In this document: one piece after another, positions 1 to 64,000 of the stretch
Layout: each line of letters starts with the position of its first letter
Numbering within the stretch: the stretch's first letter is position 1
Origin: an uncultured Chromatiales bacterium
GTDB lineage: Bacteria > Pseudomonadota > Gammaproteobacteria > Poriferisulfidales > Poriferisulfidaceae
DNA length: 64,000 bases
Direction of reading: 5' to 3'
Assembly: GCA_964602805.1 (NCBI GenBank)
Contig: CAZRSJ010000004.1
Span: forward strand, 1,604-65,603
The notes under the pieces: model-generated
What the model was told of the DNA's origin: nothing
Databases searched by the model: none
Seen by the model: the letters and a program-made list of their open reading frames with translations, nothing else
Made by a program: the position numbers and the translations under genes

Positions 1-255
1 AGCAGACCACATCACGCCTTGGGTAGAAGGCGGTAAAACTGAGGAATCAAACTGCCAGATGCTATGTAAAAAAGATAATCTTATGAAGGGAAGTAAATGA
101 AACCCAGACGGCTGGATTGCTTAACGGGGAGACGAAGTACGTAGAGCGTGCCCGGCCTCTTCAATCACTTGAAATCATGGAGTTAGAAAATGAAATCAGA
201 TAATCAATCGTTAACACATTGGCTTGACCGAGAGAAACAGCCACAGCCTTCCCCA

Positions 256-732
256 TTACCACCGGGAGAAGATAGAAAGAAACACAACAAAACCCAGAAG
301 CACCATCTGTACAGCTGTCACCCAGAGGGTAACCTTTAGCCATTTCGTCTTCTGACTCAGAATTAATCTGTTTTTCTCGATAATCTGACCATAGGACAGG
401 CCGATACACTGACAAGTGTAATCGGCCTCTTCTTTCCAATACTGTTTCAAATCTTTCATTTCTGGGAAGTTTCGCCATGTTGTGGGACGCGCGACCCTAG
501 TAGTCGCAAAACCGGCAATCAACAGAGGAAAGAACTGAAGACCGAAAGACAACAGGAGTTCCTGAGGAGGCTTATCAATAAATCCAACAACGGTGGCCCC
601 GAGACCGAACATTAGCCCGGTATACCAAGCCAGCCGCAGGGCCTTATCTGTAATCTCTCTGTAATGTTCTTCTTGGCTCGCTATCTTGTAGCGGCCAATG
701 TCCATAAAGATTTTAGAAGAACTGTCAGGCAT
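256..732 (-). CDS. hypothetical small membrane protein (3 predicted hydrophobic helices)
   Basis: 158-aa ORF in a distinctly AT-rich segment (about 45% GC versus about 64% elsewhere). It has hydrophobic stretches (LMFGLGATVVGFI, FFPLLIAGFATT, LWVTAVQMVLLGFVVFLSIF). I recognise no family. Confidence 0.4.
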   Translation of the reverse strand: MPDSSSKIFMDIGRYKIASQEEHYREITDKALRLAWYTGLMFGLGATVVGFIDKPPQELLLSFGLQFFPLLIAGFATTRVARPTTWRNFPEMKDLKQYWKEEADYTCQCIGLSYGQIIEKNRLILSQKTKWLKVTLWVTAVQMVLLGFVVFLSIFSRW

Positions 733-813
733 ACTATTAGGAATTTTAACAGGTGGTAATCGCGCCCTGCGGTCTGCTGGCTGTTTAGATCCGGGCGGGG
801 AAGCCCCGCCGTG

Positions 814-1554
814 CTACTCCAGCGCGTCCCTCAAGGACCGGATAATCCGGCGCGTTCCACCGAGCAGCCTGCCGTCGTCGGCGTAGCCGTCTTCCCGCGC
901 CTGTTCGACCGCTTCGTCGAACCGCGCCATGGCATCGGCCTGCGTCTGGGCCGAGTCTTCGTATTCCTGCTTCAGCACCTCCAGCTCCTGGCCGAGTTCC
1001 ACGACCTTTTCCGCCATGCTCTCCCGGTCCTGGGGGATGCTTTCGTCCGCCTCGAGTTTCTCCTGCAGCGTCTTCCGCTCATGTTCCAGTCGTCCGATCT
1101 TCTCCCTCAGACTTTCCCGTTTCTGCTTGATGTCCCAGGCTTCCGTCTCCAGCGTGTGCACCATTCGCCCTCTGCGAAGCCCGGGCTCGAATTCTTCCGC
1201 CAGCGAGCCGTCGCAGATTCCATGGTAGGGCTGGCCGCTTCGGCCGACTTTGTAGCCGGTGAACCGGGTGCAGTAGACTGCCAGCCCGCTGCGGTGGCCT
1301 TTGGCATAGGCATCGCGGTCGGGCGTCACCCCATGCTCCGCGCAGGATTCCTGATGTTCCTTGAGGTGGGTAAGAGGCAAGCCTTCGGATCCGTCTTCCT
1401 GGCCGATGAGCCACCAGTCCGCCGTCTCGCATTCATTCTCTGACAAAGTGGCGCAACCTTGGAACAACAAAGCCAGACTCGCGAGCAATATGACTGCTGC
1501 CAAGCCTTTCTTGTGCAGGGTCTGTGAAGTGGGCGGACAAGCAATGGAAGGCAT
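814..1554 (-). CDS. secreted or lipoprotein-like protein with a coiled-coil C-terminal half (DUF2799-like)
   Basis: The ORF 814-1599 has an internal Met followed by a signal-peptide-like segment (HKKGLAAVILLASLALLFQGC). There is a GAGGAA Shine-Dalgarno about 9 nt upstream of that Met. The C-terminal half is E/K/Q-rich and predicted coiled coil. It sits immediately downstream of the RND permease on the same strand. Confidence 0.5.
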   Translation of the reverse strand: MPSIACPPTSQTLHKKGLAAVILLASLALLFQGCATLSENECETADWWLIGQEDGSEGLPLTHLKEHQESCAEHGVTPDRDAYAKGHRSGLAVYCTRFTGYKVGRSGQPYHGICDGSLAEEFEPGLRRGRMVHTLETEAWDIKQKRESLREKIGRLEHERKTLQEKLEADESIPQDRESMAEKVVELGQELEVLKQEYEDSAQTQADAMARFDEAVEQAREDGYADDGRLLGGTRRIIRSLRDALE

Positions 1555-1595
1555 CAAAATGTATTCCTCATTGGTGATGTAGGTAAATAATCCGG

Positions 1596-4500
1596 TCAAG
1601 CCTCGCTAACCAAGCCATCCGGGTTTCCTTTCGCCTTGCCCAACTGCAGGAGGCAGGGCAGCAGAATCAGCGTAAAGGCGGTGCTGACGGCCATTCCGCC
1701 GATGATAACACTCGCGAATCCCTTGTAGATCTCGGAGCCGGGCCCCGGCAGAAGCAGCAGGGGCATCATCCCGAAAATTCCGGTGAGGGTGCTCATGAGA
1801 ATGGGCCGCAGGCGGATGTGCACGGACTCCCACACGGCATCATGCCTTGATCTTCCCTCGCGTTCGGCGGCGCGCGCCTGATGCACGAGCAGGATCGCAT
1901 TGTTCACGACCAAGCCCAAAACGACGATAAAGCCGAGCATGGTCAAGAGGTCCGCGGGAAGGCCCAGGAAGCGCAGCATGAACACGCCTCCCACCGTTGC
2001 GAGCGGCAACACCAAGATGACCCAGATACCGTCGATGAACGATCGGAACAAGGCGCTTACCAGCAAGTAGAGAATGATGATCGCCAGGACGAAACTGCTG
2101 GCGAAACTCTGGATCGCCGTCTTCAGGTTGTCCGCGGAACCACTGAGCCGGATTTCCCCGTCCTCGGGCAATTCCCGTTCCATCACCGGAACGACTTCCT
2201 GGTTTATTTTCTCGATCACCTCTTCCAGCGGCATTCCGTCGGGCGGGCGCAGTTCCAGCGTCACCGTGCGTCGCCGGTCCAGGCGGCGGATCTGGTTCGG
2301 GCTGGCCGTGCGCTTGATGTCGACCAGTTCGCTGACCGGCAAGACGCCGCCGTCCGTTGTGTACAGGGGGATGGCCGCCAATTCCTCCGGAGTCTTCCAA
2401 GGCTCCACCCTGGCAATCACGTCCAGTTTTTTCTCGCCGTCAAAACGCTCGCCTACGAACACGCCCTGGCCCAAAAACCGCGCGATCTGCGCCATCATGC
2501 TCCGGCTCCACCCGATTTCGGCCAGGCGTTCATCCTTGGGTTCCATTTGAAGCTCGGGCTCGGCCAGTTCCAGGCCGGGTCGCGGACGGGCGCGGGCCCC
2601 GTTGAAGACTTCCGGGATCTTGGCAAACCCGACCCTTGCGGCTTGCAGCAGATCGTCGATGTTGCTTCCCTGGACGTTGATGTCGATTTCCGCGCGCCCG
2701 CCGACGCCACTGAACAGGGAGGCCTTCTGCGCGATGGCGAAACTGTCCGGGAAGCCCGACACGACTTCGTTCACCACGCCGACCAGCTGGTTGATTTCCT
2801 CCTTGTCGGGGTTTTCGGCCCGCGCCCCCAGGAAGATGGAGCCTTCCGCGGCGACGAAGAAGAAGCGCTTGACCTTCGGCGTTTTTTCGCCTTCCAGGTA
2901 GGGTTGCAGGCGTTCAACGATCACCTCTCCCATTTCCTTCTCGATGTGATCGATATTGACGCCTGGGGGCGGGATGATGATGCCGATCACTAGGTTTCGG
3001 TTACCCGTGGGCATGTAGTCGGTCTTGGGAAACATCAGGTACGTCGTGGTCACCGCCGCACCGATCAGGCCGGCGATCCACAATGCGCGCAGGGTGGCGG
3101 TGCCGGTCAGGCCCATGATGACCGAGGTCGCGCGGTTCCACCAGGCCTCGTGCAGGCTCGTCAGTTCTTCCTCGGCCAGGAGCTTGTGTTTCGCGACGGG
3201 AATGACGACGCTTGCGACCAGCAGCGAGGTCGCGATGGCGACCGAGATCACGATGGCGAGGTCCGCGAACAACTGGCCGCTCTGATCCTTCATGAAGATG
3301 ATGGGCAGGAAGATCGCGACCGTCGTCACCGTGGATGCGAACAGGGCCGGCCAGACCTGGCGCACCCCCTCAAGCGAGGCTTCCCGGGAGGACATGCCCC
3401 GCTCGCGCATGCGCACGATGTTCTCCAGCACGATGATGGCGGCATCCATGACCATCCCCACGGCGAAAGCCATGCCCGCCAGGGAGATGATGTTGATGGT
3501 GCGACCCGTCATGTTCATCACGACGAGCGTCACGAACAGGCACAACGGAATGGTCAGGGCGACGGTCAGCGTGGCCCGCAACTTCCGCAGGAACCACCAC
3601 AGCACCGCTATCGCGAACAGGATGCCCAGGCTCAGGCTGTTGCGCAGCAGCCGGATGGCGCTGTCGATGTAGACGGTTTCGTCGTAGACCTGCTCAAGGA
3701 CGAGATTGGCGCGCTTGATGGGGCCGCGTTGCATTTCCTCGACCGCGGCGCGGATCTCGTCCATGGTTTCGAGCACGTTGACGCCCGCCTGGCGGTAGGC
3801 GTTGACCGCGATGGAGTGCCCTTCCTTGGTAACCACGAAATTGCTGCGGTCGGCAGGCAGGAGTTCAACACGGGCGATATCCCCCAAGGTGACCGGCTCG
3901 CCTTCGCGCCACGCCAGAATCAGTTCCTTGAGCTGCTGGGCGTTCAGCGCGCCGGTGTAACGCAGCGTGTAGCGGCGTTTCCCGACGTCTGCCGTTCCGC
4001 CGGAGATGTCATCGTTGCCGGAAGCGAGCCCGATCGCTTGGGTCAGGTCCACCCCCAGCCCTGCTGCCTTGTACGGGTCGACCGTGATGCGGACTTCGTT
4101 CTCATTGCCGCCGTATACTTGGGAGAGGGCGACCCCGGGAACCCGCTCCAGGCGCGATTGGACGGACTCTTCGATGAAGTCCTGGTAGGCGCTGATCGGT
4201 CTCGGGTTGTCTTCGGCCGGCCGGATGACGAACCAGGCGATGGGGCGGCCTCGGCCTCCCGATGTGCTGAGTATCGGCTCGTCCGCGTCTTCAGGATAGC
4301 TGGGGACGCGGTTCAGGCGGTTGATGACTTCGATCAGGGCGCGGTCCAGTTCCTGATCTATCTGGAAGGTGATCGTGATCTTTCCGGTGCCCATGCTGGC
4401 TTCGGAGAGCAGTTCCTTTGCGCCGGGCAGGCCGCGGAGCTGCTTCTCCTGGGGCTCGATGATCTCGGCCTCGACTTCTTCCGGGGCCGCTGCGCGCCAG

Positions 4501-4649
4501 CTGGTTGTGATGACGATTTCCGGTTGCTCTACCTCGGGGGCAAGCTGTATCGGCAGGTGGGTCAGGGTCACCGACCCGAACAGGATGGCAAGCAGGCATC
4601 CGGCCAGCGTTGCCACGGGGTTTCCTAGGGCAAGCCGGATGAGACCCAT
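1596..4649 (-). CDS. efflux RND transporter permease subunit (HAE1/AcrB family)
   Basis: 1017-aa ORF with the 12-TM RND architecture and large periplasmic loops. Strong resemblance to AcrB/MexB-family permeases throughout. Confidence 0.9.
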   Translation of the reverse strand: MGLIRLALGNPVATLAGCLLAILFGSVTLTHLPIQLAPEVEQPEIVITTSWRAAAPEEVEAEIIEPQEKQLRGLPGAKELLSEASMGTGKITITFQIDQELDRALIEVINRLNRVPSYPEDADEPILSTSGGRGRPIAWFVIRPAEDNPRPISAYQDFIEESVQSRLERVPGVALSQVYGGNENEVRITVDPYKAAGLGVDLTQAIGLASGNDDISGGTADVGKRRYTLRYTGALNAQQLKELILAWREGEPVTLGDIARVELLPADRSNFVVTKEGHSIAVNAYRQAGVNVLETMDEIRAAVEEMQRGPIKRANLVLEQVYDETVYIDSAIRLLRNSLSLGILFAIAVLWWFLRKLRATLTVALTIPLCLFVTLVVMNMTGRTINIISLAGMAFAVGMVMDAAIIVLENIVRMRERGMSSREASLEGVRQVWPALFASTVTTVAIFLPIIFMKDQSGQLFADLAIVISVAIATSLLVASVVIPVAKHKLLAEEELTSLHEAWWNRATSVIMGLTGTATLRALWIAGLIGAAVTTTYLMFPKTDYMPTGNRNLVIGIIIPPPGVNIDHIEKEMGEVIVERLQPYLEGEKTPKVKRFFFVAAEGSIFLGARAENPDKEEINQLVGVVNEVVSGFPDSFAIAQKASLFSGVGGRAEIDINVQGSNIDDLLQAARVGFAKIPEVFNGARARPRPGLELAEPELQMEPKDERLAEIGWSRSMMAQIARFLGQGVFVGERFDGEKKLDVIARVEPWKTPEELAAIPLYTTDGGVLPVSELVDIKRTASPNQIRRLDRRRTVTLELRPPDGMPLEEVIEKINQEVVPVMERELPEDGEIRLSGSADNLKTAIQSFASSFVLAIIILYLLVSALFRSFIDGIWVILVLPLATVGGVFMLRFLGLPADLLTMLGFIVVLGLVVNNAILLVHQARAAEREGRSRHDAVWESVHIRLRPILMSTLTGIFGMMPLLLLPGPGSEIYKGFASVIIGGMAVSTAFTLILLPCLLQLGKAKGNPDGLVSEA

Positions 4650-4659
4650 GAGTCGCTTT

Positions 4660-5709
4660 CTACAGGGGCTTCACTTGGACCGGCATGCCGGGGCGCAGGT
4701 TTTCGCCGCCGCGGATCACCACCCGGTCATGTTCCCGGATTCCGCCGATCACCTCGATGCGATCAGGCGTGGCGATCCCGGTCTGCACCGCGACCCTTTC
4801 GGCGATGGATTCCTGATTCACCCGGTACACGTAAATTCCTTCACGGCGCAAAACCAGGGCGTCGCGGGGCACCAGCACGGCCTCACGCGGGAGCGCGGTT
4901 GGCACGGCCACGCGCAACAGGTTGCCGGCGCTCAGGGAGGGATCCGCCACGGAGAGCCTCAGTTCGTACAGCCGGGACACGTCCCCGCCGATCGGCACGA
5001 TCGTGCGCACCGTGCCGGTCCCGGAGGTCTTCCCGTCGGTGTAGGTCAGCGAGGTCCCGACTGTTACAAGCTTCAGGGAACCGGCCGGAATGTGGGTTTC
5101 GATCTCCAGGTTGTCGGCGCTGACCAGGCGCACGATGGCGTCCCCGTTATCGGCCCACTCCCCGGCCTGCAGCCATCGTTCCGACACGACGCCGTCGAAA
5201 GGCGCGAGGATGCTGGTGCGTTTGAGGCGTTCTTCCGCTTGTGACAGGCGAGCCTGGGCGGACAGGATGTTGTTGTGCGCGACGGAGCGGTCCATTCTTT
5301 CCTGGTCGACCTGGCTGCGCGCAATGTTGTTTTCCTGCAGCAGTTTCTCCAGGCGTTCCACCTGCCGGGTGTGGAAATCGAACTTGGCCTGTTCCCGTTG
5401 GATGATGGACTGTTCTTCGATGACTTGCTGCCGGAAGAAAGTGTCGTCCAGTTTTGCGACGGTTTCTCCCTTGAGGACACGGTCGCCGACTTCCGCGACC
5501 CACGTCAGGCGACCGGCGATTTCTCCGGCCAGTTTCGCGTCGTCCCGGCTGATGACCGTGGCGCTGTACAGCGCGGTGGGAGACACGAACTGCTTGACCG
5601 CGTGATCGACCACGACGAGTGCGGCGGGCGGTCCCTTCTGGTCTTCTGCCAGCGTTGCGGAGGCGGGCAGGACCAAAGTCAGGGCGATGGCGGCAAGTAT
5701 GGGTTTCAT
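4660..5709 (-). CDS. efflux RND transporter periplasmic adaptor subunit (membrane fusion protein)
   Basis: 349 aa with an N-terminal signal sequence, coiled-coil hairpin and beta-barrel/lipoyl-like segments typical of HlyD/AcrA-family MFPs. Directly upstream of, and co-oriented with, the RND permease. Confidence 0.85.
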
Positions 5710-7685
5710 GAGGAGGCCCGATTCATTCGGTTCTCGATCAGATCGTCGACCACTGCAGGGTCGGCCAGCGTCGAAGTGTCGCCCAGTTCCGCATAGTCGT
5801 CGGCCGCGATCTTACGCAGGATTCGGCGCATGATCTTCCCGGAACGGGTTTTCGGCAGCCCCGGCGCCCATTGGATGAAGTCCGGCCGTGCGATCGGCCC
5901 AATCTGCTGGCGCACCCATGCACTCAGGGCGCCCCGCAGTTCCTCGTCCGGGACCAGTCCGGCCATCAGCGTGACATAGGCATAGATACCTTGCCCCTTG
6001 ATCTCATGGGGGAAGCCTACCACGGCCGCCTCCGCCACCTGCGGGTGCGCGACCAGGGCCGACTCCACTTCGGCGGTGCCCATGCGGTGCCCCGAGACGT
6101 TAATCACGTCGTCGACCCGGCCGGTAATCCAGTAATCGCCATCTTCGTCCCGGCGGGCGCCGTCGCCGGTGAAGTAGCGTCCGGGATAGGTGGCGAAATA
6201 CGTGTCGATGAATCGCTGGTGGTCGCCGTAGACCGTGCGCATCTGCCCGGGCCAGCTGTCCGCGATGCACAGGTTGCCTTCACCGGCGCCTTCTATTTCA
6301 TCTCCTTGGGCATCCACGAGGATTGGGCGAATCCCGAAAAAGGGGCGGGTCGCGGAGCCCGGCTTCAGGTCCGTAACCCCGGGCAAAGGGGTGATCATGA
6401 TTCCGCCGGTCTCGGTCTGCCACCAGGTGTCCATCACCGGGCAGCGGCCGTCACCGATGACCTGGTGGTAGAACAGCCAGGCCTCCGGGTTGATCGGTTC
6501 ACCGACCGTGCCGAGCACGCGGAGTGTTTTGCGAGAAGTCCTGCGTACCGGTTCCTCGCCCTCGCGCATCAGTGCGCGGATGGCCGTGGGCGCGGTATAG
6601 AACAGGGAGACCTGGTGCTTGTCGCAGACTTGCCAGAAGCGAGACGCATCCGGATAGTTCGGCACGCCTTCGAACATCAGGGTGGTGGCGCCGTTGGCCA
6701 GCGGGCCGTACACGATGTAACTGTGCCCGGTGACCCAGCCGACGTCGGCCGTGCACCAGTAGATCTCGCCTTCGTGGTAGTCGAACACGTACTGGTGGGT
6801 CATCGAGGCGTAAACCAGGTAGCCGCCGGTGGTGTGCAGCACGCCTTTCGGCTTGCCGGTGGAGCCTGAGGTGTAGAGAATGAACAGCGGGTCTTCTGCG
6901 GCCATTTCTTCCGGGGAACAGTCGTCGTCGACCTGCGCGGCCAGATCGTGCGCCCAAAGGTCCCGGTCTTCGCTCCACGCGATGTCTGCCCCGGTATGGC
7001 GGACGACCACGACGTGCTTGACCGAGGGACAAGCCTCGACCGCCCGGTCGGTATTCGCCTTGAGCGGGATCCGCTTGCCGCCGCGCACGCCCTCGTCGGC
7101 TGTGATGACCATGTTGCTGTCGGCATCGCGGATGCGTCCCGCCAACGCTTCAGGCGAGAAGCCGCCGAACACCACGGAGTGGATGGCGCCAATCCGCGCG
7201 CATGCCAGCATGGCGATGGCCGCTTCCGGGATCATCGGCATGTAGATGGTGATCCGGTCGCCTTTTCGGGCACCGGCCGCCTTGAGCCCGTTGGCAAACC
7301 GGCAGACCTGTTGGTGCAGTTCCCGGTAGGTGATGGCTTTGTCCTGGTTCGGTTCATCACCTTCCCACAGGATGGCGACTTGGTCCCCACGTGATTCGAG
7401 ATGGCGATCCACGCAGTTGTAGCAAGCGTTCAGGGTGCCGTCGTAGAACCAGCGGACGTGCAGGTCGGACGCATCGTAGGAGACGTCCCGGATATGCGTG
7501 TAGGGTCGGATCCAATCAATTCTTCGGCCATGCTCCAGCCAGAACCCTTCCGGGTCCTCGATCGAGCGGCGATAGTTTTCAAGATATCCGGCTCGGTCGA
7601 CCCACGCCGTTTTCATGAGGGTGTCGGGGACCGGAAAAACCGGGTCGGAAAGCGAAGCATCGGCCATGGCGCCGTTGCGACTCAC
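5706..7685 (-). CDS. acs: acetyl-coenzyme A synthetase (AMP-forming)
   Basis: 659 aa. It carries the hallmark Acs motifs ([15 protein letters not shown]-binding P-loop, [41 protein letters not shown]). Confidence 0.95.
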
Positions 7686-8500
7686 AAGCGCCGGATCAGG
7701 GCGAGCACCAGTTCAGTCTCCCGCATGTCCAGCCGGAACACATTGGAGATGTCTGTGTAGTACTGTCCCCAGCGGTGCTTTTCGTATTGGGTGTGACGGA
7801 ATTCGCCGCGCAGCACGGAGTCCGCGTTGAGTGGAACTTCCACCCCGCCGCCGAAAGACCAGCCGGTCTGATAGAAGTCCCAGAGCGGGCTGCTGTCGAT
7901 GTACTGGCTGTCGGTGCAGCCGTCGCCGAGTATACAGCCGCGGGAGCGGTAGCCAAAGCTGTTGCGGACACGGCGGATGCCGGCCAGCAGGTACAGGCTA
8001 GAGTCGACGCTGGCGAGCGCATGCAGGAAAGTCGGGCTGCCGCCGAGCCGCAACGTCAGGCCGAGACTGTAATCCTTCTCGAAGTGCCAGCGGTAGGGCC
8101 AACTCTCACCAGCCTGATCACGGCCGGGGGAGATGCCGACGCCGGCCAGCTGACCGCTGGCAGTGCCGCCATGCACGGCAGCATCGAGTTCCACTTCCAG
8201 GAACAGACCGTCGGCAAAGGTTCGACGATAGCCAAGCAGCGGGCCGAAGCCAGTCAAGACCTTGCTGGCCTCGTCGCGGTCGCGCAGAACCCGGCCCAGT
8301 CCGGCGGGCATGGCTTGGGCGTGGTTATGGAAAGCGCGCCCGAATTCCGGTTCCGCATCCGCAGCTGCCGCTTGGATGCCGATATGGAAGCGTCCGTCGC
8401 TCGCGGCGGTGGTATGGGCGGCAAGCAGACCGATGGCGAGCAATACCGCACCGCGACCGATGCCAAGAGTTGCTTGGGCGGGGTTGCGGAAGACGGACAT
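7682..8500 (-). CDS. outer-membrane beta-barrel protein (OmpA/OmpW-like porin fold)
   Basis: 272 aa with an N-terminal signal peptide ([16 protein letters not shown]) and an alternating amphipathic beta-strand pattern. Aromatic-rich, with a C-terminal Phe-type end typical of OMPs. It overlaps the acs start by 4 bp. Confidence 0.55.
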
Positions 8501-8598
8501 GGCGTTTTTCCGGGGAGCGGGGCCAGAAGGCCAAGGCGAGCATGGCGTTCCCGTTATTCTAGAGCATGACAGCGGCGGTTTGGGTCTACAATGGGGGC

Positions 8599-9021
8599 AT
8601 GGAAGTTGACGCAGACCCTGTTCTCAGCACTGACGCAGCGACCGCCCTGTTGCGCACGAACGACATCGCGCCAACCCGCCAGCGTGTCGCCATTAGTGCC
8701 GTTCTGTTCGCCCGTCGGCAGCACATGGGAGCATCGGAACTGCTCCGCCGGGTACGGATGAGCGATATCTCGATTTCCCGCAGCACGGTCTACAACACGC
8801 TGGAGCTGTTCGTCGAGAAAGGATTGCTTCAGGAATTGAATTTAGGTGATCGCTCGCGTATCTATGACACCAATCTGGCACCGCACCACCACCTGTATCA
8901 CGTCGATTCTGGAAAGATCGAGGATCTGGATATCTCCCAGATCAAGGTCAAGGTGCCGGATGAGGTCTTGGGAAATTCCAGCTTGGTAGGCGTGGACGTG
9001 ACCCTTCGGGTTGCTGGCTGA
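8599..9021 (+). CDS. Fur-family transcriptional regulator
   Basis: N-terminal winged-helix segment with the conserved T-RQR--I---L--------A-EL motif and STVYNTL-F---GL recognition helix, plus a His-rich C-terminal metal site (PHHHLYH). Start taken at the internal Met at 8599; the ORF extends back to 8566. Confidence 0.7.
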   Translation: MEVDADPVLSTDAATALLRTNDIAPTRQRVAISAVLFARRQHMGASELLRRVRMSDISISRSTVYNTLELFVEKGLLQELNLGDRSRIYDTNLAPHHHLYHVDSGKIEDLDISQIKVKVPDEVLGNSSLVGVDVTLRVAG

Positions 9022-9100
9022 CCTCCATATTGATCCAGCGGCCTTGAGGCCCGCAATCCAGAATCTATCGGCCGCAGGCCGCTGAAAACCCGACACGGAC

Positions 9101-9619
9101 ATGTCCCGGAAATACGTTCCCGGCGTCTGGGTCGAGGTGCATGACAAAATGCAATCGAACTACCGCTACTTGCTGGAAGCGCGGGTGGGGCGGGACTTCG
9201 CGTCGGATTTCAATCCGTGTTTCACACCCAAGAAGATGCTCGCGCTCGGCGTGTTCGAGGGGAAATACTTGAACGATTGCCGTGCGGAATTCCCCGCCAG
9301 CTGGTACCGCGGCGCGAAGTTGAGCGACGTACCGGATCCCTTGGTCAACTGTTTTGGCGTCAAGTCCCGGCAATCGCTGCAGGTGTGGCAGGAAAAAGAG
9401 TGGATTCACGGCAACGACCCGCGCGGCTGGTTCCAGTGGTATTGCCGCTATTACCTGGGTCGGCGCGATCCGGCGGTGGACGCGATCCAGATCCGTAGAT
9501 GGAAAGGAATCGTGCGTCACGCGGCGCAGGTTCGAAAGAATTGCTCCCCGAAGGATCTTGCTTGCCGTCCGCGCCAGCGGCAGGCGTTGTTGCAATGGGC
9601 CTGGCCGCCATTCGAATAA
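9101..9619 (+). CDS. conserved hypothetical protein (Trp/Cys-rich)
   Basis: 172-aa ORF with protein-like composition (WFQWYCRYYLGRRD). The overlapping antisense ORF 9065-9595 is R/L/A/P-rich, which looks like a high-GC artefact. I recognise no family. Confidence 0.45.
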   Translation: MSRKYVPGVWVEVHDKMQSNYRYLLEARVGRDFASDFNPCFTPKKMLALGVFEGKYLNDCRAEFPASWYRGAKLSDVPDPLVNCFGVKSRQSLQVWQEKEWIHGNDPRGWFQWYCRYYLGRRDPAVDAIQIRRWKGIVRHAAQVRKNCSPKDLACRPRQRQALLQWAWPPFE

Positions 9620-9653
9620 TGGGCGACTCAGTTAAAATGGGTAACGGCGCGGT

Positions 9654-9729
9654 GCCGGTGTAGCTCAGTCGGTAGAGCAACTGTTTCGTAATCAGTAGGT
9701 CGGGGGTTCAATTCCTCTCGCCGGCACCA
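9654..9729 (+). tRNA. tRNA-Thr (anticodon CGU)
   Basis: 76-nt cloverleaf. Acceptor stem GCCGGTG/CGCCGGC. D-arm GCTC-AGTCGGTA-GAGC. Anticodon loop TTCGTAA (CGT). T-arm GGGGG-TTCAATT-CCTCT. Discriminator A plus encoded CCA. It closely resembles the E. coli thrW scaffold. Confidence 0.85.
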
Positions 9730-9802
9730 CCCGCGTCGCCCTGCCCGGAGGGGTTTTGGGGATAGAGGATAATAGCGGCTCCAAAAACCAACGAAAGTAC
9801 CC

Positions 9803-10399
9803 ATGCTCTTGCCAAGGAAAGGAAAGTCGCAGTTCGTTGCGGCACTGGCCGTGCTGCTGCTTTCAGGAGATCTGCTGATGGCTGCGAACGACGATGCCCC
9901 AAAAGTTCGGATGGAGACTTCGTCCGGAACTCTCGTGATTGAATTGGACGCGAAGAATGCGCCGGAGACGACCAAGAACTTCCTGATCTACGTCGATGAC
10001 GGCTTCTACAACGGGACGATCTTCCACCGCGTGATCAAGGGATTCATGATTCAGGGCGGTGGATACGACCGGGACTTCAAACAAAGACCGACCCTGCCGC
10101 CGATTCAAAACGAGGCGGACAATGGCCTGAAGAACGAGCGGGGCACCATTGCCATGGCCCGCACCGGCGATCCGCATTCGGCCACCGCGCAGTTTTTCAT
10201 CAACTCGGTCGACAATGATTTTCTCAACCATAGTGGAAAGAATCCCCAGGGTTGGGGCTATGCCGTGTTCGGCAAGGTGATCGAAGGGCTCGAAGTGATC
10301 GATGCCATCAGCGGGGCGGCGACCGGCCAGCACGGCCCGCACAGCGATGTCCCCCAGAGCCAGATCCTGATTCTGAAGGCCGAACGCGTCGAAGACTAA
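9803..10399 (+). CDS. ppiA: periplasmic peptidyl-prolyl cis-trans isomerase (cyclophilin type)
   Basis: Signal peptide followed by the cyclophilin core (FHRVIKGFMIQGGG, AMARTGDPHSATAQFFIN). Confidence 0.9.
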   Translation: MLLPRKGKSQFVAALAVLLLSGDLLMAANDDAPKVRMETSSGTLVIELDAKNAPETTKNFLIYVDDGFYNGTIFHRVIKGFMIQGGGYDRDFKQRPTLPPIQNEADNGLKNERGTIAMARTGDPHSATAQFFINSVDNDFLNHSGKNPQGWGYAVFGKVIEGLEVIDAISGAATGQHGPHSDVPQSQILILKAERVED

Positions 10400-10405
10400 T
10401 CCGAT

Positions 10406-11416
10406 ATGGACACCTGCGTGGTGGGAGGGGGCATCATCGGTGCGCTCACCGCGCACGCGCTGGCGCAGAAAGGATTCGACGTTCGAGTGCTGGATGCCGA
10501 CAGGCCCGGTGCCGCCACGCCGGTTTCGGCCGGGATCCTGTTTTCCGTTTTCGATCCGACGAGCGATAGCGTTTGGGCGAACCTCGCGCGTCATGGCCAT
10601 GCCGCCTATCCGAAATTGTGTGCGGGCATTGAATCGGAAACCGGATTCGAACGGCGCGGCTTGCTCATTGTCGGCATGGAAGCGAAACAAGCCGAGCAGT
10701 GGGCAAGAGCCAACAAGCTGGATTGTGAAATCTTGACTTCCAGCGAATGCCGCAGGCGCTTTCCACAACTGGCGGCACCCGGGCGCGATGTTGCCCTGAT
10801 GCCGGAGGTGGCCCAGATCGATCCGCCCCGGTTCATGGAGGCGTTCCGCTCCAGGCTTCGGGATGACGGGGTGCGTTGGGAATCTGCCCGGGTTTCCGGG
10901 ATCTTGCAGGACGGGAATCGGGTCCGGGGCGTGAGCAATGGCGAGCAGGAGTGGCAGGCTGAGCAAGTCGTGATTGCGGCAGGCGTCTGGAGCACGGAAC
11001 TCCAACGGGCCGCAGGATCAGGACTGCCGATTCGCCCGCGCCGGGGACAGATCATTGCCTGGCGGTCGGTCGATGCGGGGAACCTGCCGGTCATTTTGGA
11101 TGGCCACCGGTATCTGGTGGTGCGGGAGAACGGCGAAGTGTTGGCGGGGGCGACCAACGAGGATGTGGGATTTGATGCGGGCATCACCGCGCAGGCAAAG
11201 TCAGAACTGACGGACTTCGCTCGGCGCTGGTGCCCGGACTTGCTGGCGGCGGAGCCGGACACGCAAAGGGCAGGTCTGCGTCCGGAAGGAGAAGCCTCTG
11301 GGCCGAGGATTGGTGCGCATGGCGAGATTCAGGGACTGTTTTTCAATACCGGACATTACCGGCACGGGATCGTTTGCGCACCGGGCGCTGCGGCGCAGCT
11401 CGCCGAGGACTTCTGA
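10406..11416 (+). CDS. FAD-dependent oxidoreductase, glycine-oxidase (ThiO)/D-amino-acid-oxidase-like
   Basis: N-terminal GXGXXG Rossmann motif (VVGGGIIGALTA) and a C-terminal GHYRHG motif characteristic of the ThiO/DAO family. 336 aa. Confidence 0.65.
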   Translation: MDTCVVGGGIIGALTAHALAQKGFDVRVLDADRPGAATPVSAGILFSVFDPTSDSVWANLARHGHAAYPKLCAGIESETGFERRGLLIVGMEAKQAEQWARANKLDCEILTSSECRRRFPQLAAPGRDVALMPEVAQIDPPRFMEAFRSRLRDDGVRWESARVSGILQDGNRVRGVSNGEQEWQAEQVVIAAGVWSTELQRAAGSGLPIRPRRGQIIAWRSVDAGNLPVILDGHRYLVVRENGEVLAGATNEDVGFDAGITAQAKSELTDFARRWCPDLLAAEPDTQRAGLRPEGEASGPRIGAHGEIQGLFFNTGHYRHGIVCAPGAAAQLAEDF

Positions 11417-11520
11417 TAACAAAGCTCGCAGCTTCCGTTGAACGCAAATCCCCTATAATTCGTATTTCATTTTTCCGATTCCCCGATTTTTCCCCTGCCA
11501 CAGGCTTACAGGAGAACCCG

Positions 11521-12153
11521 ATGGCTTTGTCACAAGAAGAACTTGACGCAATCATGGAGCGAAAGGGCAAGATGCGCCGCGAGGCGTACGATCGTCGTGC
11601 CGCTCAGGAGAACAAAGACGAAATCAGCGCCCAGGCGGTCGCGCGCCTGATGGCCCTGCAGGAGTACCAGGACGCGAAAACCGTCATGTGGTACATCGAC
11701 TGCCGTTCCGAAACCCGCACCAAACCCGAACTGCTTGAAGAAGTGGCCAAGGGCGAGAAGAAAATCGTCGTGCCGTACTGCACGGTGGACGAAAAAGGCG
11801 ACAACAAGCTCGGCCTCTGGCACATGGAGAGCCTGGAAGAAATGGTGGTTGGCAAGTGGAACATCCTCGAGCCGCCGAAGGAGATGTGGGGCAATCCGGA
11901 CAAGGAGCCGCCGGCGGAAGAATTGGACATGGTGATGGTTCCCGGCGTCGGATTCGACCGCACCGGGGGGCGCATGGGCAACGGCCAGGGATACTACGAC
12001 CGCCTGCTTGAGCGGGTCCGCCCGGATTGCTCGCTGGTGGCGCTGTGCTACGAGTCGCAGTTGTTCGACGAGATCCTGGTCGCCCCGCACGACGTGTACA
12101 TGGATTACGTGGTAACCGAAGACGCGGTGTACAAGGGCCGCGGGCGGGACTGA
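11521..12153 (+). CDS. 5-formyltetrahydrofolate cyclo-ligase (MTHFS)
   Basis: 210 aa with the family signature GVGFDRTGGRMGNGQGYYDRLL. Start placed at the Met after an AGGAGAA ribosome-binding site; the six-frame ORF runs further upstream. Confidence 0.85.
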   Translation: MALSQEELDAIMERKGKMRREAYDRRAAQENKDEISAQAVARLMALQEYQDAKTVMWYIDCRSETRTKPELLEEVAKGEKKIVVPYCTVDEKGDNKLGLWHMESLEEMVVGKWNILEPPKEMWGNPDKEPPAEELDMVMVPGVGFDRTGGRMGNGQGYYDRLLERVRPDCSLVALCYESQLFDEILVAPHDVYMDYVVTEDAVYKGRGRD

Positions 12154-12157
12154 GCCC

Positions 12158-13084
12158 ATGCCGGCGCGGATTGACGACACCTACGCAGAGGCGTTCCGCA
12201 GCCTCTACACGGAATTCCTGATCACGGCCCGGGACCAAACCTGGGTCAAACACGCGGTGGATGCCGCGGTCGGCAATGCCGCCAGCACCATTCTGTGCGA
12301 CTGCGAGGCCGGCCTGGATCGTTTCGTGGGGCCGGGCGGGGACGAGTCCTTCGAGACCCCGGACGGTCGTCCCGGCGCCATCGTGCAACTGCATGTCCCC
12401 CGTTTCTGGAAGGACCGGGTAGAAAAGCTGGAGCGGGCCGCACTGGTCCGGATCAGCCAGAATGTGTTGACCTGCCCGACCGCTTCCTGCTTCAACCTGC
12501 TGGATACGGAAGAGTACTACCAGATGGGTCGGAAGGTGGCCTATTTCGGTAATGGCAAGCAACGCCGCATCGAACGTTTCGGACGGAAGATGTGGTGGGT
12601 GCCGATTCTGGGCGGCGAGTTCGTGCTGGATCGCCGGCTGGGTTACGCCGACGGCCTGATGGGCGGCAACCTGTGGTTTTTTGGCAGCGATGCCGATTCC
12701 GCGCTTGAAGCCGCCATGAAGGGGGTCGAAGAGATCGCCAAGAGCCCGGGCGTGGTGATGTGCTTCCCCGGCGGGATCGCGGGATCCGGCTCCAAGCCCG
12801 GCAGCAACTACGAATTCTCGATCGCCAGCACCTACGAGAAATACTGTCCCCTGCTGCAGGACGACCCGGAAGTCGAACAGGGCCTTCCCGAGGGCGTCAA
12901 CTCGGTCATGGAGATCATCATCAACGGGCGCAACCTGGAGACCATCATTCAGGCTACTCGTGCAGCCATCGAGGCTTCCAAAGACACCGAGGGCCTGATC
13001 ATGATCTCGGCCGGCAACTATGGCGGCCGCCTTGGCAAGAACCTGATCTATCTCGATCCGGACAAGCAGCCTCCCATTGAGTGA
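12158..13084 (+). CDS. ftr: formylmethanofuran:tetrahydromethanopterin N-formyltransferase family protein (Ftr/FhcD-like)
   Basis: 308 aa, collinear with archaeal Ftr and bacterial FhcD. Shared segments: ETPDGRPG, VLTCPTA, MWWVPILGGEF, GGNLWFFG, FPGGIAGSGSKPGSNYEF, ASTYEKYCP, LPEGVNSV-EIIING and ISAGNYGGRLGK. 4 bp after MTHFS; overlaps folD by 8 bp. Confidence 0.8.
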   Translation: MPARIDDTYAEAFRSLYTEFLITARDQTWVKHAVDAAVGNAASTILCDCEAGLDRFVGPGGDESFETPDGRPGAIVQLHVPRFWKDRVEKLERAALVRISQNVLTCPTASCFNLLDTEEYYQMGRKVAYFGNGKQRRIERFGRKMWWVPILGGEFVLDRRLGYADGLMGGNLWFFGSDADSALEAAMKGVEEIAKSPGVVMCFPGGIAGSGSKPGSNYEFSIASTYEKYCPLLQDDPEVEQGLPEGVNSVMEIIINGRNLETIIQATRAAIEASKDTEGLIMISAGNYGGRLGKNLIYLDPDKQPPIE

Positions 13085-13940
13085 GTCCGGCCAGCTGATT
13101 GATGGCAATGCGGTGGCGCGCGAAATCCGCGCGCAACTAGCCGAACATCTGGACTCCGCTGCACCGGTAACCCTGGCGACCGTGCTGGTCGGCGAAGACC
13201 CGGCCAGCCAGTTGTATATCTCCCGAAAGATCAAAGAAGCCGGCGAAGCCGGAATTATTTCCCGGCACCAGACGCTGCCGGTGGACATCGCGCAAGACGA
13301 TCTCGTCGAGGCGATTCGCATCTTGGCGCGCGATTCCTCCGTGCACGGAATCCTGGTGCAGATGCCGCTGCCGCCGGCATTGGATGCTGCCGAAGTGCTG
13401 TCGGCCATCCCTCCGGAGAAGGACGTGGACGGCTTGACGGAAACCAATCTGGGCCGCCTCGCAGCCGGGCTTCCCGGGCTTCGCCCGTGCACGCCGTTCG
13501 GCGTGATGGAACTGCTTCGGCACTACCGGATCGCGACTTCCGGTGCGAGCGCACTGGTGATCGGGCGCTCCCGGCTGGTGGGCATTCCGATGGCCCTGAT
13601 GCTGGCCGAGAAGGGGGTGGATGCGACCGTGAGCGTGGCGCACTCGCGCACCCGGGACCTGCAGCAGCTCGCCCGCGAGTCGGATATCTTGGTGGCGGCG
13701 ACCGGTAGCCCCGGGATGGTTACGGCGGATTTCATCAAGCCGGGCGCGGCAGTGTTCGACGTCGGAGTCAGCCGCGTGGACGGGAAGATTCAGGGCGACG
13801 TGCGTTTCGAGGAAGTGCGGGAGGTCGCAGGGTTCGTGACGCCGATGCCTGGCGGCACCGGACCGATGACGGTAGCTTGCCTGTTGCTCAACACGGTTCG
13901 GGCGGCGGCGATGCAGGGCGTGGTTACGCCTTTGCCGTAG
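13077..13940 (+). CDS. folD: bifunctional methylenetetrahydrofolate dehydrogenase / methenyl-THF cyclohydrolase
   Basis: 287 aa with the FolD signatures (YISRKIKEAGEAGI, VQMPLPP, PCTPFGVMELL, VIGRSRLVGIPMALML, PMPGGTGPMTVACLL). Confidence 0.95.
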   Translation: MSESGQLIDGNAVAREIRAQLAEHLDSAAPVTLATVLVGEDPASQLYISRKIKEAGEAGIISRHQTLPVDIAQDDLVEAIRILARDSSVHGILVQMPLPPALDAAEVLSAIPPEKDVDGLTETNLGRLAAGLPGLRPCTPFGVMELLRHYRIATSGASALVIGRSRLVGIPMALMLAEKGVDATVSVAHSRTRDLQQLARESDILVAATGSPGMVTADFIKPGAAVFDVGVSRVDGKIQGDVRFEEVREVAGFVTPMPGGTGPMTVACLLLNTVRAAAMQGVVTPLP

Positions 13941-13945
13941 TCCTT

Positions 13946-13983
13946 TGCGGTTATATTGCGCGACTGCGGTTATATTGCGCGAC
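13946..13983. repeat. perfect tandem direct repeat, 2 x 19 bp (TGCGGTTATATTGCGCGAC)
   Basis: Copies at 13946-13964 and 13965-13983. A TATACT -10-like hexamer lies at about 13992, 13 nt before the tRNA-Glu 5' end. Confidence 0.8.
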
Positions 13984-14010
13984 CCCGGGTGTATACTGAA
14001 AAACAAGCTC

Positions 14011-14085
14011 GCTCCCTTCGTCTAGCGGTCAGGACATCGCCCTCTCAAGGCGGGAACAGGGGTTCGATTCCCCTAGGGAGCGCCA
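14011..14085 (+). tRNA. tRNA-Glu (anticodon CUC)
   Basis: 75 nt. Acceptor stem GCTCCCT/AGGGAGC. Anticodon loop CTCTCAA (CTC). T-arm AGGGG-TTCGATT-CCCCT. Encoded CCA. Near-identical scaffold to E. coli tRNA-Glu. Confidence 0.85.
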
Positions 14086-14250
14086 TCGCCCATCCTTCTT
14101 TTTTGCGCCACTCAGTCTCTGGGTGATGGGGGCGGATACAGGCGCTCTTCGGATGATCCAGACACGCTTGGCGAAGAAGAAGTCGATTTGGTGAAATCCC
14201 TGCTCTGTGGCATATTACGCGCCTAGCGGGCTGGCGACGGGTGCTTTAAA

Positions 14251-14290
14251 AAAGCCGCCTGCCCCTATGGCCGCTCCGGCGGCTTTTTTG
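14251..14290 (+). terminator. rho-independent terminator-like hairpin (A-tract, GCCGCC...GGCGGC stem, T-tract)
   Basis: AAAAAAGCCGCC-(15 nt loop)-GGCGGCTTTTTTG. It could terminate the folD/tRNA-Glu transcript ahead of the sga promoter. Confidence 0.55.
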
Positions 14291-14354
14291 TGACGGCGCG
14301 GGCGCTGTGGTGCCCGGCGTTCGTCTTTATCCATCAACAGAAAAGGACTTTCTT

Positions 14355-15635
14355 ATGCCCGCTGAAAAACTTGTCTTTCCTGGCCGCAACTATCTCTACG
14401 CGCCAGGCCCTACGCATATTCCGGTCGAGGTTCAGAACGCCATGGTCGTCCCGATGGAGGACCATCGGGCACCCGATTTCCCCCAACTGGTCAAACCCCT
14501 GCTGCGCGACCTGAACAAGATCTTCAAGACCCGCACCGGCAAAAGCTTCATCTTCCCTGCCACCGGCACGGCCGGCTGGGAAGTGGCTCTGACCAACACC
14601 CTGTCGCCGGGCGACCGCGTCCTGACTGCCCGTTTCGGGCAGTTTTCGCATCTGTGGGCGGATCTGGCCCAGCGCATGGGCCTGGACGTGGAACTGGTGC
14701 AGGTGAAGTGGGGCGAAGGCGTGCCGCTGAAGCAGTTCGAGCAGATCCTGAGAAAAGACAAGGAGCATAAGATCAAGGCAGTGCTGGCCTGTCACAACGA
14801 GACCGCGACCGGGGTCACCAGCAACATTGCGGGCCTGCGCCGGGCCATGGACCGGGCCAAGCATCCGGCCATGCTGATGGTCGACGGCGTCAGTTCCATC
14901 GCGAGCATCGATTTCCGCATGGACGAGTGGAAGGTCGACGTGGCCGTATCCGGTTCGCAGAAAGGCTTCATGTTGCCGGCCGGCATGGCGCTGGTGTGCT
15001 TCTCGCGCCGTGCACTGGCGGCAGCCAAGACCGCCAAGTGCAAGCGTTGCTTCCTGGACATTGCCGACCATATCGCGACCAACAAGGACGGGTTCTTCCC
15101 GTACACCCCCTCGGCGCCGATGCTGCGCGGCCTGCGCGCTTCCATCGACCTGCTGCTCGGGGAAGGCCTGGAGAACGTGTTCCAGCGCCACCACCGGCTG
15201 GCCGAAGGCGTGCGCCGGGCCATTGGCGGATGGGGCCTGGACCTGTGCGCAGCCGAACCGAAATGGTATTCCGACACGGTGTCGGCCATCAAGGTTCCAA
15301 GAAACGTCAATGCTGCCGAAGTGATTCACATCGCCTATCACCGCTACAACATCTCGTTGGGTGCCGGCCTGTCCGAGGTCGCCGGCAAGGTGTTCCGGAT
15401 CGGCCATCTAGGCGACAACAACGAAGTGCGCATGATGGCGGCTCTCGGCGGCGTCGAGATGGCAATGCGCGACGCTGGCATGAAGGTGCGCCCCGGCTCG
15501 GGCGTGGCAAAAGCGGTTGAGTACTATTGCGACACCGCGAAAGGCAAGAAGAAGATCCCTGCATTCGGCGCCGCCAAAGGCCCTCGCGAGACCGCGGTCA
15601 AGAAGAAAGCAGCGCCCAAGCGCAAGAAGAAGTAA
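14355..15635 (+). CDS. sga: serine--glyoxylate aminotransferase (class V aminotransferase)
   Basis: Class V fold with the PLP-lysine region (VAVSGSQKGFMLPAGMALV) and strong resemblance to methylotroph SgaA. Start at the Met that follows a stop-free leader; the ORF track begins at 14307. It has an unusual ~30-aa Lys/Ala-rich C-terminal tail (KKKAAPKRKKK). Confidence 0.85.
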   Translation: MPAEKLVFPGRNYLYAPGPTHIPVEVQNAMVVPMEDHRAPDFPQLVKPLLRDLNKIFKTRTGKSFIFPATGTAGWEVALTNTLSPGDRVLTARFGQFSHLWADLAQRMGLDVELVQVKWGEGVPLKQFEQILRKDKEHKIKAVLACHNETATGVTSNIAGLRRAMDRAKHPAMLMVDGVSSIASIDFRMDEWKVDVAVSGSQKGFMLPAGMALVCFSRRALAAAKTAKCKRCFLDIADHIATNKDGFFPYTPSAPMLRGLRASIDLLLGEGLENVFQRHHRLAEGVRRAIGGWGLDLCAAEPKWYSDTVSAIKVPRNVNAAEVIHIAYHRYNISLGAGLSEVAGKVFRIGHLGDNNEVRMMAALGGVEMAMRDAGMKVRPGSGVAKAVEYYCDTAKGKKKIPAFGAAKGPRETAVKKKAAPKRKKK

Positions 15636-15645
15636 GAGGTCCTGA

Positions 15646-16587
15646 ATGAGCCACACTCAAGCCACCCCCGCGCCGACCCGCCTGCAGCGCAGCGAGCTGG
15701 CGGTCCCGGGCTCCAATCCGGCCCTGTTTGAAAAGGCGCTGAACTCCGAAGTCGACTACGTCTTCCTGGACCTGGAGGATGCAGTCGCGCCGGGCGACAA
15801 GGAACAGGCTCGGGTCAATGTCATCCAGGCCCTGCTTGACCTGGACTGGCGAGGGGCGGGGAAAACCATCTCGGTTCGGATCAACGGGCTCGACACTCAC
15901 TACATGTACCGCGACGTAGTGGATCTGATGGAACAGGCGGGTGACCGTCTGGACACGATCCTGATCCCGAAAGTCGGAGTGCCGTCGGACGTCTACATGG
16001 TCGAGGCGATGGTGAACCAGATTGAACAGGGGAAAGGCTTTGAGACCCGGGTCGGCCTGGAAGCCCTGATTGAGACGGCCCTCGGCATGGCCAACGTCGA
16101 GGCGATTGCCGCCTACGGCGGACGCCTGGAGGCCCTGCACTTCGGGGTGGCGGACTACGCTGCTTCCAACCGCGCGCGTACAGTCAACATCGGCGGGCTC
16201 AACCCCGACTATCCGGGAGACCAGTGGCATTTCGCTCTGTCCCGCATGACGGTGGCCTGTCGGGCGTACGGCCTGCGGGCGATCGACGGACCATTCGGCG
16301 ACTTCAAGGATCCGGACGCCTATCGGGCGGCAGCACGCCGCGCCGCTGCACTCGGGATCGAGGGCAAGTGGGCGATTCATCCGTCCCAGATTGAACTGGC
16401 CAATGAGATCTTCTCTCCGCCGGAGGCGGAAGTGGACCGGGCCCGGCGAATCCTGAAGGAACTGGAGATCGCGGCGGCGGAAGGCCGGGGCGCGGCCGCC
16501 GTCGACGGCAAGATGATCGATGCGGCATCGGCACGGATGGCCGAAAACGTGGTGCGTTTGGCGGAAGCGATCGCCGCACGCAGCTAA
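15646..16587 (+). CDS. mcl: malyl-CoA lyase (HpcH/HpaI aldolase-citrate lyase beta family)
   Basis: 313 aa with an LAVPGSNP-type N-terminus, the DLEDAV active-site region and a GLEALIET motif typical of Mcl/MclA. Located between sga and the mtk genes. Confidence 0.85.
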   Translation: MSHTQATPAPTRLQRSELAVPGSNPALFEKALNSEVDYVFLDLEDAVAPGDKEQARVNVIQALLDLDWRGAGKTISVRINGLDTHYMYRDVVDLMEQAGDRLDTILIPKVGVPSDVYMVEAMVNQIEQGKGFETRVGLEALIETALGMANVEAIAAYGGRLEALHFGVADYAASNRARTVNIGGLNPDYPGDQWHFALSRMTVACRAYGLRAIDGPFGDFKDPDAYRAAARRAAALGIEGKWAIHPSQIELANEIFSPPEAEVDRARRILKELEIAAAEGRGAAAVDGKMIDAASARMAENVVRLAEAIAARS

Positions 16588-16603
16588 AACGAGGACAAAC
16601 AAC

Positions 16604-17776
16604 ATGCATATACATGAATACCAGGCCAAGGAAGTCCTGGCCAACTACGGGATCCAGATTCAACCGGGAACCTTGGTATACAGCCCCGACCAGGCGGTCG
16701 CGGCCTACAACTCCCAAGGGTCCACGGTGTGCGCGGTCAAGGCGCAGATTCATTCTGGTGCCCGCGGCAAGGCTGGAGGTATCCGCCTGTGCCGGAGCAA
16801 CGACGAGGTACGCCGTGCCGCCGATGAAATGCTTGGCGAGAAACTGGTGACCCACCAGACGGGGTCGACCGGCAAGCTGGTTCAAAAACTGTATGTCGAG
16901 GCGGGGGTCGACATCGACCGCGAAATCTATTTGGCATTCGTACTGGACCGGGCCAAGCAGCGGCATGTCGCCGTCGCGTCCGCCGAGGGGGGTATGGAGA
17001 TCGAGCAACTGGCCCAGGAGAAGCCGGAGAGCATCCTGCGCATCAGCATCGACCCGGCGTCCGGCATGCGCCACTTCCAAGCGCAGGAACTCGCTTTCGG
17101 GCTGGGCCTGGAAGCCGATCTGGTCAAGCAGGCGGTGGCCACGTTCCGCGGCTTGTACAAGGCGATGATCGAACTGGATGCCAGCATGGTCGAGATCAAT
17201 CCATTGGTGGTGACCCGGGATCGGCGCCTGATCGCCTTGGACGCCAAGATGGAATTCGATGACAACGCGCTGTTCCGCCACCGCGAGGTGGCCGAGTTGC
17301 GCGACATGTCGCAGGAGGATCCGCGCGAGACCGCGGCCTCCGACCACGACCTCAGTTACGTCGGCCTGGACGGCGACATCGGCTGCATGATCAACGGCGC
17401 CGGGCTGGCCATGGCCACCATGGACATGATCAAGCTGTCCGGCGGCGAGCCGGCCAACTTCCTCGACATCGGCGGCGGCGCGTCGCCGGAGCGAGTGGCC
17501 AAGGCGTTCGAACTGGTGCTGCAGGATGGCAATGTCAAGGCCATGCTGGTCAACATCTTTGCCGGAATCAACCGCTGCGACTGGATCGCCGAAGGCCTGA
17601 TCAAGGCACTGGGCGTGGTCGACCTCGGCGTGCCCCTGGTGGTGCGCCTGTCCGGCACCAATGTGGAGGAGGGCACCCAGATGCTGGTCGACAGCGGGCT
17701 GCCCATCATCATGGCCGACACGCTGGCCGATGCCGCCCAGAAGGCGGTAGCGGCCGCGCAAGGACAGGGAGAATGA
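16604..17776 (+). CDS. mtkA: malate--CoA ligase (malate thiokinase) beta subunit, succinyl-CoA-synthetase-beta-like
   Basis: ATP-grasp N-terminus (MHIHEYQAKEVL, KAQIHSGARGKAGG) and C-terminal CoA-ligase domain (GCMINGAGLAMATMD). Start at the Met at 16604; the ORF track begins upstream at 16520. Confidence 0.85.
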   Translation: MHIHEYQAKEVLANYGIQIQPGTLVYSPDQAVAAYNSQGSTVCAVKAQIHSGARGKAGGIRLCRSNDEVRRAADEMLGEKLVTHQTGSTGKLVQKLYVEAGVDIDREIYLAFVLDRAKQRHVAVASAEGGMEIEQLAQEKPESILRISIDPASGMRHFQAQELAFGLGLEADLVKQAVATFRGLYKAMIELDASMVEINPLVVTRDRRLIALDAKMEFDDNALFRHREVAELRDMSQEDPRETAASDHDLSYVGLDGDIGCMINGAGLAMATMDMIKLSGGEPANFLDIGGGASPERVAKAFELVLQDGNVKAMLVNIFAGINRCDWIAEGLIKALGVVDLGVPLVVRLSGTNVEEGTQMLVDSGLPIIMADTLADAAQKAVAAAQGQGE

Positions 17777-17780
17777 CACG

Positions 17781-18668
17781 ATGTCGATTCTGATCAACAA
17801 AGACACCAAGATCCTGATCCAGGGCTTCACTGGCCGGATCGGAACCTTTCATGCCAAGGAGATGCTGGAATACGGCAGCAACGTGGTCGGGGGCGTCACA
17901 CCGGGGAAAGGTGGACAGGCGCACCTGAATCTGCCGGTGTTCAACACCATCAAGGAAGCAGTCGATGCAACCGGCGCAACGGCCAGTATCGTGTTCGTAC
18001 CCGCAGCCGCGGCCGCCGACTCGATTATGGAGGCCGCCGACGGCGGCATCAAGTATTGCGTGGCGATCACCGATGGCATCCCGGCTCAGGACATGATCCG
18101 CGTCAAGCGCTTCATGCTGCGCTATCCGAAGGAACGCAAGATGATCCTGACCGGACCCAACTGCGCAGGTTCCATCACGCCGGGCGAAGCGATGCTCGGC
18201 ATCATGCCAGGCCATATCTACGAGCCAGGTCGGGTTGGCGTGGTCGGACGTTCCGGCACGTTGGGCTACGAGGCCGCCTCGCAAATGAAGGCTGAAGGCA
18301 TCGGTATCTCGACCAGCATCGGGATTGGCGGCGACCCGATCAACGGCAGTTCGCACCGCGACATCCTAGAGCTGTTCGAGCAGGACCCCGACACGGACGC
18401 GGTCATGATCATCGGCGAGATCGGCGGCCCGCAGGAAGCGGAAGCAGCGGAATTCGCCCGTGACCATATGACCAAACCGGTCGCGGCCTACGTGGCCGGG
18501 CTGACTGCCCCGAAAGGGCGTCGCATGGGTCATGCCGGAGCCATCATTTCCGGGAAAGGCGAGAGTGCCTCGGAGAAAGTCGAAATCTTCCAGGAAGCCG
18601 GCGTGGCGATCGTGCCGAACCCTTCCGAATTCGGCACCACCATGAAAGACGTTGTGTCCAAGCTCTAA
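17781..18668 (+). CDS. mtkB: malate--CoA ligase alpha subunit (succinyl-CoA-synthetase-alpha-like)
   Basis: CoA-binding Rossmann fold (ILIQGFTGRIG), the phospho-His loop region (SIGIGGDPINGS) and LGYEAASQ motifs of SucD-like alpha subunits. Confidence 0.85.
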   Translation: MSILINKDTKILIQGFTGRIGTFHAKEMLEYGSNVVGGVTPGKGGQAHLNLPVFNTIKEAVDATGATASIVFVPAAAAADSIMEAADGGIKYCVAITDGIPAQDMIRVKRFMLRYPKERKMILTGPNCAGSITPGEAMLGIMPGHIYEPGRVGVVGRSGTLGYEAASQMKAEGIGISTSIGIGGDPINGSSHRDILELFEQDPDTDAVMIIGEIGGPQEAEAAEFARDHMTKPVAAYVAGLTAPKGRRMGHAGAIISGKGESASEKVEIFQEAGVAIVPNPSEFGTTMKDVVSKL

Positions 18669-18677
18669 GGAGGCTGC

Positions 18678-19649
18678 ATGTCAAAACCCAAAGTCATTGC
18701 CACGCGTCGCTGGCCGGAGCCGGTCGAGGCGCATCTGTTCGAGCACTACGATTTCACGCTCAACGAAGATGACCACCCGATGAGCGTGGACGAGCTGCAT
18801 CAGGCTCTGCGCGAGTACGATGCGGTCTGCCCGACCGTGACGGACCCGATCACTGCCGAGGTACTCGGCATTGACGGCATCCGCGCGAGAATCCTGGGCA
18901 ATTTCGGCGTGGGCTTCAACCATATCGACTTGGACGCAGCCAAGCAGGCTGGCCTCGTGGTGACCAATACGCCGGAAGTCCTGACCGACTGCACCGCCGA
19001 TATCGCCATGAATCTGTTGCTGACCGCCGCCCGCCGCACCGGCGAAGGCGAACGGCACCTGCGCGCCGGGGAATGGGCCGGTTGGCGCCCGACCCACATG
19101 CTGGCGACCAAGGTCACCGGCAAGACTCTGGGCTGCGTCGGCTTCGGCCGCATCGCCCAGGCCATGGCCCAGCGCTGCCATTTCGGTTTTGGCATGAAGG
19201 TGATCTTCCATGACCCGTACCCGCCGAAGCCGGAAATCGTGGAAAAATTCCAGGCGACTGCCTGCAATTCGGTCGAGGAAGTGCTGGAGCAGGCCGATTT
19301 CATATCCCTGCATTGCCCGGGCGGCGAATCGACCTACCACCTGATCAACGATGAGCGCCTGGCCCGGATGAAATCTTCCGCCATACTGGTCAATTCCGCA
19401 CGAGGCGACATCATCGACAACCAGGCCCTGATCAAGGCGTTGAAGAATGGCACCATCGCGGGGGCCGGGCTCGACGTCTTCGAAGGCGAACCCAAGCTCG
19501 ACCCGGGATTTTTGGGTCTCGAGAATGCGGTTCTGGTGCCGCACCTCGGAAGCGCATCGACCGAAACCCGGATCGCCATGGGCATGCGGGTGGTCGAGAA
19601 CCTGGATCTGTTCTTCTCTGACCAGGAGCCGCGCGACCGCGTCGCCTGA
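18678..19649 (+). CDS. hprA: hydroxypyruvate reductase / glycerate dehydrogenase (D-isomer-specific 2-hydroxyacid dehydrogenase)
   Basis: NAD-binding GXGXXG (LGCVGFGRIAQAMAQ) and catalytic Arg/Glu/His region (SARGDIID, VLVPHLGSAS). The serine-cycle context supports an HprA assignment. Confidence 0.8.
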   Translation: MSKPKVIATRRWPEPVEAHLFEHYDFTLNEDDHPMSVDELHQALREYDAVCPTVTDPITAEVLGIDGIRARILGNFGVGFNHIDLDAAKQAGLVVTNTPEVLTDCTADIAMNLLLTAARRTGEGERHLRAGEWAGWRPTHMLATKVTGKTLGCVGFGRIAQAMAQRCHFGFGMKVIFHDPYPPKPEIVEKFQATACNSVEEVLEQADFISLHCPGGESTYHLINDERLARMKSSAILVNSARGDIIDNQALIKALKNGTIAGAGLDVFEGEPKLDPGFLGLENAVLVPHLGSASTETRIAMGMRVVENLDLFFSDQEPRDRVA

Positions 19650-19678
19650 GCACCCGCTCCGGGATCGGCCCCGCCTGC

Positions 19679-22381
19679 ATGCCGTCCGACGTCGCCGCTT
19701 CTGCCGATCGCCCGGAAGACCGTATACGCGTCGACACCCTGCGCTATACCGAGAGTATGGTGCAGCAGTTGGGCGGGCTGCTGCTGGAAGTCATTCGCCG
19801 CCGCACCCCGGAAATCGTCCCGCTTCTTGAAAGCCGAGGACAAATAACCTCGGAGACCCGGTTGCGGGTTCTCCAGGCCTACGGGATCGGCTTCCAACTG
19901 TTCAATATCGCCGAGCAGAACGCGGCAATCCGGCATCGCCGGGCAATCGAGGACGAACTCGGGCCGCAACAGGTTCCCGGTTCTTTTTCTGCCGCGCTCG
20001 CGCATGCCCGCGCTGTTGGGCTTGACGCTGAAGCCGTTCGCGACCGCCTGCGGGGCGCGCAGGTCGTGCCGGTGCTGACGGCGCACCCGACCGAGGCCAA
20101 GCGGGTGACGGTGCTGGAAATCCACCGACGCATCTACGTGCTGCTCAAAGAACTGGAAGAAACCCGCTACACGGAGCGGGAGCGCCAGCGCATGATCGAT
20201 GCCATCAGCGACGAGATCGACCTGCTGTGGATGACTGGAGAAATTCGCTTGACCAAACCGACCGTGCCGGAAGAAGTCGCGTGGATTCTCCACTTCTTCG
20301 ACGAATCACTCTACCGCGGCGCGCGGGACCTGTTCTGGCAGTTGTCGCAGGCGCTAGAGGAGCACTATCCCGACGCGCAGTTCGAGACGCCGCCGCTGCT
20401 CCACTTCGGTTGCTGGGTCGGTGGCGATCGCGACGGCAATCCCCACGTGACGCCCGAGGTGACCCGGGAGGCCCTCGACGGCTACCGGGAAGCCGCACTG
20501 TCGCACCTGTCCCGGCAGATGGCCGAGGCCCGAAGCCGGCTGTCTATTGCCGCCCATGCGGTGACGGTGCCGGCAGAGTTCTTGTCGCGGCTGGACGTGA
20601 TGCTGGGTGGGCAGGAGGACGCCAAGGCGCTGCGCGCCCGCAATCCCCAGGAAGTATTCCGGCAGTACCTGAACCTTTTGATGCGCCGCCTCGAAGCCAC
20701 CCAAAATGAGGCGCCGGATGGATACGCCAACGCGACCGAACTGGTGGATGACCTAAAAGCCTTGGAGAAAGGTCTACGGGAAACCGATTGCGGCTCCATC
20801 GCCGACTTGCTGGTGCGCCCGCTGCGCTTGGAAGCGCAAGTATTCGGTTTTCATACCGTGAGCCTGGACATTCGCGAGAACAGCACCGTGATCAACAACA
20901 CTCTGGCGGCCCTGTATCGCCAGATGGAAGGGGAGGAACCGCCGGAGCCGGGCAGCGAGGCATGGCGGGAATGGTTGAAGCGGCGGCTCGCCGAACCCAT
21001 GGAAACCCTCCCCGAATTTGAACTCGGGGATGAGATGGCACAGCGCACCCTGGAGCTGTTCCAGTTGCTCGGCGAGATCGCGGTCCGGCGCGGGATGGAG
21101 CCGTTCGGGGCCTTCATCCTGAGCATGACGCACACGTCGGCGGATCTGCTCGGGGTGTATCTCCTTGCCAAGTACGGCGGGCTGTTTTCCGATCTCAAGA
21201 ACTGTGAAACCTGCCGCCTGCCGGTGGTGCCGCTGCTGGAGACGATCGACGACCTGCGCCGGGGACCCGTGTTGCTGCGCGAGATGCTGGATGTCCCGAT
21301 GGTGCGCCGCAGCGTCCGCGCCGGCCCTGGAGTCATGGAGGTCATGGTCGGGTATTCCGACTCCAACAAGGATGGTGGATTTCTGTGCTCCAACCATGAA
21401 GTGTCGCTGGCCCAGGCCCGAATGCGCCGGGTGGGCGAGGAGCGCGGCGTGCCGGTGGCGTTCTTCCATGGACGCGGCGGATCTTCGTCACGCGGCGGGA
21501 TGCCGGCGGGTCGCGCGATTGCCGCCCAGCCGCCGGGCACTATCGGGGGGCGGATGCGCCTGACCGAGCAGGGCGAAGTGGTGTCGGGAAAATACGCGAA
21601 CCGCGGCTATGCGGAAACGCAACTGGAGATCCTGGCGGCCAGCGTACTGGAACATTCCCTGCCTGGAGACGAGGATCGCCACCCCGGGTTCGAGGAGGCG
21701 ATGGAGGCCTTGTCGAAGCTGTCGTACACCGCCTACCGGAAACTGGCCGACCACCCTGGCCTGGTCATGTTCTACCAGGATGCCTCGCCGGTCGAGGAGC
21801 TGGCGTTGCTCAAGATCGGTTCCCGCCCGATGCGCCGGTTCGGCGCCAATACTTTGGACGACCTGCGTGCCATCCCTTGGGTGTTTGCCTGGACGCAGAA
21901 CCGGATGATGGTTCCGGGCTGGTACGGCGTAGGGGATGCCATTACGGAGTTCATCCGGGTGCGGGGTGAGGCCGGTGAAAAACTTTTGCGCGAGATGTTC
22001 GAGCAGCACCGCCTGTTCCGATTGGTGATCGACGAAGTGGAGAAGACCCTGTTTCAGGTTCAACTTGACATTGCGCGGGATTACGCTGCATTGGTCCCGG
22101 ATCCCGAGGTGGGGGCCGAGATTTTTGCCATGATTGAGCAGGAATACGAGCGGACCTGTGAGGCCGTGCTTCGGGTATCTGGCAGCGAGGCTCTGTGCGA
22201 CCGTTTCGTGATGTTCAGCGACCGCCTGTCGCGGCGGCTGCCGATCATCGACCGGGTCAGTCGCGAACAGGTCGAACTGATCAAGCTGTGCCGGAGCCAA
22301 GAGCGTCCGGAGACTTTGGACTTGGTTCCACTGCTGCTGTCGATCAACTGCGTGGCGGCCGGGTTGGGCTGGACCGGTTGA
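19679..22381 (+). CDS. ppc: phosphoenolpyruvate carboxylase (serine-cycle-associated copy)
   Basis: 900 aa with the PEPC signatures VLTAHPTEAKR, GCWVGGDRDGNPHVT, FHGRGGSSSRGGMPA and AIPWVFAWTQNR. Confidence 0.9.
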   Translation: MPSDVAASADRPEDRIRVDTLRYTESMVQQLGGLLLEVIRRRTPEIVPLLESRGQITSETRLRVLQAYGIGFQLFNIAEQNAAIRHRRAIEDELGPQQVPGSFSAALAHARAVGLDAEAVRDRLRGAQVVPVLTAHPTEAKRVTVLEIHRRIYVLLKELEETRYTERERQRMIDAISDEIDLLWMTGEIRLTKPTVPEEVAWILHFFDESLYRGARDLFWQLSQALEEHYPDAQFETPPLLHFGCWVGGDRDGNPHVTPEVTREALDGYREAALSHLSRQMAEARSRLSIAAHAVTVPAEFLSRLDVMLGGQEDAKALRARNPQEVFRQYLNLLMRRLEATQNEAPDGYANATELVDDLKALEKGLRETDCGSIADLLVRPLRLEAQVFGFHTVSLDIRENSTVINNTLAALYRQMEGEEPPEPGSEAWREWLKRRLAEPMETLPEFELGDEMAQRTLELFQLLGEIAVRRGMEPFGAFILSMTHTSADLLGVYLLAKYGGLFSDLKNCETCRLPVVPLLETIDDLRRGPVLLREMLDVPMVRRSVRAGPGVMEVMVGYSDSNKDGGFLCSNHEVSLAQARMRRVGEERGVPVAFFHGRGGSSSRGGMPAGRAIAAQPPGTIGGRMRLTEQGEVVSGKYANRGYAETQLEILAASVLEHSLPGDEDRHPGFEEAMEALSKLSYTAYRKLADHPGLVMFYQDASPVEELALLKIGSRPMRRFGANTLDDLRAIPWVFAWTQNRMMVPGWYGVGDAITEFIRVRGEAGEKLLREMFEQHRLFRLVIDEVEKTLFQVQLDIARDYAALVPDPEVGAEIFAMIEQEYERTCEAVLRVSGSEALCDRFVMFSDRLSRRLPIIDRVSREQVELIKLCRSQERPETLDLVPLLLSINCVAAGLGWTG

Positions 22382-22421
22382 CGCCCACATCATTTAAAAT
22401 TCGCCGATCTTGGAAGGACCC

Positions 22422-23282
22422 ATGAAGAAACTGCTCTTTCATCTGGACACGGACGCCCAGCCATCCGCCTTCGACCAGGTGGTCGCCTACGATGGAGGCG
22501 CGGATGCCGTCCTGGCCTACGGCGGGATCACTGCCGACAACTGCTTCTCGCTGGTGGAAGGTGCGATCTTCACCCGCGCGCCGAAAAACAAGCGCTATAC
22601 CGCGATCCTGATCGGCGGCAGCGACCTGGCACAGGCCGAAGCCCTCATGGACACCGTGAAGTCCCAGTTTTTCCAAGGTTTCCGGGTGTCGTTGATGATG
22701 GACGCCAATGGCTGCAACACTACCGCGGCGGCGGCGGTCGCGATGCTGGGCGCCGCGCATCCGCTTGAAGGCTCCAGCGCGACGGTGCTGGCCGGAACCG
22801 GGCCGGTTGGCCAGCGCGCCGCGGTCATGTTGGCGCAGTCGGGAGCCCAAGTGCGCCTGACTTCACGCAAACTGGAGCGCGCCCAGCAGGCGTGCGAGGG
22901 AATTTCGGAGCGCTATGGCGTGGCGGTGGAACCCATGGCGGCATCGGATGCGGCCGGGACGGCCGCCGCGGTCGAAGGCGCGGCCATCGTCCTGGCTACG
23001 GGTCAGGCCGGGGTGCAGTTGCTGCCGACCGAAATCTGGCAGGCGTCGTCCAGCCTGCGTGCGGTCGGGGATGTGGGAACTTGCCCGCCTCTGGGCGTGG
23101 AGGGCATGGACATGACCGATGGCGGTCGAGAAGTTGGCGGAATCTCCCTATTTGGCGGGCTGGCCTTTGGGGCCTTGAAACTCCGAACCCACCGCGAGGC
23201 GATCTCGCGGATGTTCGAGAGCAACGATCAGGTTTGGGATGCCGAGGAGACGCTGGCCCTGGCCCGCGAGCTTTACGACTGA
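22422..23282 (+). CDS. mtdA: NADP-dependent methylene-tetrahydrofolate/methylene-H4MPT dehydrogenase
   Basis: 287 aa. From memory it appears collinear with Methylobacterium MtdA (KKLLF-DTDA-PS-FD-VV-YDGGAD, GCNTTAAAAVAML, VLAGTGPVGQRAA, LKLRTHREAISRMFES). Start taken at the second Met. Confidence 0.8.
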   Translation: MKKLLFHLDTDAQPSAFDQVVAYDGGADAVLAYGGITADNCFSLVEGAIFTRAPKNKRYTAILIGGSDLAQAEALMDTVKSQFFQGFRVSLMMDANGCNTTAAAAVAMLGAAHPLEGSSATVLAGTGPVGQRAAVMLAQSGAQVRLTSRKLERAQQACEGISERYGVAVEPMAASDAAGTAAAVEGAAIVLATGQAGVQLLPTEIWQASSSLRAVGDVGTCPPLGVEGMDMTDGGREVGGISLFGGLAFGALKLRTHREAISRMFESNDQVWDAEETLALARELYD

Positions 23283-23944
23283 CGCCGACGCAACTCGGTG
23301 TCGATCTGGTCGATCTGTTCCTTTAGCGTTTCAGCCTGGTAGCGAAGTTCCAGCCGCTCGCGCGCTTCTTGGACCAAGCGATAGGTTTCTTTCAGGCGCT
23401 GGGAGTGTCGGCCGAGTATCGTCTCGGGATTCCCATGATCCTGAAGCATCCGATCCCGCATAACCTGCTTCCTTTGCATGATGGTCATCATCGCGGCGTA
23501 ACTGACGCCCAGGCGGAAGTCGTAAGGCTTGTACCTCTGCAGGGTGGTGACTTCCGGACGCAATTCCTCGACGATCTTGATCAACGTACGCCGGAAGTTC
23601 ATCAGGTCTTCCTTGAGCGTTCCCTCGACTTCGTAGTGCTTGATGATCTGCGGGATCAGGTCGATGATCTGGATGCGTTCGTCATCGTAGACTAGGAGCG
23701 CGTGGAGCAATTGCTTCTCCAGTTCTTCGATGGAGAGGGTGGAGGCGGTGTCCAGTTGTTCGGCGTAGGTTTCGCGCTGAGCCCTGAGTTCGCTGACCGT
23801 GCTGTCTTGCAATGATTCCGCGGAAGGCGTGGCCGTGCGCGGGATGTCGACGACCGGATGCGGGGGTTCGCTCTCCGCGTAGGCGCAAAGCGACAGAGCG
23901 GCCAGCAGGACGCCCGGCAAGAAGGAGTGGATGCGTGACGGCAT
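23273..23944 (-). CDS. hypothetical secreted protein
   Basis: ORF 23273-24025. The internal Met at 23944 is followed by a signal peptide (FLPGVLLAALSLCAYA). The rest is mostly predicted helical. No family recognised. Its end overlaps the 3' end of mtdA. Confidence 0.5.
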   Translation of the reverse strand: MPSRIHSFLPGVLLAALSLCAYAESEPPHPVVDIPRTATPSAESLQDSTVSELRAQRETYAEQLDTASTLSIEELEKQLLHALLVYDDERIQIIDLIPQIIKHYEVEGTLKEDLMNFRRTLIKIVEELRPEVTTLQRYKPYDFRLGVSYAAMMTIMQRKQVMRDRMLQDHGNPETILGRHSQRLKETYRLVQEARERLELRYQAETLKEQIDQIDTELRRRQS

Positions 23945-24084
23945 AGGTAGAGAAAGGCCAGAATGGATAGTATAACCGGATGAATGGTGCCGTTTCTCGT
24001 GTAGCGGATTACCACGCGAGCGCATTTGCCACGCCTAAAATTTGCCAATTTCCCGACTTCCGGGGAAAATACGCACCTTAGTCA

Positions 24085-26121
24085 ATGACCCCACCTGAAA
24101 ACCCTTCTTCTTCCGGGCCAATGCCTGCACCGCGAACGCTGGCCAACGCCATCCGGGCGTTGAGCATGGATGCTGTCGAACAAGCCGCCTCCGGCCATCC
24201 CGGCATGCCGATGGGAATGGCGGACATCGCGGAAGTCCTGTGGCGTCGACACCTCAAGCACAACCCCGCCAACCCCGCCTGGCCGGACCGGGACCGCTTC
24301 GTGGTCTCCAACGGGCACGGCTCCATGCTGCTGTACAGCCTGTTGCACCTGACCGGGTATCCGTTGGCGATGGAAGAACTCCGGGCCTTCCGCCAACTGC
24401 ACTCGCGCACGCCCGGGCACCCGGAGCTTGATCGGGACATCGGGGTCGAGACGACGACCGGCCCCCTGGGCCAGGGATTGGCCAACGCGGTCGGGATGGC
24501 GCTGGCGGAACGGTTGCTGGGGGACCGCTACAACCGTGACGGGCATGAGGTGGTCAATCACCGGACCTATGTGTTCGCGGGCGACGGATGCCTGATGGAA
24601 GGCGTCTCGCACGAGGCGTGCAGTCTGGCCGGTACGCTCCGTCTGGGCAAACTGATCGTGTTCTACGACGACAACGGCATCTCGATCGATGGCGAGACCG
24701 AGGGCTGGTTTACCGACGATACGGCTGGGCGCTTTTCCGCCTACGGCTGGCATGTGATCCCGGGCATCGACGGGCATGATCCAGAGGCGGTGGATCAGGC
24801 CATTCGCGAAGCCCAGGCCGATCCCCGGCCGTCGTTTCTTTGCTGTCGAACCGTGATCGGTTACGGCGCCCCGCAGAAGCAGGGCACTGCAGACACGCAC
24901 GGCGCTCCGCTTGGCGCCGAGGAAGTGGCGCGAGCGCGAGAGACCCTGGACTGGCCCCACCCTCCTTTCGAGGTTCCGACCGAAATTCGCGAAGCCTGGG
25001 ACGCCCGAGAGAAAGGTGCGGAACTGGAGTCCCAATGGCAGGCGCGCATGGACAACTATGCCGCCAGTTGCCCGGAGGATGCGACCGAACTGACCCGGCG
25101 TCTGGAAGGCGACTTGCCGGAGGCGTTCACGGAGGCGATTGACGCCCATATCAAGAACCAGCTGATGGAGCCCGCAAAGGCGGCGACCCGCAAGCACTCC
25201 GGGAACACCTTGGATGCAATCGCTGGCAGCCTGCCGGAACTGATCGGCGGTTCGGCGGATCTGACCGGGTCCAACAACACCCAACCCAAGGGCAGCCGCG
25301 CCATCAGCGCGGACGAATCCGGCACTTACATCTACTACGGGGTCCGGGAGTTCGGCATGGGAGCCGTGATGAACGGCTTGGCTCTGCACGGCGGATTCAT
25401 CCCGTATGGCGGAACCTTCCTGACGTTCTCCGACTACGCCCGAAACTCTATCCGCATGGCGGCATTGATGCACCAACGGGTGATTTTCGTCCTGACGCAC
25501 GATTCCATCGGCCTGGGCGAGGACGGCCCGACCCATCAGGCGGTGGAGCATCTGGCGAGCCTCAGGCTGATTCCGGGGCTCGAAGTCTGGCGACCGGCCG
25601 ACGCCGTGGAGACCGCAGTCGCCTGGAAATGCGCGCTGCAGCCCGGGAACGGGCCGACTGCATTGGCGCTGTCGCGCCAGTCTGTGGCGCAACTGGAGCA
25701 CACCCCGGAAACCGTTGCGCTGTCCGCACGTGGTGGGTACGTGCTGGTGGATTCGGACGGACCGCCGGAACTGATTTTGCTTGCCACCGGGTCCGAAGTC
25801 GGGCTGGCCGTCGAATGCGCCGCGGCTCTGGACGGGATCCGGACACGGGTCGTGTCGATGCCCTGCATGGAACAGTTTGCCCGGCAGGACCCGGGCTACC
25901 AGGAACAGGTCCTGCCGAGCGAGGTTTCCGCCCGGATCGCGGTCGAGGCGGGAGTCGGCGCGCCGTGGCACCGCTGGATAGGACCGCAAGGACGCGTGTT
26001 GGGGGTTGAGGAATTCGGCCATTCGGCACCAGGCGCCCGGGTGATGGAACACTTCGGGTTTACCGTGGAAAACTTGACAACGATGGCCCGGGAAATGTTG
26101 GGTCAGGGAGTGACAGCATGA
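24085..26121 (+). CDS. tkt: transketolase
   Basis: TPP-binding motifs [26 protein letters not shown] and the transketolase C-terminal domain. The start may instead be the Met at 24121. Confidence 0.95.
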
Positions 26122-27134
26122 GCATTCGGGTAGGAATCAACGGTTATGGACGCATTGGGCGCAACATCTTGCGTGCCCTTTACGAAGCCGGGCGGCAGGA
26201 TGAAATCAGCATTGTTGCCATCAACGACATTGGCGATTTGGAGGTCAGCGCGCATCTGACCCGCTACGACTCGGCGCATGGGCCGTTCAACCTGAGCGTG
26301 CAGGCTGACGGAGACGCCATGATGGTGGGAGACGACCGAATCCGGTTCACCGCCTGCCGCAACCCGGCCGACATTCCCTGGAAGGAGTCGGAAGTGGATG
26401 TGGTGATCGAGTCGACCGGCCTTTTTGCGTCGCGCGAAAAATCGCAAGGTCATCTGGAGGCAGGCGCGCCCCGGGTGCTGATCTCGGCTCCGGCTGGCAA
26501 GGACGTGGATGCGACCGTGGTGTATGGCGTCAATCACGACCAGTTGGGCCCGGATCACGTCGTGGTCTCCAATGCTTCCTGCACGACGAACTGCCTGGCG
26601 CCGCTGGCCAAGGTCCTGATGGAATCGGTCGGGATCGAGTCCGGCATCATGACCACCATCCATTCGTATACCAATGACCAGGTGCTGACGGACGTGGCGC
26701 ACAGCGACCTGCGCCGGGCCCGTTCGGCCACGCAGTCGATGATTCCGACCGCGACCGGCGCGGCGCGGGCGGTCGGCCTGGTGCTGCCGGAACTCGACGG
26801 CCGCCTGGACGGGTTCGCCATCCGCGTGCCGACCATCAACGTTTCGGTGGTGGACTTGAGTTTCATCGCCAGCCGCGAGACGAACGCGGAAGAAGTCAAC
26901 GCGGCCGTGCGCGCGGCAGCCGAGGGACCATTGAAAGGCGTTTTGGCGTACAGCGAGGAGCCCCTGGTCTCGATCGACTTCAATCACAGCCCGGCGTCGT
27001 CCTCGCTTGATGCTTCGCTGACCAAGGTGCTTCCGGGCAACCTGGTCAAGGTTCTCTCGTGGTACGACAACGAGTGGGGCTTTTCCAATCGTATGCTGGA
27101 TGTCATTGCGGCCTGGATGCGTGCCTCCGCATGA
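26118..27134 (+). CDS. gap: glyceraldehyde-3-phosphate dehydrogenase (type I)
   Basis: [12 protein letters not shown] motif and the catalytic [12 protein letters not shown]. Confidence 0.95.
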
Positions 27135-28303
27135 GCATGCCCCCCGGTTTGCCGGGCAAGCTCAAGCCGGGCAGCCGGGTACTGTTGCGCACCGACTTGA
27201 ACGTACCAATCGAATCCGGCCGCATCACGGCGGATGAACGGATTCGCGCCAGCATCCAGACCCTTCGCCGCCTGCAGCAGGCCCGATGCCGTGTCCTGGT
27301 GATGTCGCATCTGGGGCGGCCGCAGGAAGGGCGCTACGATGCAGCCGCTTCCTTGGAACCGGTCGCGATGGCTTTGTCGGAGCGGTTGGGCGAACCGGCG
27401 TTTTTCCGGCGCGACTGGATCGACGGCGTGGAGTCCAAGCCGGGTCGCGTCACCTTGCTTGAAAACGTGCGGTTTCTCGAAGGGGAGACTGGGAACAGCG
27501 ATGATCTGGGCCGACGCATGGCGGCCTTGTGCGATCTCTACGTGATGGATGCCTTCGGCAGCGCGCATCGGGCGCATGCCTCGACCCATGCGGTGGCCCG
27601 GTACGCCCCGCGCGCCTGTGCCGGCCCTTTGTTAAGGCGTGAACTGCGGATGCTGCAGCGCGCCCTGGAGAAGCCGGAACGCCCGTTGGTGGCAATTGTT
27701 GGTGGCGCCAAGGTGTCGACCAAGATCGAGGTGCTGGAACGTTTGGCTGAGATTGCTGACGAATTGATCGTTGGCGGTGGGATTGCCAACACGTTCATGG
27801 CGGCGGCAGGCCTGGACATCGGGGATTCCCTGCACGAACCGGCGCAGTTGGATCTCGCACGACGGCTGATGAAGCCTTCTTCCCGGCGCCGGGCGACCGT
27901 CCCGTTGCCCCAGGATGTGGTCTGTGAGCTTCCCGGTTCGCGCGAGCCGGTCGTTCGCGAAGCGGACGAGGTGCGCCCGGGAGAGCGGATCATGGACGTG
28001 GGGCCAAAAACCCGGAATCACTATGACCGGCTCGTTGCCCGGGCCCGGACGGTGATCTGGAACGGCCCGCTGGGCGTGTTTGAGGATCCGCGCTTTGCAG
28101 CCGGAACGAAGGCCTTGGGACATGCCATTGCGGGTTCGCAAGCCTTTTCTATTGCGGGCGGGGGTGATACGCTGGCCGCTGTGGGGAGTTTTCGGATAAA
28201 GAGCAAGATGTCCTATTTGTCGACCGGCGGAGGTGCATTCCTGGAGTATGCGGCGGGTCGCACGCTTCCGGCCGTTGAAATTCTCAAGACGGTGGCCTCA
28301 TGA
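27131..28303 (+). CDS. pgk: phosphoglycerate kinase
   Basis: N-terminal LRTDLNVP-type substrate motif and C-terminal GGGDT-like ATP-binding region ([21 protein letters not shown]). Start at the ATG overlapping the gap stop (ATGA). Confidence 0.9.
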
Positions 28304-29781
28304 CTGCGCCTTCCTCCGAACTTCGCCACCGGCGAACCAAGATCATCGCCACCTTGGGGCCGGCGACGGATTCGCCGGAGGTATTGCGCGACTTGATCGA
28401 TGCCGGCGTGGACGTGGTTCGCCTGAATTTTTCGCACGGCACCCAGGATGAGCACCGCGAGCGTGCAGAACGGATTCGCGAGATGACCGAGCCAAAATAC
28501 CATTTGGCGATTCTGGGTGATTTGCAGGGACCGAAGATTCGCATTACCGGTTTTCGTGACGGTTCGGTCACCCTCAAACCGGGCGACCCGTTCATTCTGG
28601 ACCCGCATCTCGAGCCGGATGCCGGTACCGAAGAAAGCGTCGGCCTGACTTACCCGGAGTTATCCGAAGATATCCGTGTCGGCGACGACCTGCTGCTGGA
28701 CGACGGCCGTCTTGTGCTGCAAGTCAAGGCGGTGGAGTCCGGCCGCATCATCACCGAGACCATCTCCGGGGGGGTTTTGCAGGATGCCAAGGGTCTCAAC
28801 CGTGCCGGTGGCGGCCTGTCGGCGCCTTCCATCAGCGCCAAGGATCATCAGGATATCCAGTTGGCCGCAGAAATCGGCGTGGACTATCTTGCGGTGTCCT
28901 ATCCCCGCAGTGGGGGCGACATCTACTATGCGCGCGAACTCCTGCGCGAGGCCGGCGGCAACGCGCACCTGATCGCGAAGATCGAACGGACCGAAGCGGT
29001 TGAGAATATCGACGAGATCCTGGATGCCTCGGATGCGATCATGGTGGCGCGTGGCGATCTGGGTGTGGAGATCGGCGACCCGGAACTGCCGGCGGTACAG
29101 AAGAGCTTGATCCGCAGGGCCTGGCGGCACAACCGGGTCGTGATCACGGCGACGCAGATGATGGAGTCGATGATCACCAGCACCATTCCGACGCGTGCGG
29201 AGGTGTTCGATGTCGCCAATGCCGTGCTGGACGGGACCGACGCCGTGATGCTGTCGGCAGAGACGGCGATTGGCAGCAACCCGGTTGAGGCGGTGCTGGC
29301 GATGAGCCGCATCTGCGTGGGCTCCGAAGGCAATGCCGCCGGCGATATCCTTGATCTCGCCAACGAAGAAGAGGACCTGTTCGGCACAGACGAGGCGATC
29401 GCGCTGTCGGCGATCTTCACCGCCAACCACCTGGAAGTCAAAGCGATTGCCGCCTTGACCGAATCCGGCTCCACCCCTCGCCAGATGTCGCGTTTCCGTT
29501 CCAGCATCCCGATTTATGCGGTTTCCCGCAATCTCGAGACGCGTCGCCGGGTCAACCTGTACCGAGGAGTGTACCCGGTCACCCTGCGCAGCATCAGTAC
29601 CGACCACGCCGAACTCAACCGAGACTTGGTCGAAGTGCTGAAGAAAAGCGGAGTGGTGACAGACGGAGATCGGGTGATCATCACCAAGGGCGATCTGGCA
29701 GGCGTGCAGGGAGGCACCAACGCCCTGAAGATCGTGGAAGCCGGAGCAATGCCCGAATCGCGGGGTGTGGCGGTCGAGTAG
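28300..29781 (+). CDS. pyk: pyruvate kinase
   Basis: KIIATLGPA, RLNFSHG and MVARGDLGVEI signatures. Confidence 0.9.
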   Translation: MTAPSSELRHRRTKIIATLGPATDSPEVLRDLIDAGVDVVRLNFSHGTQDEHRERAERIREMTEPKYHLAILGDLQGPKIRITGFRDGSVTLKPGDPFILDPHLEPDAGTEESVGLTYPELSEDIRVGDDLLLDDGRLVLQVKAVESGRIITETISGGVLQDAKGLNRAGGGLSAPSISAKDHQDIQLAAEIGVDYLAVSYPRSGGDIYYARELLREAGGNAHLIAKIERTEAVENIDEILDASDAIMVARGDLGVEIGDPELPAVQKSLIRRAWRHNRVVITATQMMESMITSTIPTRAEVFDVANAVLDGTDAVMLSAETAIGSNPVEAVLAMSRICVGSEGNAAGDILDLANEEEDLFGTDEAIALSAIFTANHLEVKAIAALTESGSTPRQMSRFRSSIPIYAVSRNLETRRRVNLYRGVYPVTLRSISTDHAELNRDLVEVLKKSGVVTDGDRVIITKGDLAGVQGGTNALKIVEAGAMPESRGVAVE

Positions 29782-29839
29782 CGATAGAATGAGCCGTTTG
29801 CGAACATTCCATTTTTTAACCTTTTAACCAGATTTTTTT

Positions 29840-30859
29840 ATGAACTATGAAACACTGAGCGCAACCGCGCGCGCCATGGTGGCCCCCGGCAAGGGGATTT
29901 TGGCGATGGACGAAAGCCACCCGACCTGCAAGAAGCGTTTTGATGCTTTAGGCATTGAATTTACTGAAGAAAATCGCCGCACCTACCGCGACATGCTGGT
30001 TACGGCGGCGGGCCTGGGCGACCATGTCGGTGGCGCGATCCTGTTCGACGAGACCCTGCGCCAGAAGTTGCTGGACGACACGCCGTTCCCGGAGCACCTA
30101 AACTCGATCGGTATCGTGCCGGGCATCAAGGTGGATAAAGGCGCCAAGGACCTGGCGGGTCATTCGGGTGAGAAGGTGACGGAAGGTTTGGACGGCCTGC
30201 GCGATCGTCTGGCCGAGTATGTCGAATTGGGCGCCCGCTTCGCCAAGTGGCGGGCAGTCATCACCATCGGGGAGGGCCTGCCGAGCGAAGCCTGCCTTGA
30301 GGCCAATGCCCACGGGCTTGCCCGCTATGCGGCCCTGTGCCAGGAAGCGGACCTGGTGCCGATCGTCGAACCTGAAGTCCTGATGAATGGCGGGCACGAC
30401 ATTGACCGCAGTTACGAAGTGACCGTCCGTGCGCTGGAAGTCACCTTCGATCAACTGGCGCGTCAGGGCGTGTGGCTCGAAGGCATCGTGCTCAAGCCCA
30501 GCATGGTGATTTCCGGAGACCAGTGCGCGGAGCAGGCGGATGTCGAGACGGTGGCCGCCCGCACGGTGGAATGCCTGAAGAAGACGGTTCCCGCGGAAGT
30601 GCCTGGAATTGCATTCCTGTCCGGCGGGCAGAGTGACGAAGAGGCCAGCGCGCACCTGAATGCGATCAACCAGCATCCGGATCTTCCCTGGGCGGTGACT
30701 TTTTCCTATGGGCGTGCCCTGCAGCAGCAGGCGATGAAGTCCTGGAGCGGCGCCGAAGCGAACCGTGGAATCGGCCAGGCCGCGATCTCCAAGCGCGCCC
30801 GCCTGAACGGGGCGGCCGCACGCGGGGCCTACGACGTCGAGATGGAAAAAGCAGCCTGA
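29840..30859 (+). CDS. fba: fructose-bisphosphate aldolase, class I
   Basis: 339 aa with the class I (Schiff-base) aldolase fold, including GILAMDES and the LKP Schiff-base-lysine region (LEGIVLKPSMV). Confidence 0.85.
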   Translation: MNYETLSATARAMVAPGKGILAMDESHPTCKKRFDALGIEFTEENRRTYRDMLVTAAGLGDHVGGAILFDETLRQKLLDDTPFPEHLNSIGIVPGIKVDKGAKDLAGHSGEKVTEGLDGLRDRLAEYVELGARFAKWRAVITIGEGLPSEACLEANAHGLARYAALCQEADLVPIVEPEVLMNGGHDIDRSYEVTVRALEVTFDQLARQGVWLEGIVLKPSMVISGDQCAEQADVETVAARTVECLKKTVPAEVPGIAFLSGGQSDEEASAHLNAINQHPDLPWAVTFSYGRALQQQAMKSWSGAEANRGIGQAAISKRARLNGAAARGAYDVEMEKAA

Positions 30860-30865
30860 TTTGGC

Positions 30866-31918
30866 ATGGCGATCGTCCGGCTCCGCAACGCCGACCGCTC
30901 GTTTGAAATTCAGGGCAACGAAACCCTGCTAGAGGCGGCCATCCGCGAGGGTGTCGGCCTTCCGTACGGATGCAGTGCCGGGAATTGCGGGCTGTGCCGC
31001 GCCCGGCTAATAGACGGGGAACTCAAGCCCGTTCGTCACCACGATTTCGTATTTACCCAAGCCGAGCGGGCACACGGCGATTTCCTGATGTGCAGCAACC
31101 GCGCGCAGAGCGACCTCACGCTCGAGGTTGTGCTCGAAAAAGACCCAACGTCTATTCCCTGGCAAACCCTGCAGGCGAAAGTGAAGGTTGCCGAAAAGCT
31201 CGGTGAACGCTTGCTGTGGCTGAAGCTACGCGTACCCCGCTCGCAACGGCTTCGCTTCATGGCAGGCCAGTATGCGACCCTGACGCTGGAGAACGGCGCG
31301 GCGAGTGACAGCGCGATTGCCAGTTGCCCCTGCGACGAACGGCACGTCGACTTCCACATCCGGCGTCTGCCGGACGACGATTTTTCCGACAGCGCGTTCG
31401 AGTCCCTGCGCCCGGGGCAGACCGTGACGGTCGAAGCACCCGGGGGCCGATTTGCGTTCGACGACGATTCCACCCGCCCGGCCCTGTTCGTGGCGTTCGA
31501 CACCGGGTTCGCAGCCATCAAGAGCATGCTCGAACACCTCACCGCGCGCGAATCCGAACAACCCCTGCATCTGTACCGAATCTGTTGTGGAACGGAAGAC
31601 TTGTACATGCACAATCTGTGCCGTTCTTGGGCGGATGCGCTCGACGAACTAAGCTATACGCCTCTGGTGATCGAGGAGTCGTTCAGCGAGTGGGCAAAAG
31701 ATGAGTTGTCCGGCATGGAAAAAGTTGAAACCATGCTGAAGCGTGTCGTGGACGATCACCCAGACCTTTCGGGGATGGATTTGTATGTTTGCGCGCCGGA
31801 GCCGGTGGTGGAACGCTTTGATGCCTTGGCCACGCAGCACCAGTTGGTGCGGGAGCAGTTTCACGCCGAAATCATCCGTGGCAACTCGTATACCCGTTGC
31901 CTGGGAGCGACGGCGTGA
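30866..31918 (+). CDS. 2Fe-2S ferredoxin / FAD / NAD(P)-binding oxidoreductase (MmoC/benzoate-dioxygenase-reductase-like)
   Basis: N-terminal plant-type 2Fe-2S motif (CSAGNCGLC...C), then an FNR-like FAD domain (RLRFMAGQYATL) and a NAD domain (VAFDTGFAAIKSM). There is no partner oxygenase within the window. Confidence 0.7.
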   Translation: MAIVRLRNADRSFEIQGNETLLEAAIREGVGLPYGCSAGNCGLCRARLIDGELKPVRHHDFVFTQAERAHGDFLMCSNRAQSDLTLEVVLEKDPTSIPWQTLQAKVKVAEKLGERLLWLKLRVPRSQRLRFMAGQYATLTLENGAASDSAIASCPCDERHVDFHIRRLPDDDFSDSAFESLRPGQTVTVEAPGGRFAFDDDSTRPALFVAFDTGFAAIKSMLEHLTARESEQPLHLYRICCGTEDLYMHNLCRSWADALDELSYTPLVIEESFSEWAKDELSGMEKVETMLKRVVDDHPDLSGMDLYVCAPEPVVERFDALATQHQLVREQFHAEIIRGNSYTRCLGATA

Positions 31919-32330
31919 ATACGCACTGCCCATTTGAACGCCTGATCGTCGCCGGGACGCATGCCTGCACTCGGGCCATTTCGGTAACGCGCCGGGATGG
32001 CGCTGGCATTGACTGCAATGACGCAGATTCCTGCAACCGTTGCCAGGGATTGCAGGAATTCTTTGAACAGGTTGGCGCCGAAGCCTTCGGTGAGGTCGAA
32101 GATCGCACCCAGGTACCGCACAGCACGTTGCTGAAGATACAGATTGGTGGATTGGCGGGGACGGTGCAATGCCTGGGTCTGTCCGTGGGCGAGAAGATCG
32201 AAGATCTGGATCAGGTGGCAGGGCAAGTAGGCGGGAACCTTGAAGAACTGGATCATGAAATCCTGGCCGAAGCAATGCGCGGTGCACGTGCCCGACGGCG
32301 GCGACACTAATTCCGGGTGAAGGAGGGGTT

Positions 32331-32705
32331 ATGAATAAGCGCTGTTACAGTCAGGATCACCTTTGGCTGGAGCCTGATAGGTCCGGTGGGGCTGCCGTGG
32401 GCGTGACCCGCTACGCGCAGGAGGAATTGGGCGACATCCTGTTCGTGGAACTGCCCGAACCCGGCACCGAACTGGTGCAGGGTCAGAGCTTCGGGGTCAT
32501 CGAATCCGTGAAGACCGCATCCGAATTAATTGCGCCGGCCACAGGCCGAGTCGCGGAAGTCAACGAGGTTTTGCGTGAAGAACCGTGGCAAGTCAACGAT
32601 TCGCCGGAGGGAGACGGTTGGATACTGAAGATGGATTGTGCTGAATCTGAGCCCTGTGCACCCCTGATGGATGCGGATGCCTACGAAGAACTGACCGGCG
32701 GGTAA
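32331..32705 (+). CDS. gcvH: glycine-cleavage H-protein-like lipoyl carrier
   Basis: 124 aa with the lipoyl-lysine motif (VIESVKTASEL). Stand-alone: no gcvT or gcvP nearby. Confidence 0.8.
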   Translation: MNKRCYSQDHLWLEPDRSGGAAVGVTRYAQEELGDILFVELPEPGTELVQGQSFGVIESVKTASELIAPATGRVAEVNEVLREEPWQVNDSPEGDGWILKMDCAESEPCAPLMDADAYEELTGG

Positions 32706-32714
32706 CCCTGAGAG

Positions 32715-33065
32715 TCAGACGTAATGACGGCGGTAGGAGCGACGGGTTCCGGCGCGTTGGGTGATGACGCCGATGATGTCGGAAGGATCGCTGATTTCGA
32801 GCGAAGGATAACCGGTGTTGATCGGTCGCAGCCAATGCCGTTCGTCCTCGACCCAGTACTGCCGGAAGATCGGTTCTCCGTTCACCCGCGCGACCACGTA
32901 GGAGCCGGACTGCGCATGTCCGGCCGGGTCGACGATGACAATGCAACCATCCGCGAATTCCGGTTCCATGCTGTCGCCGAGCACGCGCAAGGCATAGGGC
33001 TCGTGAGCCGCGCAACCGGCATCGTCCAGCACGGGATTTTGGATTTGTGGGTCGGAAGATGTCAT
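32715..33065 (-). CDS. S24-family peptidase domain protein (UmuD/LexA C-terminal-domain-like), no HTH
   Basis: 116 aa with LRVLGDSMEP (the S24 Ser nucleophile motif) and CIVIVDP. The region aligning to the catalytic Lys of UmuD/LexA reads IFRQYW, so the Lys may be replaced. No umuC partner is present. Confidence 0.65.
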   Translation of the reverse strand: MTSSDPQIQNPVLDDAGCAAHEPYALRVLGDSMEPEFADGCIVIVDPAGHAQSGSYVVARVNGEPIFRQYWVEDERHWLRPINTGYPSLEISDPSDIIGVITQRAGTRRSYRRHYV

Positions 33066-33162
33066 GGAGGAGAATTTTAGCGGAAAGTCATATGCGCTCG
33101 TCGAACTTAAACGCTGTTAACAGACGCACCCGGTACAATGCGCTTACTTTTCAAAATTTGCC

Positions 33163-34503
33163 ATGCCTGATTCCTGCCTGATAGTCAATGCGACCGCGGT
33201 CAACGAAGGGCGCGTATTCGAGACGGATCTGCTTGTCCGGGGTTCGCGGATCGAGAAGATCGGGCCGGATTTGTCCAGCGAGTCTGCCGATCAAGTTCTG
33301 GATGCGACGGGGCTTTACCTGCTGCCTGGAATGATCGACGGCCAGGTCCATTTCCGGGAGCCGGGCCAGCCAGAGAAAGGAACCTTCCAGTCCGAATCCC
33401 GCGCCGCGGTGACGGGCGGCACGACCACGGTCATGGACATGCCGAACAACCAGCCGCCGGTCGTGACCCTTGAGCGGTTGGACGAGAAATTGGCGCGGGC
33501 GGACGGCGCGATGCATACGAACTATGCATTTTATTTCGGCGCGACCAACCACAATGCCGACGAGGTTCGAAAGTTGGACCCGCGGAAAGCGTGCGGACTC
33601 AAAATATTCATGGGTGCGTCGACCGGAAACATGCTGGTGGACGACCCCAAGGCACTGGAACAACACTTTGCTGGCTGCCCTACCCTGATCGCAACGCACT
33701 GCGAAGATACGCCGATGATCGAGGCGGCGTTGGCCGAACATGTCCGGCAGTACGGTGAGCAAATCCCGATGCACTGCCATGTGGAAATTCGCAGTCGGGA
33801 GGCATGCTTGGCCTCTTCGTCTATGGCGGTGGGCTTGGCGAAGCGATTCGGCTCAAGGCTGCATGTGCTGCACCTGACCACGGCCGACGAATTGCCACAG
33901 TTCGAAACCGGGCCGATCGAAGGCAAACGGATTACCGCCGAGGCATGTGTGCATCACCTGGTTTTCACTGACGCCGACTATGCGCAGTACGGCGGCCGCA
34001 TCAAGTGCAATCCCTCGATCAAGAAGCAATCGGATCGGGATGCGTTGCGTCAGGCGGTGCACGAAGACCGGATCGATGTCATTGCGACCGATCACGCGCC
34101 ACATCTTCTGTCAGAGAAGGAAGGACCGTACCAGGAAGTCGCGGCAGGGTTGCCGATCACACAGCACGCGTTGCCGATGCTTCTGGAACTGGTTCACCAG
34201 GGCGTCTTCAGCCTGCCGCAGGTCGTACATAAGGCGGCGCATGCCCCGGCACTGTGCTACGCGGTCCGTGATCGTGGATTCCTGCGCGAAGGCTACTACG
34301 CGGATTTGGTTTTGGCGGATTTGTCGGCGACGAGGCAGGTGGAGCCGGAAGAAGTTCTTCACCAATGTGGTTGGTCAGCATTCGAGGGGCAGATGTTGCA
34401 TGCCCGGATCGACACGACGATGGTGTCGGGCCGGATCGTGCACCGGGATGGGCAGGAAATGCCGCCCGCAGCCGGAATGCAGATCGATTTCGACCGCGAG
34501 TGA
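33163..34503 (+). CDS. pyrC: dihydroorotase (cyclic amidohydrolase family)
   Basis: 446 aa with the metal-binding motifs of class I DHOase/allantoinase-like amidohydrolases (IDGQVHFREPG, ATDHAPH). Confidence 0.75.
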   Translation: MPDSCLIVNATAVNEGRVFETDLLVRGSRIEKIGPDLSSESADQVLDATGLYLLPGMIDGQVHFREPGQPEKGTFQSESRAAVTGGTTTVMDMPNNQPPVVTLERLDEKLARADGAMHTNYAFYFGATNHNADEVRKLDPRKACGLKIFMGASTGNMLVDDPKALEQHFAGCPTLIATHCEDTPMIEAALAEHVRQYGEQIPMHCHVEIRSREACLASSSMAVGLAKRFGSRLHVLHLTTADELPQFETGPIEGKRITAEACVHHLVFTDADYAQYGGRIKCNPSIKKQSDRDALRQAVHEDRIDVIATDHAPHLLSEKEGPYQEVAAGLPITQHALPMLLELVHQGVFSLPQVVHKAAHAPALCYAVRDRGFLREGYYADLVLADLSATRQVEPEEVLHQCGWSAFEGQMLHARIDTTMVSGRIVHRDGQEMPPAAGMQIDFDRE

Positions 34504-34521
34504 TTCCCGGTTCGGCCGTTA

Positions 34522-35001
34522 TTAGTCCTCGTCGGAACCCGCCTGAAGCAACCCGTACTGCTCGACTCCGATCTGGTCGATCAATTGCAATTGCGTCTCG
34601 ATGAAGGCGATGTGCATTTCCTCGTCCGCGATCAGGTCTTCGAACAGGTGCATGGAAGCATAGTCGCTCACTTCCTGGCAGACATCACGGCCTTCCCGGT
34701 ACAGAGCATGCGCCTCTTGTTCGGCGGCGAGGTCGCATTCCAGGACCTCCCGGATGTTCTCGCCAATGCGCAGCGGGTCCAGGGTTTGCAGGTTGGGATG
34801 TCCTTCCAGGAAGATGATTCGCTCCACGAACCGGTCCGCATGGCGCATTTCTCCAATGGACTCTTCTCGCGATTTTTGGGCGAGCTTGCCGTAGCCCCAG
34901 TCTTCCAGCAACCGGTAATGCAGCCAGTATTGATTGACGGACCGCAATTCACTGGCGAGGCTGCGGTTCAGGTAGTCGATGACTTTCTCGTTTCCTTTCA
35001 T
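34522..35001 (-). CDS. bfr: bacterioferritin
   Basis: 159 aa. Starts [12 protein letters not shown], has ferroxidase-centre Glu/His residues and the haem-binding Met region. Typical Bfr length. Confidence 0.9.
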
Positions 35002-35029
35002 GATGGCGGTCTCCTGCTTTCTCCGTAAA

Positions 35030-35215
35030 TCAGGCGTCAGTATGCGCCTGCTTGATGATCTGGTTGATTAGCGGCCGACAGTTGCCGCATCGCGCGCGTT
35101 TTCCCATCTGACGGTAGACAGAACGGAAATTCACGGGTTGTCCTGCTTTGACGGTGGCTTTCACCGCTGCGCGCAGTTCTCGCTCACTGACTTGAACGCA
35201 GGAACAGACGATCAT
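35030..35215 (-). CDS. bfd: bacterioferritin-associated ferredoxin (2Fe-2S)
   Basis: About 61 aa with the C-x-C...C-x2-C pattern (VCSCVQVS...CGNC) typical of Bfd. Immediately upstream of bfr. Start at the internal Met. Confidence 0.75.
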
Positions 35216-35303
35216 GCGCACGACCCACAAGTCTGCGGGCTAGATGAAATATCGTAGGTGAGGCGTTTCGGATGATTGGCGAGAAGCGATGAAATCGCAT
35301 CGA

Positions 35304-35630
35304 TCACGTCAATTTCATGTTTTCGATCGCGCCCTGATCAAAGTCCACTTCGACGACCAGGTCGGATTTCAACTGGGACTGGCAAGCCAGGATATAGCCT
35401 TCCTTGAGCATGTCACCGTCCAGCACGTAGGCGAAATCGTTCAGTGCCTTGACCTTGCCCTCCTTGAGGATGCATCGGCAGGTTCCGCAACTTCCCACCT
35501 TGCAGTCGCAAGGCCACTTGATGCCGGCGTTCAGGGCAGCCTGCAGCAAGTTGATCTTGCCGGGCACCTCGAAAGTCTCGCCAGTGTTGGCGATGGTGCA
35601 AGTGAAATCCTTTTTCTTTCCAAACAACAT
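35304..35630 (-). CDS. 2Fe-2S ferredoxin (plant/adrenodoxin-like Cys pattern)
   Basis: CDCKVGSCGTCRC...LACQ four-Cys ligand set. Confidence 0.8.
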   Translation of the reverse strand: MLFGKKKDFTCTIANTGETFEVPGKINLLQAALNAGIKWPCDCKVGSCGTCRCILKEGKVKALNDFAYVLDGDMLKEGYILACQSQLKSDLVVEVDFDQGAIENMKLT

Positions 35631-35693
35631 CCCGAAATCCTAGCTGGGTTGGCCAACCAGTATTCTACATCAGGGGATGCCCGGGAGCGGGAT

Positions 35694-36470
35694 TCAAGCC
35701 CGGTATGCGGTCTCGGGTGTCTGGGCAGCCTTGAGAAAGCGGCGGACGTAACGGGGTGCGATGTTGGCGCGATTGACCAGCACCAGCATGTCGGCCACGT
35801 TGAATTTTTTATCCCAGCAAGGTTTGCCGCAGATTTCCGCACCGAGATTCAGATAGGCTTTCAGCAGAGGCGGCAGGATTTCCCGAACCGAATCAGAAAG
35901 CTCAATGGCCGCATCCCCGGCAGGCTGATCCGGCTCAGGCAGAGGGGAACGGGGATGGACGTCCAAGTCCAGGTTGACCAGGCCGCGCTCCAGCGCGTTC
36001 TGGTAGATGGCGTGAGCCTGGCGGCCTCCGTCGGACATGTCCACGCTGGCACACCCGAACAGATATTCGTAGCCCCGGGACAGCATAAATTCCGCAAGAC
36101 CAAGCCATAGACAAGTAATGGCCCCGCCGTTGCGGTGATCGGGGTGCACGCAGGTGCGGCCGACTTCCAGCTTCTTCCCGGAGAGGCTGCGCAAGCGGCC
36201 CAGTTTGAATTCCGACTGCGTGTAGAACCCCCCGGCCTGCGGGACATCCTCGTCCGAAAGGACCCGGGTGCAGGCAACAAGGTCTCTAGTAACCGTGTCA
36301 GTTACGGTCAGGTGACGGCAGAATGGATCGTAAAGGTCCGAGTCGATCTGCTCTGCGGCACTTTCTAGGGATGCCCCCATTTCCAGTGCGAAAACCCGGT
36401 AACGAAGACGCTGACATTCGGTAATGACAGACATCTGAGTAGCGATTTCGAACTTGTATCTGCTTGCCAT
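35694..36470 (-). CDS. GNAT-family N-acyltransferase (OlsB/hemolysin-like, PF13444-type)
   Basis: N-terminus of the RY-F-IA-T-E----RLRY-VF-LE type and a central VHPD/HRNGG region, as in ornithine-lipid N-acyltransferase OlsB homologues. The ORF extends to 36497. Confidence 0.65.
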   Translation of the reverse strand: MASRYKFEIATQMSVITECQRLRYRVFALEMGASLESAAEQIDSDLYDPFCRHLTVTDTVTRDLVACTRVLSDEDVPQAGGFYTQSEFKLGRLRSLSGKKLEVGRTCVHPDHRNGGAITCLWLGLAEFMLSRGYEYLFGCASVDMSDGGRQAHAIYQNALERGLVNLDLDVHPRSPLPEPDQPAGDAAIELSDSVREILPPLLKAYLNLGAEICGKPCWDKKFNVADMLVLVNRANIAPRYVRRFLKAAQTPETAYRA

Positions 36471-36642
36471 GAATTGACGGTCAAGTGACTTTTGCAAGTA
36501 TATAGTATTTTCAATGTGTTACAGCCGAATGAAAGCCGAAACCCCTCGATGTGGCCTGACAGAATCGGGTGTGAGGGCTGTCTTGGGCCTGAGGCGGTAA
36601 AATGTCAGACCCGCCAGCCCCTGTTGGGGCAAACGCCCATTT

Positions 36643-37947
36643 ATGGCCAAAAAACTGTTTAACCGCCTGTCCGATGCCGTAAAAAAGCGCACTAACGGCA
36701 ATCCCCGGGTCGTGGAGGCTGACGAGCACGGCATCAATCCTTCGGAAGTTTCCAGGTCCGCCCGGCGCGTGGTGGAAGTCCTGGTGGAGGGAGGCTACGA
36801 GGCCTATATCGTCGGGGGCGGCGTGCGCGACCTGATGCTGGGCCTGCACCCGAAAGACTTCGACATCGCCACGGACGCCCGCCCCGAACAGGTGAAGAAC
36901 CTGTTTGATCGCTGCCGCATCGTCGGCCGGCGATTCCGGCTTGCGCACGTGTATGTGGGTCGGGACCTGATCGAAGTCGCGACGTTCCGGGGCGGGCACC
37001 GTTCGCGCTCCGGGCGCGCCCATGTCTCGGTGACCTTGGGAGGGCGAATCCTGCGCGACAACGCGTACGGGACGATTGATCGCGATGCGCTGCGACGGGA
37101 TTTCACGGCCAATTCCCTGTTCTACGACCCGATCCGGAACACCGTGCTGGACTTCGTCGGTGGCGTGGAGGATCTGAAGCAGCGCCGCCTGTGCATGATC
37201 GGCAAGCCCGCAGTGCGTTTCCGCGAGGACCCGGTACGGTTGCTGCGCGCGGTGCGTTTTGCGGCCAAGCTCAACTTCCGGATGGATCCGGCCATGGAGC
37301 AATTGATCCCCGAACTAGCGGATCTGCTTGATGCTATTTCACCGGCCCGGCTGTTCGACGAAGGCATTAAGCTCCTGCATAGCGGCGCGGCCGAGCGCAC
37401 GTTTGAGCTATTGCACGAGAAAGGATTGCTGCATCAGTTGTTCCCGCGCACGGAGGCGGCTTTGGAGCGGGACCACCCGGAAGACTTGGAGTTCATCCGC
37501 TTGGCGTTGGCGAACACAGACGAACGGGTGCGTTCGGGCATGCCGGTCTCCCCGGCTTTCGCCTACGCAGTATTGATGTGGCCGTATGTGCGCCAACTGC
37601 TGGATGAACTGGAACCGGGGGAATTCAGCCCTCGCGATGCGTTGGCGATTTGCGCCGACCGGGCCTTGGAGCATCAGGCGCGGACCATCAGCATCCCGTT
37701 TCGCCATGCCCAGATGATCCGAGAAATCTGGATTCGCCAGCCGCAGTTGGAAGCAGGCCCGCGCAGTCACCCCGAACGGGTGATGTCGCGCAGCGCATTC
37801 CGTGCGACGTATGATTTCCTCGGGTTGCGCGCGCTGAGGGACGAGCGGTTACAGGGGGCTTACCAGGCCTGGACACGAGCCCAGGAAAAATACGAGGTAG
37901 GGCCCCGCGACGCCCCCCGCCGCCGTCGCCGCCGTCGGCGGAGGTGA
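36643..37947 (+). CDS. pcnB: poly(A) polymerase I
   Basis: Nucleotidyltransferase head (GGGVRDLMLG, DFDIAT) and the Arg-rich C-terminus typical of PcnB. Confidence 0.9.
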   Translation: MAKKLFNRLSDAVKKRTNGNPRVVEADEHGINPSEVSRSARRVVEVLVEGGYEAYIVGGGVRDLMLGLHPKDFDIATDARPEQVKNLFDRCRIVGRRFRLAHVYVGRDLIEVATFRGGHRSRSGRAHVSVTLGGRILRDNAYGTIDRDALRRDFTANSLFYDPIRNTVLDFVGGVEDLKQRRLCMIGKPAVRFREDPVRLLRAVRFAAKLNFRMDPAMEQLIPELADLLDAISPARLFDEGIKLLHSGAAERTFELLHEKGLLHQLFPRTEAALERDHPEDLEFIRLALANTDERVRSGMPVSPAFAYAVLMWPYVRQLLDELEPGEFSPRDALAICADRALEHQARTISIPFRHAQMIREIWIRQPQLEAGPRSHPERVMSRSAFRATYDFLGLRALRDERLQGAYQAWTRAQEKYEVGPRDAPRRRRRRRRR

Positions 37948-39137
37948 CCGTGCCTCAAGGAGACATCTACATCGGGCTCGGCAGCAATCTGGACGGACCG
38001 ACCGAGCAAGTCCGCTCCGCAGTGCGCGAACTGGGGCAACTGGCCCAGGTTCGCCTGTGCGCCTCTTCGGGCCTGTACCGAAGTCCGCCAATGGGTGGGC
38101 TGGACCAGCCGGACTATATCAATGCGGTCGTGCAGGTCGAAACCGACCTGGAGCCCGAGCAGCTGCTTCACGAACTGCAAGTGATCGAGCGTCAACACGG
38201 GCGAAAGGAACAACGCGAGCGCTGGGCATCGCGGACATTGGACTTGGACCTGCTCTTGTGGGGGCAGGAATGTTTTGACAGCAAGGTCCTGACGTTGCCG
38301 CATCCGGGCCTACATGAGCGGGCGTTCGTACTGGCTCCGCTGCAGGAACTGGACGCGAATCTGGAGGTGCCCGGGCGGGGCACGGTGTCGAAGTTGCTGC
38401 GGGAGTGCCAGTATTCCCGGGTGGACCGGGTGGGGGCCTGCCAAAGCCTGCCCGACTCGGCACGCCTGATCGCGGTGGAAGGGCCAATAGGTGTCGGCAA
38501 GACCACGCTGTGCAACCGTCTCGCAGCTGATTTCAACGGCCGGTTGATGCTGGAGAACTACCAGGAAAACCCTTTCCTCAAAGATTTTTTCGAAGCCCCT
38601 GAAAAAACGGCTCTGGCAACCCAGTTGCATTTCCTGACCAGCCGGGCCTGCCAGTTACAGCAATTGAACCAAGTGGATCTGTTCCAGCAGCGCACCTTCT
38701 CGGATTACGTGTTCGAAAAAAGCGACTGGTTTTCCCGGCTATCGCTTCAGGGCGACGAATATGACCTGTGGCTCAGCCTGTTCACTCATATGTCCGCCGG
38801 GCTTCCACGTCCGGACTTGGTTATCTACCTGCAGGCACCGGTGTCGGTTTTGCTGGAGCGGATTGCGATGCGGGGGCGGTCATTCGAGCGCGCGGTGCGT
38901 CCGGAGTTCCTGGAGGCGCTGTCGGCATTGATGGCGGAACACTTTCGCCATTACTCCGGAACCGTACTGACGGTCGATACTTCTTGCGCCAATCTGGCGG
39001 AAAGCCTTCAGGACTACCAGAGCCTGCTGGTTGCACTGGATGGCATGACCCAACCCGGCCAGTATTTCCTGGACCCGAGCCAACCGGAGGGAATGCTGGG
39101 TGACATGATTCCAGCCGATTCGATGACGCAGGCATGA
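37944..39137 (+). CDS. folK: fusion protein: N-terminal HPPK domain (2-amino-4-hydroxy-6-hydroxymethyldihydropteridine pyrophosphokinase) plus C-terminal deoxynucleoside-kinase domain
   Basis: Residues about 8-165 match FolK (IGLGSNL, DQPDYINAVV, RWASRTLDLDLLLWG, PHPGLHERAFVL). Residues about 175-397 carry a dNK P-loop (IAVEGPIGVGKTTL), an ENPFL motif and the LID region. There is no stop between the two halves. GTG start overlapping the pcnB stop. Confidence 0.75.
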   Translation: MTVPQGDIYIGLGSNLDGPTEQVRSAVRELGQLAQVRLCASSGLYRSPPMGGLDQPDYINAVVQVETDLEPEQLLHELQVIERQHGRKEQRERWASRTLDLDLLLWGQECFDSKVLTLPHPGLHERAFVLAPLQELDANLEVPGRGTVSKLLRECQYSRVDRVGACQSLPDSARLIAVEGPIGVGKTTLCNRLAADFNGRLMLENYQENPFLKDFFEAPEKTALATQLHFLTSRACQLQQLNQVDLFQQRTFSDYVFEKSDWFSRLSLQGDEYDLWLSLFTHMSAGLPRPDLVIYLQAPVSVLLERIAMRGRSFERAVRPEFLEALSALMAEHFRHYSGTVLTVDTSCANLAESLQDYQSLLVALDGMTQPGQYFLDPSQPEGMLGDMIPADSMTQA

Positions 39138-39922
39138 GTACGCCGGATTCTCCCGTGACGCTTGATGCCCTGCGCCGGATGGTGCGGGAGGGCAAGAATC
39201 GTTTTGCCGGCCTGACGGCCTACGATGCGACATTCACGCGCGTGCTTGATGCATGTGGAGTGGAGTTCATCTTGGTCGGCGACTCTCTTGGCATGGTTAT
39301 TCAGGGGCATTCCAACACTCAGCCGGTGACCATGGACGACATGGTCTACCACACGCAATGCGTCGCCCGAAGCATTCAGCGCGCCCTGCTGATCAGCGAC
39401 CTGCCGTATATGAGTTGCTGCGATGTGCCAATGGCGCAAGCCAATGCCATGCGGCTGGTGCAGGAAGGTGGTGCGCAGGTGGTCAAGCTCGAGGCCTCCC
39501 AAGACCAGGTCGAAATCGTCCGCGCCCTGTCCGATCAGCGCATCCCGGTCTGTGCGCACCTGGGGCTTCGTCCGCAGAGCCTGGCCAAATTGACTGGAAT
39601 CCGGCGGCACGGGCGCACTGCCGAGGAAGCGGACGAACTTCGGGAGACGGCGCTTGCACTGGAAGAAGCGGGTGCGGACCTGCTGCTGCTGGAATGCGTG
39701 GTCGACGACCTGGCTGCGGAAATCACCGAGCAGGCAGGAATCCCGGTGATCGGCATCGGTTCCGGCGCGGCCTGCGACGGACAGATCCTGGTGCTGTACG
39801 ATCTGTTGGGGTTGACCGACCCGGCTCCGAAACACGCCCGCAGCTTCATGAACTCAGGCCGTGGTGTCGCGGATGCCGTCCGGGCCTACATTGAAGCGGT
39901 CCATTCCGGATCCTTCCCATGA
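39134..39922 (+). CDS. panB: 3-methyl-2-oxobutanoate hydroxymethyltransferase
   Basis: PanB motifs (LTAYDA, ILVGDSLGMV, KLE). Confidence 0.9.
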   Translation: MSTPDSPVTLDALRRMVREGKNRFAGLTAYDATFTRVLDACGVEFILVGDSLGMVIQGHSNTQPVTMDDMVYHTQCVARSIQRALLISDLPYMSCCDVPMAQANAMRLVQEGGAQVVKLEASQDQVEIVRALSDQRIPVCAHLGLRPQSLAKLTGIRRHGRTAEEADELRETALALEEAGADLLLLECVVDDLAAEITEQAGIPVIGIGSGAACDGQILVLYDLLGLTDPAPKHARSFMNSGRGVADAVRAYIEAVHSGSFP

Positions 39923-40764
39923 TCCTGTGCCGCACGGCGGCGCAACTTGAGGCCGCGCTGGCCCAGCAGCCCAGGGAGCGAGCCCTGGTGCCGACCATGG
40001 GCGGCCTGCACGCCGGGCACCTGAGTTTGATCGAACATGCACGGCAGTGTCCCGGAATCGTGTTGGCCACCGTTTTCGTCAACCGTCACCAGTTCGATGA
40101 CCCGGAGGATTTCTCCAACTATCCCCGCGAAGAGGAAGAAGACTTCGAACGCCTGCGCCAGGCGGGGGTCGATCTGACGTATGCCCCTGACGAACAGGCA
40201 GTCTGGGGCGGCGAGCTTCCCCGGCTGGAGGAATTCGAGATCCCGGGCTTGACGGATGTGCTGGAGGGTCGGTACCGCCCGGGGCACCTGACGGCGGTAG
40301 CGGCGGTAGTCAGCCGGCTGTTCGACCAGACAGCCCCGACGGTTGGCGTGTTCGGCGAGAAGGATTACCAGCAGTTGGTGCTGGTGCGGCGCTTGGCGGC
40401 GGAATGCCAGCCACCAATCCGAATTATTGCCGCTCCGGTCGTGCGCGAGCCGGACGGCCTGGCCATGAGTTCACGAAACCGAAGGCTGGGTCCCCAGTCG
40501 CGTGAACAGGCGATTGGATTGCACCGGATCCTGGAAGCGGCTGCAGAATCAATCAAGGGTGGGCTCGATGTCGAGCAGGCGCAACGGCAGGCGTTCGGGG
40601 CCTTGGTCGAGTCAGGATTTGAACCGGACTATGTCGAGGTGCGTGAAGCGGATTCCCTGCGCCGGCCAGTCCCAACCGACCGGGACCTCGTCATTCTGAC
40701 CGCGGCGCGGTTGTCGGGAGTGCGGTTGCTGGATGTCGTCCGTTTCGGCCTAGCCTTGTCGTGA
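39919..40764 (+). CDS. panC: pantoate--beta-alanine ligase
   Basis: PTMGGLHAGH HIGH-type motif and the PanC fold. Confidence 0.9.
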   Translation: MILCRTAAQLEAALAQQPRERALVPTMGGLHAGHLSLIEHARQCPGIVLATVFVNRHQFDDPEDFSNYPREEEEDFERLRQAGVDLTYAPDEQAVWGGELPRLEEFEIPGLTDVLEGRYRPGHLTAVAAVVSRLFDQTAPTVGVFGEKDYQQLVLVRRLAAECQPPIRIIAAPVVREPDGLAMSSRNRRLGPQSREQAIGLHRILEAAAESIKGGLDVEQAQRQAFGALVESGFEPDYVEVREADSLRRPVPTDRDLVILTAARLSGVRLLDVVRFGLALS

Positions 40765-40816
40765 GACCTCAGCAGTCCGGCGAAATTTTCTAGCCGGAGC
40801 GTCGGCTGCATCGACG

Positions 40817-41716
40817 CTATGCGAGGTCGTGCCGTTCGAGAAACTCGCGGGTCACGGCAACGCACTCCTCGGGTTTTTCCAGTTGAAGCAAATGCGTCGT
40901 TTCAGGGATGAAATCGTAGTCCACTTCATAGGCGAGCCGCTGGTCGAGCGTGGGCAGATACGAGTGCGGCATGGTGGGGTCGGCGCCGACGATCTTCTTC
41001 GGACAGGCGATAAGGTCGAGATCGAGCAGCGGAAAGAAACTCCGGCCGTATTCCATCAGATTCGCTTCGTATTCACGGGGGCAGCGAAGCTCGTAATCGT
41101 GACCGCCCGCGGATTCTCGAAGCGTCGTCAGCGCCATGAGTTCGTGCACGCCAGGGGCAACCCTCTTGAATGATGGAAGAAACTTCAGGAGTTCGACAAA
41201 CTCCTCCCGCGACTTAAAGTGATCTTCCCGCTGCCGGGTCTTGGCAGCTATGAGCGCGGCCGCCTCCAGAAGCTCCGTCTGACTCATGTCGTGCTTAGCC
41301 AGGGGCGGATCGAACAAAACCAGCGCCGAATAAATTTTGCTACAGGACAGAATGGAGACAATCGAGGTGAGGGAGTGAAAGATGCCGACCGTCGGCTTGC
41401 TGCCATACTCACGATCAATGGATTCGAGAATGATGTCGTGATCGCAAACAAGCGTCGGAATATTGTGATCCCTCGGGGCGCCGACGCTATTCCAACCGTG
41501 GTTCCTGAGGTCGTAGACCATCACGTCGTAGTCGTTCGCGAGCAGAGACCAGAACGGGTAATAGAGATCGGCGGCGAGACCACTGCCGTGGCTCAGGACG
41601 ATCCTGGTGCCTGACGGATTGCCGTGCTGGCGTACGGTGGTGACGGTATCGTCGTCGAGACGAACATCGAGGGTTGATAAGGGGTTGGGTATCTCCCACA
41701 CGATGTCAATTGTCAT
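40817..41716 (-). CDS. alpha/beta-fold hydrolase (candidate thioesterase/hydrolase of the PKS locus)
   Basis: HG-motif oxyanion region (IVLSHGSG) and a C-terminal His-x3-E-x-PE end (THLLQLEKPEE). The nucleophile elbow reads GIFHSLTS, which is non-canonical versus GxSxG. Lower GC than the surroundings. Co-transcribed downstream of the discrete ACP. Confidence 0.7.
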   Translation of the reverse strand: MTIDIVWEIPNPLSTLDVRLDDDTVTTVRQHGNPSGTRIVLSHGSGLAADLYYPFWSLLANDYDVMVYDLRNHGWNSVGAPRDHNIPTLVCDHDIILESIDREYGSKPTVGIFHSLTSIVSILSCSKIYSALVLFDPPLAKHDMSQTELLEAAALIAAKTRQREDHFKSREEFVELLKFLPSFKRVAPGVHELMALTTLRESAGGHDYELRCPREYEANLMEYGRSFFPLLDLDLIACPKKIVGADPTMPHSYLPTLDQRLAYEVDYDFIPETTHLLQLEKPEECVAVTREFLERHDLA

Positions 41717-41888
41717 GGCAAAAAGTCCAGATGTCTGCCAATACGCGCCCTGAATGGAACGCAGCGCCGCCGGAATGGCGGGGCACTCAATGCCGAAAAT
41801 GTCGACCGCCTCTGGGCTTGGGGCGGTCGGTTGCGTTCAACTGGTATCAGGGATCATCCGGCGAGTGCACGGATGCCACCTGGAATGC

Positions 41889-42119
41889 TTACTGACCGCG
41901 CGCGTCGATGTAGCTTACGAGTTCGCGGAGGTTATTGAACTGTGTGCATTCATCCGCGACCAATCCGAGGTCAAATTCCTGGTTGACCAGTTTGAAAAAC
42001 GCGATCGCATCCACCGAAGAAACCCCGATGTCACTGAACGACCGGTCGAAATCTGGGTCACGGCCTAGGTCGAGGTTTTCGGTGATGAGCGTTCTTAGAC
42101 GGTCTTCAGTTCCAGACAT
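41889..42119 (-). CDS. discrete acyl carrier protein
   Basis: 76-aa four-helix ACP-like protein with the phosphopantetheine-attachment motif DIGVSSVD. Transcribed divergently from the PKS start, 285 bp away, from an AT-rich intergenic region. Confidence 0.65.
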   Translation of the reverse strand: MSGTEDRLRTLITENLDLGRDPDFDRSFSDIGVSSVDAIAFFKLVNQEFDLGLVADECTQFNNLRELVSYIDARGQ

Positions 42120-42404
42120 GTTTATTTCTCCCTGAAAGTGAATGTTATTGTTATGTGTGCAGTCCGAAGTTCCTAGCCCAAATTAGACCTGGAGATAACC
42201 GGACAGACCGATGCCCCTATAAGGGCAGAGTGCCATACGATGAGCAGTTTGGACAGTGTAGCATTAATTTCAACGTGGTCAGCGACAGTCTCATTTGACT
42301 AGTTTTGTCTCTTGGCGAAGGGGGGCCAGGGTTCTTGTTTGCCGTTAGGCTCGACTTGGAATACGATGTTTTAAGCTAATTCCAGTTCATGTAACGAGCC
42401 CTCT

Positions 42405-45400
42405 ATGGCAAAGCCGGACAAATCTCCCACCCCCTCTGACCCTCAGGAGTCGAAGCGCGTCGCGGGCGATCCGCCCATAGCGGTCATAGGCATGGCCTGC
42501 CGGTTTCCCGGCGCGCCGGATATCCCGGCTTTCTGGCGCCTGCTCGAAAGCGGCGGGAACTCGATCAGCGAGGGAATCTCCGGCGCGGGCGCCGAACGCA
42601 TGGGGGAACTTTTCCCTGGCGGCGTGGTTCCGAACGAAGCCTGCCGCTTCGGATCCTTCGTTTCTGATATCGACCAGTTCGATGCCTCGTTCTTCCGGAT
42701 TTCACCGGCAGAAGCACAACTGATGGATCCACAGCAGCGCATGATGCTGGAGACGAGCTGGCTGGCGCTTGAAGATGCAGGGATCGATCCGGACCGACTC
42801 AAAGGCGGCCAGACTGGCGTCTACACCGGGATCAGCAATGACGAGTACCGAATGCTGGTTCTGGACACGACCAAGCCGACCGAGGCGGCCGGATGCCTCT
42901 ATGCCCTCAGCGGCACCAACCTGAACGGCGCCAGCGGGCGGGTGTCTTTCGTCTTGGGTCTCATGGGGCCGGCGAAGGCCGTGGATGCCGCTTGCGCGTC
43001 GTCCCTGGTCTCGGTCCACGATGCGGTGGTTGACCTGCAGCAGGGCAAGGCGGACCTGGCCATTGCCGGCGGCGTGCAGGCCCTCCTGAACGGCCGCGTC
43101 TACGAACTGCGTGCGGACGCAATGATGCTGTCTCCCGACGGGCAGTGCAAGACTTTTGATGCATCTGCGAACGGTTACGTACGCGGCGAGGGTTGCGGGG
43201 TCGTGATCCTGAAACGACTGAGCGAAGCGGAAGCGGATGGCGATCGTATCTGGGGCGTCATCCGAAGTTCGGCGGTGAATCACGGCGGAGCCAGCGTTGG
43301 ATTGACGGTCCCGAATACACCTGCGTTGGAACAGGTGATCGAGACGGCGCTATCGCGGGCGGGCATCCCCCCGTCGGAAGTGGATTACCTGGAGGCGCAC
43401 GGAACCGGAACGACGGTGGGCGATCCCATCGAAATCAATGCGGTAGCCTCTGTCTACGGGAAGGAACGCGAGGCCGATCACCCGCTTCTGGTCGGTTCCG
43501 TAAAAACCAACGTCGGCCACCTGGAGTCTGCCGCCGGGGTTGCCGGGCTAATCAAGGCAGTGTTGGCGGTGGAGCGGGGCGTAATTCCGAAACACCTGCA
43601 CTTCCAGGACCCCCACCCGGGCATCGACTGGGATCATCTGCCGTTGCAGATCACTTCGTCCACGACGGACTGGCCGCGCCATCGCGGGCGACCGCGGTTG
43701 GCGGGCGTGAACTCCTTCGGGATATCCGGGACGAACGCCCACATTGTGGTGGAAGAGTACGACGGTCCAAGCCCGGCTCTTGACGAAGGATATCGGGCTG
43801 CGGGTTCCGCAAAGGCCGTGGAGATCCCGCCGCCGGCGACCGTGGCGGATCTGTCGTTGCCGGAACAGGAAGGGAGCGGACGCAAGAGCCGTCTTTTGCC
43901 GTTGTCGGGCAAATCGGAGGGCGCGCTTCGGGAACTGGCAAAGCGGTACCTGTCGTGGCTCGACGACCGGGCCGAAGAATCCTCGGAAAGCATTGCCATG
44001 GAACCGTTGCTGTCGGACATGGCGTGGAGCGCCAGCGTGGGACGGAGCCATTTCGACTATCGTGCGGGGATCGTGTTCCGCGATGCCGAGTCGCTGCGGG
44101 AACGCCTGAAAGATTTGGCCGAAGCAGACGATGGCGTGAAACCCGGGAGGGCGGCCAAGGTGGCATTTGCCTACACCGGGCAGGGAAGCCAGTGGGCCGG
44201 CATGGGACAAGCACTCTACGAACACGAACCGATAGCGCGCGCGGTTCTGGATCGTTGCGAAGCGGCATTCCGGGATGCGCGGGGAACCTCCCTGCTGGAT
44301 GTGATGTTCGGCCGGGACGAGGGCGAAGGCGAACTTGAAGACACGGCGTGGGAACAACCGGCCCTCTACGCTTTGGAGTGCGCGCTGACGGCTCTATGGA
44401 CGAGTTTGGGCATCAGGCCCAGTGTGGTCGTGGGGCACAGCGTCGGGGAACTGGCGGCGGCACAGGCGGCAGGAGTGTTCAGTCTCGAGGACGGGATGCG
44501 GTTTGCCGCGACCCGGGGCGCCTTGCTGTCGGGAACCGAACCGGGTGCCATGGCCGCAGTGTTTGCACCGGCTGAGCAGGTGGCATCGGAGGTCGAGGCG
44601 TTCAATGCATCGTCATCCAACGCCAGGCTGAGTGTTTCGGGGTACAACGGGACCCATCAGGTGATCAGCGGCCCGATCGAGGAAATTGAAGCTATTTCGA
44701 AGCACCTCGAATCAGAAGGGATCCGGGTCAAGCGGCTGAACACGGCCCGGGCATTCCACAGCGCCCTGGTGGAGCCGGCCTTGGACACACTGGAAGCGTC
44801 CCTGGAGGGCATCACAATCAAGCCTCCCTCCCTGACCGTGGTCAGCAACCTGACGGGCCAGGCAGTCGGACCCGACGAGTTGCTGGACGGGACCTATTGG
44901 AGACGGCATGCCCGGGAGCCGGTGGCATTCGCTCGCGGTGCCGAAACACTGGCGGAACTCGAGGTGAATCTGGTACTGGAGATCGGCCCGCGCTCCGTAT
45001 TGGCCCCCATGGCAGCTGCGGCCTGGCCCGAATCCGCACAGGCTCCCGCAGTCCTGTCGAGCCTGTACCCGCCATCCGGGAACGGCAAGGCATCCGGAAG
45101 CGGCAGCGATTTTGCAGAGGCAGTCTCGGAAGCCTATCAGGCAGGGCTGCCGATTCATTTCCCGGGGCTTTTCACGGGCGAAACGCGGCGGCGAATTTCG
45201 TTGCCGGGCTATCCATTCCAGCGCGAACGCCACTGGGTTGAGGCCTCGAAGCGACGGCACTTGGCCGAGGGTCACCCCCTGCTGGGCGTTCGGCATGAAT
45301 CCGCCAACGGCGAGATCACGTTCGAGACCGAGATCTTCCCCTCGGATCCGACATGGCTGAGCGATCATCGGGTGTTCGGCCGGCTCATCGCACCGGGCGC

Positions 45401-48400
45401 ACTTTATGGCGCCATGGCGGCATCGGCTTCTCTTGCCGAAGGCGGCCGGTCGATGGTGGTGGAAGATCTGCAGTTGCATAATCCGTTGATCTTTTCGGAC
45501 GAGGGGGCCGGGGAAGGAGAGGAAGAGAATGGCCGAAAAGTTCAGGTTGTGCTCGATGCCCCCGAACAGGCGCCATCGCAGCGTGTCCGGATATTCAGCA
45601 AGGGAAGCGAGGAAGGCTGGGTTCAGCACATCGAGGGCCGCGTGTCGCCGGGCACCTCCATGCCGGAAGACAGTGCGCGGATCGATGTCGAAAAACTGAA
45701 GTCCGACCTGTCGCCGGCTGACGTGTCGGCCTATTACCACGCCAAGGCGGCGACCGGGATCGACCTCGGCCCATTCTTCCGCACGCTAGGGAAGGTGTGG
45801 TCCGGGCCAGGTGAAGCGTTGGGAGAAGTGTCTTTGCCGGAATCTCTGGGCCGCAACGAATTGGATGTCCACCCGCTTGTACTGGACGGTTGCTTCCAGG
45901 TCGTGGGCGTGGCACGAAACATGACGGGCGCCCAGGGGGAGGCGACGTACCTGCCGTTCGGCTGGGAGCGGCTGTGGCTGGCGAAGCGACTGCCGGACCG
46001 GGTGCTTTGCCACGTGCGCATCAATGAGGCTCCCGGGCAATCGGAAGAGAAACCGGGCCAGGCGCCGGAGGTTCTGAGCGGGGAATTGCGCATCTACGAT
46101 CCGGATGGGGTTTTGCTTGGCGCCTTGAGCGGGTACACGGTGAAACGGGCGACGCGGGCGGCGCTGTTGTCGGCGGTCGAGGGAGTGAAAGATCTGCTGT
46201 ATGAGGTTGTCTGGCGCGATTGTGCCCTCGCACAGGGAATCACTTCCGCCGACTTCTTCCCGGATCCGTCTTCTGTCGCAGCTTGCACGGGGTTGTTCTC
46301 CGAGTATGTGGCAGCCGAGGGGGTCAAGCCGGAGGACAGGAATTCCCTGCTGATGGATCTGGAGCGATGGTCGCGATCCTATGCGCTCACGAACCTGGAG
46401 AAGCTGGGCTGGCAGCGCGAGGCAGGCATGACCGTGGACCCCGACGATCTGCGGCAACGCTTGGGAGTCATCGAGGATCACAAGCGCCTGTTCCGCCGGC
46501 TGTTTGAAATGCTCGCCAAGTCGGGAGTGCTGGAAGAGACGGAGGAGGGTTTCACCGTCGTGGTGGGGCCGGAAGACCCGCTGCCGGACGAACTGCCGGA
46601 CAACCCAGAGGAATTCCACACCCGGATGGCCGAACTCTATCCTCATGGCTCGACCGAGATCGGGTTGTTCCGCCGGTCCGGCGGCGCCCTGGTCGAAGTG
46701 CTGCGCGGTCAAGAGGACCCGTTGACGCTCCTGTTCAGCAGCGGAGAACCGACTGCGGCGGATCTGTACCTGAAGGCGCCGGTCGCCCGTGCCGCGAACC
46801 GGTTGCTGGCCGACGCGGTTCGAACGCTGGTGGCCGCATTGCCCGAGGGGCGGCGCCTCAGGGTCGTTGAAGTCGGTGCAGGCACGGGGTCGGCGACGGC
46901 GTCCGTCCTCCCGGAGCTTCCACAAGGACGATTCGACTACACGTACACGGACATTTCGGCGGGCTTCTTTGCGGAAGCGGAGGCGCGCTTCGGGGATGCT
47001 GGCGGCTGCATCGAATACCGGCCGCTGGATATTGAAAAGGACCCCATCGCCCAGGGCTTCAACTCCCACGGCTATGACTTGATGATTGCATCCAATGTGC
47101 TTCACGCGACGCGCCATCTTGATGAAACATTGGGGCACTGCCGGGATCTTCTTGCTCCATCGGGGCAGTTGATCGCGCTTGAGAACCTCCACGGCCAGGG
47201 CTGGATGGATCTGACTTTCGGACAGTTGGACGGCTGGTGGCGGTTTGCCGACGACTACCGTCCCCACCACGCCCTCGCGAGCCCCGCGGTGTGGCGTCAG
47301 GCACTTGGCAATTCGGGTTTCGGGGAAGTGGAAGTTCTTGGAGTGGACGAGTCCGACGCGGCCAAGATGCCGGACAAGGGCGTGATCGTCGCACGGGGTC
47401 CCGTGGAAGTGGCGGAGCCCCCGGGCGTATGGGTGCTGACAGCGTCTCACGGAGACGGGGCCGCAGAACTCGCGGGCTTGTTGGCGGCAAGGAACCAGAC
47501 GGTCGTATTGGCGGGAAGCGAATCGTCCGAGGACGGGCAATTGGCAGCAGGTGGTCCCGGCGTTTTCAAGGCTGCCGTGGAAATGGATCAACGGGAATCG
47601 TGGCAGTCCCTGCTGGAAAGCCTGCCCGGGGAGGTACCGTTCAACGGCGTGGTGCATCTTGCGGCGCTGGACGGCCATGGGACAGAGGCGGCGACCGAGG
47701 AAATGGCGGAAGACGTCAAACAAATCGGCGCGAGCGCATTGGCGCTGGTGCAAGGCCTGACCGATGCCGACGTCACACCCGAGAAGGGCGTGTGGTTTGT
47801 TACGCGCGGGGCGCAAGTGCTGGAGCGGGAGCGCGGCGGGGCACTTGCAGGTGCGACACTCTGGGGCTTTGGCAAGGTGGTGGCCCAGGAAGCGGCGCAT
47901 CTGCAACCGAGGATGATCGATCTGGATCCCGCGGAAACAGCTTTCTCGGCTGACTTTCTCAACGAATTGCTCTACCCGGACCCGGAAAACCACATCGCTT
48001 ACCGTTCGGGCGACCGCCTGGTTGCGCGCTTGGTTCGATTCGGCACCGAGGCGGAGCGGCTGGTCCTGCCGGAAGAATCGGACTGGGTACTGTCTCCGGA
48101 TCCGGGCGGGATATTCGAGAAACCGGAAATCAAGCTGCTCCCGGAGCGCACCCTGGAGCCGAAGGAAGTCCGCGTTACGGTCGAGGCCACGGGGCTCAAC
48201 TTCTGGGATGTGTTCCGCTCGCTCGGTTTCATCGAGGAAGGGAACCTGGGGCGGGAGCTGTGCGGCCATGTTCTCGAGGTGGGCTCCGACGTTTCTACCG
48301 TCTCGGCCGGAGACCGCGTGGTTGGATTGGGATTCGGGGCATTCGGGCCGGAAATGATCACCCGGGAAGAACTGGTAGCGCCAGCCCCGTCGGGCGTTTC

Positions 48401-51400
48401 AGTGTCGGGACTTGCCACGATTCCGAGCGCATTCGTGTCGGCGGCGCTGTCGTATGAACTGTCGGGCCTGGAAGCTGGAGACCGCGTTCTGATTCATGCG
48501 GGTGCGGGCGGCGTGGGGCTCGCGGCCATCCAGCTTGCAAACGCCGCGGGCGCGGAAGTTTTCGCCACCGCGAGCGCGCCAAAGCAAGCCTATCTCCGGT
48601 CACTGGGCGTGGAACACGTGTTCGACAGCCGCCAGACGGCATTCGGGAAGGAGATCCTTGAAGCTACGGATGGCGCGGGAGTGGACGTAGTACTGAATTG
48701 CCTGACGAGCGAGGGATTCATTGATGCAAGCCTGTCCTGCCTGGCGAAGGGAGGGCGTTTCGTGGAGCTGGCCCGGCGCGACATTCTGAGCAAGGACGAG
48801 ATGGCGGCGGTGCGCCCGGACGTGGCCTATGACATCCTGGAACTGGACGTTCTGAAAAAAACAGACCCGGCGTGGGTCGGAAGGGTCCTGGATGGCGTCA
48901 TGGAGCAGTTTTCAACGGGGAAACTGGCGCCGATCGTCCACAGCCGGTGGCCGCTGGCCGAAGCGGGAGCCGCATTGAGGTTCATGCGCTCGGCACGGCA
49001 CCTCGGAAAGATCGTCCTGACGCCGCCGGCGCTCATGAGGGGCCAGTTGCGGCAGGACCGGACCTATCTGGTGACTGGCGGATTGGGTGGAATCGGGTGT
49101 GCCGTGGCCGAATGGCTCGCGGGCCAGGGGGCGGGAGCCATCGTGCTGAACGGGCGCCGGGACCCGGATGCTGCGGCCGAGGAGACGATCAGCGCACTCA
49201 GGGAACGCGGGATAACGGTGCAGGTGGAGCTGGCGGATGTGCTGGACGTCGCTGCGGTGGACCAGATGTTGGCGCGGATTGATCAGGAGCTGCCGCCCCT
49301 CGGCGGCGTGATCCACAGCGTGGGGGTGCTGTCGGACGCCGCGTTGACCAACCAGAGTTGGGAAAGTTTCGAGACGGTGCTGTGGCCAAAGATCCTGGGG
49401 GCCTGGCATCTGCACCGCGCGACAATGAATCGCGACCTGGATCTTTTCGTCCTCTTCTCGAGCCGGGTCGGCGTGATGGGCAATCCCGGCCAGGCGAATC
49501 ACGCTGCGGCCAATGCCTTTCTGGACCAGCTCGCTGGCCATCGCCGTGCGTTAGGTCTCCCGGGACAGGCCATCGCCTGGGGGGCATGGTCGGAAATCGG
49601 CGAAGCGGCAGAGCAACGGGAACGGATCGAGCGGCGGCGCGCAGCGCTTGGCGGCCGCTGGTTTACTCCGCAACAGGGAATCAAGGCACTTGAGAATCTG
49701 GTGCGCCAAGACACCACGACTTCCGTGGTGATGGCGATGGACTGGGCCGTGTTCGAGGAAGCCACTGGAACCCGTCCGCCCCTGCTGGAGGACCTGCTGT
49801 CCGTTGCGTCGGACCTCGAGACCGAGGCCTCGGCTCCGTCGGGCGACCTGCTTTCCCAGTTGCGTGGGGCGCCTGCGGCAGCACACGAGGGGCTTCTCGT
49901 CTCTTTCCTGCAGCAAGAGGTGCAAGCGGTGCTGAGGCTGCCGACGGCACCGGCACCCACGGTAGGGTTTTTCGATCTGGGGATGGACTCGCTGATGGCA
50001 GTGGAGTTGCGGAACCGCCTGAACCGCGCATTTTCAGAAGAATACACGGCATCCAACACGGTCGTGTTCGACTATCCCGACATAACTACGCTCGCGGGTC
50101 ATTTGGCCGAGGAGGTTGGCGATATCGGCGGCGCGCCTGCTCCTCAGGCCCAACCCGAGCCCGAGCCCGAGCGCCAGCCGATCGAACAACGCGAGGATGA
50201 CGACATCGCAATCGTGGGTATGGCGTGCCGCTTTCCGGGCGCTCCGGATCTCTCGTCATTCTGGCGTGTGCTTGAAGCTGGTGAGGACACGGTGACCGAC
50301 GGGCGCCAGGATTCCGACTTCTGGGGCGATCTTGGGGAAGACTTTCGCACCAAATACGCCGCTTACCGCCGGGGCGGGTTCGTGGAAGGGCTTGACAAAT
50401 TCGATGCACGCTTCTTCGGCATCCGGCCGATCGAGGCGCGGACCATGGACCCCCGGCAAAGGCTGTTGCTGGAAACGAGCTGGCAGGCGCTTGAGGATGC
50501 CGGAATGGACCCCGACCTGCTGAAAGGCAGCCAAACCGGGGTGTACGTGGGGTTGGGCGGCAGCGAATATCGGGATCTGGTCGCAGCCCTCGGTGAGGAT
50601 GACAACTACATCGGTACGGCCGGCAGCGTAGCGGCCGGGCGGATTTCCTATGCACTGGGCTTCATGGGGCCGGCAATCCCGCTTGACATGACCTGTGCCT
50701 CGTCATTGGTTGCGGTGCATCAGGCAGTCGCAAGCCTGCAGCGGGGCGAGGTGGATTTGGCTCTGGCCGGAGGCGCCAACGTGGTCCTGTCTCCTTCAGT
50801 CACAAAGTTCATGGCGGACTTCGGGATGCTGTCGGCGAGCGGGCGGTGCGGGGTTTTCGATGCTGCGGCAGATGGTTTCGTGCGAGGCGAGGGTTGCGGG
50901 ATCGTGGTTCTCAAGCGGTTAAGCAAAGCGGAAGCGGACGGCGACCGAATCTGGGGTGTGATCCGGGGTTCAGCGGTTAACCAGAACGGGGCGAGTGCCG
51001 GCATATCGGCACCAAGCGGAACCGCACAGGAGCAGGTACTCGGAGAGGCGCTGGCCCAGACCGGGATTCCGCCGTCGGAGGTGGATTACCTGGAGGCCCA
51101 TGGAACAGGCTCGGAAATGGGAGACCCGATCGAGGTGAGCGCGGCGGCGGCAGTGTACGGCAAAGGGCGCGAGGCGGATCGCCCGCTGCTGATCGGTTCG
51201 GTCAAGCCGAACATCGGACACTTGGAGTGGGCGGCAGGAGTTTCGGCGTTGATTAAAGTCGTGCTGGCGATGCAGCAAGGAAAGATCCCGAAACAACTAC
51301 ACCTCCAGAATCCGAGCCCGCAGGTGGACTGGGACCAGTTGCCCGTGCGGGTGGCGTCGGAAACGATCGACTGGCCGCTAGACCCCGACCGGCCGCCGCG

Positions 51401-52733
51401 GGCGGGTGTGAGCGCTTTCGGGTTGTCGGGGACGAACGCCCATGTCATTGTGGAAGGCTACGACACGTCGCAAGGCGGGTCATCCAAGTCCGACGGGATG
51501 TCCGCCCCCAGGGGGACCGAACAGACTGTCGACATCTCGCTGCCGGAATCCGTCGCAGATTCGCTGCCGGCAACAGGGGAATTCGACCCGCGTGCGGCAA
51601 GAATCCTTCCCCTCTCCGGGAAATCGCATGCAGCACTTGGAGAGTTGGCAGGGGAATACCGGTCATGGCTTGATGATCACGCAGAGGAACTTTCCGAAGA
51701 AGGCGAAACTCCAGACCGATTGCTTGCCGATATGGCATGGACGGCCGGGATGGGGCGAAGTCATTTCACTCACCGCGCAGGCGTGGTGTTCAGCGACGCC
51801 GGATCCCTGAGGGACGGGCTGGAGGCGCTGGTAGAAGCGGGCGAGAAATCGGAGCCGCGAGTGGCGGCGAAGGCCGCGTTCGTGTACACCGGGCAGGACA
51901 GCCAGTGGGTCGGGATGGGAGAAGCGCTGTATCGGAGCGAGCCGGTAATACGGGCGGTGCTGGATCAATGCGATGCCTGGCTTCAGGAAGAACGGGAAGT
52001 TTCGTTGCTGGATGTGGTGTTTGGTCGGGCCGATTCGAAAGAAAGCCTGGACGATCCGGCATGGGCGCAACCGGCTATCTATGCATTGGAATGCGCGCTC
52101 ACGGCATGGTGGCGGAGCACGGGGCTTCGCCCGAGCGCGGTGATTGGCCATGATCTCGGGGAAGTCGCGGCGGCGCAGGCAGCGGGAGTCTTGGGCCTGA
52201 AAGATGGCTTGCGGTTTGCGGCAGCGCGCGGTGCGTTGGTTGAGGCCCCGGATGAATTGGAAACGGCTTTCTCGGATATCGCGATCGCACCGCCATCGAT
52301 TACCCTGGTCAGCGGCACAATGGGCCGGACGGTCGGACCCGACGAAATACTCGATGCAACGTACTGGCGCGAGCAGGCGTGCAAGCCGGCGGAACTCCAG
52401 AAATGCGCCGGGGTGCTGTCGGATTTCGGAATCGATGGGCTGGTGGAGATCGGCCCGCGCGAGGCATTTGGCCCCATGCTCGCTTCCGCCTGGCCGGAGT
52501 CGGCGGGAGATGCCGGGGAGCCCGCGCTGATCCCAAGCCTGTACGAGCCGTCCGGTGACGAGCCGGTGGAGGACATTTACCGGAAATTCTTGGGAGCCGT
52601 GGCAAAGGTGTACGAGGCGGGACTGCCGATTTCCTTCCAAGGCTTGTTCGCGGGAGAAGCACGGCGCCGAATCTCACTGCCGGGCTATCCGTTCCAGCGC
52701 CGCCATCACTGGTTCAAGGCACTGGAGCAATAG
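42405..52733 (+). CDS. type I polyketide synthase, KS-AT-DH-cMT-ER-KR-ACP-KS-AT* (terminal AT degenerate)
   Basis: 3442-aa ORF. Domains called from signature motifs, detailed in the sub-features. KS1 (DAACASS, HGTGT, NVGH). AT1 (GQGSQ, GHSVGE, RAFHS). DH (HPLLG...[15 protein letters not shown]). cMT ([22 protein letters not shown]). ER ([15 protein letters not shown]). KR ([10 protein letters not shown]; [15 protein letters not shown]). ACP (LGMDSLMA). KS2 (DMTCASS, HGTGS, NIGH). AT2 remnant (GQDSQ, GHDLGE). Confidence 0.9.
42470..43760 (+). other. PKS domain: ketosynthase 1
   Basis: Active-site Cys codon at 42993 (DAACASS). HGTGT and KTNVGHLE motifs present. Confidence 0.8.
44150..45170 (+). 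other. PKS domain: acyltransferase 1 (malonyl-type motifs)
   Basis: GHSVGE with the Ser codon at 44439. RAFHS (the HAFH-type motif usually associated with malonyl-CoA). Confidence 0.75.
45250..46100 (+). other. PKS domain: dehydratase
   Basis: HPLLGVRH (HxxxGxxxxP region) and [17 protein letters not shown] (DxxxQ/H region). Confidence 0.65.
46700..47250 (+). other. PKS domain: C-methyltransferase (class I SAM MTase)
   Basis: Motif [10 protein letters not shown], motif [15 protein letters not shown], motif [15 protein letters not shown]. Confidence 0.7.
48100..49030 (+). other. PKS domain: enoylreductase (MDR family)
   Basis: NADPH-binding [17 protein letters not shown]. Confidence 0.7.
49050..49620 (+). 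other. PKS domain: ketoreductase (catalytic Tyr position occupied by His)
   Basis: Rossmann motif [11 protein letters not shown]. The catalytic-region reads [22 protein letters not shown] where KRs normally have QxNYAAAN. The His codon is CAC at 49500. Confidence 0.65.
49900..50100 (+). other. PKS domain: acyl carrier protein
   Basis: [16 protein letters not shown]. Ser codon at 49989. Confidence 0.75.
50190..51470 (+). other. PKS domain: ketosynthase 2
   Basis: DMTCASS (Cys codon at 50673). HGTGSEMGD and KPNIGHLE present. Confidence 0.8.
51860..52733 (+). other. PKS domain: truncated, probably inactive acyltransferase-like remnant (AT*)
   Basis: GQDSQ instead of GQGSQ. GHDLGE instead of GHSxG, with the Asp codon GAT at 52152. 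The segment that carries the xAFHS specificity motif in AT1 is missing. The ORF ends with a post-AT linker homologous to the one after AT1 ([14 protein letters not shown]). Confidence 0.65.
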
Positions 52734-52798
52734 GCTGCCCTTGCGTTGTCCCGCAGGGGCGTTTTGCCGCGAAAAGCCCATTTGCTAAAATTCGGATC

Positions 52799-53179
52799 AT
52801 GAAACTGACTTTCCTCCGTGCCCGCCTGCATCAGGCAACGGTAACCCATGTCGAGCCGGACTACGATGGTTCGTGCGCGATTGATGGCGAGTTGCTGGAA
52901 GCGGCCGGCATCAGCGAGTACGAGCAGATCGACCTGTACAACATTACCAATGGGGAACGGCTGACGACCTATGCCATCCAGGCCCGCCACGGCAGCCGAA
53001 TCATTTCGGTGAATGGCGCGGCGGCGCACAAGGCGTCGCCGGGGGATCAGGTCATCATTGCCGCCTACGCGCAACTGGAACCGGAGGAAGTGGCGGACTT
53101 CAAGCCCGTTCTGGTGTATCTGGGCGAAGGCAACCGCATCGAGCGCATCACCCACAAGATTCCGGTCCAGGCGGCCTGA
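52799..53179 (+). CDS. panD: aspartate 1-decarboxylase (pyruvoyl-dependent)
   Basis: 126 aa with the [19 protein letters not shown]-type N-terminus and the GSCAID self-processing site. Confidence 0.9.
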
Positions 53180-53180
53180 G

Positions 53181-56006
53181 TCAACCAGTATTTCGCATTC
53201 CCGCCGCGATCGCGCTGATCGATCGCGCCACGGCATCCTGGTAAGGATCGGGGTCGGAGGCTTCGCGCATACGGCGCAGTAGGCTGAGCTGGATCGCGTT
53301 GAGGGGATCCAGGTAGGGTTTCCGGCGGCTCAATGACCGGCGCAAGACTTCCTGCGTTTCCAGAAGTTCTTTGGATTTTGTCACCCGCAGAACAAGCTTG
53401 CGAGTAAGCTGGTATTCTTTCTTGATTCGCTTGTAAATCCGTTCGGCGTCGTCTGGATTCTGGCTCAGTTGCATGTACTGCTGCGCGGTCGGCATGTCGG
53501 CCTTGACGAGCGCCATCTGGATGTTCTGCATCAGGGTCTGGAAGAAAGGCCAACGCTCGTACATGAGGCGAATTTGCTTAAGTCCGGTGCGCGGATGCGC
53601 CTCCAAGTAGGACTCGAGCGCGGTGCCGATGCCGTACCAGGCGGGCAGGGTATGCCGCGAGAGGGACCAGCCGAACACCCAGGGGATGGCGCGGATGGAA
53701 TCCATCGAGCGGTCCACCGCGCGGCGGTGCGAAGGCCGCGAGCCGATGTTGATGTTGCCGATCTCCTGCACCGGGGTGACCTCGTAGAAGTAGTCTAGGA
53801 ATCCCGGAACCCCGATCAGTTCCCGATAAGCCCGTTCGCCGTCTTCGGCAAGCTTTTCCATGATCCTGAGATCATCGGCGTATTCATGGGCCAGTTTGTG
53901 GAACAGCAGGTGGCGGGAGGCTACGATCAGCCCGGTCACGCCCATGGTCAGTTCGTACACGGCGGTCTCCAGGTTGGAGTACTTGTGCGACAGCACTTCG
54001 CCCTGCTCGGTCAGCTTGATGGCGCCACGCACCGTGCCGGGCGGCTGCGCCGTAATGGCCTCGTAGGCCGGCCCCCCGCCTCGCCCGACGGTCCCGCCGC
54101 GGCCATGGAAAAGCCGGAACTGCACTCCACGGCGCCTGGAGACCTCGTGAATCTGCTTTTGCGCCTGGTACAGGTTCCACGCGGAAGCCAAGATGCCGCC
54201 ATCCTTGCAGGAGTCGGAATAGCCCAGCATGATGTCCTGCACGCCGCCTGATGCATTGAGCAACGGGCGGTAGACAGGATCCTGGAACAGTCGATTCAGG
54301 ATACTTGGCGCCCTGCGCAGGTCCTCGATCGTCTCGAACAACGGGCAGACCTGCAACAGGCAGAAGTGGTTTTTCCCGTGGCCTCCGGCCAGGCCGGCCA
54401 GCCCTCCCAGGAACAACACCTCCAGAACATGGCTGGCCTCGTGGGTCATGGAAATGACGTACTGGCCGAAGATTTTCGGGCTGGTTCGTTTCGGCACTTC
54501 CCGCACGAGGTCGAACACGGCCAGGGTTTCGCGCGTGGCGGCGGACAGTTCCCTGCGGTCCAAGGAGGCCGGTCCGTCCATCTCCTTGAGATGCTTTCGC
54601 AGGGCTTGGACGCGCCCGGCTTCGGTCAGGTTGGCGTAGTCGGTCCCATCCATGGCCTGCATGATTTCGCCGACCGCCTCCGTGTGGCGCGGAGATTCCT
54701 GGCGGAGATCGAGTCGCGCAAGGTAGAAGCCGAATGTCTCTACCAACCGGATCAGGTCGGTCAATTCTCCGTCCGCGATGCGGCCGTCACCCTGCTCGAC
54801 CAGCGAGTCGTAGATCAATCGCAGGTCGTCTAGGAACTGGCTCTCGTCCTGGTAGCTGTCCGAACTGTGCCAGGATCGGCCCGCTAGGTGATCGAGCCGA
54901 TGCTGCAGCCGGTACAGGATGACTTCCAGCTTGCAGCGGTACGGTTCGGTCTCGAACAGTGAAATGCTTCGGTTGCGCACCCGGTCCAGCAGCTTGCGGT
55001 CAGCCTCCAGGCTGGTGCGCATGCGGTCGGGCAGGTCGATCAGGTGGGAGGAATGGCTGAGGATGCTTTCCAGTTTGCGAACGCGCCGGATGTATTCGAC
55101 GAGGATGGTGCGCGCCTGCATCCGGCAGGCTTCCCGGGTCACGCGTGCGGTGACGTGGGGGTTGCCGTCGCGGTCGCCACCGATCCAGGAGCCGAACTGG
55201 ATGATGCTCGGGAGCGTGCGGGGCGAATCCGGGTAGGTCCGGCGCCAGGTGCGCTGCAGGTTGCGGTACAGGATCGGAATCGCCTCGAACAGGGATTTTT
55301 CGAAATAATGCAGGCCGTTCTTGACTTCGGTCTGCACGGTCGGCTTGCCCGGACGAACCTCGTCGGTCTTCCACAGCAACTGGATTTCCGCCAACAAGCG
55401 CTCTCTAGCTTCGTCGCGCTCCATCTGGCTCAAGGCCGGGTCGTCCGAGGATTGCAGCAGGATAAAGATCCGCCGCAAGGCTTCTTGCATGATGCGGCGC
55501 TTCGCCTCGGTCGGATGGGCGGTGAAGACCGGCATGTAATTCGTCTGAAGCAACAGTTTTTCGGCTTTGGCGGCGCTGAAGCCCTGTTTCTTGAGTGTGC
55601 GCAGGGTCGCATCGAACGAGCCCGTCCACAGTGCCGTGCCGGCGCGCAGGTATCGGTGGCGCCGATCCTGGAGCGCCGTCTCTTCGGCGACGTTGACCAG
55701 GCTGAAGTAGGTGGAGAATGCCCGGATGACCTGGCTGGTGAGGTCTTGATCCAGTTGGTCGATCAGGCGGATCAGGCGGACGCGCCGTTTCGTGTCCTCT
55801 TCGCGTTGCAGGCGGATGTAGCCCCGGCGTAGACGCTCCACGATCTGGAACACTTGGGGTGGGGCGTGCTCTTGGAGCACGAGGCCGAGCAGGCGACCCA
55901 GCAGTTTGACCCGCTGTCGTAACTTGCGGTCAGTGGCATCGCCTATCGACGGCTTGTGTGTGGCCGCGCTAGGCATAGGAGTGACAAGTGGAGGCGATGT
56001 GCCCAT
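53181..56006 (-). CDS. ppc: phosphoenolpyruvate carboxylase (second, canonical-type copy)
   Basis: PEPC motifs VFTAHPTEAKRR, FGSWIGGDRDGNPHVT, FHGRGGTVGRGGGPA, and the canonical C-terminus AIAAGMRNTG. The longest ORF has a GTG at 56114, but that reading overlaps the AbiEii gene. Start is uncertain; internal ATGs lie at 56006 and 55976. Confidence 0.85.
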   Translation of the reverse strand: MGTSPPLVTPMPSAATHKPSIGDATDRKLRQRVKLLGRLLGLVLQEHAPPQVFQIVERLRRGYIRLQREEDTKRRVRLIRLIDQLDQDLTSQVIRAFSTYFSLVNVAEETALQDRRHRYLRAGTALWTGSFDATLRTLKKQGFSAAKAEKLLLQTNYMPVFTAHPTEAKRRIMQEALRRIFILLQSSDDPALSQMERDEARERLLAEIQLLWKTDEVRPGKPTVQTEVKNGLHYFEKSLFEAIPILYRNLQRTWRRTYPDSPRTLPSIIQFGSWIGGDRDGNPHVTARVTREACRMQARTILVEYIRRVRKLESILSHSSHLIDLPDRMRTSLEADRKLLDRVRNRSISLFETEPYRCKLEVILYRLQHRLDHLAGRSWHSSDSYQDESQFLDDLRLIYDSLVEQGDGRIADGELTDLIRLVETFGFYLARLDLRQESPRHTEAVGEIMQAMDGTDYANLTEAGRVQALRKHLKEMDGPASLDRRELSAATRETLAVFDLVREVPKRTSPKIFGQYVISMTHEASHVLEVLFLGGLAGLAGGHGKNHFCLLQVCPLFETIEDLRRAPSILNRLFQDPVYRPLLNASGGVQDIMLGYSDSCKDGGILASAWNLYQAQKQIHEVSRRRGVQFRLFHGRGGTVGRGGGPAYEAITAQPPGTVRGAIKLTEQGEVLSHKYSNLETAVYELTMGVTGLIVASRHLLFHKLAHEYADDLRIMEKLAEDGERAYRELIGVPGFLDYFYEVTPVQEIGNINIGSRPSHRRAVDRSMDSIRAIPWVFGWSLSRHTLPAWYGIGTALESYLEAHPRTGLKQIRLMYERWPFFQTLMQNIQMALVKADMPTAQQYMQLSQNPDDAERIYKRIKKEYQLTRKLVLRVTKSKELLETQEVLRRSLSRRKPYLDPLNAIQLSLLRRMREASDPDPYQDAVARSISAIAAGMRNTG

Positions 56007-56073
56007 TATACCGGGCTGGTCCGAGCCCCGATCGTGCCGAAACAGCCCCGGATTCAAGGGGCCAGCAGAGGGT

Positions 56074-57099
56074 TCAGATGGCTTGTGCGTTGGCTCGGGC
56101 CTGAAGGTCGGCACATCGTTCGACCAATTCCCCGAACGGAATCTCGTCGCCGAACAGCATGCCTCCGTGGATCATGTTGGCGTAATCCTGTGCAAGAACC
56201 TCGAGCGCGGAGCCGGTCGGGACAAGTTCCAGGCCGCCTGAAACTGCTGCTTCATAATCGATCCAGTTCCCCGCGGTGTCTTTCTCCCGGAAGAAGGTTG
56301 CCTTGTGGCGCGCGACCGAAAGCGCAAGTGCCCGGTCGGCCAAGGCGTTTTCGGCAATACCGGCATCATCGAGACGCACCAGGTCGTGCCAGTGGCGCGC
56401 AAGGCGGTCTCCTCGGAAGTGTTTTCGTTCGCAGAACACGTGCATGGCGGTCGCCTTCTCCCAAAAGGTCCGCTCTGCCAGCATGACGGCGGGGCGGGTC
56501 GACGGGAACTCCACATCGGGCAATTGTGCGGCCGCATTGCACTGCACGGGGTGAACTGCATATGGTTCCCCGGTCGAACGCGCGCCGAATTCCAACACAA
56601 CCGTGGGTTCCACAAAAACGTAGTCGTGGGGGAATACGGGTTCATAGTCAACCAGGATGCGGTTGCCTTCGACCCGGCATCTGGCAAATGATTCCCTCTG
56701 GGAAAGTTCTTTTTCGATGGTTGGCAGGACTTGTTCGCAGACCCGCTCGGCGAGCCGCGACCGAATTCTGTCTGTCCAGCGCTTCTCTTGGCTGCGCGTG
56801 GGTGGAATCGGGTCACCGTTTCCCTCCCCGACCCATTCCGGGATGATGGCGCGGATGCTGTAGGTAATGTCGATGTCTTCGGAAAATCGGCGGATTACCT
56901 GGTAGGCCTTGGATAACGAAGTGCCCCCTTTAAAGACCAGGTCCTCGTGAAACGGTGCATCGAACAGGGCGCGTAGCGTGTCGACCACCCAGGTGTCTTT
57001 TTCCAAGAGATACGCCGAACATCCGGTCAGTCGCTCGGAAAATTTCAGGAGTTCACGCTGGTCATCATTTGGCAAGAGACAGAAAGGGATTCTAGGCAT
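56074..57099 (-). CDS. nucleotidyltransferase AbiEii/AbiGii toxin family protein (DUF1814)
   Basis: 341 aa with the family hallmark LVFKGGTSLSKAY...IRRFSEDIDI (nucleotidyltransferase GS and [DE]xD motifs). It overlaps the upstream antitoxin-like gene by 8 bp. Confidence 0.75.
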   Translation of the reverse strand: MPRIPFCLLPNDDQRELLKFSERLTGCSAYLLEKDTWVVDTLRALFDAPFHEDLVFKGGTSLSKAYQVIRRFSEDIDITYSIRAIIPEWVGEGNGDPIPPTRSQEKRWTDRIRSRLAERVCEQVLPTIEKELSQRESFARCRVEGNRILVDYEPVFPHDYVFVEPTVVLEFGARSTGEPYAVHPVQCNAAAQLPDVEFPSTRPAVMLAERTFWEKATAMHVFCERKHFRGDRLARHWHDLVRLDDAGIAENALADRALALSVARHKATFFREKDTAGNWIDYEAAVSGGLELVPTGSALEVLAQDYANMIHGGMLFGDEIPFGELVERCADLQARANAQAI

Positions 57100-57688
57100 T
57101 GGCCACGACCTCGCTGACAGCTTGGGCTATCCAACCCGGGAGAACAGCTCGGATCTCGAGCAATTCGGCCCGATCTTCTGCCGAGAGTTTGGGCATGACT
57201 TTCCGGAGCGCGTCTCCGGCTTCTTCCGGGTACAGCCAAGACAAAGCCCGGATGACCATGCCTGCCGGACGGTTTGGTGCGACGAGTTGCCAGCGTGGGG
57301 CGTGGCGCAACAACAATTTCAACTTTTCCAGTCGAAGTTCGCGATCAGGCCCGGAGGTGAAATAAATGGGCTGAACAGGGTTCTGGGTCGTCAAACCGAG
57401 AACGCTGGCGGCTCCGCCACCGCAGGGGACGATTGTTTCCCCCCACAGACCCGAAAGGGATTCAATCACTTTATGGGCATAAGGCAGGCGTACTCCAAAG
57501 TGGGTTTCCACGAAGCACATGTACACGCCTTGGCAGATCCGCAACAGTTCTCCCGACTTGGCCAGGCGCGACAACGCCTGGTCGACTGCTGCCCGGTTGC
57601 CCAGATGCAGCAAGGCGCCGGCACACAACGGGGTCGCTTCGGGCATGGCTTGCGCATGTTCCATGATGCGTTTTGGCAAGCTTGCCAT
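57092..57688 (-). CDS. AbiEi-family antitoxin-like protein (type IV TA, DUF6088-like)
   Basis: 198 aa. The N-terminal segment LGNRAAVDQALSRLAKSGELLRICQGVY matches the conserved wHTH motif of DUF6088/AbiEi proteins that pair with DUF1814 toxins. Gene order (antitoxin then toxin) and the overlap fit AbiE operons. Confidence 0.6.
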   Translation of the reverse strand: MASLPKRIMEHAQAMPEATPLCAGALLHLGNRAAVDQALSRLAKSGELLRICQGVYMCFVETHFGVRLPYAHKVIESLSGLWGETIVPCGGGAASVLGLTTQNPVQPIYFTSGPDRELRLEKLKLLLRHAPRWQLVAPNRPAGMVIRALSWLYPEEAGDALRKVMPKLSAEDRAELLEIRAVLPGWIAQAVSEVVANA

Positions 57689-57930
57689 GATTTTCCTCTA
57701 AAAATGTCAGAAATTCATCAAAAATTCTAACATATTTCGTCACCCATTTCCAGGCAAGGCGGGAATCAGCCCGGTTTATAAGCCTGATCCCAGGCGTTTT
57801 ACTGCCTGCATGGTTGCAAGACTGCCGGACGTCACTTCGGTCCAACCCAAGTAGAATAAAGGGCTCTGCCGCCGGGCGTCGATTTCGCAAGGTCTTCGCC
57901 CAGGCCCATTAATTTCCCGGAAGAGAACCC

Positions 57931-59475
57931 ATGCCTCAGACCGACCCGGAATCCCTCCTCCGCCATGCGGAGCGCCTGCGGGAAACCCCGCTTCGGGCCC
58001 TGTTCGCAGAAGGTCGGAACCGTTCTTTCCTGTGCCGCGATATCGAGGGGATCCATGTGGATGCTTCGCGCCAGCGGCTGGATGCCGAGGCCTGGGCAGA
58101 CTTGCTGCGTGTGGCGGAGCGAGTGGAACCGGCCCGCTCCGATCTCTTCGCCGGCGCGCCGGTGAACGCGACGGAAAACCGTCCGGTCCTGCACCCCGCC
58201 CTGCGCCACCCGCGCCCGGAAGGCCTGGTCGTGGAGGGGGTTGATGTCCTGGCCGAAGCCCACCGGCAGCGTCAGCGGATGCGCGAATTCGCCCGGACCT
58301 GCGCGGCCCACTGGAAGACGGTGGTCAATCTGGGCATCGGGGGTTCGGACCTGGGCCCGCGGATGTTGTGCGAGACGTTTCCCCAAGCACCCGGTGCGCC
58401 GGATGTCCACTTCGCATCCACGCTGGATCCTGAAGAGCTGAATGCCGTGCTGCATGGTTGCGATGCGAGCCAGACCTTCTTCATCGTCGCCTCCAAGACG
58501 TTCACCACCGAAGAAACCCAGCGAAATTTTTCGGCGGCCAAACAGTGGCTCGCGGAACAGGGGGTGGGATCCGGGGAGGTGATGGAGCATTTTGCGGCAA
58601 CCACGGCCGCTGCCGACCGCGCGCAGGAATGCGGCATTGACACGCAGCGGATATTCCCGTTCTGGGAAGGGGTTGGCGGTCGTTACTCGGTCTGGTCGAC
58701 GGTCGGCCTGCCGGTCGTGCTGCACGCCGGCTGGGATGCGTTCGAACAATTGCTTGCAGGCGCCCACGCGGTGGACGAACACTTCAGAGAGGTGGAGGCG
58801 GAATCCAACGTCCCCTTGCTGCTGGCATTGCTGATGCTCTGGAACCACACGTTCCTGGGTGCGGCGACGCGGGTGGTTCTTCCGTACAACTATCGCCTGC
58901 GCACCTTGCCGAGGTTCCTGCAGCAGCTGCAGATGGAGAGCCTGGGCAAACGTGCGGACACGCACGGCGAATTGCAGGAGGTTGCGGCGCCGGTCGTGTG
59001 GGGCGGTTCCGCCAATGATGGCGCCCATGCGTTCTTCCAACTGTTGCACCAGGGGTCTCAGGTCGTGCCGGTGGACGCGATCATCGCGCGGGGTGATCTG
59101 GAAAATGAACGTGAGCGGGCGTTGCTGGCCCAGTGCTTGTCCCAGTTGGACCTGTTGGCTTCAGGACGGACTTTCGAGGAAGTGGGGCCGGCCGCCGGGG
59201 TGGCACCCGGGCACTACGTGCATCCCGGAGATCGGCCAAGCACGCTGTTCCTGATGGAGGATCTGAGCCCGCGGCGGGTCGGGGCGCTACTGGCGTTGTT
59301 CGAGCATGTGACGTTTTCGGTGGCCGCGTTCTGGGGGATCAACGCTTTCGATCAGTTCGGGGTGGAATACGGCAAGCGCCTGTCACGCTCCTTGGCGGAG
59401 GCATTGCAGGAAGAGTCGGTGCCGGCCCCCGGGCACACCCTGGATGCCCTCCTCGACCGATTGCGGAACCGGTAG
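57931..59475 (+). CDS. pgi: glucose-6-phosphate isomerase
   Basis: Pgi motifs (NLGIGGSDLGPRM, FIVASKTFTTEET) at the usual ~510-aa length. Confidence 0.9.
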   Translation: MPQTDPESLLRHAERLRETPLRALFAEGRNRSFLCRDIEGIHVDASRQRLDAEAWADLLRVAERVEPARSDLFAGAPVNATENRPVLHPALRHPRPEGLVVEGVDVLAEAHRQRQRMREFARTCAAHWKTVVNLGIGGSDLGPRMLCETFPQAPGAPDVHFASTLDPEELNAVLHGCDASQTFFIVASKTFTTEETQRNFSAAKQWLAEQGVGSGEVMEHFAATTAAADRAQECGIDTQRIFPFWEGVGGRYSVWSTVGLPVVLHAGWDAFEQLLAGAHAVDEHFREVEAESNVPLLLALLMLWNHTFLGAATRVVLPYNYRLRTLPRFLQQLQMESLGKRADTHGELQEVAAPVVWGGSANDGAHAFFQLLHQGSQVVPVDAIIARGDLENERERALLAQCLSQLDLLASGRTFEEVGPAAGVAPGHYVHPGDRPSTLFLMEDLSPRRVGALLALFEHVTFSVAAFWGINAFDQFGVEYGKRLSRSLAEALQEESVPAPGHTLDALLDRLRNR

Positions 59476-60251
59476 TGCGCTATCTGCTGTTCAGCGACGT
59501 CGATGGGACGATGCTCGACGTCGAGACGTATCGCTGGGAGGAGGCGTTGCCCGGAATCGAGTGCGCCCGCAAGCATGGCGTGCCGATTATCTTCAACACC
59601 AGCAAGACCGAGCAAGAGACCTTTCAGTTGGGGGAGGAACTCGGGATTCACGCGCCGTTTTCGATTGAAAACGGGGGTGCGGTGTACGTGCCGCCCGGGA
59701 CTTTCGATGACGGCGAGGCGGAAGGGTTGATTCCGTTTGGCGCTCCCCATCCGGCGATCCGGACCGCCTTGGACGGATTGTCTGCCTCGTTCCACTTTCA
59801 GGGGATTTCCGACATGAGCGAGGAAGAGGTGGAAGCCGCCTGCGGCTTGCCGCCCGGCTCGGTGGCGGCGGCCCGGGAGAGACGCTTCAGCGAGCCGCTG
59901 GTCTGGCGCGACGACCCGGGGCGCCTCGACGAATTTGCGGAAAGCCTGCGCCCGCATGGCCTGATCCTCAAGCGCGGAGACCGTTTCGTGCACGTCATGG
60001 GGGACACCGACAAGCGGGTTGCGCTGGAGCACCTGGTGCCGCGTTATCGGCGGCGGCATCCGGAAGCGGTCAGCGTGGCGCTTGGCAACGGGCCGAACGA
60101 CCTGGGCATGATGTCGGCAGCGGATATTGCGGTGGTCATCAACAACCCCGGCGGGCGCAACATACAATATCCCGATGCGCGCGTCCCGGAGGGGACCGGA
60201 CCGGCGGCCTGGTCGCGCGCGGTTCAGACGCTGCTGGAGGGCCGGCCATGA
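59475..60251 (+). CDS. HAD-IIB phosphatase, mannosyl-/glucosyl-3-phosphoglycerate phosphatase-like
   Basis: HAD motif I (LLFSDVDGTMLD), a motif II Ser/Thr (FNTSKT) and motif IV (GNGPNDLGMM). GTG start overlapping the pgi stop. Precedes a GpgS/MpgS-like synthase. Confidence 0.6.
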   Translation: MRYLLFSDVDGTMLDVETYRWEEALPGIECARKHGVPIIFNTSKTEQETFQLGEELGIHAPFSIENGGAVYVPPGTFDDGEAEGLIPFGAPHPAIRTALDGLSASFHFQGISDMSEEEVEAACGLPPGSVAAARERRFSEPLVWRDDPGRLDEFAESLRPHGLILKRGDRFVHVMGDTDKRVALEHLVPRYRRRHPEAVSVALGNGPNDLGMMSAADIAVVINNPGGRNIQYPDARVPEGTGPAAWSRAVQTLLEGRP

Positions 60252-61462
60252 GTGATTTTTTCCAGAACGGGCAGATCGTCACGCTGCACGATCTGGCGGG
60301 ACGCCCCACCGAGGAATTCGAGGCGGAACTGCTTAAATTCTCTCAAGACCGCCCGCTGGGGCTGGTGCTGCCCTCCCTGTATTCGGAACTGGAGGGGCCG
60401 GCGCTTGGCCGGATCATCGAAGAACTGGCGCAAGTCGAATACCTGAACGAGATTGTAATCGGCCTGGATGCGGCCGATGCGGAGCAGTTCAAACGGGCGC
60501 GAGACTTCTTCTCCCGCCTGCCGCAGCCCCATCACGTGCTTTGGAACGACGGCCCCAGGCTGCGGGCGCTGGCGGATGAACTGGAGGCGCGGGGTTTGGC
60601 GCCGACCCAGCAAGGAAAAGGACGCAACGTCTGGTTCTGTTTCGGATACGTGCTGGCATCCGACCGGGCAAAAGCCCTGGCATTGCACGACTGCGACATC
60701 ACCACGTACGATCGCCGCCTGCTGGCGCGGCTGATTTATCCGGTTGCGAACCCGAGCTTCAGTTTCGCGTTTTGCAAGGGTTATTATTCGCGCATCTCCG
60801 GGCAGGAGTTGAAGGGACGGGTAGCGCGATTGCTGGTGGCACCGCTGCTGCGTGCCCTTGGCAAGGTGTTCGGACCGCACGATTTCGTCGAGTACATCGA
60901 CAGCTTCCGCTATCCGCTGGCCGGGGAGTGCTCGTTGCGTACCCATGTGCTCAAGGACTTGTACCTGCCGGATGACTGGGGCCTGGAGATCGGCCTGCTC
61001 GCCGAGGTCCGGCGCATGTACTCAAGTCGGCGCATCTGCCAGATCGACATCGCGGACCTGTACGACCACAAGCACCAGCAGGTGGGAGAGGCTGATGCGC
61101 GATCGGGGCTGTCGAAGATGAGTGCAGACATCTGCAAGGCCGTCTTCAGGAAGATGGCGATCGAGGGCGAGGTGTTCTCCGAAGGCGTATTCCGCAGCCT
61201 CAAGGCGGCCTATCTCAGGGAAGCACTGGACCTGATCGAGCGCTACCAGAGCGATGCCATCACCAACGGGCTGAACCTGGATCGGGATGCGGAGGAGCAG
61301 GCGGTGGAACTATTCGCCAGCAACCTGCTGAAGGCCGGGGAAGATTTTATGGCGCATCCGATGGAAAGCCCGTACGTCCCGAGTTGGCGCCGGGTTCGTT
61401 CGGCCATTCCGGATTTCATGCAACGCCTGGAAGTGGCCGTGGAAGAGGACAATCAGGCGTAA
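60248..61462 (+). CDS. mannosyl-/glucosyl-3-phosphoglycerate synthase family glycosyltransferase (GT-A, MpgS/GpgS-like)
   Basis: 404 aa. Its GKGRNVWFCFGY and HDCDITTYDRRLLARL segments parallel the GKGDGMNTAL / YDADITSF substrate and metal motifs of MpgS/GpgS enzymes. Operon with the HAD phosphatase. Confidence 0.55.
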   Translation: MSDFFQNGQIVTLHDLAGRPTEEFEAELLKFSQDRPLGLVLPSLYSELEGPALGRIIEELAQVEYLNEIVIGLDAADAEQFKRARDFFSRLPQPHHVLWNDGPRLRALADELEARGLAPTQQGKGRNVWFCFGYVLASDRAKALALHDCDITTYDRRLLARLIYPVANPSFSFAFCKGYYSRISGQELKGRVARLLVAPLLRALGKVFGPHDFVEYIDSFRYPLAGECSLRTHVLKDLYLPDDWGLEIGLLAEVRRMYSSRRICQIDIADLYDHKHQQVGEADARSGLSKMSADICKAVFRKMAIEGEVFSEGVFRSLKAAYLREALDLIERYQSDAITNGLNLDRDAEEQAVELFASNLLKAGEDFMAHPMESPYVPSWRRVRSAIPDFMQRLEVAVEEDNQA

Positions 61463-61526
61463 ACGATTGGCAGCCGGACGGCTTCCAATTTCAACTGCGA
61501 CCCGGGCCTGCCCCAGGTCGGTCGGC

Positions 61527-61898
61527 CTATGCGCAGCAGCGATCCGCGTAGTAGTTGTCGCCCTGCGACATCTGGATGAACTGGCAAGGTTCGTCACCTA
61601 CGGTCCAGGCGTCGTGTCCCGGGGGCAACATCATGATGTCGCCTTTGCGGAAAGTCTCTTTTGAACCGTCATCCATCTGGATTTCGATTGCGCCGGAGAT
61701 CACGTACGCGACATGCGGGAGCAGGCAGGATTCCGTTCCGGCGTACTCCTTGAGGTCCACAGACCATCTGGCTCCAGGGTTGAAGGTCACCTTGATGGCC
61801 GTGACCTCGTCGAGTGTGACGACTTGTTTGGAGATTTTCCCGTGGACATCCGGCTTGGCACCGTCGATGTTCGCCTTCATCATGTTAGGCAGTGACAT
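61527..61898 (-). CDS. cupin-domain protein
   Basis: 123 aa. Beta-rich with cupin-like motifs (VDLKEYAGTESCLLPHVAYVISG, MMLPPGHDAW). Lower-GC segment. Confidence 0.6.
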   Translation of the reverse strand: MSLPNMMKANIDGAKPDVHGKISKQVVTLDEVTAIKVTFNPGARWSVDLKEYAGTESCLLPHVAYVISGAIEIQMDDGSKETFRKGDIMMLPPGHDAWTVGDEPCQFIQMSQGDNYYADRCCA

Positions 61899-62102
61899 AT
61901 CCTTACTCCTTTTTTAGTGGAGGGGATTCTTCATCGTACTCCCATGGTGAGCCATGTCAATTCCCAGAACAAGGAACCAAGTTTCCTGTCACGAATTTAC
62001 AGGGTCAGAGTGATTTTTGGGGTGGCAAAAATTCAGATTAACCCTCCCCCGAAATGCGCGGCCCCCCGAAATCTATACGGTCGACCGACGTATTGAGTGA
62101 GA

Positions 62103-63845
62103 TCATGCTTTAGTGGGCAGGGAATATTGGATCAGTGCCGACCTGCCGACAATATCGATAACGCGCACCAGTAACTCGCTTCCATTGGCATCCGTCAGTC
62201 TCAGTTCATCACCAGAGAAAAAATGCACTGGCTGCGCCTGTCCCTCGTTGATGGAGATATTGGAGGCGTAGAGATAGGTGCGATCTAGATTGTCCCGAAT
62301 GGGGTTCAGCCTGCCGGTAAGTCCCGGTAGCGTACCAGTCGCTTCGGCGAAGATGGTGGAGCCCCCATGTGGAAACTCCTTCATCTGTAGGGAAAGGGAA
62401 CACTGCGAGGGAATCCAATCGTATTCCACGTATGCGGCGAATTTGTGCGCCGCCGCGAACACCGTCATCGGAAGTTCGGTTGAATGAAGGTCAAGATGCG
62501 CTTCGCCATACTCGTCCGTCGTTGCTTGCTTCCAGGTTTTGTTGGGAAACAGTGCGAGCACGGTAACTTCGCCCAGAGGCCTGTTGCCACAGCGGACGGT
62601 AACGACCGCGTGAGCCGGGCTGGGTTCCTGCGGCGCGGCCGGAAGGGTGAGGCAGATTTCTGAATCGTCGATCAGCTGGTATACAGGACGTTTCCCGCAC
62701 AGCGCCTGGGTTTCGCGATTGATGATAGGAACCCCATCCCCGCGGTGCTCCATGAAATAAAGCCGGTCTTCAGATCCCGGAGTGCCATCGACCTGCATCC
62801 GTCCGAGCATGGAAGCCAAGGCTTCATTCCGGGTCGCCTGTCTCTGATCCATGCTTTCCAGTTTCAGGTTGTTCGGCAACGTACCGGGCGACTGTATTTC
62901 CAGACGGTCAGCGAACAAGGACAGTCGAACCTTGCTGTGCCGCATCGTGTAGTCGCGGTGTACCACTGCATTGACGGCTGCTTCGAACACCGCTTTTGAA
63001 CTGTATTCGGGAGTCTCTACACGCGCGGGATCCTTGCGGGCCGCGACGCGCATGTTGCGCATCACGAAAGCGACCGATTCGTAAATCTGCCGGTTCAATG
63101 GCCCCGTGATTTCTTGCGCGTCGAACTGGCCGGAGGCGCGGTCTTTTCCTCGATAATGGGTCGCCATTACATAGGCATTGGGAAGGAACTGCTCGGGGTT
63201 CCGGGTGCAAAGCAATATGCCTGCAACCGTGGCCCGGAGGTCGCCTGCCTTGTCCGGTACCAGAAGCGCCAGTTTTTCAAGCGCCGACTCAGGATCTTTT
63301 GCGCCTTCGGCACTGAGCAGGGGCCTCCACAATGATTCGTCCAAGGTGCCGAAGCCGGTCTGCTGCACGGGTTGTTCGTCCGGTGCCGAAAAACGGCCTC
63401 TTCCCCGTTGTTGCGCGAGTCGGGCCTTTTCGTCGCTGTTCATCTTTCTCTTGGAGGATCCAAGCCGGCGATAGCAATGCCCGGAGCTTTCATGCAAGGC
63501 GTAACCTTCGGGCACCTCGACAATCAACAGGAGTTTGCCGTCATATTCTTGATGTATGGTCCTGAAGTCAATCGGAGGCTTGATCTTGTCACGGCAGATT
63601 TCGACCACGAGGCGCTCCAGTTCTTTCGCCTGGGTGCCGGACATGCCCTGCACCGTGCCGTCATCCGCAACCCCTGTCAGCAGGATTCCGCCGCCTCCAT
63701 TTGCAAAGGCAGCAATTTCGTGGGCCAGGTCCTTTTGGCTAGGGCCGCTCAGGGTATCGCCTTTGAACTGGACTTGCTTGAATTCGCGGTGGCTGTCTTC
63801 GCCCAATTGCAGGAGAAGCGCGATATCCGAATTGTCGTAATTCAC
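62103..63845 (-). CDS. Schlafen/AlbA_2 domain plus HATPase_c_4 (COG2865-type) ATP-binding protein with a ~170-aa C-terminal extension
   Basis: N-terminal AlbA_2-like segment (ALLLQLGEDSHREFKQ, IAAFANGGGGILLTGVADDGTVQG). Central region carries the COG2865 C-terminal signature (FEAAVNAVVHRDYT). The last ~170 aa (from about AAPQEPSP onward) match nothing I recognise. GC is about 57% versus about 64% for the bulk. Confidence 0.65.
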   Translation of the reverse strand: MNYDNSDIALLLQLGEDSHREFKQVQFKGDTLSGPSQKDLAHEIAAFANGGGGILLTGVADDGTVQGMSGTQAKELERLVVEICRDKIKPPIDFRTIHQEYDGKLLLIVEVPEGYALHESSGHCYRRLGSSKRKMNSDEKARLAQQRGRGRFSAPDEQPVQQTGFGTLDESLWRPLLSAEGAKDPESALEKLALLVPDKAGDLRATVAGILLCTRNPEQFLPNAYVMATHYRGKDRASGQFDAQEITGPLNRQIYESVAFVMRNMRVAARKDPARVETPEYSSKAVFEAAVNAVVHRDYTMRHSKVRLSLFADRLEIQSPGTLPNNLKLESMDQRQATRNEALASMLGRMQVDGTPGSEDRLYFMEHRGDGVPIINRETQALCGKRPVYQLIDDSEICLTLPAAPQEPSPAHAVVTVRCGNRPLGEVTVLALFPNKTWKQATTDEYGEAHLDLHSTELPMTVFAAAHKFAAYVEYDWIPSQCSLSLQMKEFPHGGSTIFAEATGTLPGLTGRLNPIRDNLDRTYLYASNISINEGQAQPVHFFSGDELRLTDANGSELLVRVIDIVGRSALIQYSLPTKA

Positions 63846-64000
63846 AGCAACACCGGATCCTTAAAGTGCAGACAAGCCGTTATTGTAGAACCCCCGTATT
63901 CCCAACACGCAATGTTTGGCTCTGTTTGAATCGCACGCATGTTTCATTTTCGCTGTTTTGGCTTACCCTTTCTTTCTGATTCCAACGGTGAATACATCTT

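Follow-up and report, generated by a model that had tools for sequence, protein, structure and literature searches.

The locus described here raises the question of what a formyltransferase of the Ftr/FhcD family does between two enzymes of folate metabolism. The window, that is, the whole 64-kb stretch of DNA that was analysed, carries on its forward strand an open reading frame of 308 aa (12158–13084) which the first-pass annotation had assigned to this family; the ORF is present as described, the strings quoted for it, FPGGIAGSGSKPGSNYEF, LPEGVNSV and ISAGNYGGRLGK, are all found in it, and the assignment proved right. Both Pfam domains, FTR (PF01913, 1.8e-39, profile positions 7–142 of 142) and FTR_C (PF02741, 1.3e-46, positions 1–146 of 149), are matched far above the gathering score, and the PDB chains of Ftr (1m5h, 1m5s and 1ftr) and of M. 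extorquens FhcD (6s6y_D) are recovered with E-values of 3e-60 to 3e-64 and 2e-45, respectively. The AlphaFold model of the protein (pLDDT 93.7) is placed by Foldseek on 1ftr, 1m5s and 1m5h with a TM-score of 0.88–0.92 and an rmsd of 1.7–1.8 Å, and on 6s6y_D with a TM-score of 0.87, while the next match reaches only about 0.2–0.3. The catalytic glutamate of this family (Glu245 in M. kandleri, Glu252 in M. extorquens) acts as an oxyanion stabiliser (PMC6926001). Its equivalent in the Ftr-like protein is Glu252 (in VMEIIING), which aligns with Glu245 of 1ftr, the M. kandleri enzyme, and occupies a position that is invariant in alignments of 31 and 173 sequences. The protein is thus a genuine full-length member of the Ftr/FhcD family, though a divergent one.

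The enzyme looks functional, judging from the retained glutamate and from dN/dS values of 0.03–0.10 within its clade, which also rule out a pseudogene or relic. A phage-family origin was ruled out as well, there being no PHROG match, as was an origin from a mobile element, since composition is even across the region. The clade is tight and under strong purifying selection; the corresponding values for MTHFS are 0.04–0.08.

The divergence from characterised Ftr and FhcD proteins is considerable (36–45% identity). The Ftr-like protein is 42–45% identical to the archaeal Ftr enzymes (PDB 1FTR/2FHJ, 1M5H, 1M5S), with which it has in common the two-lobe fold, the length, the motifs ETPDGRPG, FPGG..SGSK and AGNYGG and a free-standing gene, as opposed to one within an operon for four subunits, whereas the bacterial gene has MTHFS, folate and serine-cycle neighbours in place of the fwd, mch and mtd genes of methanogenesis. 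With FhcD of the M. extorquens FhcABCD complex (PDB 6S6Y; PMC6926001) it shares a bacterial host, an association with methylotrophy genes and the Glu252 equivalent, but identity falls to 36%, and to 38% against the FhcD encoded in the fhcBADC operons of other Gammaproteobacteria. The protein scores above the cut-off of NCBIfam PRK02114 (306.2 against 297 bits) and below that of the FhcD equivalog TIGR03119 (281.7 against 292.6 bits).

In a neighbour-joining tree the clade forms a separate long branch that does not group with characterised FhcD, and the clade with its sister was recovered in 50 of 50 bootstraps. The branch has its own sequence marks: the residue corresponding to Arg22 (M. kandleri numbering), an arginine in 93% of 42 canonical sequences, is a glutamate (Glu19) in 100% of the clade, and two clade-specific insertions, GGDE at 60–63 and KDR at 85–87, are found. 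A Planctomycete sister lineage (P0121, 63%) has Glu19 and GGDE and stands alone without MTHFS, therefore these two features are not tied to the pairing with MTHFS. In front of the Planctomycete sister gene that stands alone, a protein of 166–257 aa is encoded, which was considered as a divergent MTHFS and ruled out; a seemingly deep relative in the tree (P0155) proved to be a frameshifted member of the clade itself and was discarded. By its sequence relationships, then, the gene stands apart from ordinary fhcD genes. In the databases, all members of the clade carry by auto-annotation the name of the canonical formylmethanofuran:H4MPT formyltransferase activity.

The first gene of the module, also on the forward strand (11521–12153), encodes 5-formyltetrahydrofolate cyclo-ligase (MTHFS). 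It matches PF01812 (4e-39) and TIGR02727 (128.8 bits, cut-off 84.9), aligns over its full length to the MTHFS structures 1sou and 2jcb, keeps the GxGxGYYDR motif and has an AGGAG ribosome-binding site about 8 nt 5' of its ATG; by score and motifs, the product is a canonical folate enzyme. The third gene (13077–13940, forward strand; PF00763, PF02882), called identically in sister contigs, encodes FolD, the methylene-H4F dehydrogenase/methenyl-H4F cyclohydrolase. The supposition that the Ftr-like gene is translationally coupled to both folate genes was borne out by the sequence, in which 4 nt separate the MTHFS stop from the Ftr ATG, and the Ftr stop overlaps the TTG start of folD by 8 nt. A terminator-like hairpin followed by a T-run, found by a consensus scan between folD and sga (14269–14294, forward strand), may close a three-gene MTHFS-ftr-folD transcript, and sister strains carry toxin-antitoxin genes and a peptidase inserted at this same spacer, which is consistent with a transcription-unit boundary. 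A ThiO-like oxidase gene upstream (10406–11416) was rejected as part of the module, as it occurs there only in the Porisulfidus lineage and its place is taken by ilvD in other lineages.

The pairing extends far beyond the window. A search of the species-representative genome set gave 372 matching stretches, and the clade is found widely among Planctomycetes and among marine Gammaproteobacteria, both sponge-associated and pelagic. Where the upstream sequence is readable, the gene directly preceding the Ftr-like gene encodes MTHFS in 74 of 77 species-level genome loci and in all 19 metagenome loci; the two genes are on the same strand and spaced by −4 to +20 nt in 73 of the 74 cases, with TAATG, TGATG and ATGA overlaps common at the junction. 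FolD follows directly in 58 of 80 genome loci. Of the MTHFS-ftr-folD order proposed at first, the MTHFS-Ftr core is therefore conserved, but in some members of the clade FolD is missing from the locus or set apart from the pair. On Planctomycete-type contigs no other C1 gene accompanies the pair, whose neighbours there are EamA, TrpA, sigma-70, patatin, sulfatase, PhoD, WD40 and pilus genes; it thus behaves like an independent unit of two genes. The MTHFS of these contigs is 62–77% identical to that of the window, which can be read as co-inheritance with Ftr. No description of the pair was found in the literature, in searches that included Porisulfidus, Oxydemutator, the serine cycle of sponge symbionts and fhcD paralogues.

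What could bind these two enzymes together is suggested by their chemistry. The product of an Ftr enzyme is an N5-formyl pterin, and such a pterin is what MTHFS consumes, in an irreversible reaction that costs ATP; this leaves exactly one plausible metabolite common to the two gene products. The placement of Ftr directly behind MTHFS in about 100 loci points to an undescribed formyl route to folate and the serine cycle. Our preferred reading, a close call that we would place just short of even, is that the Ftr-like enzyme makes N5-formyl-H4F, which MTHFS converts with ATP to methenyl-H4F for FolD or MtdA and the serine cycle. It is also possible, though we stop short of calling it probable, that the clade as a whole represents an H4F-specific N5-formyltransferase which, with its dedicated MTHFS, constitutes a so far unrecognised way, driven by ATP, of bringing formyl groups into the folate pool, either as a bridge from the H4MPT/methylofuran branch of formaldehyde oxidation to H4F and the serine cycle or for the assimilation of N-formyl compounds. 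The bridge would bypass free formate, FhcABC and FtfL.

According to the preferred reading, an active formyltransferase with the Ftr fold would have departed from the formyl-methanofuran:H4MPT role and entered a fixed pair with MTHFS. The enzyme would take a formyl group from a donor of the formamide type and place it on N5 of a tetrahydropterin, most probably H4F, and thereby yield 5-formyl-H4F; formyl-methylofuran or formyl-methanofuran would be the most economical donor, and a small N-formyl amine an alternative. The co-translated MTHFS would then use one ATP to convert 5-formyl-H4F irreversibly to 5,10-methenyl-H4F and so pull the transfer forward, FolD and/or MtdA would reduce methenyl-H4F to methylene-H4F, and serine hydroxymethyltransferase would bring the latter into the serine cycle, whose genes follow immediately after the module. 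We infer the pterin substrate, the formyl donor and the direction of flux. Two points weigh on the choice of acceptor and donor. The acceptor of characterised Ftr and FhcD enzymes is H4MPT and not H4F, which counts against the folate reading. In M. extorquens, Fhc holds methylofuran tightly as a prosthetic group (PMC6926001), and this cofactor would therefore be awkward as a diffusible formyl donor.

The serine-cycle genes follow the module together at 14355–23282, all on the forward strand, in an order that is conserved in most gammaproteobacterial loci. They comprise a serine-glyoxylate-type class V aminotransferase gene (sga, 14355–15635; PF00266), whose product scores 589 bits against the NCBIfam BhcA-like model, under its cut-off of 650, and whose start was set by the 426-aa call in locus L002; a malyl-CoA lyase-type HpcH/CitE aldolase gene (mcl, 15646–16587; PF03328, 8.9e-40) with a conserved position in the cluster; and the two subunit genes of a malate thiokinase-type CoA ligase (mtkAB, 16604–18668), mtkA at 16604–17776 with ATP-grasp_2/Ligase_CoA and mtkB at 17781–18668 with CoA_binding/Ligase_CoA. 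These are followed by a hydroxypyruvate reductase-type 2-hydroxyacid dehydrogenase gene (hpr, 18678–19649; PF00389/PF02826) and the serine-cycle copy of PEP carboxylase (ppc, 900 aa, 19679–22381; PF00311), the domains of mtkAB, hpr and ppc having been identified on identical genes of L002; the order of mtkAB and hpr is likewise conserved. The last gene (22422–23282; PF09176 Mpt_N, 1.3e-28) encodes an MtdA-type NADP methylene-H4F/methylene-H4MPT dehydrogenase that matches the M. extorquens MtdA structures 1lu9 and 6tge with 283 bits.

A similar cluster (sga, hpr, mtdA, mtkAB, ppc, mcl) accompanies the route by which FtfL, Fch and MtdA of M. extorquens convert formate to 10-formyl-H4F, methenyl-H4F and methylene-H4F in turn. 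Neither ftfL nor fch is found in the serine-cycle cluster of the window. On the proposed reading the MTHFS-Ftr pair would do the job of FtfL and Fch and likewise provide methenyl-H4F for one ATP, but formyl groups would come in by way of N5-formyl-H4F and MTHFS instead of N10-formyl-H4F, with a formamide donor instead of free formate. The proposed chemistry has a precedent in the FTCD-type glutamate formyl/formimidoyl-transferase, which interconverts 5-formyl-H4F plus glutamate and H4F plus N-formylglutamate, and which is the one well-known case in which formyl groups pass between a formamide and N5 of H4F; its fold and family, however, are unrelated to those of the Ftr-like protein, and no sequence relationship would be expected.

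This precedent also lends itself to a different arrangement, in which the two enzymes would dispose of 5-formyl-H4F in parallel: MTHFS would spend ATP on it, and the Ftr-like enzyme would hand its formyl group over to an amine acceptor in the manner of FTCD. The pair would then be a detoxification unit for cells with a high flux through serine hydroxymethyltransferase. Such an arrangement would follow the same shared-metabolite logic and fit the serine-cycle association in Gammaproteobacteria, but we consider it very improbable, since two enzymes for one clearance task would be redundant, the pair is also retained where no serine cycle is nearby, and genes coupled so closely in translation more typically encode consecutive steps or the partners in a complex.

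The position of MTHFS beside a serine-cycle cluster has, on the other hand, an independent reason, because 5-formyl-H4F is a side product and an inhibitor of serine hydroxymethyltransferase. This opens the way to the most conventional explanation, which we regard as unlikely: the protein would be an ordinary formyl-methanofuran/methylofuran:H4MPT formyltransferase, either FhcD or a free-standing Ftr, with the remaining genes of an H4MPT-linked formaldehyde-oxidation pathway elsewhere, and MTHFS and FolD would be adjacent only through the clustering of C1 genes, with MTHFS clearing the inhibitor. The two full-length domains, the Ftr fold, the catalytic glutamate and the PRK02114 score all agree with an ordinary Ftr, as do the database names; the MtdA encoded in the cluster takes methylene-H4MPT as well as methylene-H4F. 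The two phyla in which the clade occurs are both known for H4MPT/MFR metabolism (PMC5020050).

The genomic context argues the other way. As had been noted at first sight, no fhcA, fhcB or fhcC lies near the Ftr-like gene: tblastn across the 64-kb window detected none of FhcA/B/C, Mch, Fae, MptG, MfnB or other H4MPT-island proteins, and matched only the genes for MtdA and for the Ftr-like protein, and Pfam scans of the other large ORFs of the window gave no H4MPT/MFR genes. Adjacent fhcA, fhcB or fhcC was found in 0 of 101 loci (within 8–10 kb). By comparison, related Gammaproteobacteria have a canonical fhcD of 298 aa in the order fhcB-A-D-C beside mptG-mtdB-mch, which agrees with the expectation that bacterial Ftr homologues usually reside in fhc operons and shows that the canonical gammaproteobacterial FhcD belongs to another lineage. 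The coupling to MTHFS is, moreover, kept on contigs that have neither a serine cycle nor another C1 gene, thus C1-gene clustering does not explain the pairing. Together with the TIGR03119 score, these observations also weaken the scenario in which the gene is the sole fhcD of a dispersed Fhc complex, which the first-pass annotation had named as its possible undoing.

In one module-bearing genome (CP070821.1), the module adjoins a complete island for H4MPT and furan-cofactor (MfnB) biosynthesis and lies on that side of mptG on which fhcBADC is found in relatives. This supports an ordinary Ftr; the layout also fits a role downstream of formyl-H4MPT or formyl-MYFR that would bypass formate. In L100, a 92% relative of CP070821.1, H4MPT-island genes are absent within 10 kb of the module. 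Among the best 120 cluster representatives and the members of ten FhcA clusters, the only Mch or FhcA match on a module-bearing chromosome of Mb size was the Mch of CP070821.1, and as FhcA was still 67–70% identical at rank 120, even to Burkholderiales, this result is no evidence of absence.

The same genome bears on a further alternative, namely that both enzymes work on H4MPT. Ftr would form N5-formyl-H4MPT from formyl-MFR, the MTHFS homologue would serve as an ATP-driven 5-formyl-H4MPT cyclo-ligase that replaces Mch or supports it when the pathway runs reductively, and the methenyl-H4MPT formed would be reduced by MtdA. This would retain the known Ftr substrate and still join the enzymes through an N5-formyl pterin, and both the dual specificity of MtdA and the H4MPT island beside the module in CP070821.1 are in its favour. 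We nevertheless give it little credence, because MTHFS scores as a canonical bacterial folate enzyme, well over the equivalog cut-off and with the usual motifs, the next gene encodes the folate enzyme FolD, and mch is already present in CP070821.1. Mch, moreover, catalyses a readily reversible reaction that needs no ATP.

To conclude, the initial suggestion of a formyl-transfer link between MFR/H4MPT and H4F, or of a paralogue acting on folate, is still a hypothesis, but one made more plausible by the almost invariable MTHFS-Ftr coupling in about 100 loci of two phyla and by the separate clade with its own indels. Ftr-family genes are routinely taken as markers of methanofuran/H4MPT-dependent C1 metabolism. 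If the clade does load H4F for MTHFS, the metabolic reconstructions of many marine Gammaproteobacteria and Planctomycetes would need correction, MTHFS would gain its first physiological anabolic role beyond the salvage of dead-end folate, and the pair would provide a missing link for carbon exchange between H4MPT and H4F in methylotrophy without formate.

The window has a high GC content (~0.62), and the part described here is 99–100% identical to contigs of Candidatus Porisulfidus, a sponge-associated gammaproteobacterium. After a 104-nt spacer, three close-packed genes follow one another on the plus strand, encoding the 5-formyl-H4F cyclo-ligase (MTHFS; 11521–12153), an Ftr-family protein of 308 aa (12158–13084) and FolD (13077–13940). 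The MTHFS stop codon is separated from the Ftr ATG by 4 nt, and the TTG start of FolD is overlapped by the Ftr stop by 8 nt. A terminator-like hairpin (14269–14284) lies 3' of FolD and 5' of a serine-cycle cluster comprising sga, mcl, mtkA, mtkB, hpr, ppc and an MtdA orthologue (283 bits against M. extorquens MtdA), after which come tkt-gap-pgk-pyk-fba. As the first-pass annotation had reported for fhcA, fhcB and fhcC in the vicinity, no homologue of these genes is detectable in the whole 64-kb window, and the same is true of mch, fae, mptG and mfnB.

The spacer between folD and sga (13941–14354) is a variable insertion site, which measures ~0.4 kb in the window; in sister Porisulfidus strains (loci L001, at 11784–16623, and L008–L013) it is occupied by two PIN/antitoxin pairs together with a Peptidase_S8 gene, 3–7 kb in total. 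On its 5' side, MTHFS is adjoined by the gene of a ThiO-like FAD glycine oxidase (10406–11416, plus strand) found only in the Porisulfidus lineage; the protein scores 213.7 bits against TIGR02352, below the cut-off of 250.8, and might supply the serine cycle with glyoxylate from glycine. Two PEP carboxylase genes occur within 35 kb of window sequence, one of 900 aa inside the serine-cycle cluster (19679–22381, plus strand) and one of 977 aa (53181–56114, minus strand; PF00311, 1024 bits). In addition, a type I polyketide synthase is encoded by a single 3442-aa ORF (42405–52733, plus strand) whose domains run in the order KS-AT-DH-methyltransferase-ER-KR-ACP, with a further KS-AT at the end; we take the enzyme to resemble the 'sponge-symbiont ubiquitous' (Sup/Swf-type) synthases linked to methyl-branched fatty acids. 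Between pcnB and panB-panC, the ORF at 37944–39137 (plus strand) combines an HPPK (folK) domain (residues 9–137) with a deoxynucleoside-kinase domain (176–361), and represents either a fused gene or two separate genes called as a single ORF. Near the window end, an AbiEii-type nucleotidyltransferase toxin (56074–57099, minus strand) and a Schlafen AlbA_2/HATPase_c_4 protein (62103–63845, minus strand) are possible defence or toxin-antitoxin genes.

Structurally, the 308-aa protein belongs to the Ftr family, and the motifs from which this had first been recognised were identified correctly. It matches the two Ftr Pfam domains over their full length and aligns with three archaeal Ftr structures (E 1e-60 to 1e-64) as well as with M. 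extorquens FhcD (E 2e-45), and its confident AlphaFold model (pLDDT 93.7) superposes on these structures with TM scores of 0.87–0.92. Also kept is the catalytic residue that stabilises the oxyanion intermediate (PMC6926001), a glutamate at position 245 in M. kandleri and 252 in FhcD.

Nevertheless, the protein is only 42–45% identical to archaeal Ftr, 36% to M. extorquens FhcD and 38% to the canonical FhcD of other Gammaproteobacteria, a 298-aa protein encoded within fhcB-A-D-C and adjoining mptG-mtdB-mch-fae; canonical Ftr and FhcD sequences are typically ~40–55% identical to the characterised enzymes. A search of 1.84 billion representatives returned a single full-length neighbour, from a Planctomycete group (63–64%), with all others at or below 44%. 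In a neighbour-joining tree, the protein, its orthologues and the Planctomycete sister form a separate long branch (50 of 50 bootstraps). Compared with 42 canonical sequences, this clade has fixed a charge reversal (the 93%-conserved Arg22 of M. kandleri to Glu19), an insertion of GGDE preceding the ETPDGRPG motif and another of KDR. The score of the window protein passes the cut-off of the broad NCBIfam subfamily but not that of the FhcD equivalog, and the protein is not filed as FhcD because equivalog score, operon and phylogenetic position all fail. The Planctomycete sister (loci L087–L090; 10001–10939 in L087) is a stand-alone gene, always preceded by that of an unknown 166–257 aa protein, which neither has a Pfam hit nor resembles MTHFS. 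P0155, a 50%-cluster representative from a 4211-nt JGI contig, was considered as a deep branch of the clade and proved to be a frameshifted ordinary member, which would mislead a tree.

Neighbourhoods were compared across 80 species-level genome loci and 21 metagenome loci. Of the 77 genome loci in which the upstream sequence could be read, 74 have MTHFS directly 5' of the Ftr-like gene and on the same strand, as do all 19 metagenome loci of this kind. In 73 of these 74 genome loci, the two genes are −4 to +20 nt apart, with TAATG, TGATG or ATGA overlaps common. FolD is next 3' in 58 of 80 genome loci (−11 to +185 nt), and serine-cycle genes come next in most gammaproteobacterial loci; 5' of the module lie housekeeping genes with no relation to it, for instance ilvD or an iron ABC transporter. 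Thus, the MTHFS-ftr-folD unit described at first pass is present in the window, but the conserved core is the MTHFS-Ftr pair, FolD following directly in only part of the loci. L118, a deep member of the clade (64%), is likewise paired with MTHFS, and dN/dS values of 0.03–0.10 indicate strong purifying selection on both genes. On Planctomycete-type contigs, the pair stands alone amid unrelated genes and its MTHFS is 62–77% identical to that of the window, which may be read as the two genes travelling together. An alternative is that the Ftr-like gene encodes either a stand-alone Ftr or the FhcD of an Fhc complex whose genes are dispersed, with the nearby MTHFS serving only to clear 5-formyl-H4F, an inhibitor of SHMT. 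This reading is less probable, since fhcABC linkage is absent from all 101 loci, the protein falls in a separate clade and the pair persists at loci without further C1 genes in the vicinity.

In the complete MAG CP070821.1 (locus L095, 4290–20980), the module lies divergently beside hpr, an sga-like aminotransferase gene and an H4MPT island that is complete (mptG, mtdB, mch, fae, ATP-grasp and CitG-like genes) and also has the furan-cofactor gene MfnB. This island lacks fhcB-A-D-C at the conserved position by mptG, and hpr, the sga-like gene and the MTHFS-Ftr-FolD module occupy the side where relatives (L091, L093 and L097) have fhcBADC. The layout is consistent with a bridge that would carry formyl groups past formate, from formyl-H4MPT or formyl-methylofuran to H4F. 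Its 92% relative L100 has mtkAB in that place instead, with no H4MPT genes within 10 kb of the module, and H4MPT-island genes were found near the module at no other locus compared. A weaker reading is that the MTHFS of the pair is itself H4MPT-specific.

Ftr-type enzymes make or use up N5-formyl pterins, and MTHFS irreversibly converts 5-formyl-H4F to 5,10-methenyl-H4F with ATP. A pathway into the folate pool is predicted because the co-translated pair shares exactly one plausible intermediate and is followed by methenyl-H4F users (FolD, MtdA) and the serine cycle. The Ftr-like enzyme would pass a formyl group from a donor to form 5-formyl-H4F, MTHFS would convert this to methenyl-H4F with ATP, FolD or MtdA would yield methylene-H4F, and the latter would enter serine. 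The first two enzymes would thereby stand in for the formate-H4F ligase and cyclohydrolase (FtfL plus Fch) at equal ATP cost. Formyl transfer between H4MPT and methylofuran is near equilibrium (+4.4 kJ/mol; PMC6926001), therefore the ATP-driven pull of MTHFS would set the direction. A weaker alternative makes the Ftr-like enzyme and MTHFS parallel routes for the disposal of 5-formyl-H4F. Gene pairing and order suggest a route from a formyl donor through H4F to serine, and the MTHFS pairing and the separate clade lend partial support to the initial proposal of formyl transfer between the folate and H4MPT/methanofuran branches, or of an Ftr paralogue with a folate-type substrate; in all of these the substrate is one that we infer. 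The chemistry is probably Ftr-like, a formyl transfer from a formamide to a pterin N5, with a pterin partner that probably differs from that of Ftr.

We found no description of the MTHFS-Ftr pair or its clade in the literature, and all database names of the clade are the automatic 'formylmethanofuran--tetrahydromethanopterin N-formyltransferase'. The coupling of an enzyme that is a hallmark of methanofuran/H4MPT metabolism to one of folate salvage, in hundreds of species, would be unexpected to a specialist.

Follow-up and report, generated by a model that had tools for sequence, protein, structure and literature searches.

What is a polyketide synthase gene doing inside the pantothenate operon of an uncultured Chromatiales bacterium? 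In the 64,000-nucleotide stretch of DNA that we analysed (the window), panC and panD are separated by a segment of 12,034 bp, and the gene order is pcnB, folK-dNK, panB, panC, a hydrolase gene and an acyl carrier protein (ACP) gene on the minus strand, a polyketide synthase (PKS) gene on the plus strand, panD and a convergent ppc. Pfam identifies the genes 5' of panB as pcnB and a folK-deoxynucleoside-kinase fusion, and the convergent gene 3' of panD as ppc. Our ORF calls agree throughout with what an earlier sequence-only reading had stated (Table 1). To judge from its sequence, the segment is very probably a compact three-gene member of the Sup (sponge symbiont ubiquitous PKS) family, with SupA-, SupB- and SupD-like genes; this degree of confidence covers our best explanation as a whole, that is, the Sup identity, the nature of the panC/panD junction, vertical inheritance, the mechanism proposed below and a promoter of panD's own.

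Table 1. Genes, intergenic regions and PKS domains at the panC/panD junction, in positions of the window
Feature	Coordinates	Strand	Evidence or remarks
panB	39134-39922	+	Pfam Pantoate_transf, E=2e-92
panC, left border of insertion site	39919-40764	+	Pfam Pantoate_ligase, E=9e-79
SupD-like alpha/beta hydrolase, 299 aa	40817-41716	-	Pfam Abhydrolase_6
SupB-like discrete ACP, 76 aa	41889-42119	-	Pfam PP-binding, E=2e-8
Divergent intergenic region, 285 bp, 46% GC	42120-42404	.	Length and GC computed
SupA-like type I PKS, 3442 aa, single intact ORF	42405-52733	+	ORF call, Pfam
KS1	42474-43754	+	Cys-His-His present; NVGHLE
AT1, active by motifs	44166-45104	+	Acyl_transf_1 aa 588-872; GHSVGE aa 677; RAFHS aa 782
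DH	45273-46166	+	PKS_DH_N, PS-DH; HxxxGxxxxP and LDGCFQ present
C-methyltransferase (cMT)	46791-47321	+	Methyltransf_12 and Methyltransf_23, aa 1463-1639; VEVGAGTG
ER	48159-49019	+	ADH_N, ADH_zinc_N; HAGAGGVG
KR	49062-49595	+	KR, E=6e-61
Integrated ACP1	49905-50105	+	PP-binding aa 2501-2567; GMDSL
KS2	50199-51464	+	Cys-His-His present; NIGHLE
Degenerate AT2 (AT°) and post-AT linker	51858-52718	+	Motif losses, deletion
PKS-panD spacer, 65 bp, promoter-like element inside	52734-52798	+	Promoter/terminator scan
panD, right border of insertion site	52799-53179	+	Pfam Asp_decarbox, E=2e-43

Pfam matches and motif positions give the PKS the domain order KS-AT-DH-cMT-ER-KR-ACP-KS-AT°, and Pfam finds neither a loading module, nor a cis ACP after KS2, nor a TE domain. 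SupA, in Fieseler's description of 2007, reportedly runs KS-AT-DH-cMT-ER-KR-ACP and ends in another KS with a truncated AT, and the PKSs of loci L081-L083, L085 and L088-L090 share this layout of a fully reducing, C-methylating module and a terminal KS-AT°. In L081-L083 the PKS is accompanied by an ACP, an Sfp-type PPTase, an Abhydrolase_6 protein and a divergent Xan_ur permease; the PKS of the window is 61-76% identical to PKSs inside such clusters, and its hydrolase and free ACP are homologous over their full length to the counterparts in these three loci. The close homologs of KS2-AT° all come from sponge-microbiome-type MAGs, with hosts among Gemmatimonadota, Latescibacteria, Nitrospira SB0672_bin, Caldilineaceae SB0666_bin, Bryobacterales and Rhodospirillales, in a protein database that seems to hold no entries above about 1500 aa, given that the longest match had 1486 aa and that the 96%-identical PKS of L088 was not returned. 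Moreover, contigs LXNI, LXNJ and MKWU, which stem from the metagenomes of the sponges Sarcotragus foetidus, Petrosia ficiformis and Aplysina aerophoba, carry a panD with 96-98% identity to that of the window, and the contigs with such a panD hold sup genes or their remnants at the panC/panD junction. The host is a small-genome gammaproteobacterium whose close relatives come from marine sponges. It is documented that Sup PKSs are small, monomodular and ubiquitous in sponges with high microbial abundance (PMC4245539), and SUP gene cluster families have been described in MAGs of Proteobacteria (PMC9426513).

The Sup system, SupA-SupE, is already known (Fieseler et al. 2007 and Hochmuth et al. 2010, cited in PMC3908369, PMC4245539 and PMC9426513), and the window holds a new three-gene member or subtype of it without PPTase or permease, the latter being SupE in the known clusters (PMC3908369). 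Tblastn with the three PPTases of L081-L083 (E<=1e-3) found no Sfp-type PPTase in the 64-kb window, and with the permeases of L081 and L082 it found no SupE-type permease there; a PPTase adjoining the cluster is also absent from L088, L089 and L090, and the enzyme may be encoded elsewhere in the genome. The window differs from the canonical clusters in other respects as well. Its ACP-hydrolase pair is divergent from the PKS and upstream of it, not downstream, and belongs to a subtype that is 72-75% identical to that of L090 (ACP 72%, hydrolase 75%) versus 36-59% to the canonical type (in L081-L083, ACP 36-46% and hydrolase 57-59% over the full length); the values for L088 and L089 are 88-91% for the ACP and 96% and 89%, respectively, for the hydrolase. 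The host is gammaproteobacterial and its genome measures about 1.4-2 Mb; here the cluster lies within the pantothenate operon.

Other known systems share parts of this architecture. The mycobacterial iterative PKSs of the type of mycocerosic acid synthase (MAS) and Pks2 have a FAS-like KS-AT-DH-ER-KR-ACP module and convert fatty acyl primers to methyl-branched acids. Of the solved structures, MAS matches the KR of the window best (E=1e-46), and the top NCBIfam matches of the PKS, all of them under the cut-offs, include the models for Pks2 and Pks13. However, MAS draws its branches from methylmalonyl-CoA, has neither a terminal KS-AT° nor free ACP and hydrolase partners, and carries a KR with the normal Tyr. 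A MAS-like iterative PKS, with a methylmalonyl AT and no cMT, was rejected in view of the SAM-dependent cMT and of the GHSVGE and RAFHS motifs of AT1, which we take to be of the malonyl type. The Swf cluster (SwfA-C) likewise has a mono-modular FAS-like type I PKS and is widespread in sponge symbionts, but SwfA is a KS-AT-DH-ER-KR-ACP protein with no cMT and no terminal KS-AT°, its KS has altered DPQQ (DPQ[I/V]R) and HATGT motifs, and its partners are the reductase-sulfotransferase SwfB (R+ST) and the radical SAM enzyme SwfC (PMC3908369). The KSs of the window read DPQQR or DPRQR and HGTGT or HGTGS, the PKS has a cMT, and its neighbourhood lacks genes for SwfB and SwfC, which rules out a Swf cluster.

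KS2 is an internal paralog of KS1, and KS2-AT2 is 57% identical to KS1-AT1. In AT2, GHDLGE replaces GHSxGE, GQDSQW replaces GQGSQW, and about 75 residues of the small subdomain, including the xAFH motif, are missing; with the nucleophile Ser and the small subdomain lost, AT2 is predicted to be dead. A multimodular cis-AT assembly line was rejected on these losses and on the lack of an ACP or TE after KS2-AT°. Homologs with a scorable motif have GQG, GHG, GHN or GQE in their terminal AT, which is likewise shortened; one database case has GHS, and the terminal AT of L085 retains GHS together with the deletion found in the window. The KR carries His at aa 2366 (nt 49500-49502) in place of the catalytic Tyr, its GQANHAAAN aligning with GQxxYAAAN of MAS and of AmphB KR2; to our knowledge, no characterised PKS or FAS ketoreductase departs from the catalytic Tyr at this position. 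Each of the 39 database homologs whose sequence spans the motif has the His, as do seven of seven PKS loci. All other catalytic motifs are present in the window PKS, and those of the DH, ER and cMT are conserved over the PKS loci examined. Since the peculiarities of AT2 and KR are shared by the homologs examined, they indicate a maintained design and not decay. It may be that the exchange of Tyr for His gives Sup-type synthases a non-canonical ketoreductase chemistry, or no reduction whatever. If Sup KRs do not reduce, the product would differ from the simple methyl-branched fatty acid that has been assumed since 2007. Full reduction in the mechanism proposed here likewise depends on an active KR in the window, and the conserved DH and ER motifs speak against a loss of its activity.

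With regard to the partners of the PKS, S115 and H275 of the hydrolase are invariant and D246 is nearly so over 63 homologs down to 29% identity, and S115-H275-D246 is a conserved candidate Ser-His-Asp triad, in which the nucleophile elbow reads F-H-S-L-T and not G-x-S-x-G. The AF2 model (pLDDT 92.5) has an alpha/beta-hydrolase fold with a lid, and its top Foldseek matches include esterases, PME-1 and the offloading thioesterase of CurM (3QIT; E ~2e-14, TM 0.66-0.70). The identity to the CurM thioesterase is, however, only 14-16%, its scores are equalled or surpassed by those of generic esterases and PME-1, and the hydrolase of the window differs from it in being free-standing, in its elbow and in having no sulfotransferase partner. 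Its family is small and distinct, with 153 representatives at E<=1e-30 among 1.84 billion. The SupD-like hydrolase is a probable thioesterase or acyl-releasing enzyme. The attachment serine of the free ACP lies inside GVSSVD (residues 32-37).

From the domains and the gene content, we infer a mechanism in which KS1, for want of a loading domain, would receive a fatty acyl primer in trans. AT1, as the sole live acyltransferase, would place malonyl on the integrated ACP and probably on the free ACP too. Module 1 would then condense, C-methylate with SAM and fully reduce to yield a 2-methyl-branched acyl-ACP, and KS2, whose AT partner is dead and which lacks a dedicated ACP, would join this chain to malonyl on the free ACP. 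The cellular fatty-acid synthase would extend the branched chain on the free ACP to mid-chain methyl-branched fatty acids; alternatively, the hydrolase might release the branched chain from the free ACP. Sup PKSs have been put forward as candidates for mid-chain-branched fatty acids (PMC4245539), and the guess of the sequence-only reading, a methyl-branched reduced acyl chain, fits this hypothesis, although that reading had recognised neither the Sup family nor that AT2 is dead. No demonstrated product for any Sup cluster was found in the literature covered.

It is rather unlikely that the genes form instead a true secondary-metabolite line, that is, a two-module cis-AT PKS whose short bioactive polyketide, and not a lipid, is released by the hydrolase. 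Two KSs in series, a free ACP and a trans hydrolase with CurM-like fold matches would suit such a line, and with an inactive KR it could yield a beta-keto or alpha-methyl compound in place of a fatty acid, yet the loading module, second live AT, cis ACP for KS2 and TE are all lacking, and in its reductive loop the PKS is similar to FAS and to MAS, the latter providing the best solved match for the KR. In addition, a role in membrane lipids agrees better with retention of the genes in genomes of 1.4-2.0 Mb and in many phyla, and the literature favours methyl-branched fatty acids (PMC4245539).

The position of the Sup cluster raises a separate issue. The genes pcnB-folK-panB-panC-panD are contiguous in about 30 gammaproteobacterial loci, and in four of these (Thiohalomonas, Thioalkalivibrio, Chromatiaceae and Thiohalomonadaceae) the convergent ppc is present too; none of the 80 loci examined had a match to the PKS, hydrolase or ACP. 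In relatives, panD lies directly 3' of panC or overlaps it, and in L087, a deeper member of the clade of the window (PanC 66% identical), panC and panD overlap and ppc comes next. By this synteny, the segment is an insertion relative to an ancestral gammaproteobacterial order panC-panD-ppc, which bears out what had been claimed from the window's sequence. The clade itself shows a varied junction, with two sup variants, a T2SS-like cluster (3' of panC in L086), an autotransporter with hipBA (between panC and panD in L171) or deletion scars. The PKS at the junction in L085 is only 67% identical to that of the window, and L091 and L093 retain hydrolase and PKS remnants. Very probably, as part of the best explanation, the junction is a site that has repeatedly gained and lost accessory genes; in this clade of small-genome sponge symbionts it may behave as a cargo-swapping site.

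A promoter-like element at 52764-52791 (TTGCCG, 16 nt, extended -10 TGCTAAAAT) stops 8 nt short of the panD ATG. The string TTTGCTAAAAT, which occurs once in the window, lies directly 5' of panD in the window and in L091, L092, L093 and L171, and it is absent from L087, where GGAGG precedes the ATG. The promoter was called by its consensus match and by conservation in relatives. It seems that panD was re-equipped with its own, possibly leaderless, promoter, which probably drives the gene now that the insertion has split it from panBC. Because a scan found no terminator-like site in the PKS-panD spacer, read-through from the PKS to panD is possible, as had been proposed, but it is probably not required; that the promoter-like element before panD is kept whatever lies upstream argues against obligatory read-through. 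The wider proposal that Sup-type synthases have non-canonical KR chemistry or do not reduce, and that panD was re-equipped at a cargo-swapping panC/panD junction, is put forward tentatively, as possible rather than likely.

These observations also bear on the idea, which we consider improbable, that the position is functional and that a PKS beside panD couples the synthase to the supply of beta-alanine, pantothenate, CoA and phosphopantetheine. The PKS and panD are co-oriented across a short spacer free of terminator-like sites, and ACP domains need CoA-derived phosphopantetheine. Nevertheless, the junction holds unrelated cargo in L086 and L171, the PKS has been lost in some relatives, the element before panD is conserved regardless of cargo, and Sup clusters of other phyla are not beside pan genes.

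Within the subclade, L088 and L089 have an arrangement identical to that of the window, and the window PKS is 96% and 95% identical to theirs, respectively. Against these two loci, dS is 0.19-0.27 for the PKS and 0.20-0.38 for the flanking genes, and dN/dS for the PKS is 0.09-0.10 (3110 codons). The sup segment was very probably inherited vertically under purifying selection within this subclade, a claim that shares the confidence given to the whole explanation, and the locus is old within the clade because deletion remnants persist in L091 and L093. Hence the view that the segment is a secondary-metabolite island which this genome alone acquired, horizontally and recently, as the insertion of the sequence-only reading might be understood, is very improbable and already largely refuted: PKS dS equals that of the flanking housekeeping genes in relatives with the same arrangement, near-clonality with these relatives is excluded by dS of 0.2-0.4, and no integrase, tRNA or flanking repeats were found at the segment borders. 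The segment has 62.6% GC and the remainder of the window 61.5%, so that taken as a whole the locus is not anomalous in composition. Conservation in close relatives without a GC anomaly, which had been named in advance as counting against that view, is nearly what L088 and L089 present. What such an island would explain is that the ancestral panC-panD order lacks the segment, that in the unrelated lineage of L090 the sup cluster is flanked by transposases, and that the identities of Sup PKS genes are incongruent from region to region, which suggests exchange of these genes between lineages. A decaying relic whose synthase no longer works is scarcely credible, for all that AT2 is degenerate, the KR lacks the canonical Tyr, PPTase and permease are missing from the window, the cluster is deleted in L091 and L093 and 15% of supA amplicons carry frameshifts (PMC4245539), since the ORF is uninterrupted and as long as that of L088 (3442 aa), where a disrupted one had been considered, dN/dS is low, the other catalytic motifs are intact and the AT2 and KR oddities are shared by homologs.

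The 285-bp divergent region is presumed to hold the promoters of the ACP-hydrolase pair and of the PKS; both of its ends are kept in L088 and L089 and its centre is variable, and the scan called no strong sigma-70 consensus in it. The hydrolase (56.8% GC) and the ACP (52.4%) are indeed lower in GC than the PKS (63.9%), as had been pointed out in favour of a mosaic of different ages, and the deficit of the hydrolase is mainly at codon positions 1 and 2 (GC3 0.707 versus 0.736 for the PKS). However, in all four other lineages examined the GC content of ACP and hydrolase likewise falls short of that of their own PKS, by 6-15 points, so the lower GC is not evidence of mosaic age. Separate histories of the PKS gene and of the ACP-hydrolase pair are suggested by the incongruence of their sequences.

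The polyketide locus that separates panC from panD is an insertion in the evolutionary sense, and it carries a gene cluster of a known family. Genes were assigned from the ORF list and a Pfam scan of the window, which returned every gene that the sequence-only reading had named, at the same coordinates, and the PKS gene is intact, being a single uninterrupted frame (see table). The spacers at the borders of the segment are short: 52 bp lie between panC and the stop codon of the hydrolase gene, and 65 bp between the end of the PKS gene and panD. Neither direct repeats nor mobile-element genes were observed at these borders, Rfam and tRNA scans gave no match inside the segment or adjoining it, and the panC-hydrolase hairpin was no better than shuffled sequence (z = -1.4).

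The order pcnB-folK-panB-panC-panD is contiguous in about 30 gammaproteobacterial loci, four of which also have the convergent ppc, and 0 of the 80 loci gave a PKS, hydrolase or ACP match. The PanC scan of genome contigs, in which the closest protein was 48% identical, is informative for ancestral gene order only. Close relatives were found by a PanC protein search, which gave a graded clade from about 90% down to 55% identity and then a plateau at about 48%. The view that the segment was inserted holds, since it is absent from the ancestral order in these ~30 loci and in the clade relative L087, while the presence of the same arrangement in two other relatives, L088 and L089, makes it older than one genome.

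Features of the window locus, and state of the panC/panD junction in loci of the window's clade relatives (identities are to the window)
Feature or locus	Position	Strand	Identity	Description
pcnB	36643-37947			Pfam
folK-deoxynucleoside-kinase fusion	37944-39137			Pfam
panB	39134-39922			Pfam
panC	39919-40764			Pfam
Abhydrolase_6 protein	40817-41716	minus		299 aa; Pfam
acyl carrier protein	41889-42119	minus		76 aa; Pfam
ACP-PKS spacer				285 bp, 46% GC
type I PKS	42405-52733	plus		3442 aa
promoter-like element	52764-52791			in PKS-panD spacer
panD	52799-53179
PEP carboxylase (ppc)	53181-56114			convergent to panD
L087			PanC 66%	panC overlaps panD, then ppc; insertion absent
L171, circular 2.02 Mb	11223-16544		PanC 72%	autotransporter and hipBA between panC and panD
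L171 panD motif	16744-16754
L086, circular 1.85 Mb	10933-20834		PanC 77%	T2SS-like cluster past panC; panD not within 10 kb
L085			PanC 84%	3421-aa PKS begins 170 bp past panC; hydrolase/ACP absent between
L091, Sarcotragus metagenome	9758-9988		PanC 83%, PanD 98%	only a 230-bp hydrolase 3' remnant between panC and panD
L091 panD motif	9984-9994
L093, Petrosia metagenome	456-981		PanD 96%	hydrolase 3' remnant and PKS 3' remnant
L093 panD motif	1036-1046
L092, Aplysina metagenome			PanD 96%	hydrolase and ACP directly upstream of panD; PKS absent between
L092 panD motif	1137-1147
L088, circular 1.82 Mb			PanC 91%, PKS 96%, hydrolase 96%, ACP 91%	window arrangement exactly
L089, 1.73 Mb			PanC 88%, PKS 95%, hydrolase 89%, ACP 88%	window arrangement exactly

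Across the wider clade, whose closed genomes include the 1.82-Mb circular contig ERZ25068511:ctg61206 and ERZ18545484:ptg001105c, the panC/panD junction is a site of recurrent gain, replacement and loss. The cluster at this site in L086 contains T2SS/pilus-like genes (GspG, GspE, GspF, PilN and secretin). The PKS of L085 is only 67% identical to that of the window, versus 85-92% for pcnB, folK and panB, and is no nearer to it than are the PKSs of unrelated lineages. The L093 PKS remnant corresponds to aa 3366-3438 (81% identical), and this locus is an internal deletion of the window-type arrangement; the remnants in L091 and L093, with the PKS fragment in L093 only, are deletion scars of a sup cluster. 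The insertion illustrates how a conserved biosynthetic operon, here panBCD, can be interrupted and its terminal gene given a new promoter. The fusion of folK (HPPK) to a deoxynucleoside/thymidylate kinase-like domain is kept clade-wide (L084-L089, L171).

The gene content indicates which family this is. In three canonical homolog clusters (L081-L083), a PKS organised like that of the window is accompanied by a 79-81-aa ACP, an Sfp-type PPTase, an Abhydrolase_6 protein (280-301 aa) and a divergently oriented Xan_ur permease. The window hydrolase is 57-59% identical to theirs over its full length, and the ACP 36-46%. The PKS domain order (KS-AT-DH-cMT-ER-KR-ACP-KS-AT by Pfam) is the one that we take to be the published SupA order. 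By these features the cluster appears to match the Sup (sponge symbiont ubiquitous PKS) cluster of the literature. A database search with the C-terminal KS-AT (KS2-AT°, AT° being the degenerate terminal acyltransferase) gave homologs 53-66% identical to the window, those named coming from MAGs of Gemmatimonadota, Latescibacteria, Nitrospira SB0672_bin, Caldilineaceae SB0666_bin, Bryobacterales, Rhodospirillales, Nitrospinae, Chloroflexi and Gammaproteobacteria, the typical community of high-microbial-abundance sponges. All PKS matches in the protein database were of 1486 aa or less, the L088 PKS of 3442 aa was not returned in spite of its 96% identity, and an exact-sequence look-up of the window PKS found no match there. 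Very long proteins seem to be absent from this database, and the "split" PKS genes among the matches are thus due to sampling bias and are not proof that most sup genes are broken.

It is documented that sup genes are the dominant KS amplicons from sponges and that SupE is a permease (PMC3908369). The Sup enzymes have been described as unusual small monomodular PKSs, with mid-chain-branched fatty acids proposed as their product (PMC4245539); in the later literature on Sup, product and role are hypotheses only. SUP gene cluster families have been found in MAGs of Chloroflexota, Spirochaetota, Proteobacteria and Acidobacteriota independent of taxonomy (PMC9426513). The window locus belongs to this known and very common sponge-symbiont family, whose occurrence in Proteobacteria MAGs is already published (PMC9426513), and this classification is unaffected by the insertion, by the selection on the cluster or by its value as a construct.

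Whereas the canonical clusters have a PPTase and a permease, the window represents a three-gene subtype without both, no homolog of either being found anywhere within the 64 kb. Hydrolase searches returned a tight group at 87-96% identity to the window and, below it, a large set of 299-aa proteins (65-77%) spread over many lineages, with Rhodospirillales, Acidobacteria and Albidovulum among them. L090, a locus from an unrelated lineage, has the same subtype in the order ACP, hydrolase and convergent PKS, again with PPTase and permease absent. Compared with the window, L090 shows 72% identity for the ACP, 75% for the hydrolase and only 64% for the PKS, while L081 shows 69-76% for the PKS but 38% for the ACP and 57% for the hydrolase. 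This mismatch suggests that the history of the PKS gene differs in part from that of the ACP-hydrolase pair. Moreover, the PKSs of L081 and L083 are 71% identical in MT-ER (window aa 1420-2020) and 85% in KR-KS2 (2215-3000), versus 78% and 72%, respectively, for L083 and L090; this conflict between regions suggests recombination within the family. In L090 the ACP-hydrolase-PKS set is bordered by DDE and rve transposase genes (5327-7573, 18736-20900), and its PKS has 2306 aa and is missing the N-terminal KS-AT, which hints at how sup clusters move or decay.

A lower GC of the hydrolase-ACP pair had been taken as a possible sign that the locus is a mosaic of different ages. The lower GC itself was borne out (hydrolase 56.8%, ACP 52.4%, PKS 63.9%). 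However, the deficit lies mainly in codon positions 1 and 2 (GC3 0.707 vs 0.736), an ACP/hydrolase offset of 6-15 points recurs in L081, L082, L083 and L090, and the GC of the whole segment matches the rest of the window. Therefore, GC provides no evidence for differing ages, and we reject it as a mark of mosaic age.

The proposed read-through from the PKS into panD survives as a possibility, since the scan found no terminator-like site flanking the PKS or panD, the spacer between them included; this spacer nevertheless contains a promoter-like element. The element (TTGCCG, 16 nt, TGCTAAAAT) stops about 8 nt short of the panD ATG, and no Shine-Dalgarno sequence was seen with it. The motif TTTGCTAAAAT, which occurs once in the window, lies directly upstream of panD in the window, L091, L092, L093 and L171, whatever the upstream neighbour (PKS, remnant, ACP gene or hipB), and four of these five loci have a TTG-type -35 at 16 nt. 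It is absent upstream of panD in L087, whose panD overlaps panC and has a GGAGG ahead of it. From this conservation and the consensus match we infer that panD, severed from panBC, has its own promoter, and its mRNA is possibly near-leaderless.

Within the subclade of the window the cluster has been kept. Nei-Gojobori estimates for the window versus L088 or L089 gave a PKS dN/dS of 0.09-0.10 at a dS of 0.19-0.27 (3110 codons), with a dS of 0.20-0.38 for the flanking housekeeping genes and a dN/dS of 0.10-0.20 for the hydrolase and 0.15-0.21 for the ACP. Given these values and the shared arrangement, the cluster is old in this subclade, vertically inherited and under purifying selection. That a minimal three-gene Sup version is retained under strong purifying selection by genomes of some 1.4-2.0 Mb, two circular contigs (1.82 and 1.85 Mb) among them, argues that the product matters to the symbiont.

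The synthase has one live and one dead AT, and a KS without its own ACP stands beside a conserved free ACP and a conserved serine hydrolase, under purifying selection. The N- and C-terminal KS-AT pairs of the synthase are internal paralogs (57% identical). In the C-terminal pair KS2 retains Cys-His-His, while AT2 is degenerate, with GHDLGE in place of GHSxGE, GQDSQW in place of GQGSQW and a deletion of about 75 residues that takes the small subdomain and the xAFH histidine. AT1 has GHSVGE and RAFHS, motifs that indicate malonyl-CoA, and methyl branches are therefore expected from the SAM-dependent cMT domain. The DH, cMT, ER and ACP motifs were all found; the domain scan showed neither a loading module nor a TE domain, and KS2 is not followed by an ACP. 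Unexpectedly, the KR reads GQANHAAAN where mycocerosic acid synthase (MAS) and AmphB KR2 have GQxxYAAAN, so that His2366 (nt 49500-49502) aligns with their catalytic Tyr; read against the same alignments, the catalytic Lys, Ser and Asn positions appear to be retained. This His is present in 39 of 39 database homologs covering the motif and in all 7 PKS loci (L081-L083, L085, L088-L090). The terminal AT of scorable database homologs has GQG, GHG, GHN or GQE, with a single GHS exception, and is shorter by roughly 70-95 residues. Being common to the homologs examined, the degenerate AT2 and the KR His are maintained design features and not decay. In L085 the terminal AT still has GHS (aa 3220, locus ~20,690) with the same small-subdomain deletion, and contains a segment similar to the AT1 of L085 itself, possibly through gene conversion from that domain.

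At E<=1e-30 the hydrolase has a small family, with 153 representatives in 1.84 billion. In 63 homologs with identities as low as 29%, D69, R71, D92, S115, E217 and H275 are invariant and H43-G44, H114 and D246 nearly so, a pattern that fits a putative Ser115-His275-Asp246 triad with an atypical F-H-S-L-T elbow. An AF2 model from 33 similar sequences (pLDDT 59) was discarded; the 63-sequence alignment gave an alpha/beta hydrolase with lid (pLDDT 92.5). Its Foldseek matches in the PDB, at 13-19% identity, include esterases, PME-1 and the CurM thioesterase of curacin, generic alpha/beta hydrolases from which a specific function is not readable, and NCBIfam has no equivalog for the hydrolase. A thioesterase or acyl-transfer role would be the most economical reading.

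It is possible to envisage a fatty acyl primer that would be loaded on KS1 and given one malonyl extension with C-methylation and full reduction. The chain would then be handed to KS2 for condensation with a malonyl unit that AT1 would have placed on the free ACP, and it might next be extended by type II FAS or released by the hydrolase. The product would be mid-chain methyl-branched fatty acids, as proposed (PMC4245539). The KR His-for-Tyr replacement is the main uncertainty of the reductive steps.

The new findings are modest: the three-gene subtype, a panBCD-splitting hot spot in a clade of small-genome gammaproteobacterial symbionts, a natural series of replacement and deletion variants, and a conserved panD promoter-like element. 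The cluster offers a compact construct for heterologous expression, for which the natural variants serve as comparison.

Other genes of the window deserve mention. An AbiEii-type toxin gene lies directly past ppc (56074-57099, minus strand), where L087 has a Glyco_transf_22 gene, and downstream of it is a gene for a Schlafen/AlbA_2 and HATPase_c_4 protein (62103-63845, minus strand); these are possibly defence or toxin-antitoxin islets beside the same conserved block. At 10406-23282 there is a gene set resembling a C1/serine-cycle module, with a DAO-family oxidoreductase, an FTR-type formyltransferase, folD, a class-V aminotransferase, an HpcH/HpaI (malyl-CoA-lyase-like) aldolase, two CoA-ligase subunits (malate-thiokinase-like), a 2-hydroxyacid dehydrogenase, an Mpt_N methylene-H4MPT dehydrogenase and a second PEP carboxylase (19679-22381), so that the window has two ppc genes.

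Follow-up and report, generated by a model that had tools for sequence, protein, structure and literature searches.

The polyketide synthase (PKS) encoded in the window (the whole 64-kb stretch of DNA that was analysed) is probably a Sup-type monomodular enzyme from a gammaproteobacterium that oxidises sulfur, lives in symbiosis with sponges and is close to Candidatus Porisulfidus, and the C-terminus of the enzyme would represent the first half of a split module devoid of a working acyltransferase (AT). The ending of this protein, in which a second ketosynthase (KS2) is followed by a dead, shortened AT (hereafter ATx), is no one-off oddity, since sequence comparison indicates that it is a conserved hallmark of an abundant family of sponge-symbiont synthases. 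Sup-like synthases of sponge symbionts are already known, and the window PKS is best read as another member of that kind; schemes of SupA reportedly show a second KS and an AT already.

The PKS is a single open reading frame (Table 1), and its orthologues (L001-L005), from Ca. Porisulfidus and further sponge-associated Gammaproteobacteria, are 86-95% identical. The first module is complete: AT1, with its malonyl-type RAFHS motif, retains the Ser nucleophile, the catalytic His and the small subdomain expected of a FabD-fold AT, and the DH, cMT, ER and KR domains (45273-49595) form, according to Pfam, a C-methylating, fully reducing loop. As had been proposed in the initial annotation, this module is followed by a second KS, found by Pfam at aa 2599-~3017, and the protein then ends in a degenerate AT, lacking an ACP or a thioesterase (TE) in cis; indeed, profile models for an ACP or TE in the C-terminal region, whose detection had been named as a possible refutation, gave no match, and no further PP-binding or thioesterase model was matched by Pfam after KS2 in the 3442-aa protein. 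The termination of the reading frame just beyond a normal post-AT linker is likewise borne out. That an ACP or TE is concealed by a frameshift can be excluded, because the stop codon lies 6 codons past a 12-residue stretch of the post-AT linker and panD starts 65 nt further on; the position of the stop is the same in orthologues and in distant homologues.

Table 1. Features of the PKS, its partner genes and the flanking genes in the window.
Feature	Position	Strand	Remarks
panC	39919-40764	+	PF02569; left border of the three-gene island
α/β hydrolase, 299 aa	40817-41716	-	PF12697; probable triad Ser115-Asp246-His275
discrete ACP, 76 aa	41889-42119	-	PF00550; Ser35 in GVSSVD
SupA-type type I PKS, 3442 aa	42405-52733	+	single ORF (ORF list, Pfam); KS1-AT1-DH-cMT-ER-KR-ACP1-KS2-ATx
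KS1	42477-43754	+	Pfam; Cys197, HGTGT, NVGH; dN/dS 0.035
AT1	44160-45044	+	GQGSQ, GHSVGE with Ser679, RAFHS; sole intact acyltransferase of the PKS
DH	45273-46166	+	Pfam PS-DH
cMT	46791-47321	+	Pfam Methyltransf_12
ER	48159-49019	+	Pfam ADH_zinc_N
KR	49062-49595	+	Pfam KR
ACP1, cis carrier	49905-50105	+	PF00550 at aa 2501-2567; LGMDSL
KS2	50199-51455	+	Cys2764-His2899-His2939 triad and Lys2934 all present
KS-AT linker domain 2	51456-51869	+	aa 3070-3144 (Pfam); PF22336/PF22621/PF16197; predicted model
ATx, AT large-subdomain remnant	51870-52499	+	GQDSQ, GHDLGE; second Acyl_transf_1 stretch in Pfam
post-AT linker and stop codon	52500-52733	+	no ACP or TE after it
panD	52799-53179	+	PF02261; right border of the three-gene island

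In ATx the motifs are GQDSQ (aa 3163, nt 51891-51905) and GHDLGE (aa 3248, nt 52146-52163), the nucleophilic Ser being replaced by Asp (codon GAT at 52152), exactly at the coordinates previously assigned to them. KS1-AT1 and KS2-ATx are 54% identical and BLASTP aligns GHSVGE on GHDLGE; the same segment is aligned by phmmer, run against the PDB, with GHSVGE of the CurL structure 4mz0. GHDLGE thereby falls at the AT elbow in both comparisons, and the possibility that it belongs to a linker, which would have undermined the original proposal, is ruled out in favour of homology to the AT nucleophile elbow. About 80 aa are deleted at about nt 52242, so that both the catalytic His and the whole small subdomain are gone: in the phmmer alignment, query residues 8-185 correspond to CurL 519-710 and residues 188-342 to CurL 794-936, leaving CurL 711-793 (~83 aa) unmatched, while E. 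coli FabD covers AT1 over residues 3-281 and ATx over 5-122 only. These CurL and FabD alignments agree with the earlier proposal that ATx has lost its Ser nucleophile and the subdomain carrying the specificity motif. An AlphaFold2 model of aa 2596-3442 (pLDDT 85, pTM 0.88) nevertheless superposes on KS-AT didomains (CurL 4mz0_A, TM 0.85). With Ser changed to Asp and the His and ~80 aa missing, ATx was rejected as an active malonyl or methylmalonyl acyltransferase of the FabD fold.

In a scan of one genome per species, covering 185,579 species, 37 close loci were found, all of them in metagenome-assembled genomes (MAGs) of ~10 phyla, and every one belongs either to a taxon named after sponges (Porisulfidus, Poriferisocius) or to a bin from a sponge study; the family thus sampled appears to be very large and restricted to sponge-symbiont MAGs. 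Sup ("sponge symbiont ubiquitous") PKSs have been described as small, monomodular and sponge-specific (PMC4245539; PMC3908369) and fatty acids with a mid-chain methyl branch have been proposed as their products (PMC4245539; PMC3908369; PMC9864124); the supA-supE clusters go back to Fieseler et al. 2007 (AEM 73:2144) and Hochmuth et al. 2010, as relayed in PMC4245539 and PMC3908369, and a permease, SupE, is listed in the published cluster (PMC3908369). The protein database yielded no match longer than ~1500 aa and no "Sup" names, and the window family is assigned to Sup by architecture, habitat and cluster content. Its architecture and habitat fit: a single full module and a terminal KS-ATx within 3442 aa, an MT with DH, ER and KR (Pfam) suited to a methyl-branched saturated product, and occurrence in many sponge-associated lineages. 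Of the accessory genes, the ACP and the hydrolase are present in the window; a permease adjoins 12 and a phosphopantetheinyl transferase (PPTase) 8 related loci elsewhere. In the literature searched, no experimental demonstration of the Sup product or mechanism was found.

The same PKS ending occurs at no fewer than 23 loci in sponge-symbiont MAGs of ~10 phyla. Among 79 terminal ATs, the place of FabD Ser92 is taken by Gly in 68, by Asp in 7, by Asn in 2 and by Ala in one, with Ser kept in one; the position of His201 is missing from 78, and the Q11 equivalent is degenerate. The equivalents of Q11, H91, S92, R117 and H201 are invariant in all 38 AT1 domains of the family. The terminal didomain is shorter by a constant deficit: 387-426 aa separate the end of its KS from LPxYPF, as against 481-501 aa in module 1. 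The Ser nucleophile, the His and the small subdomain were lost from the terminal AT before the family spread, and a local decay event was rejected as the source of the dead AT, the same ending being fixed across the family.

The partners of this ending are encoded on the opposite strand. The Ser of the discrete ACP is conserved in 16/16 sequences and aligns with AcpP Ser36; the Ser, Asp and His residues of the hydrolase are invariant. The homologues of the hydrolase fall into 2670 clusters at 90% identity and are 65-96% identical to it. The hydrolase has a generic lidded α/β-hydrolase fold, with the CurM TE among its matches, and is a candidate for the releasing enzyme. The statement that these are the only such trans genes holds, as no other ACP-like or cluster-type hydrolase gene was found in the 64-kb window. 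The cluster consists of three genes (hydrolase, ACP and PKS; ~12 kb) inserted between panC and panD, with island junctions identical in L001, L002, L003 and L005; its ACP and hydrolase genes are inverted and lie upstream of the PKS, and neither a PPTase nor a permease was found within the 64-kb window, unlike in most other clusters. The canonical cluster of the family comprises five genes (PKS, ACP, PPTase, hydrolase and permease): seven loci (L006, L008, L012, L013, L021, L024 and L025) show the order PKS, ACP, PPTase, hydrolase, and a Xan_ur-type permease gene is the one adjoining the 12 loci mentioned above. Many phyla have a homologue of the discrete ACP beside the PKS; in most other phyla its gene lies on the same strand, beginning 100-200 nt past the stop codon of the PKS. 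Along with the PKS, a discrete ACP and a strongly conserved serine α/β hydrolase are inherited, usually joined by an Sfp-type PPTase and often by a permease. Since the ACP follows the PKS within 100-200 nt and is itself followed by the PPTase and the hydrolase, KS2-ATx and ACP look like the two parts of a split module, of which the discrete ACP would be the likely carrier (a role as starter carrier being one alternative). The split second module first suggested thus stands as far as the ACP and the hydrolase are concerned, the gene order in other phyla marking them as genuine partners; the accompanying view that such split or trans architectures are uncommon does not, as the design is constant throughout a family of sponge symbionts that is very large, to judge from the 2670 hydrolase clusters.

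KS2 itself carries DMTCASS (aa 2761), HGTGS (aa 2899) and NIGH (aa 2936), intact as initially reported, and all 45 homologues share its C169, H304, K339, N341 and H344. With a dN/dS of 0.091, it is a conserved ketosynthase maintained by selection with a full triad for decarboxylative condensation, and is predicted to be active. In the favoured reading, module 1 would join an acyl starter and one malonate, C-methylated and fully reduced, to give a 2-methylacyl-ACP1, whose chain would be passed to KS2. The free ACP would receive its malonyl group in trans; AT1, since the cluster has no other intact AT, would be the simplest donor, and the FabD of the cell the alternative. KS2 would then condense the 2-methylacyl chain with the malonyl group on the free ACP, yielding a 3-oxo-4-methylacyl-ACP. 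In this cluster the second module has no reductive domains of its own; the product could be processed while still bound to the free ACP, either by the reductive domains of the PKS or by the type II fatty acid synthase (FAS), in which case the methyl group would come to lie mid-chain, or it could be cleaved from the ACP by the hydrolase. Both trans loading and release by the hydrolase are inferred steps.

A different, rather improbable role for KS2 would be that of a non-elongating transfer or gatekeeper domain, handing the 2-methylacyl chain from ACP1 to the discrete ACP or to the hydrolase; no working AT would be needed, because no second condensation would occur. The second module indeed has neither a functional AT nor a reductive domain, the AT remnant has been fully lost in places where the rest of the cluster is kept, and non-elongating KS domains at protein ends are well known in trans-AT PKSs. 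Such KS0 domains, however, typically lack the HGTGT histidine, and the hallmark of a KS0 (loss of the HGTGT or NxGH His with retention of the Cys) is absent here, H2899 and H2939 being present in 45/45, together with the Lys and Asn of the condensing site, across phyla. Moreover, KS2 is almost as conserved as KS1 (cross-phylum identity 65% versus 69%), and the discrete ACP and a dedicated PPTase, which would be superfluous for a pure hand-off to the hydrolase, are kept beside the gene.

As to ATx, the sequences suggest a domain that is constrained but relaxed: its dN/dS is 0.12-0.18 against 0.04-0.095 for AT1, and across phyla its two halves are 52% and 32% identical against 71% and 54% in AT1. 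Purifying selection of this kind, the good confidence with which ATx folds in the predicted model, and an elbow (G-x-G-x-G-E) still recognisable in most members (G90 in 71/79, G94 in 75/79) could indicate a specific non-catalytic job, for example the docking of the free ACP or of a trans-acting acyltransferase, comparable to that of the AT-docking regions in trans-AT PKSs. This is judged unlikely, somewhat more so than the gatekeeper role of KS2: ATx evolves faster than any catalytic domain, above all in its C-terminal half, its former substrate-binding residues drift (R117 in only 49/79), and the clusters of two Acidimicrobiales loci (L021 and L025) persist with ACP, PPTase and hydrolase although the remnant is wholly absent, nothing being left between the KS-AT linker and the final ~25 aa of the post-AT linker. 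Most members still have ~210 aa of the AT large subdomain. In two Bryobacterales contigs (L039 and L040) KS2-ATx is an 844-aa gene of its own, 70 nt after a 2561-aa gene running from KS to ACP. ATx is dispensable and KS2-ATx a separable unit, the remnant apparently being no more than a scaffold, evolving faster, by which the KS-linker-post-AT-linker arrangement is kept in place. That KS2-ATx is a functionless duplication relic, the PKS being a plain single-module or iterative FAS-like enzyme using ACP1 only, is very improbable: the identity to KS1-AT1 and the certain inactivity of the AT part agree with it, but KS2 has a dN/dS of 0.09 and invariant catalytic residues, forms a separate clade in the KS tree that is retained in ~10 phyla, and is kept with ATx as an independent gene in Bryobacterales; a relic would be expected to have decayed or vanished.

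Among known systems, the closest are the Sup clusters, which share with the window PKS the monomodular type I organisation, the methyltransferase with a full reductive loop and the confinement to sponge microbiomes in many lineages; the window copy differs in being stripped to three genes, without the permease of the published cluster. KS2 also resembles the units of trans-AT PKSs made of a KS and a linker or AT-docking remnant, with a KS-AT linker and a segment like the post-AT linker but no working AT, and the proposed second module resembles their split modules, spread over polypeptides and with a carrier loaded by an AT outside the module; L021 and L025 have exactly this KS-linker-only layout. 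The second module of the window PKS shows the same succession of a KS and only a linker or remnant, its loading in trans being inferred. The PKS is otherwise cis-AT, its KS domains being closest to the CurL, DEBS and GfsA didomain structures; the cluster holds no free-standing trans-AT gene, the FabD-like sequence in the window being AT1 and ATx only, and the classification of the whole enzyme as a trans-AT PKS (all modules AT-less, with a free AT) was rejected, AT1 being intact in cis. The cyanobacterial cis-AT modules CurL, CurJ and JamJ are of the same cMT-containing reducing type, CurL being the best match of the didomain in sequence (E 6e-45) and structure, but they have active ATs and cis ACPs and belong to long assembly lines ending in a TE. 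Fully reducing iterative synthases like mycocerosic acid synthase (MAS) or animal FAS share the order of module 1, KS-AT-DH-(MT)-ER-KR-ACP, and the expectation of a methyl-branched fatty acyl product, and MAS KS-AT structures are among the matches (phmmer against the PDB, structure comparison); MAS, however, derives its branches from methylmalonyl-CoA rather than from a cMT, and has no second KS, dead AT or discrete ACP. The other sponge-specific monomodular PKS/FAS family, Swf ("sponge widespread FAS"), differs in that SwfA is KS-AT-DH-ER-KR-ACP without MT or second KS, with HATGT for HGTGT and no DPQQ, and in its partners, a reductase-sulfotransferase and a radical SAM enzyme (PMC3908369); none of these features recurs here.

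Genes of the supA type dominate PKS surveys of high-microbial-abundance sponges (in one study, >99% of KS amplicons were supA; PMC4245539). In genome annotation, a KS2-ATx ending is normal for the family and no reason to mark the PKS as truncated or broken. The window cluster is the smallest version so far, and the family offers a testable set of proteins: a KS2 predicted to be active, an AT remnant that is both dead and dispensable, and the discrete ACP and hydrolase as obligatory partners. Within one orthologous family the AT is found intact, inactivated without its small subdomain, and fully excised; if this reading is true, these stages would be a natural record of a cis-AT module becoming AT-less and loaded in trans. 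The graded loss is likewise a useful natural case for engineers asking how far the AT of a KS-AT didomain can be cut back. More tentatively, KS2 and the dead AT may, together with the free ACP, constitute a dedicated device for handing over from the PKS module to the type II fatty-acid machinery; if so, KS2 would extend an α-methyl-branched primer, poorly handled by FabF/FabB, on a free ACP that the FAS can use, which would explain the mid-chain placement of the methyl group in the fatty acids of sponge symbionts.

The type I PKS is a single ORF in which the first module is followed by a second KS, a KS-AT linker and an AT-like region. In the second ketosynthase (KS2) the motifs DMTCASS (aa 2761), HGTGS (aa 2899) and NIGH (aa 2936) lie where the initial annotation had placed them, and GQDSQ (aa 3163) and GHDLGE (aa 3248; its Asp is encoded by GAT at 52152) were likewise located in the AT-like remnant downstream of it (ATx); the motifs of the first-module acyltransferase (AT1) are GQGSQ, GHSVGE and RAFHS. 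The absence of a terminal ACP or TE also holds, no further Pfam model matching a second carrier or thioesterase in the protein, whose stop lies six codons past a 12-residue segment (letters not shown). Since panD starts 65 nt past this stop and all homologues end in the same place, no ACP or TE is hidden there, and a frameshift or assembly artefact concealing one is excluded.

Features of the PKS locus and its surroundings (window positions; aa, residues of the PKS)
Feature	Position	Strand	Basis or remark
Phosphoenolpyruvate carboxylase, 900 aa	19679-22381	+	
HPPK (folK, aa 9-137 of its product) + deoxynucleoside kinase (aa 176-361), one ORF	37944-39137	+	
panC	39919-40764		left neighbour of three-gene unit
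α/β hydrolase	40817-41716	-	
Discrete ACP, 76 aa	41889-42119	-	
PKS, type I, 3442 aa, single ORF	42405-52733	+	ORF translation
KS (KS1)	aa ~25-450		Pfam
AT (AT1)	aa 588-872		Pfam
DH	aa 957-1254		Pfam
C-methyltransferase	aa 1463-1639		Pfam
ER	aa 1919-2205		Pfam
KR	aa 2220-2397		Pfam
PP-binding	aa 2501-2567		Pfam
Second KS (KS2)	aa 2599-~3017		Pfam
KS-AT linker	aa 3070-3144		Pfam
Second Acyl_transf_1	after KS-AT linker		Pfam, partial match
panD, aspartate decarboxylase	52799-53179		right of PKS
Phosphoenolpyruvate carboxylase (ppc), 977 aa	53181-56114	-	
AbiEii-type nucleotidyltransferase toxin	56074-57099	-	overlaps ppc start
Schlafen/AlbA_2-HATPase_c_4 protein	62103-63845	-	further downstream

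The possibility that GHDLGE belongs to a linker is refuted by three independent alignments, which bear out its reading as an AT nucleophile elbow with Ser changed to Asp. KS2-ATx is 54% identical to KS1-AT1 from the KS through the linker to the middle of the AT, GHSVGE of AT1 pairing with GHDLGE, and the alignment picks up again past the xAFHS region; the best solved-structure match is the CurL KS-AT didomain, in which CurL 519-710 and 794-936 correspond to query residues 8-185 and 188-342 (structure-database alignment), CurL 711-793, that is, the small subdomain with the catalytic His, being unmatched; finally, E. coli FabD aligns with AT1 over residues 3-281 and with ATx over residues 5-122 only, ending just past the Arg117 equivalent. 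The xAFHS-bearing subdomain is thus missing from ATx, as first noticed. An AlphaFold2 model of aa 2596-3442 (pLDDT 85, pTM 0.88) superposes on KS-AT didomains, CurL being the closest (4mz0_A, TM 0.85), then GfsA, Lsd14 and DEBS. Judged from sequence, this region is a genuine AT that has lost its activity, and ATx would be unable to transfer acyl groups.

A homologue scan covering one genome per bacterial species gave 37 close loci, without exception from MAGs: five are orthologues (86-95% identity) from Candidatus Porisulfidus and other gammaproteobacterial sponge MAGs, the remaining ones, 46-61% identical, being hosted by Nitrospinota, Dehalococcoidia, Rhodobacteraceae, other Alpha- and Gammaproteobacteria, Latescibacterota, Acidobacteriota, Gemmatimonadota, Rhodothermales and Acidimicrobiales (Ca. 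Poriferisocius). The monomodular relatives have an identical domain order and stop 13-25 aa past LPxYPF. In a motif scan of the best 120 protein matches, terminal KS-AT proteins carry G[HQ]GxGE and lack xAFHS, whereas KS-AT-DH proteins carry GHSLGE plus PAYHS or QAFHS. From the end of the KS to LPxYPF there are 481-501 aa in module 1, against 387-426 aa in the terminal didomain and just 172-175 aa in two Acidimicrobiales loci (L021, L025). The five FabD residues compared are all invariant in AT1 but not in the terminal ATs.

Residues of AT domains aligned to E. coli FabD
FabD residue	AT1 (n=38)	Terminal ATs (n=79)
Gln11	invariant	degenerate: E 28, Q 18, H 11, ...
His91	invariant	H 32, D 7, Q 6, ...
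Ser92	invariant	G 68, D 7, N 2, A 1, S 1
Arg117	invariant	present in 49/79
His201	invariant	column deleted in 78/79

Lineage-specific decay of the AT is ruled out, the inactivation being family-wide and KS2 forming one old clade; the predicted dead AT is a family trait. The Cys, His, Lys, Asn and His of KS2 are invariant (45/45 sequences), and a neighbour-joining tree places every KS2 domain in one clade and every KS1 domain in a second, with which the multimodular KSs of Bryobacterales fall. These residues and this clade, together with dN/dS and identity, argue that KS2 is an old, maintained catalytic domain and that the AT remnant is kept under weaker constraint, as a scaffold would be. KS2 is shown to be condensation-competent by every sequence criterion.

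Selection and conservation by PKS segment (dN/dS from five Porisulfidus-group orthologues; mean pairwise identity over nine phylum-level lineages)
Segment	dN/dS	Cross-phylum identity
KS1	0.035	69%
AT1	0.04-0.095	large subdomain: 71% and 54%
KS2	0.091	65%
ATx	0.118 and 0.182	52% and 32%
Linkers	0.21-0.25	about 45%

In most phyla the PKS is followed, 100-200 nt downstream on the same strand, by the ACP, then by a Sfp/HetI-type PPTase and the α/β hydrolase, and a Xan_ur-family permease is often nearby. In L021 (17771-19591) and L025 (17762-19591; Acidimicrobiales/Ca. Poriferisocius) the AT remnant is wholly excised, the KS-AT linker running straight into the final ~25 aa of the post-AT linker, and the ACP, PPTase and hydrolase genes are still downstream; this ending is a trans-AT-like KS-linker inside an otherwise cis-AT PKS. 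Two Bryobacterales loci (L039:2246-12535, L040:1197-11486) have a 2561-aa KS…ACP gene and, 70 nt after it, a separate 844-aa KS2-ATx gene, with a MacB/FtsX-type transporter gene between the split PKS and the nearby hydrolase and ACP genes. A bimodular PKS of Acidobacteriota (L028:1-12284) has as its last module KS-ATx (elbow GCGAGE, no small subdomain)-DH, with a discrete ACP and the conserved hydrolase after it. The giant multimodular relatives (L026-L034; Bryobacterales and an alphaproteobacterial MAG) consist of near-identical KS-AT-DH-cMT-KR-ACP repeats lacking ER, in ORFs of >7500 aa extending beyond the locus ends, and their KS domains belong to the KS1 clade. In L004 (2121-12535), a gammaproteobacterial orthologue of 86% identity, the PKS frame is broken within the ER; the two resulting ORFs (2161 aa and 1377 aa) share positions 8402-8606, and the break reflects either a pseudogene arisen by frameshift or an error of long-read assembly. 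Downstream of this PKS, on the opposite strand, are the ACP, PPTase and hydrolase genes of the locus.

In the window, the discrete ACP and the hydrolase are present as first described, and no other ACP, PPTase (AcpS/Sfp), FabD, AcpP or cluster-type permease was found elsewhere in it. The unit is flanked by housekeeping genes. The genes run pcnB, the folK-deoxynucleoside kinase ORF, panB, panC, then hydrolase, ACP and PKS, followed by panD and a minus-strand PEP carboxylase gene; from this order, the hydrolase-ACP-PKS unit (40817-52733, about 12 kb) separates panC from panD, normally neighbouring genes, and so interrupts the panB-panC-panD series. Identical junctions occur in four of the five gammaproteobacterial orthologues (L001, L002, L003 and L005; not L004). 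The unit looks like a horizontally acquired island that has shed the PPTase and permease genes found in other phyla; the AbiEii-type and Schlafen/AlbA_2 genes near it are possible defence or mobile-element genes. The two phosphoenolpyruvate carboxylase genes lie within 35 kb, with transketolase and pyruvate kinase genes between them.

The phosphopantetheine Ser of the discrete ACP is conserved, and this ACP and the Ser-Asp-His hydrolase are co-inherited with the PKS. Homologues of the hydrolase fall into 2670 clusters, the best 120 being 65-96% identical and nearly all 299 aa long; His114-Ser115, Asp246 and His275 are invariant, as are many His, Asp and Arg besides the triad (H31, H43, H73, H84, D92-H93-D94, R71), and across phyla the hydrolase out-conserves every PKS domain (76% mean column identity, homologues P0121-P0240). 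Its fold is that of a generic lidded α/β hydrolase, and because CurM TE is one of many esterase/lactonase matches, the fold leaves its role undecided. On look-up, no exact record of its sequence was found, and its homologues bear generic names only, none of them 'Sup'.

The proposal of a split second module with trans ACP and hydrolase is a reasonable reading of the terminal unit. Module 1 would yield a 2-methylacyl-ACP1, the chain would pass from ACP1 to KS2, and the free ACP would be malonylated in trans by FabD or by AT1, the cluster's one intact AT; KS2 would then form a 3-oxo-4-methylacyl-ACP, which the free ACP would hand to reductive enzymes (of the PKS or FAS II) for elongation, or the hydrolase would release it. 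Mid-chain methyl-branched fatty acids are the proposed products of the 'sponge symbiont ubiquitous' (Sup) PKSs (PMC4245539, PMC9864124), a proposal that would fit one methylating extension followed by non-methylating elongation. The terminal KS2-ATx may be functionally like the KS-plus-linker unit of a split module in trans-AT PKSs; the PKS itself differs from these and does not belong among them, because its module 1 AT is intact in cis and no free-standing AT is encoded in the cluster.

In the Sup literature, SupA is reportedly depicted as having a second KS and AT; full-text searches of papers other than the primary Sup ones found no account of the Sup C-terminal KS-AT. Identity with the other sponge-specific family, Swf ('sponge widespread FAS'), is excluded, SwfA having neither MT nor second KS, a HATGT motif and different partner genes (PMC3908369). 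The Sup PKSs are a sponge-specific group of small monomodular enzymes, at once extremely abundant and diverse (PMC4245539, PMC3908369), and the published Sup cluster includes the SupE permease (PMC3908369); in architecture, habitat and cluster content, the present family fits this description. The architecture, initially called uncommon, is instead how the proteins of a known and very common PKS family of sponge symbionts normally end; what is new is the quantified loss of AT function, the variants that lack the AT or are split into two genes and, in the Porisulfidus lineage, a minimal island of three genes set between panC and panD.
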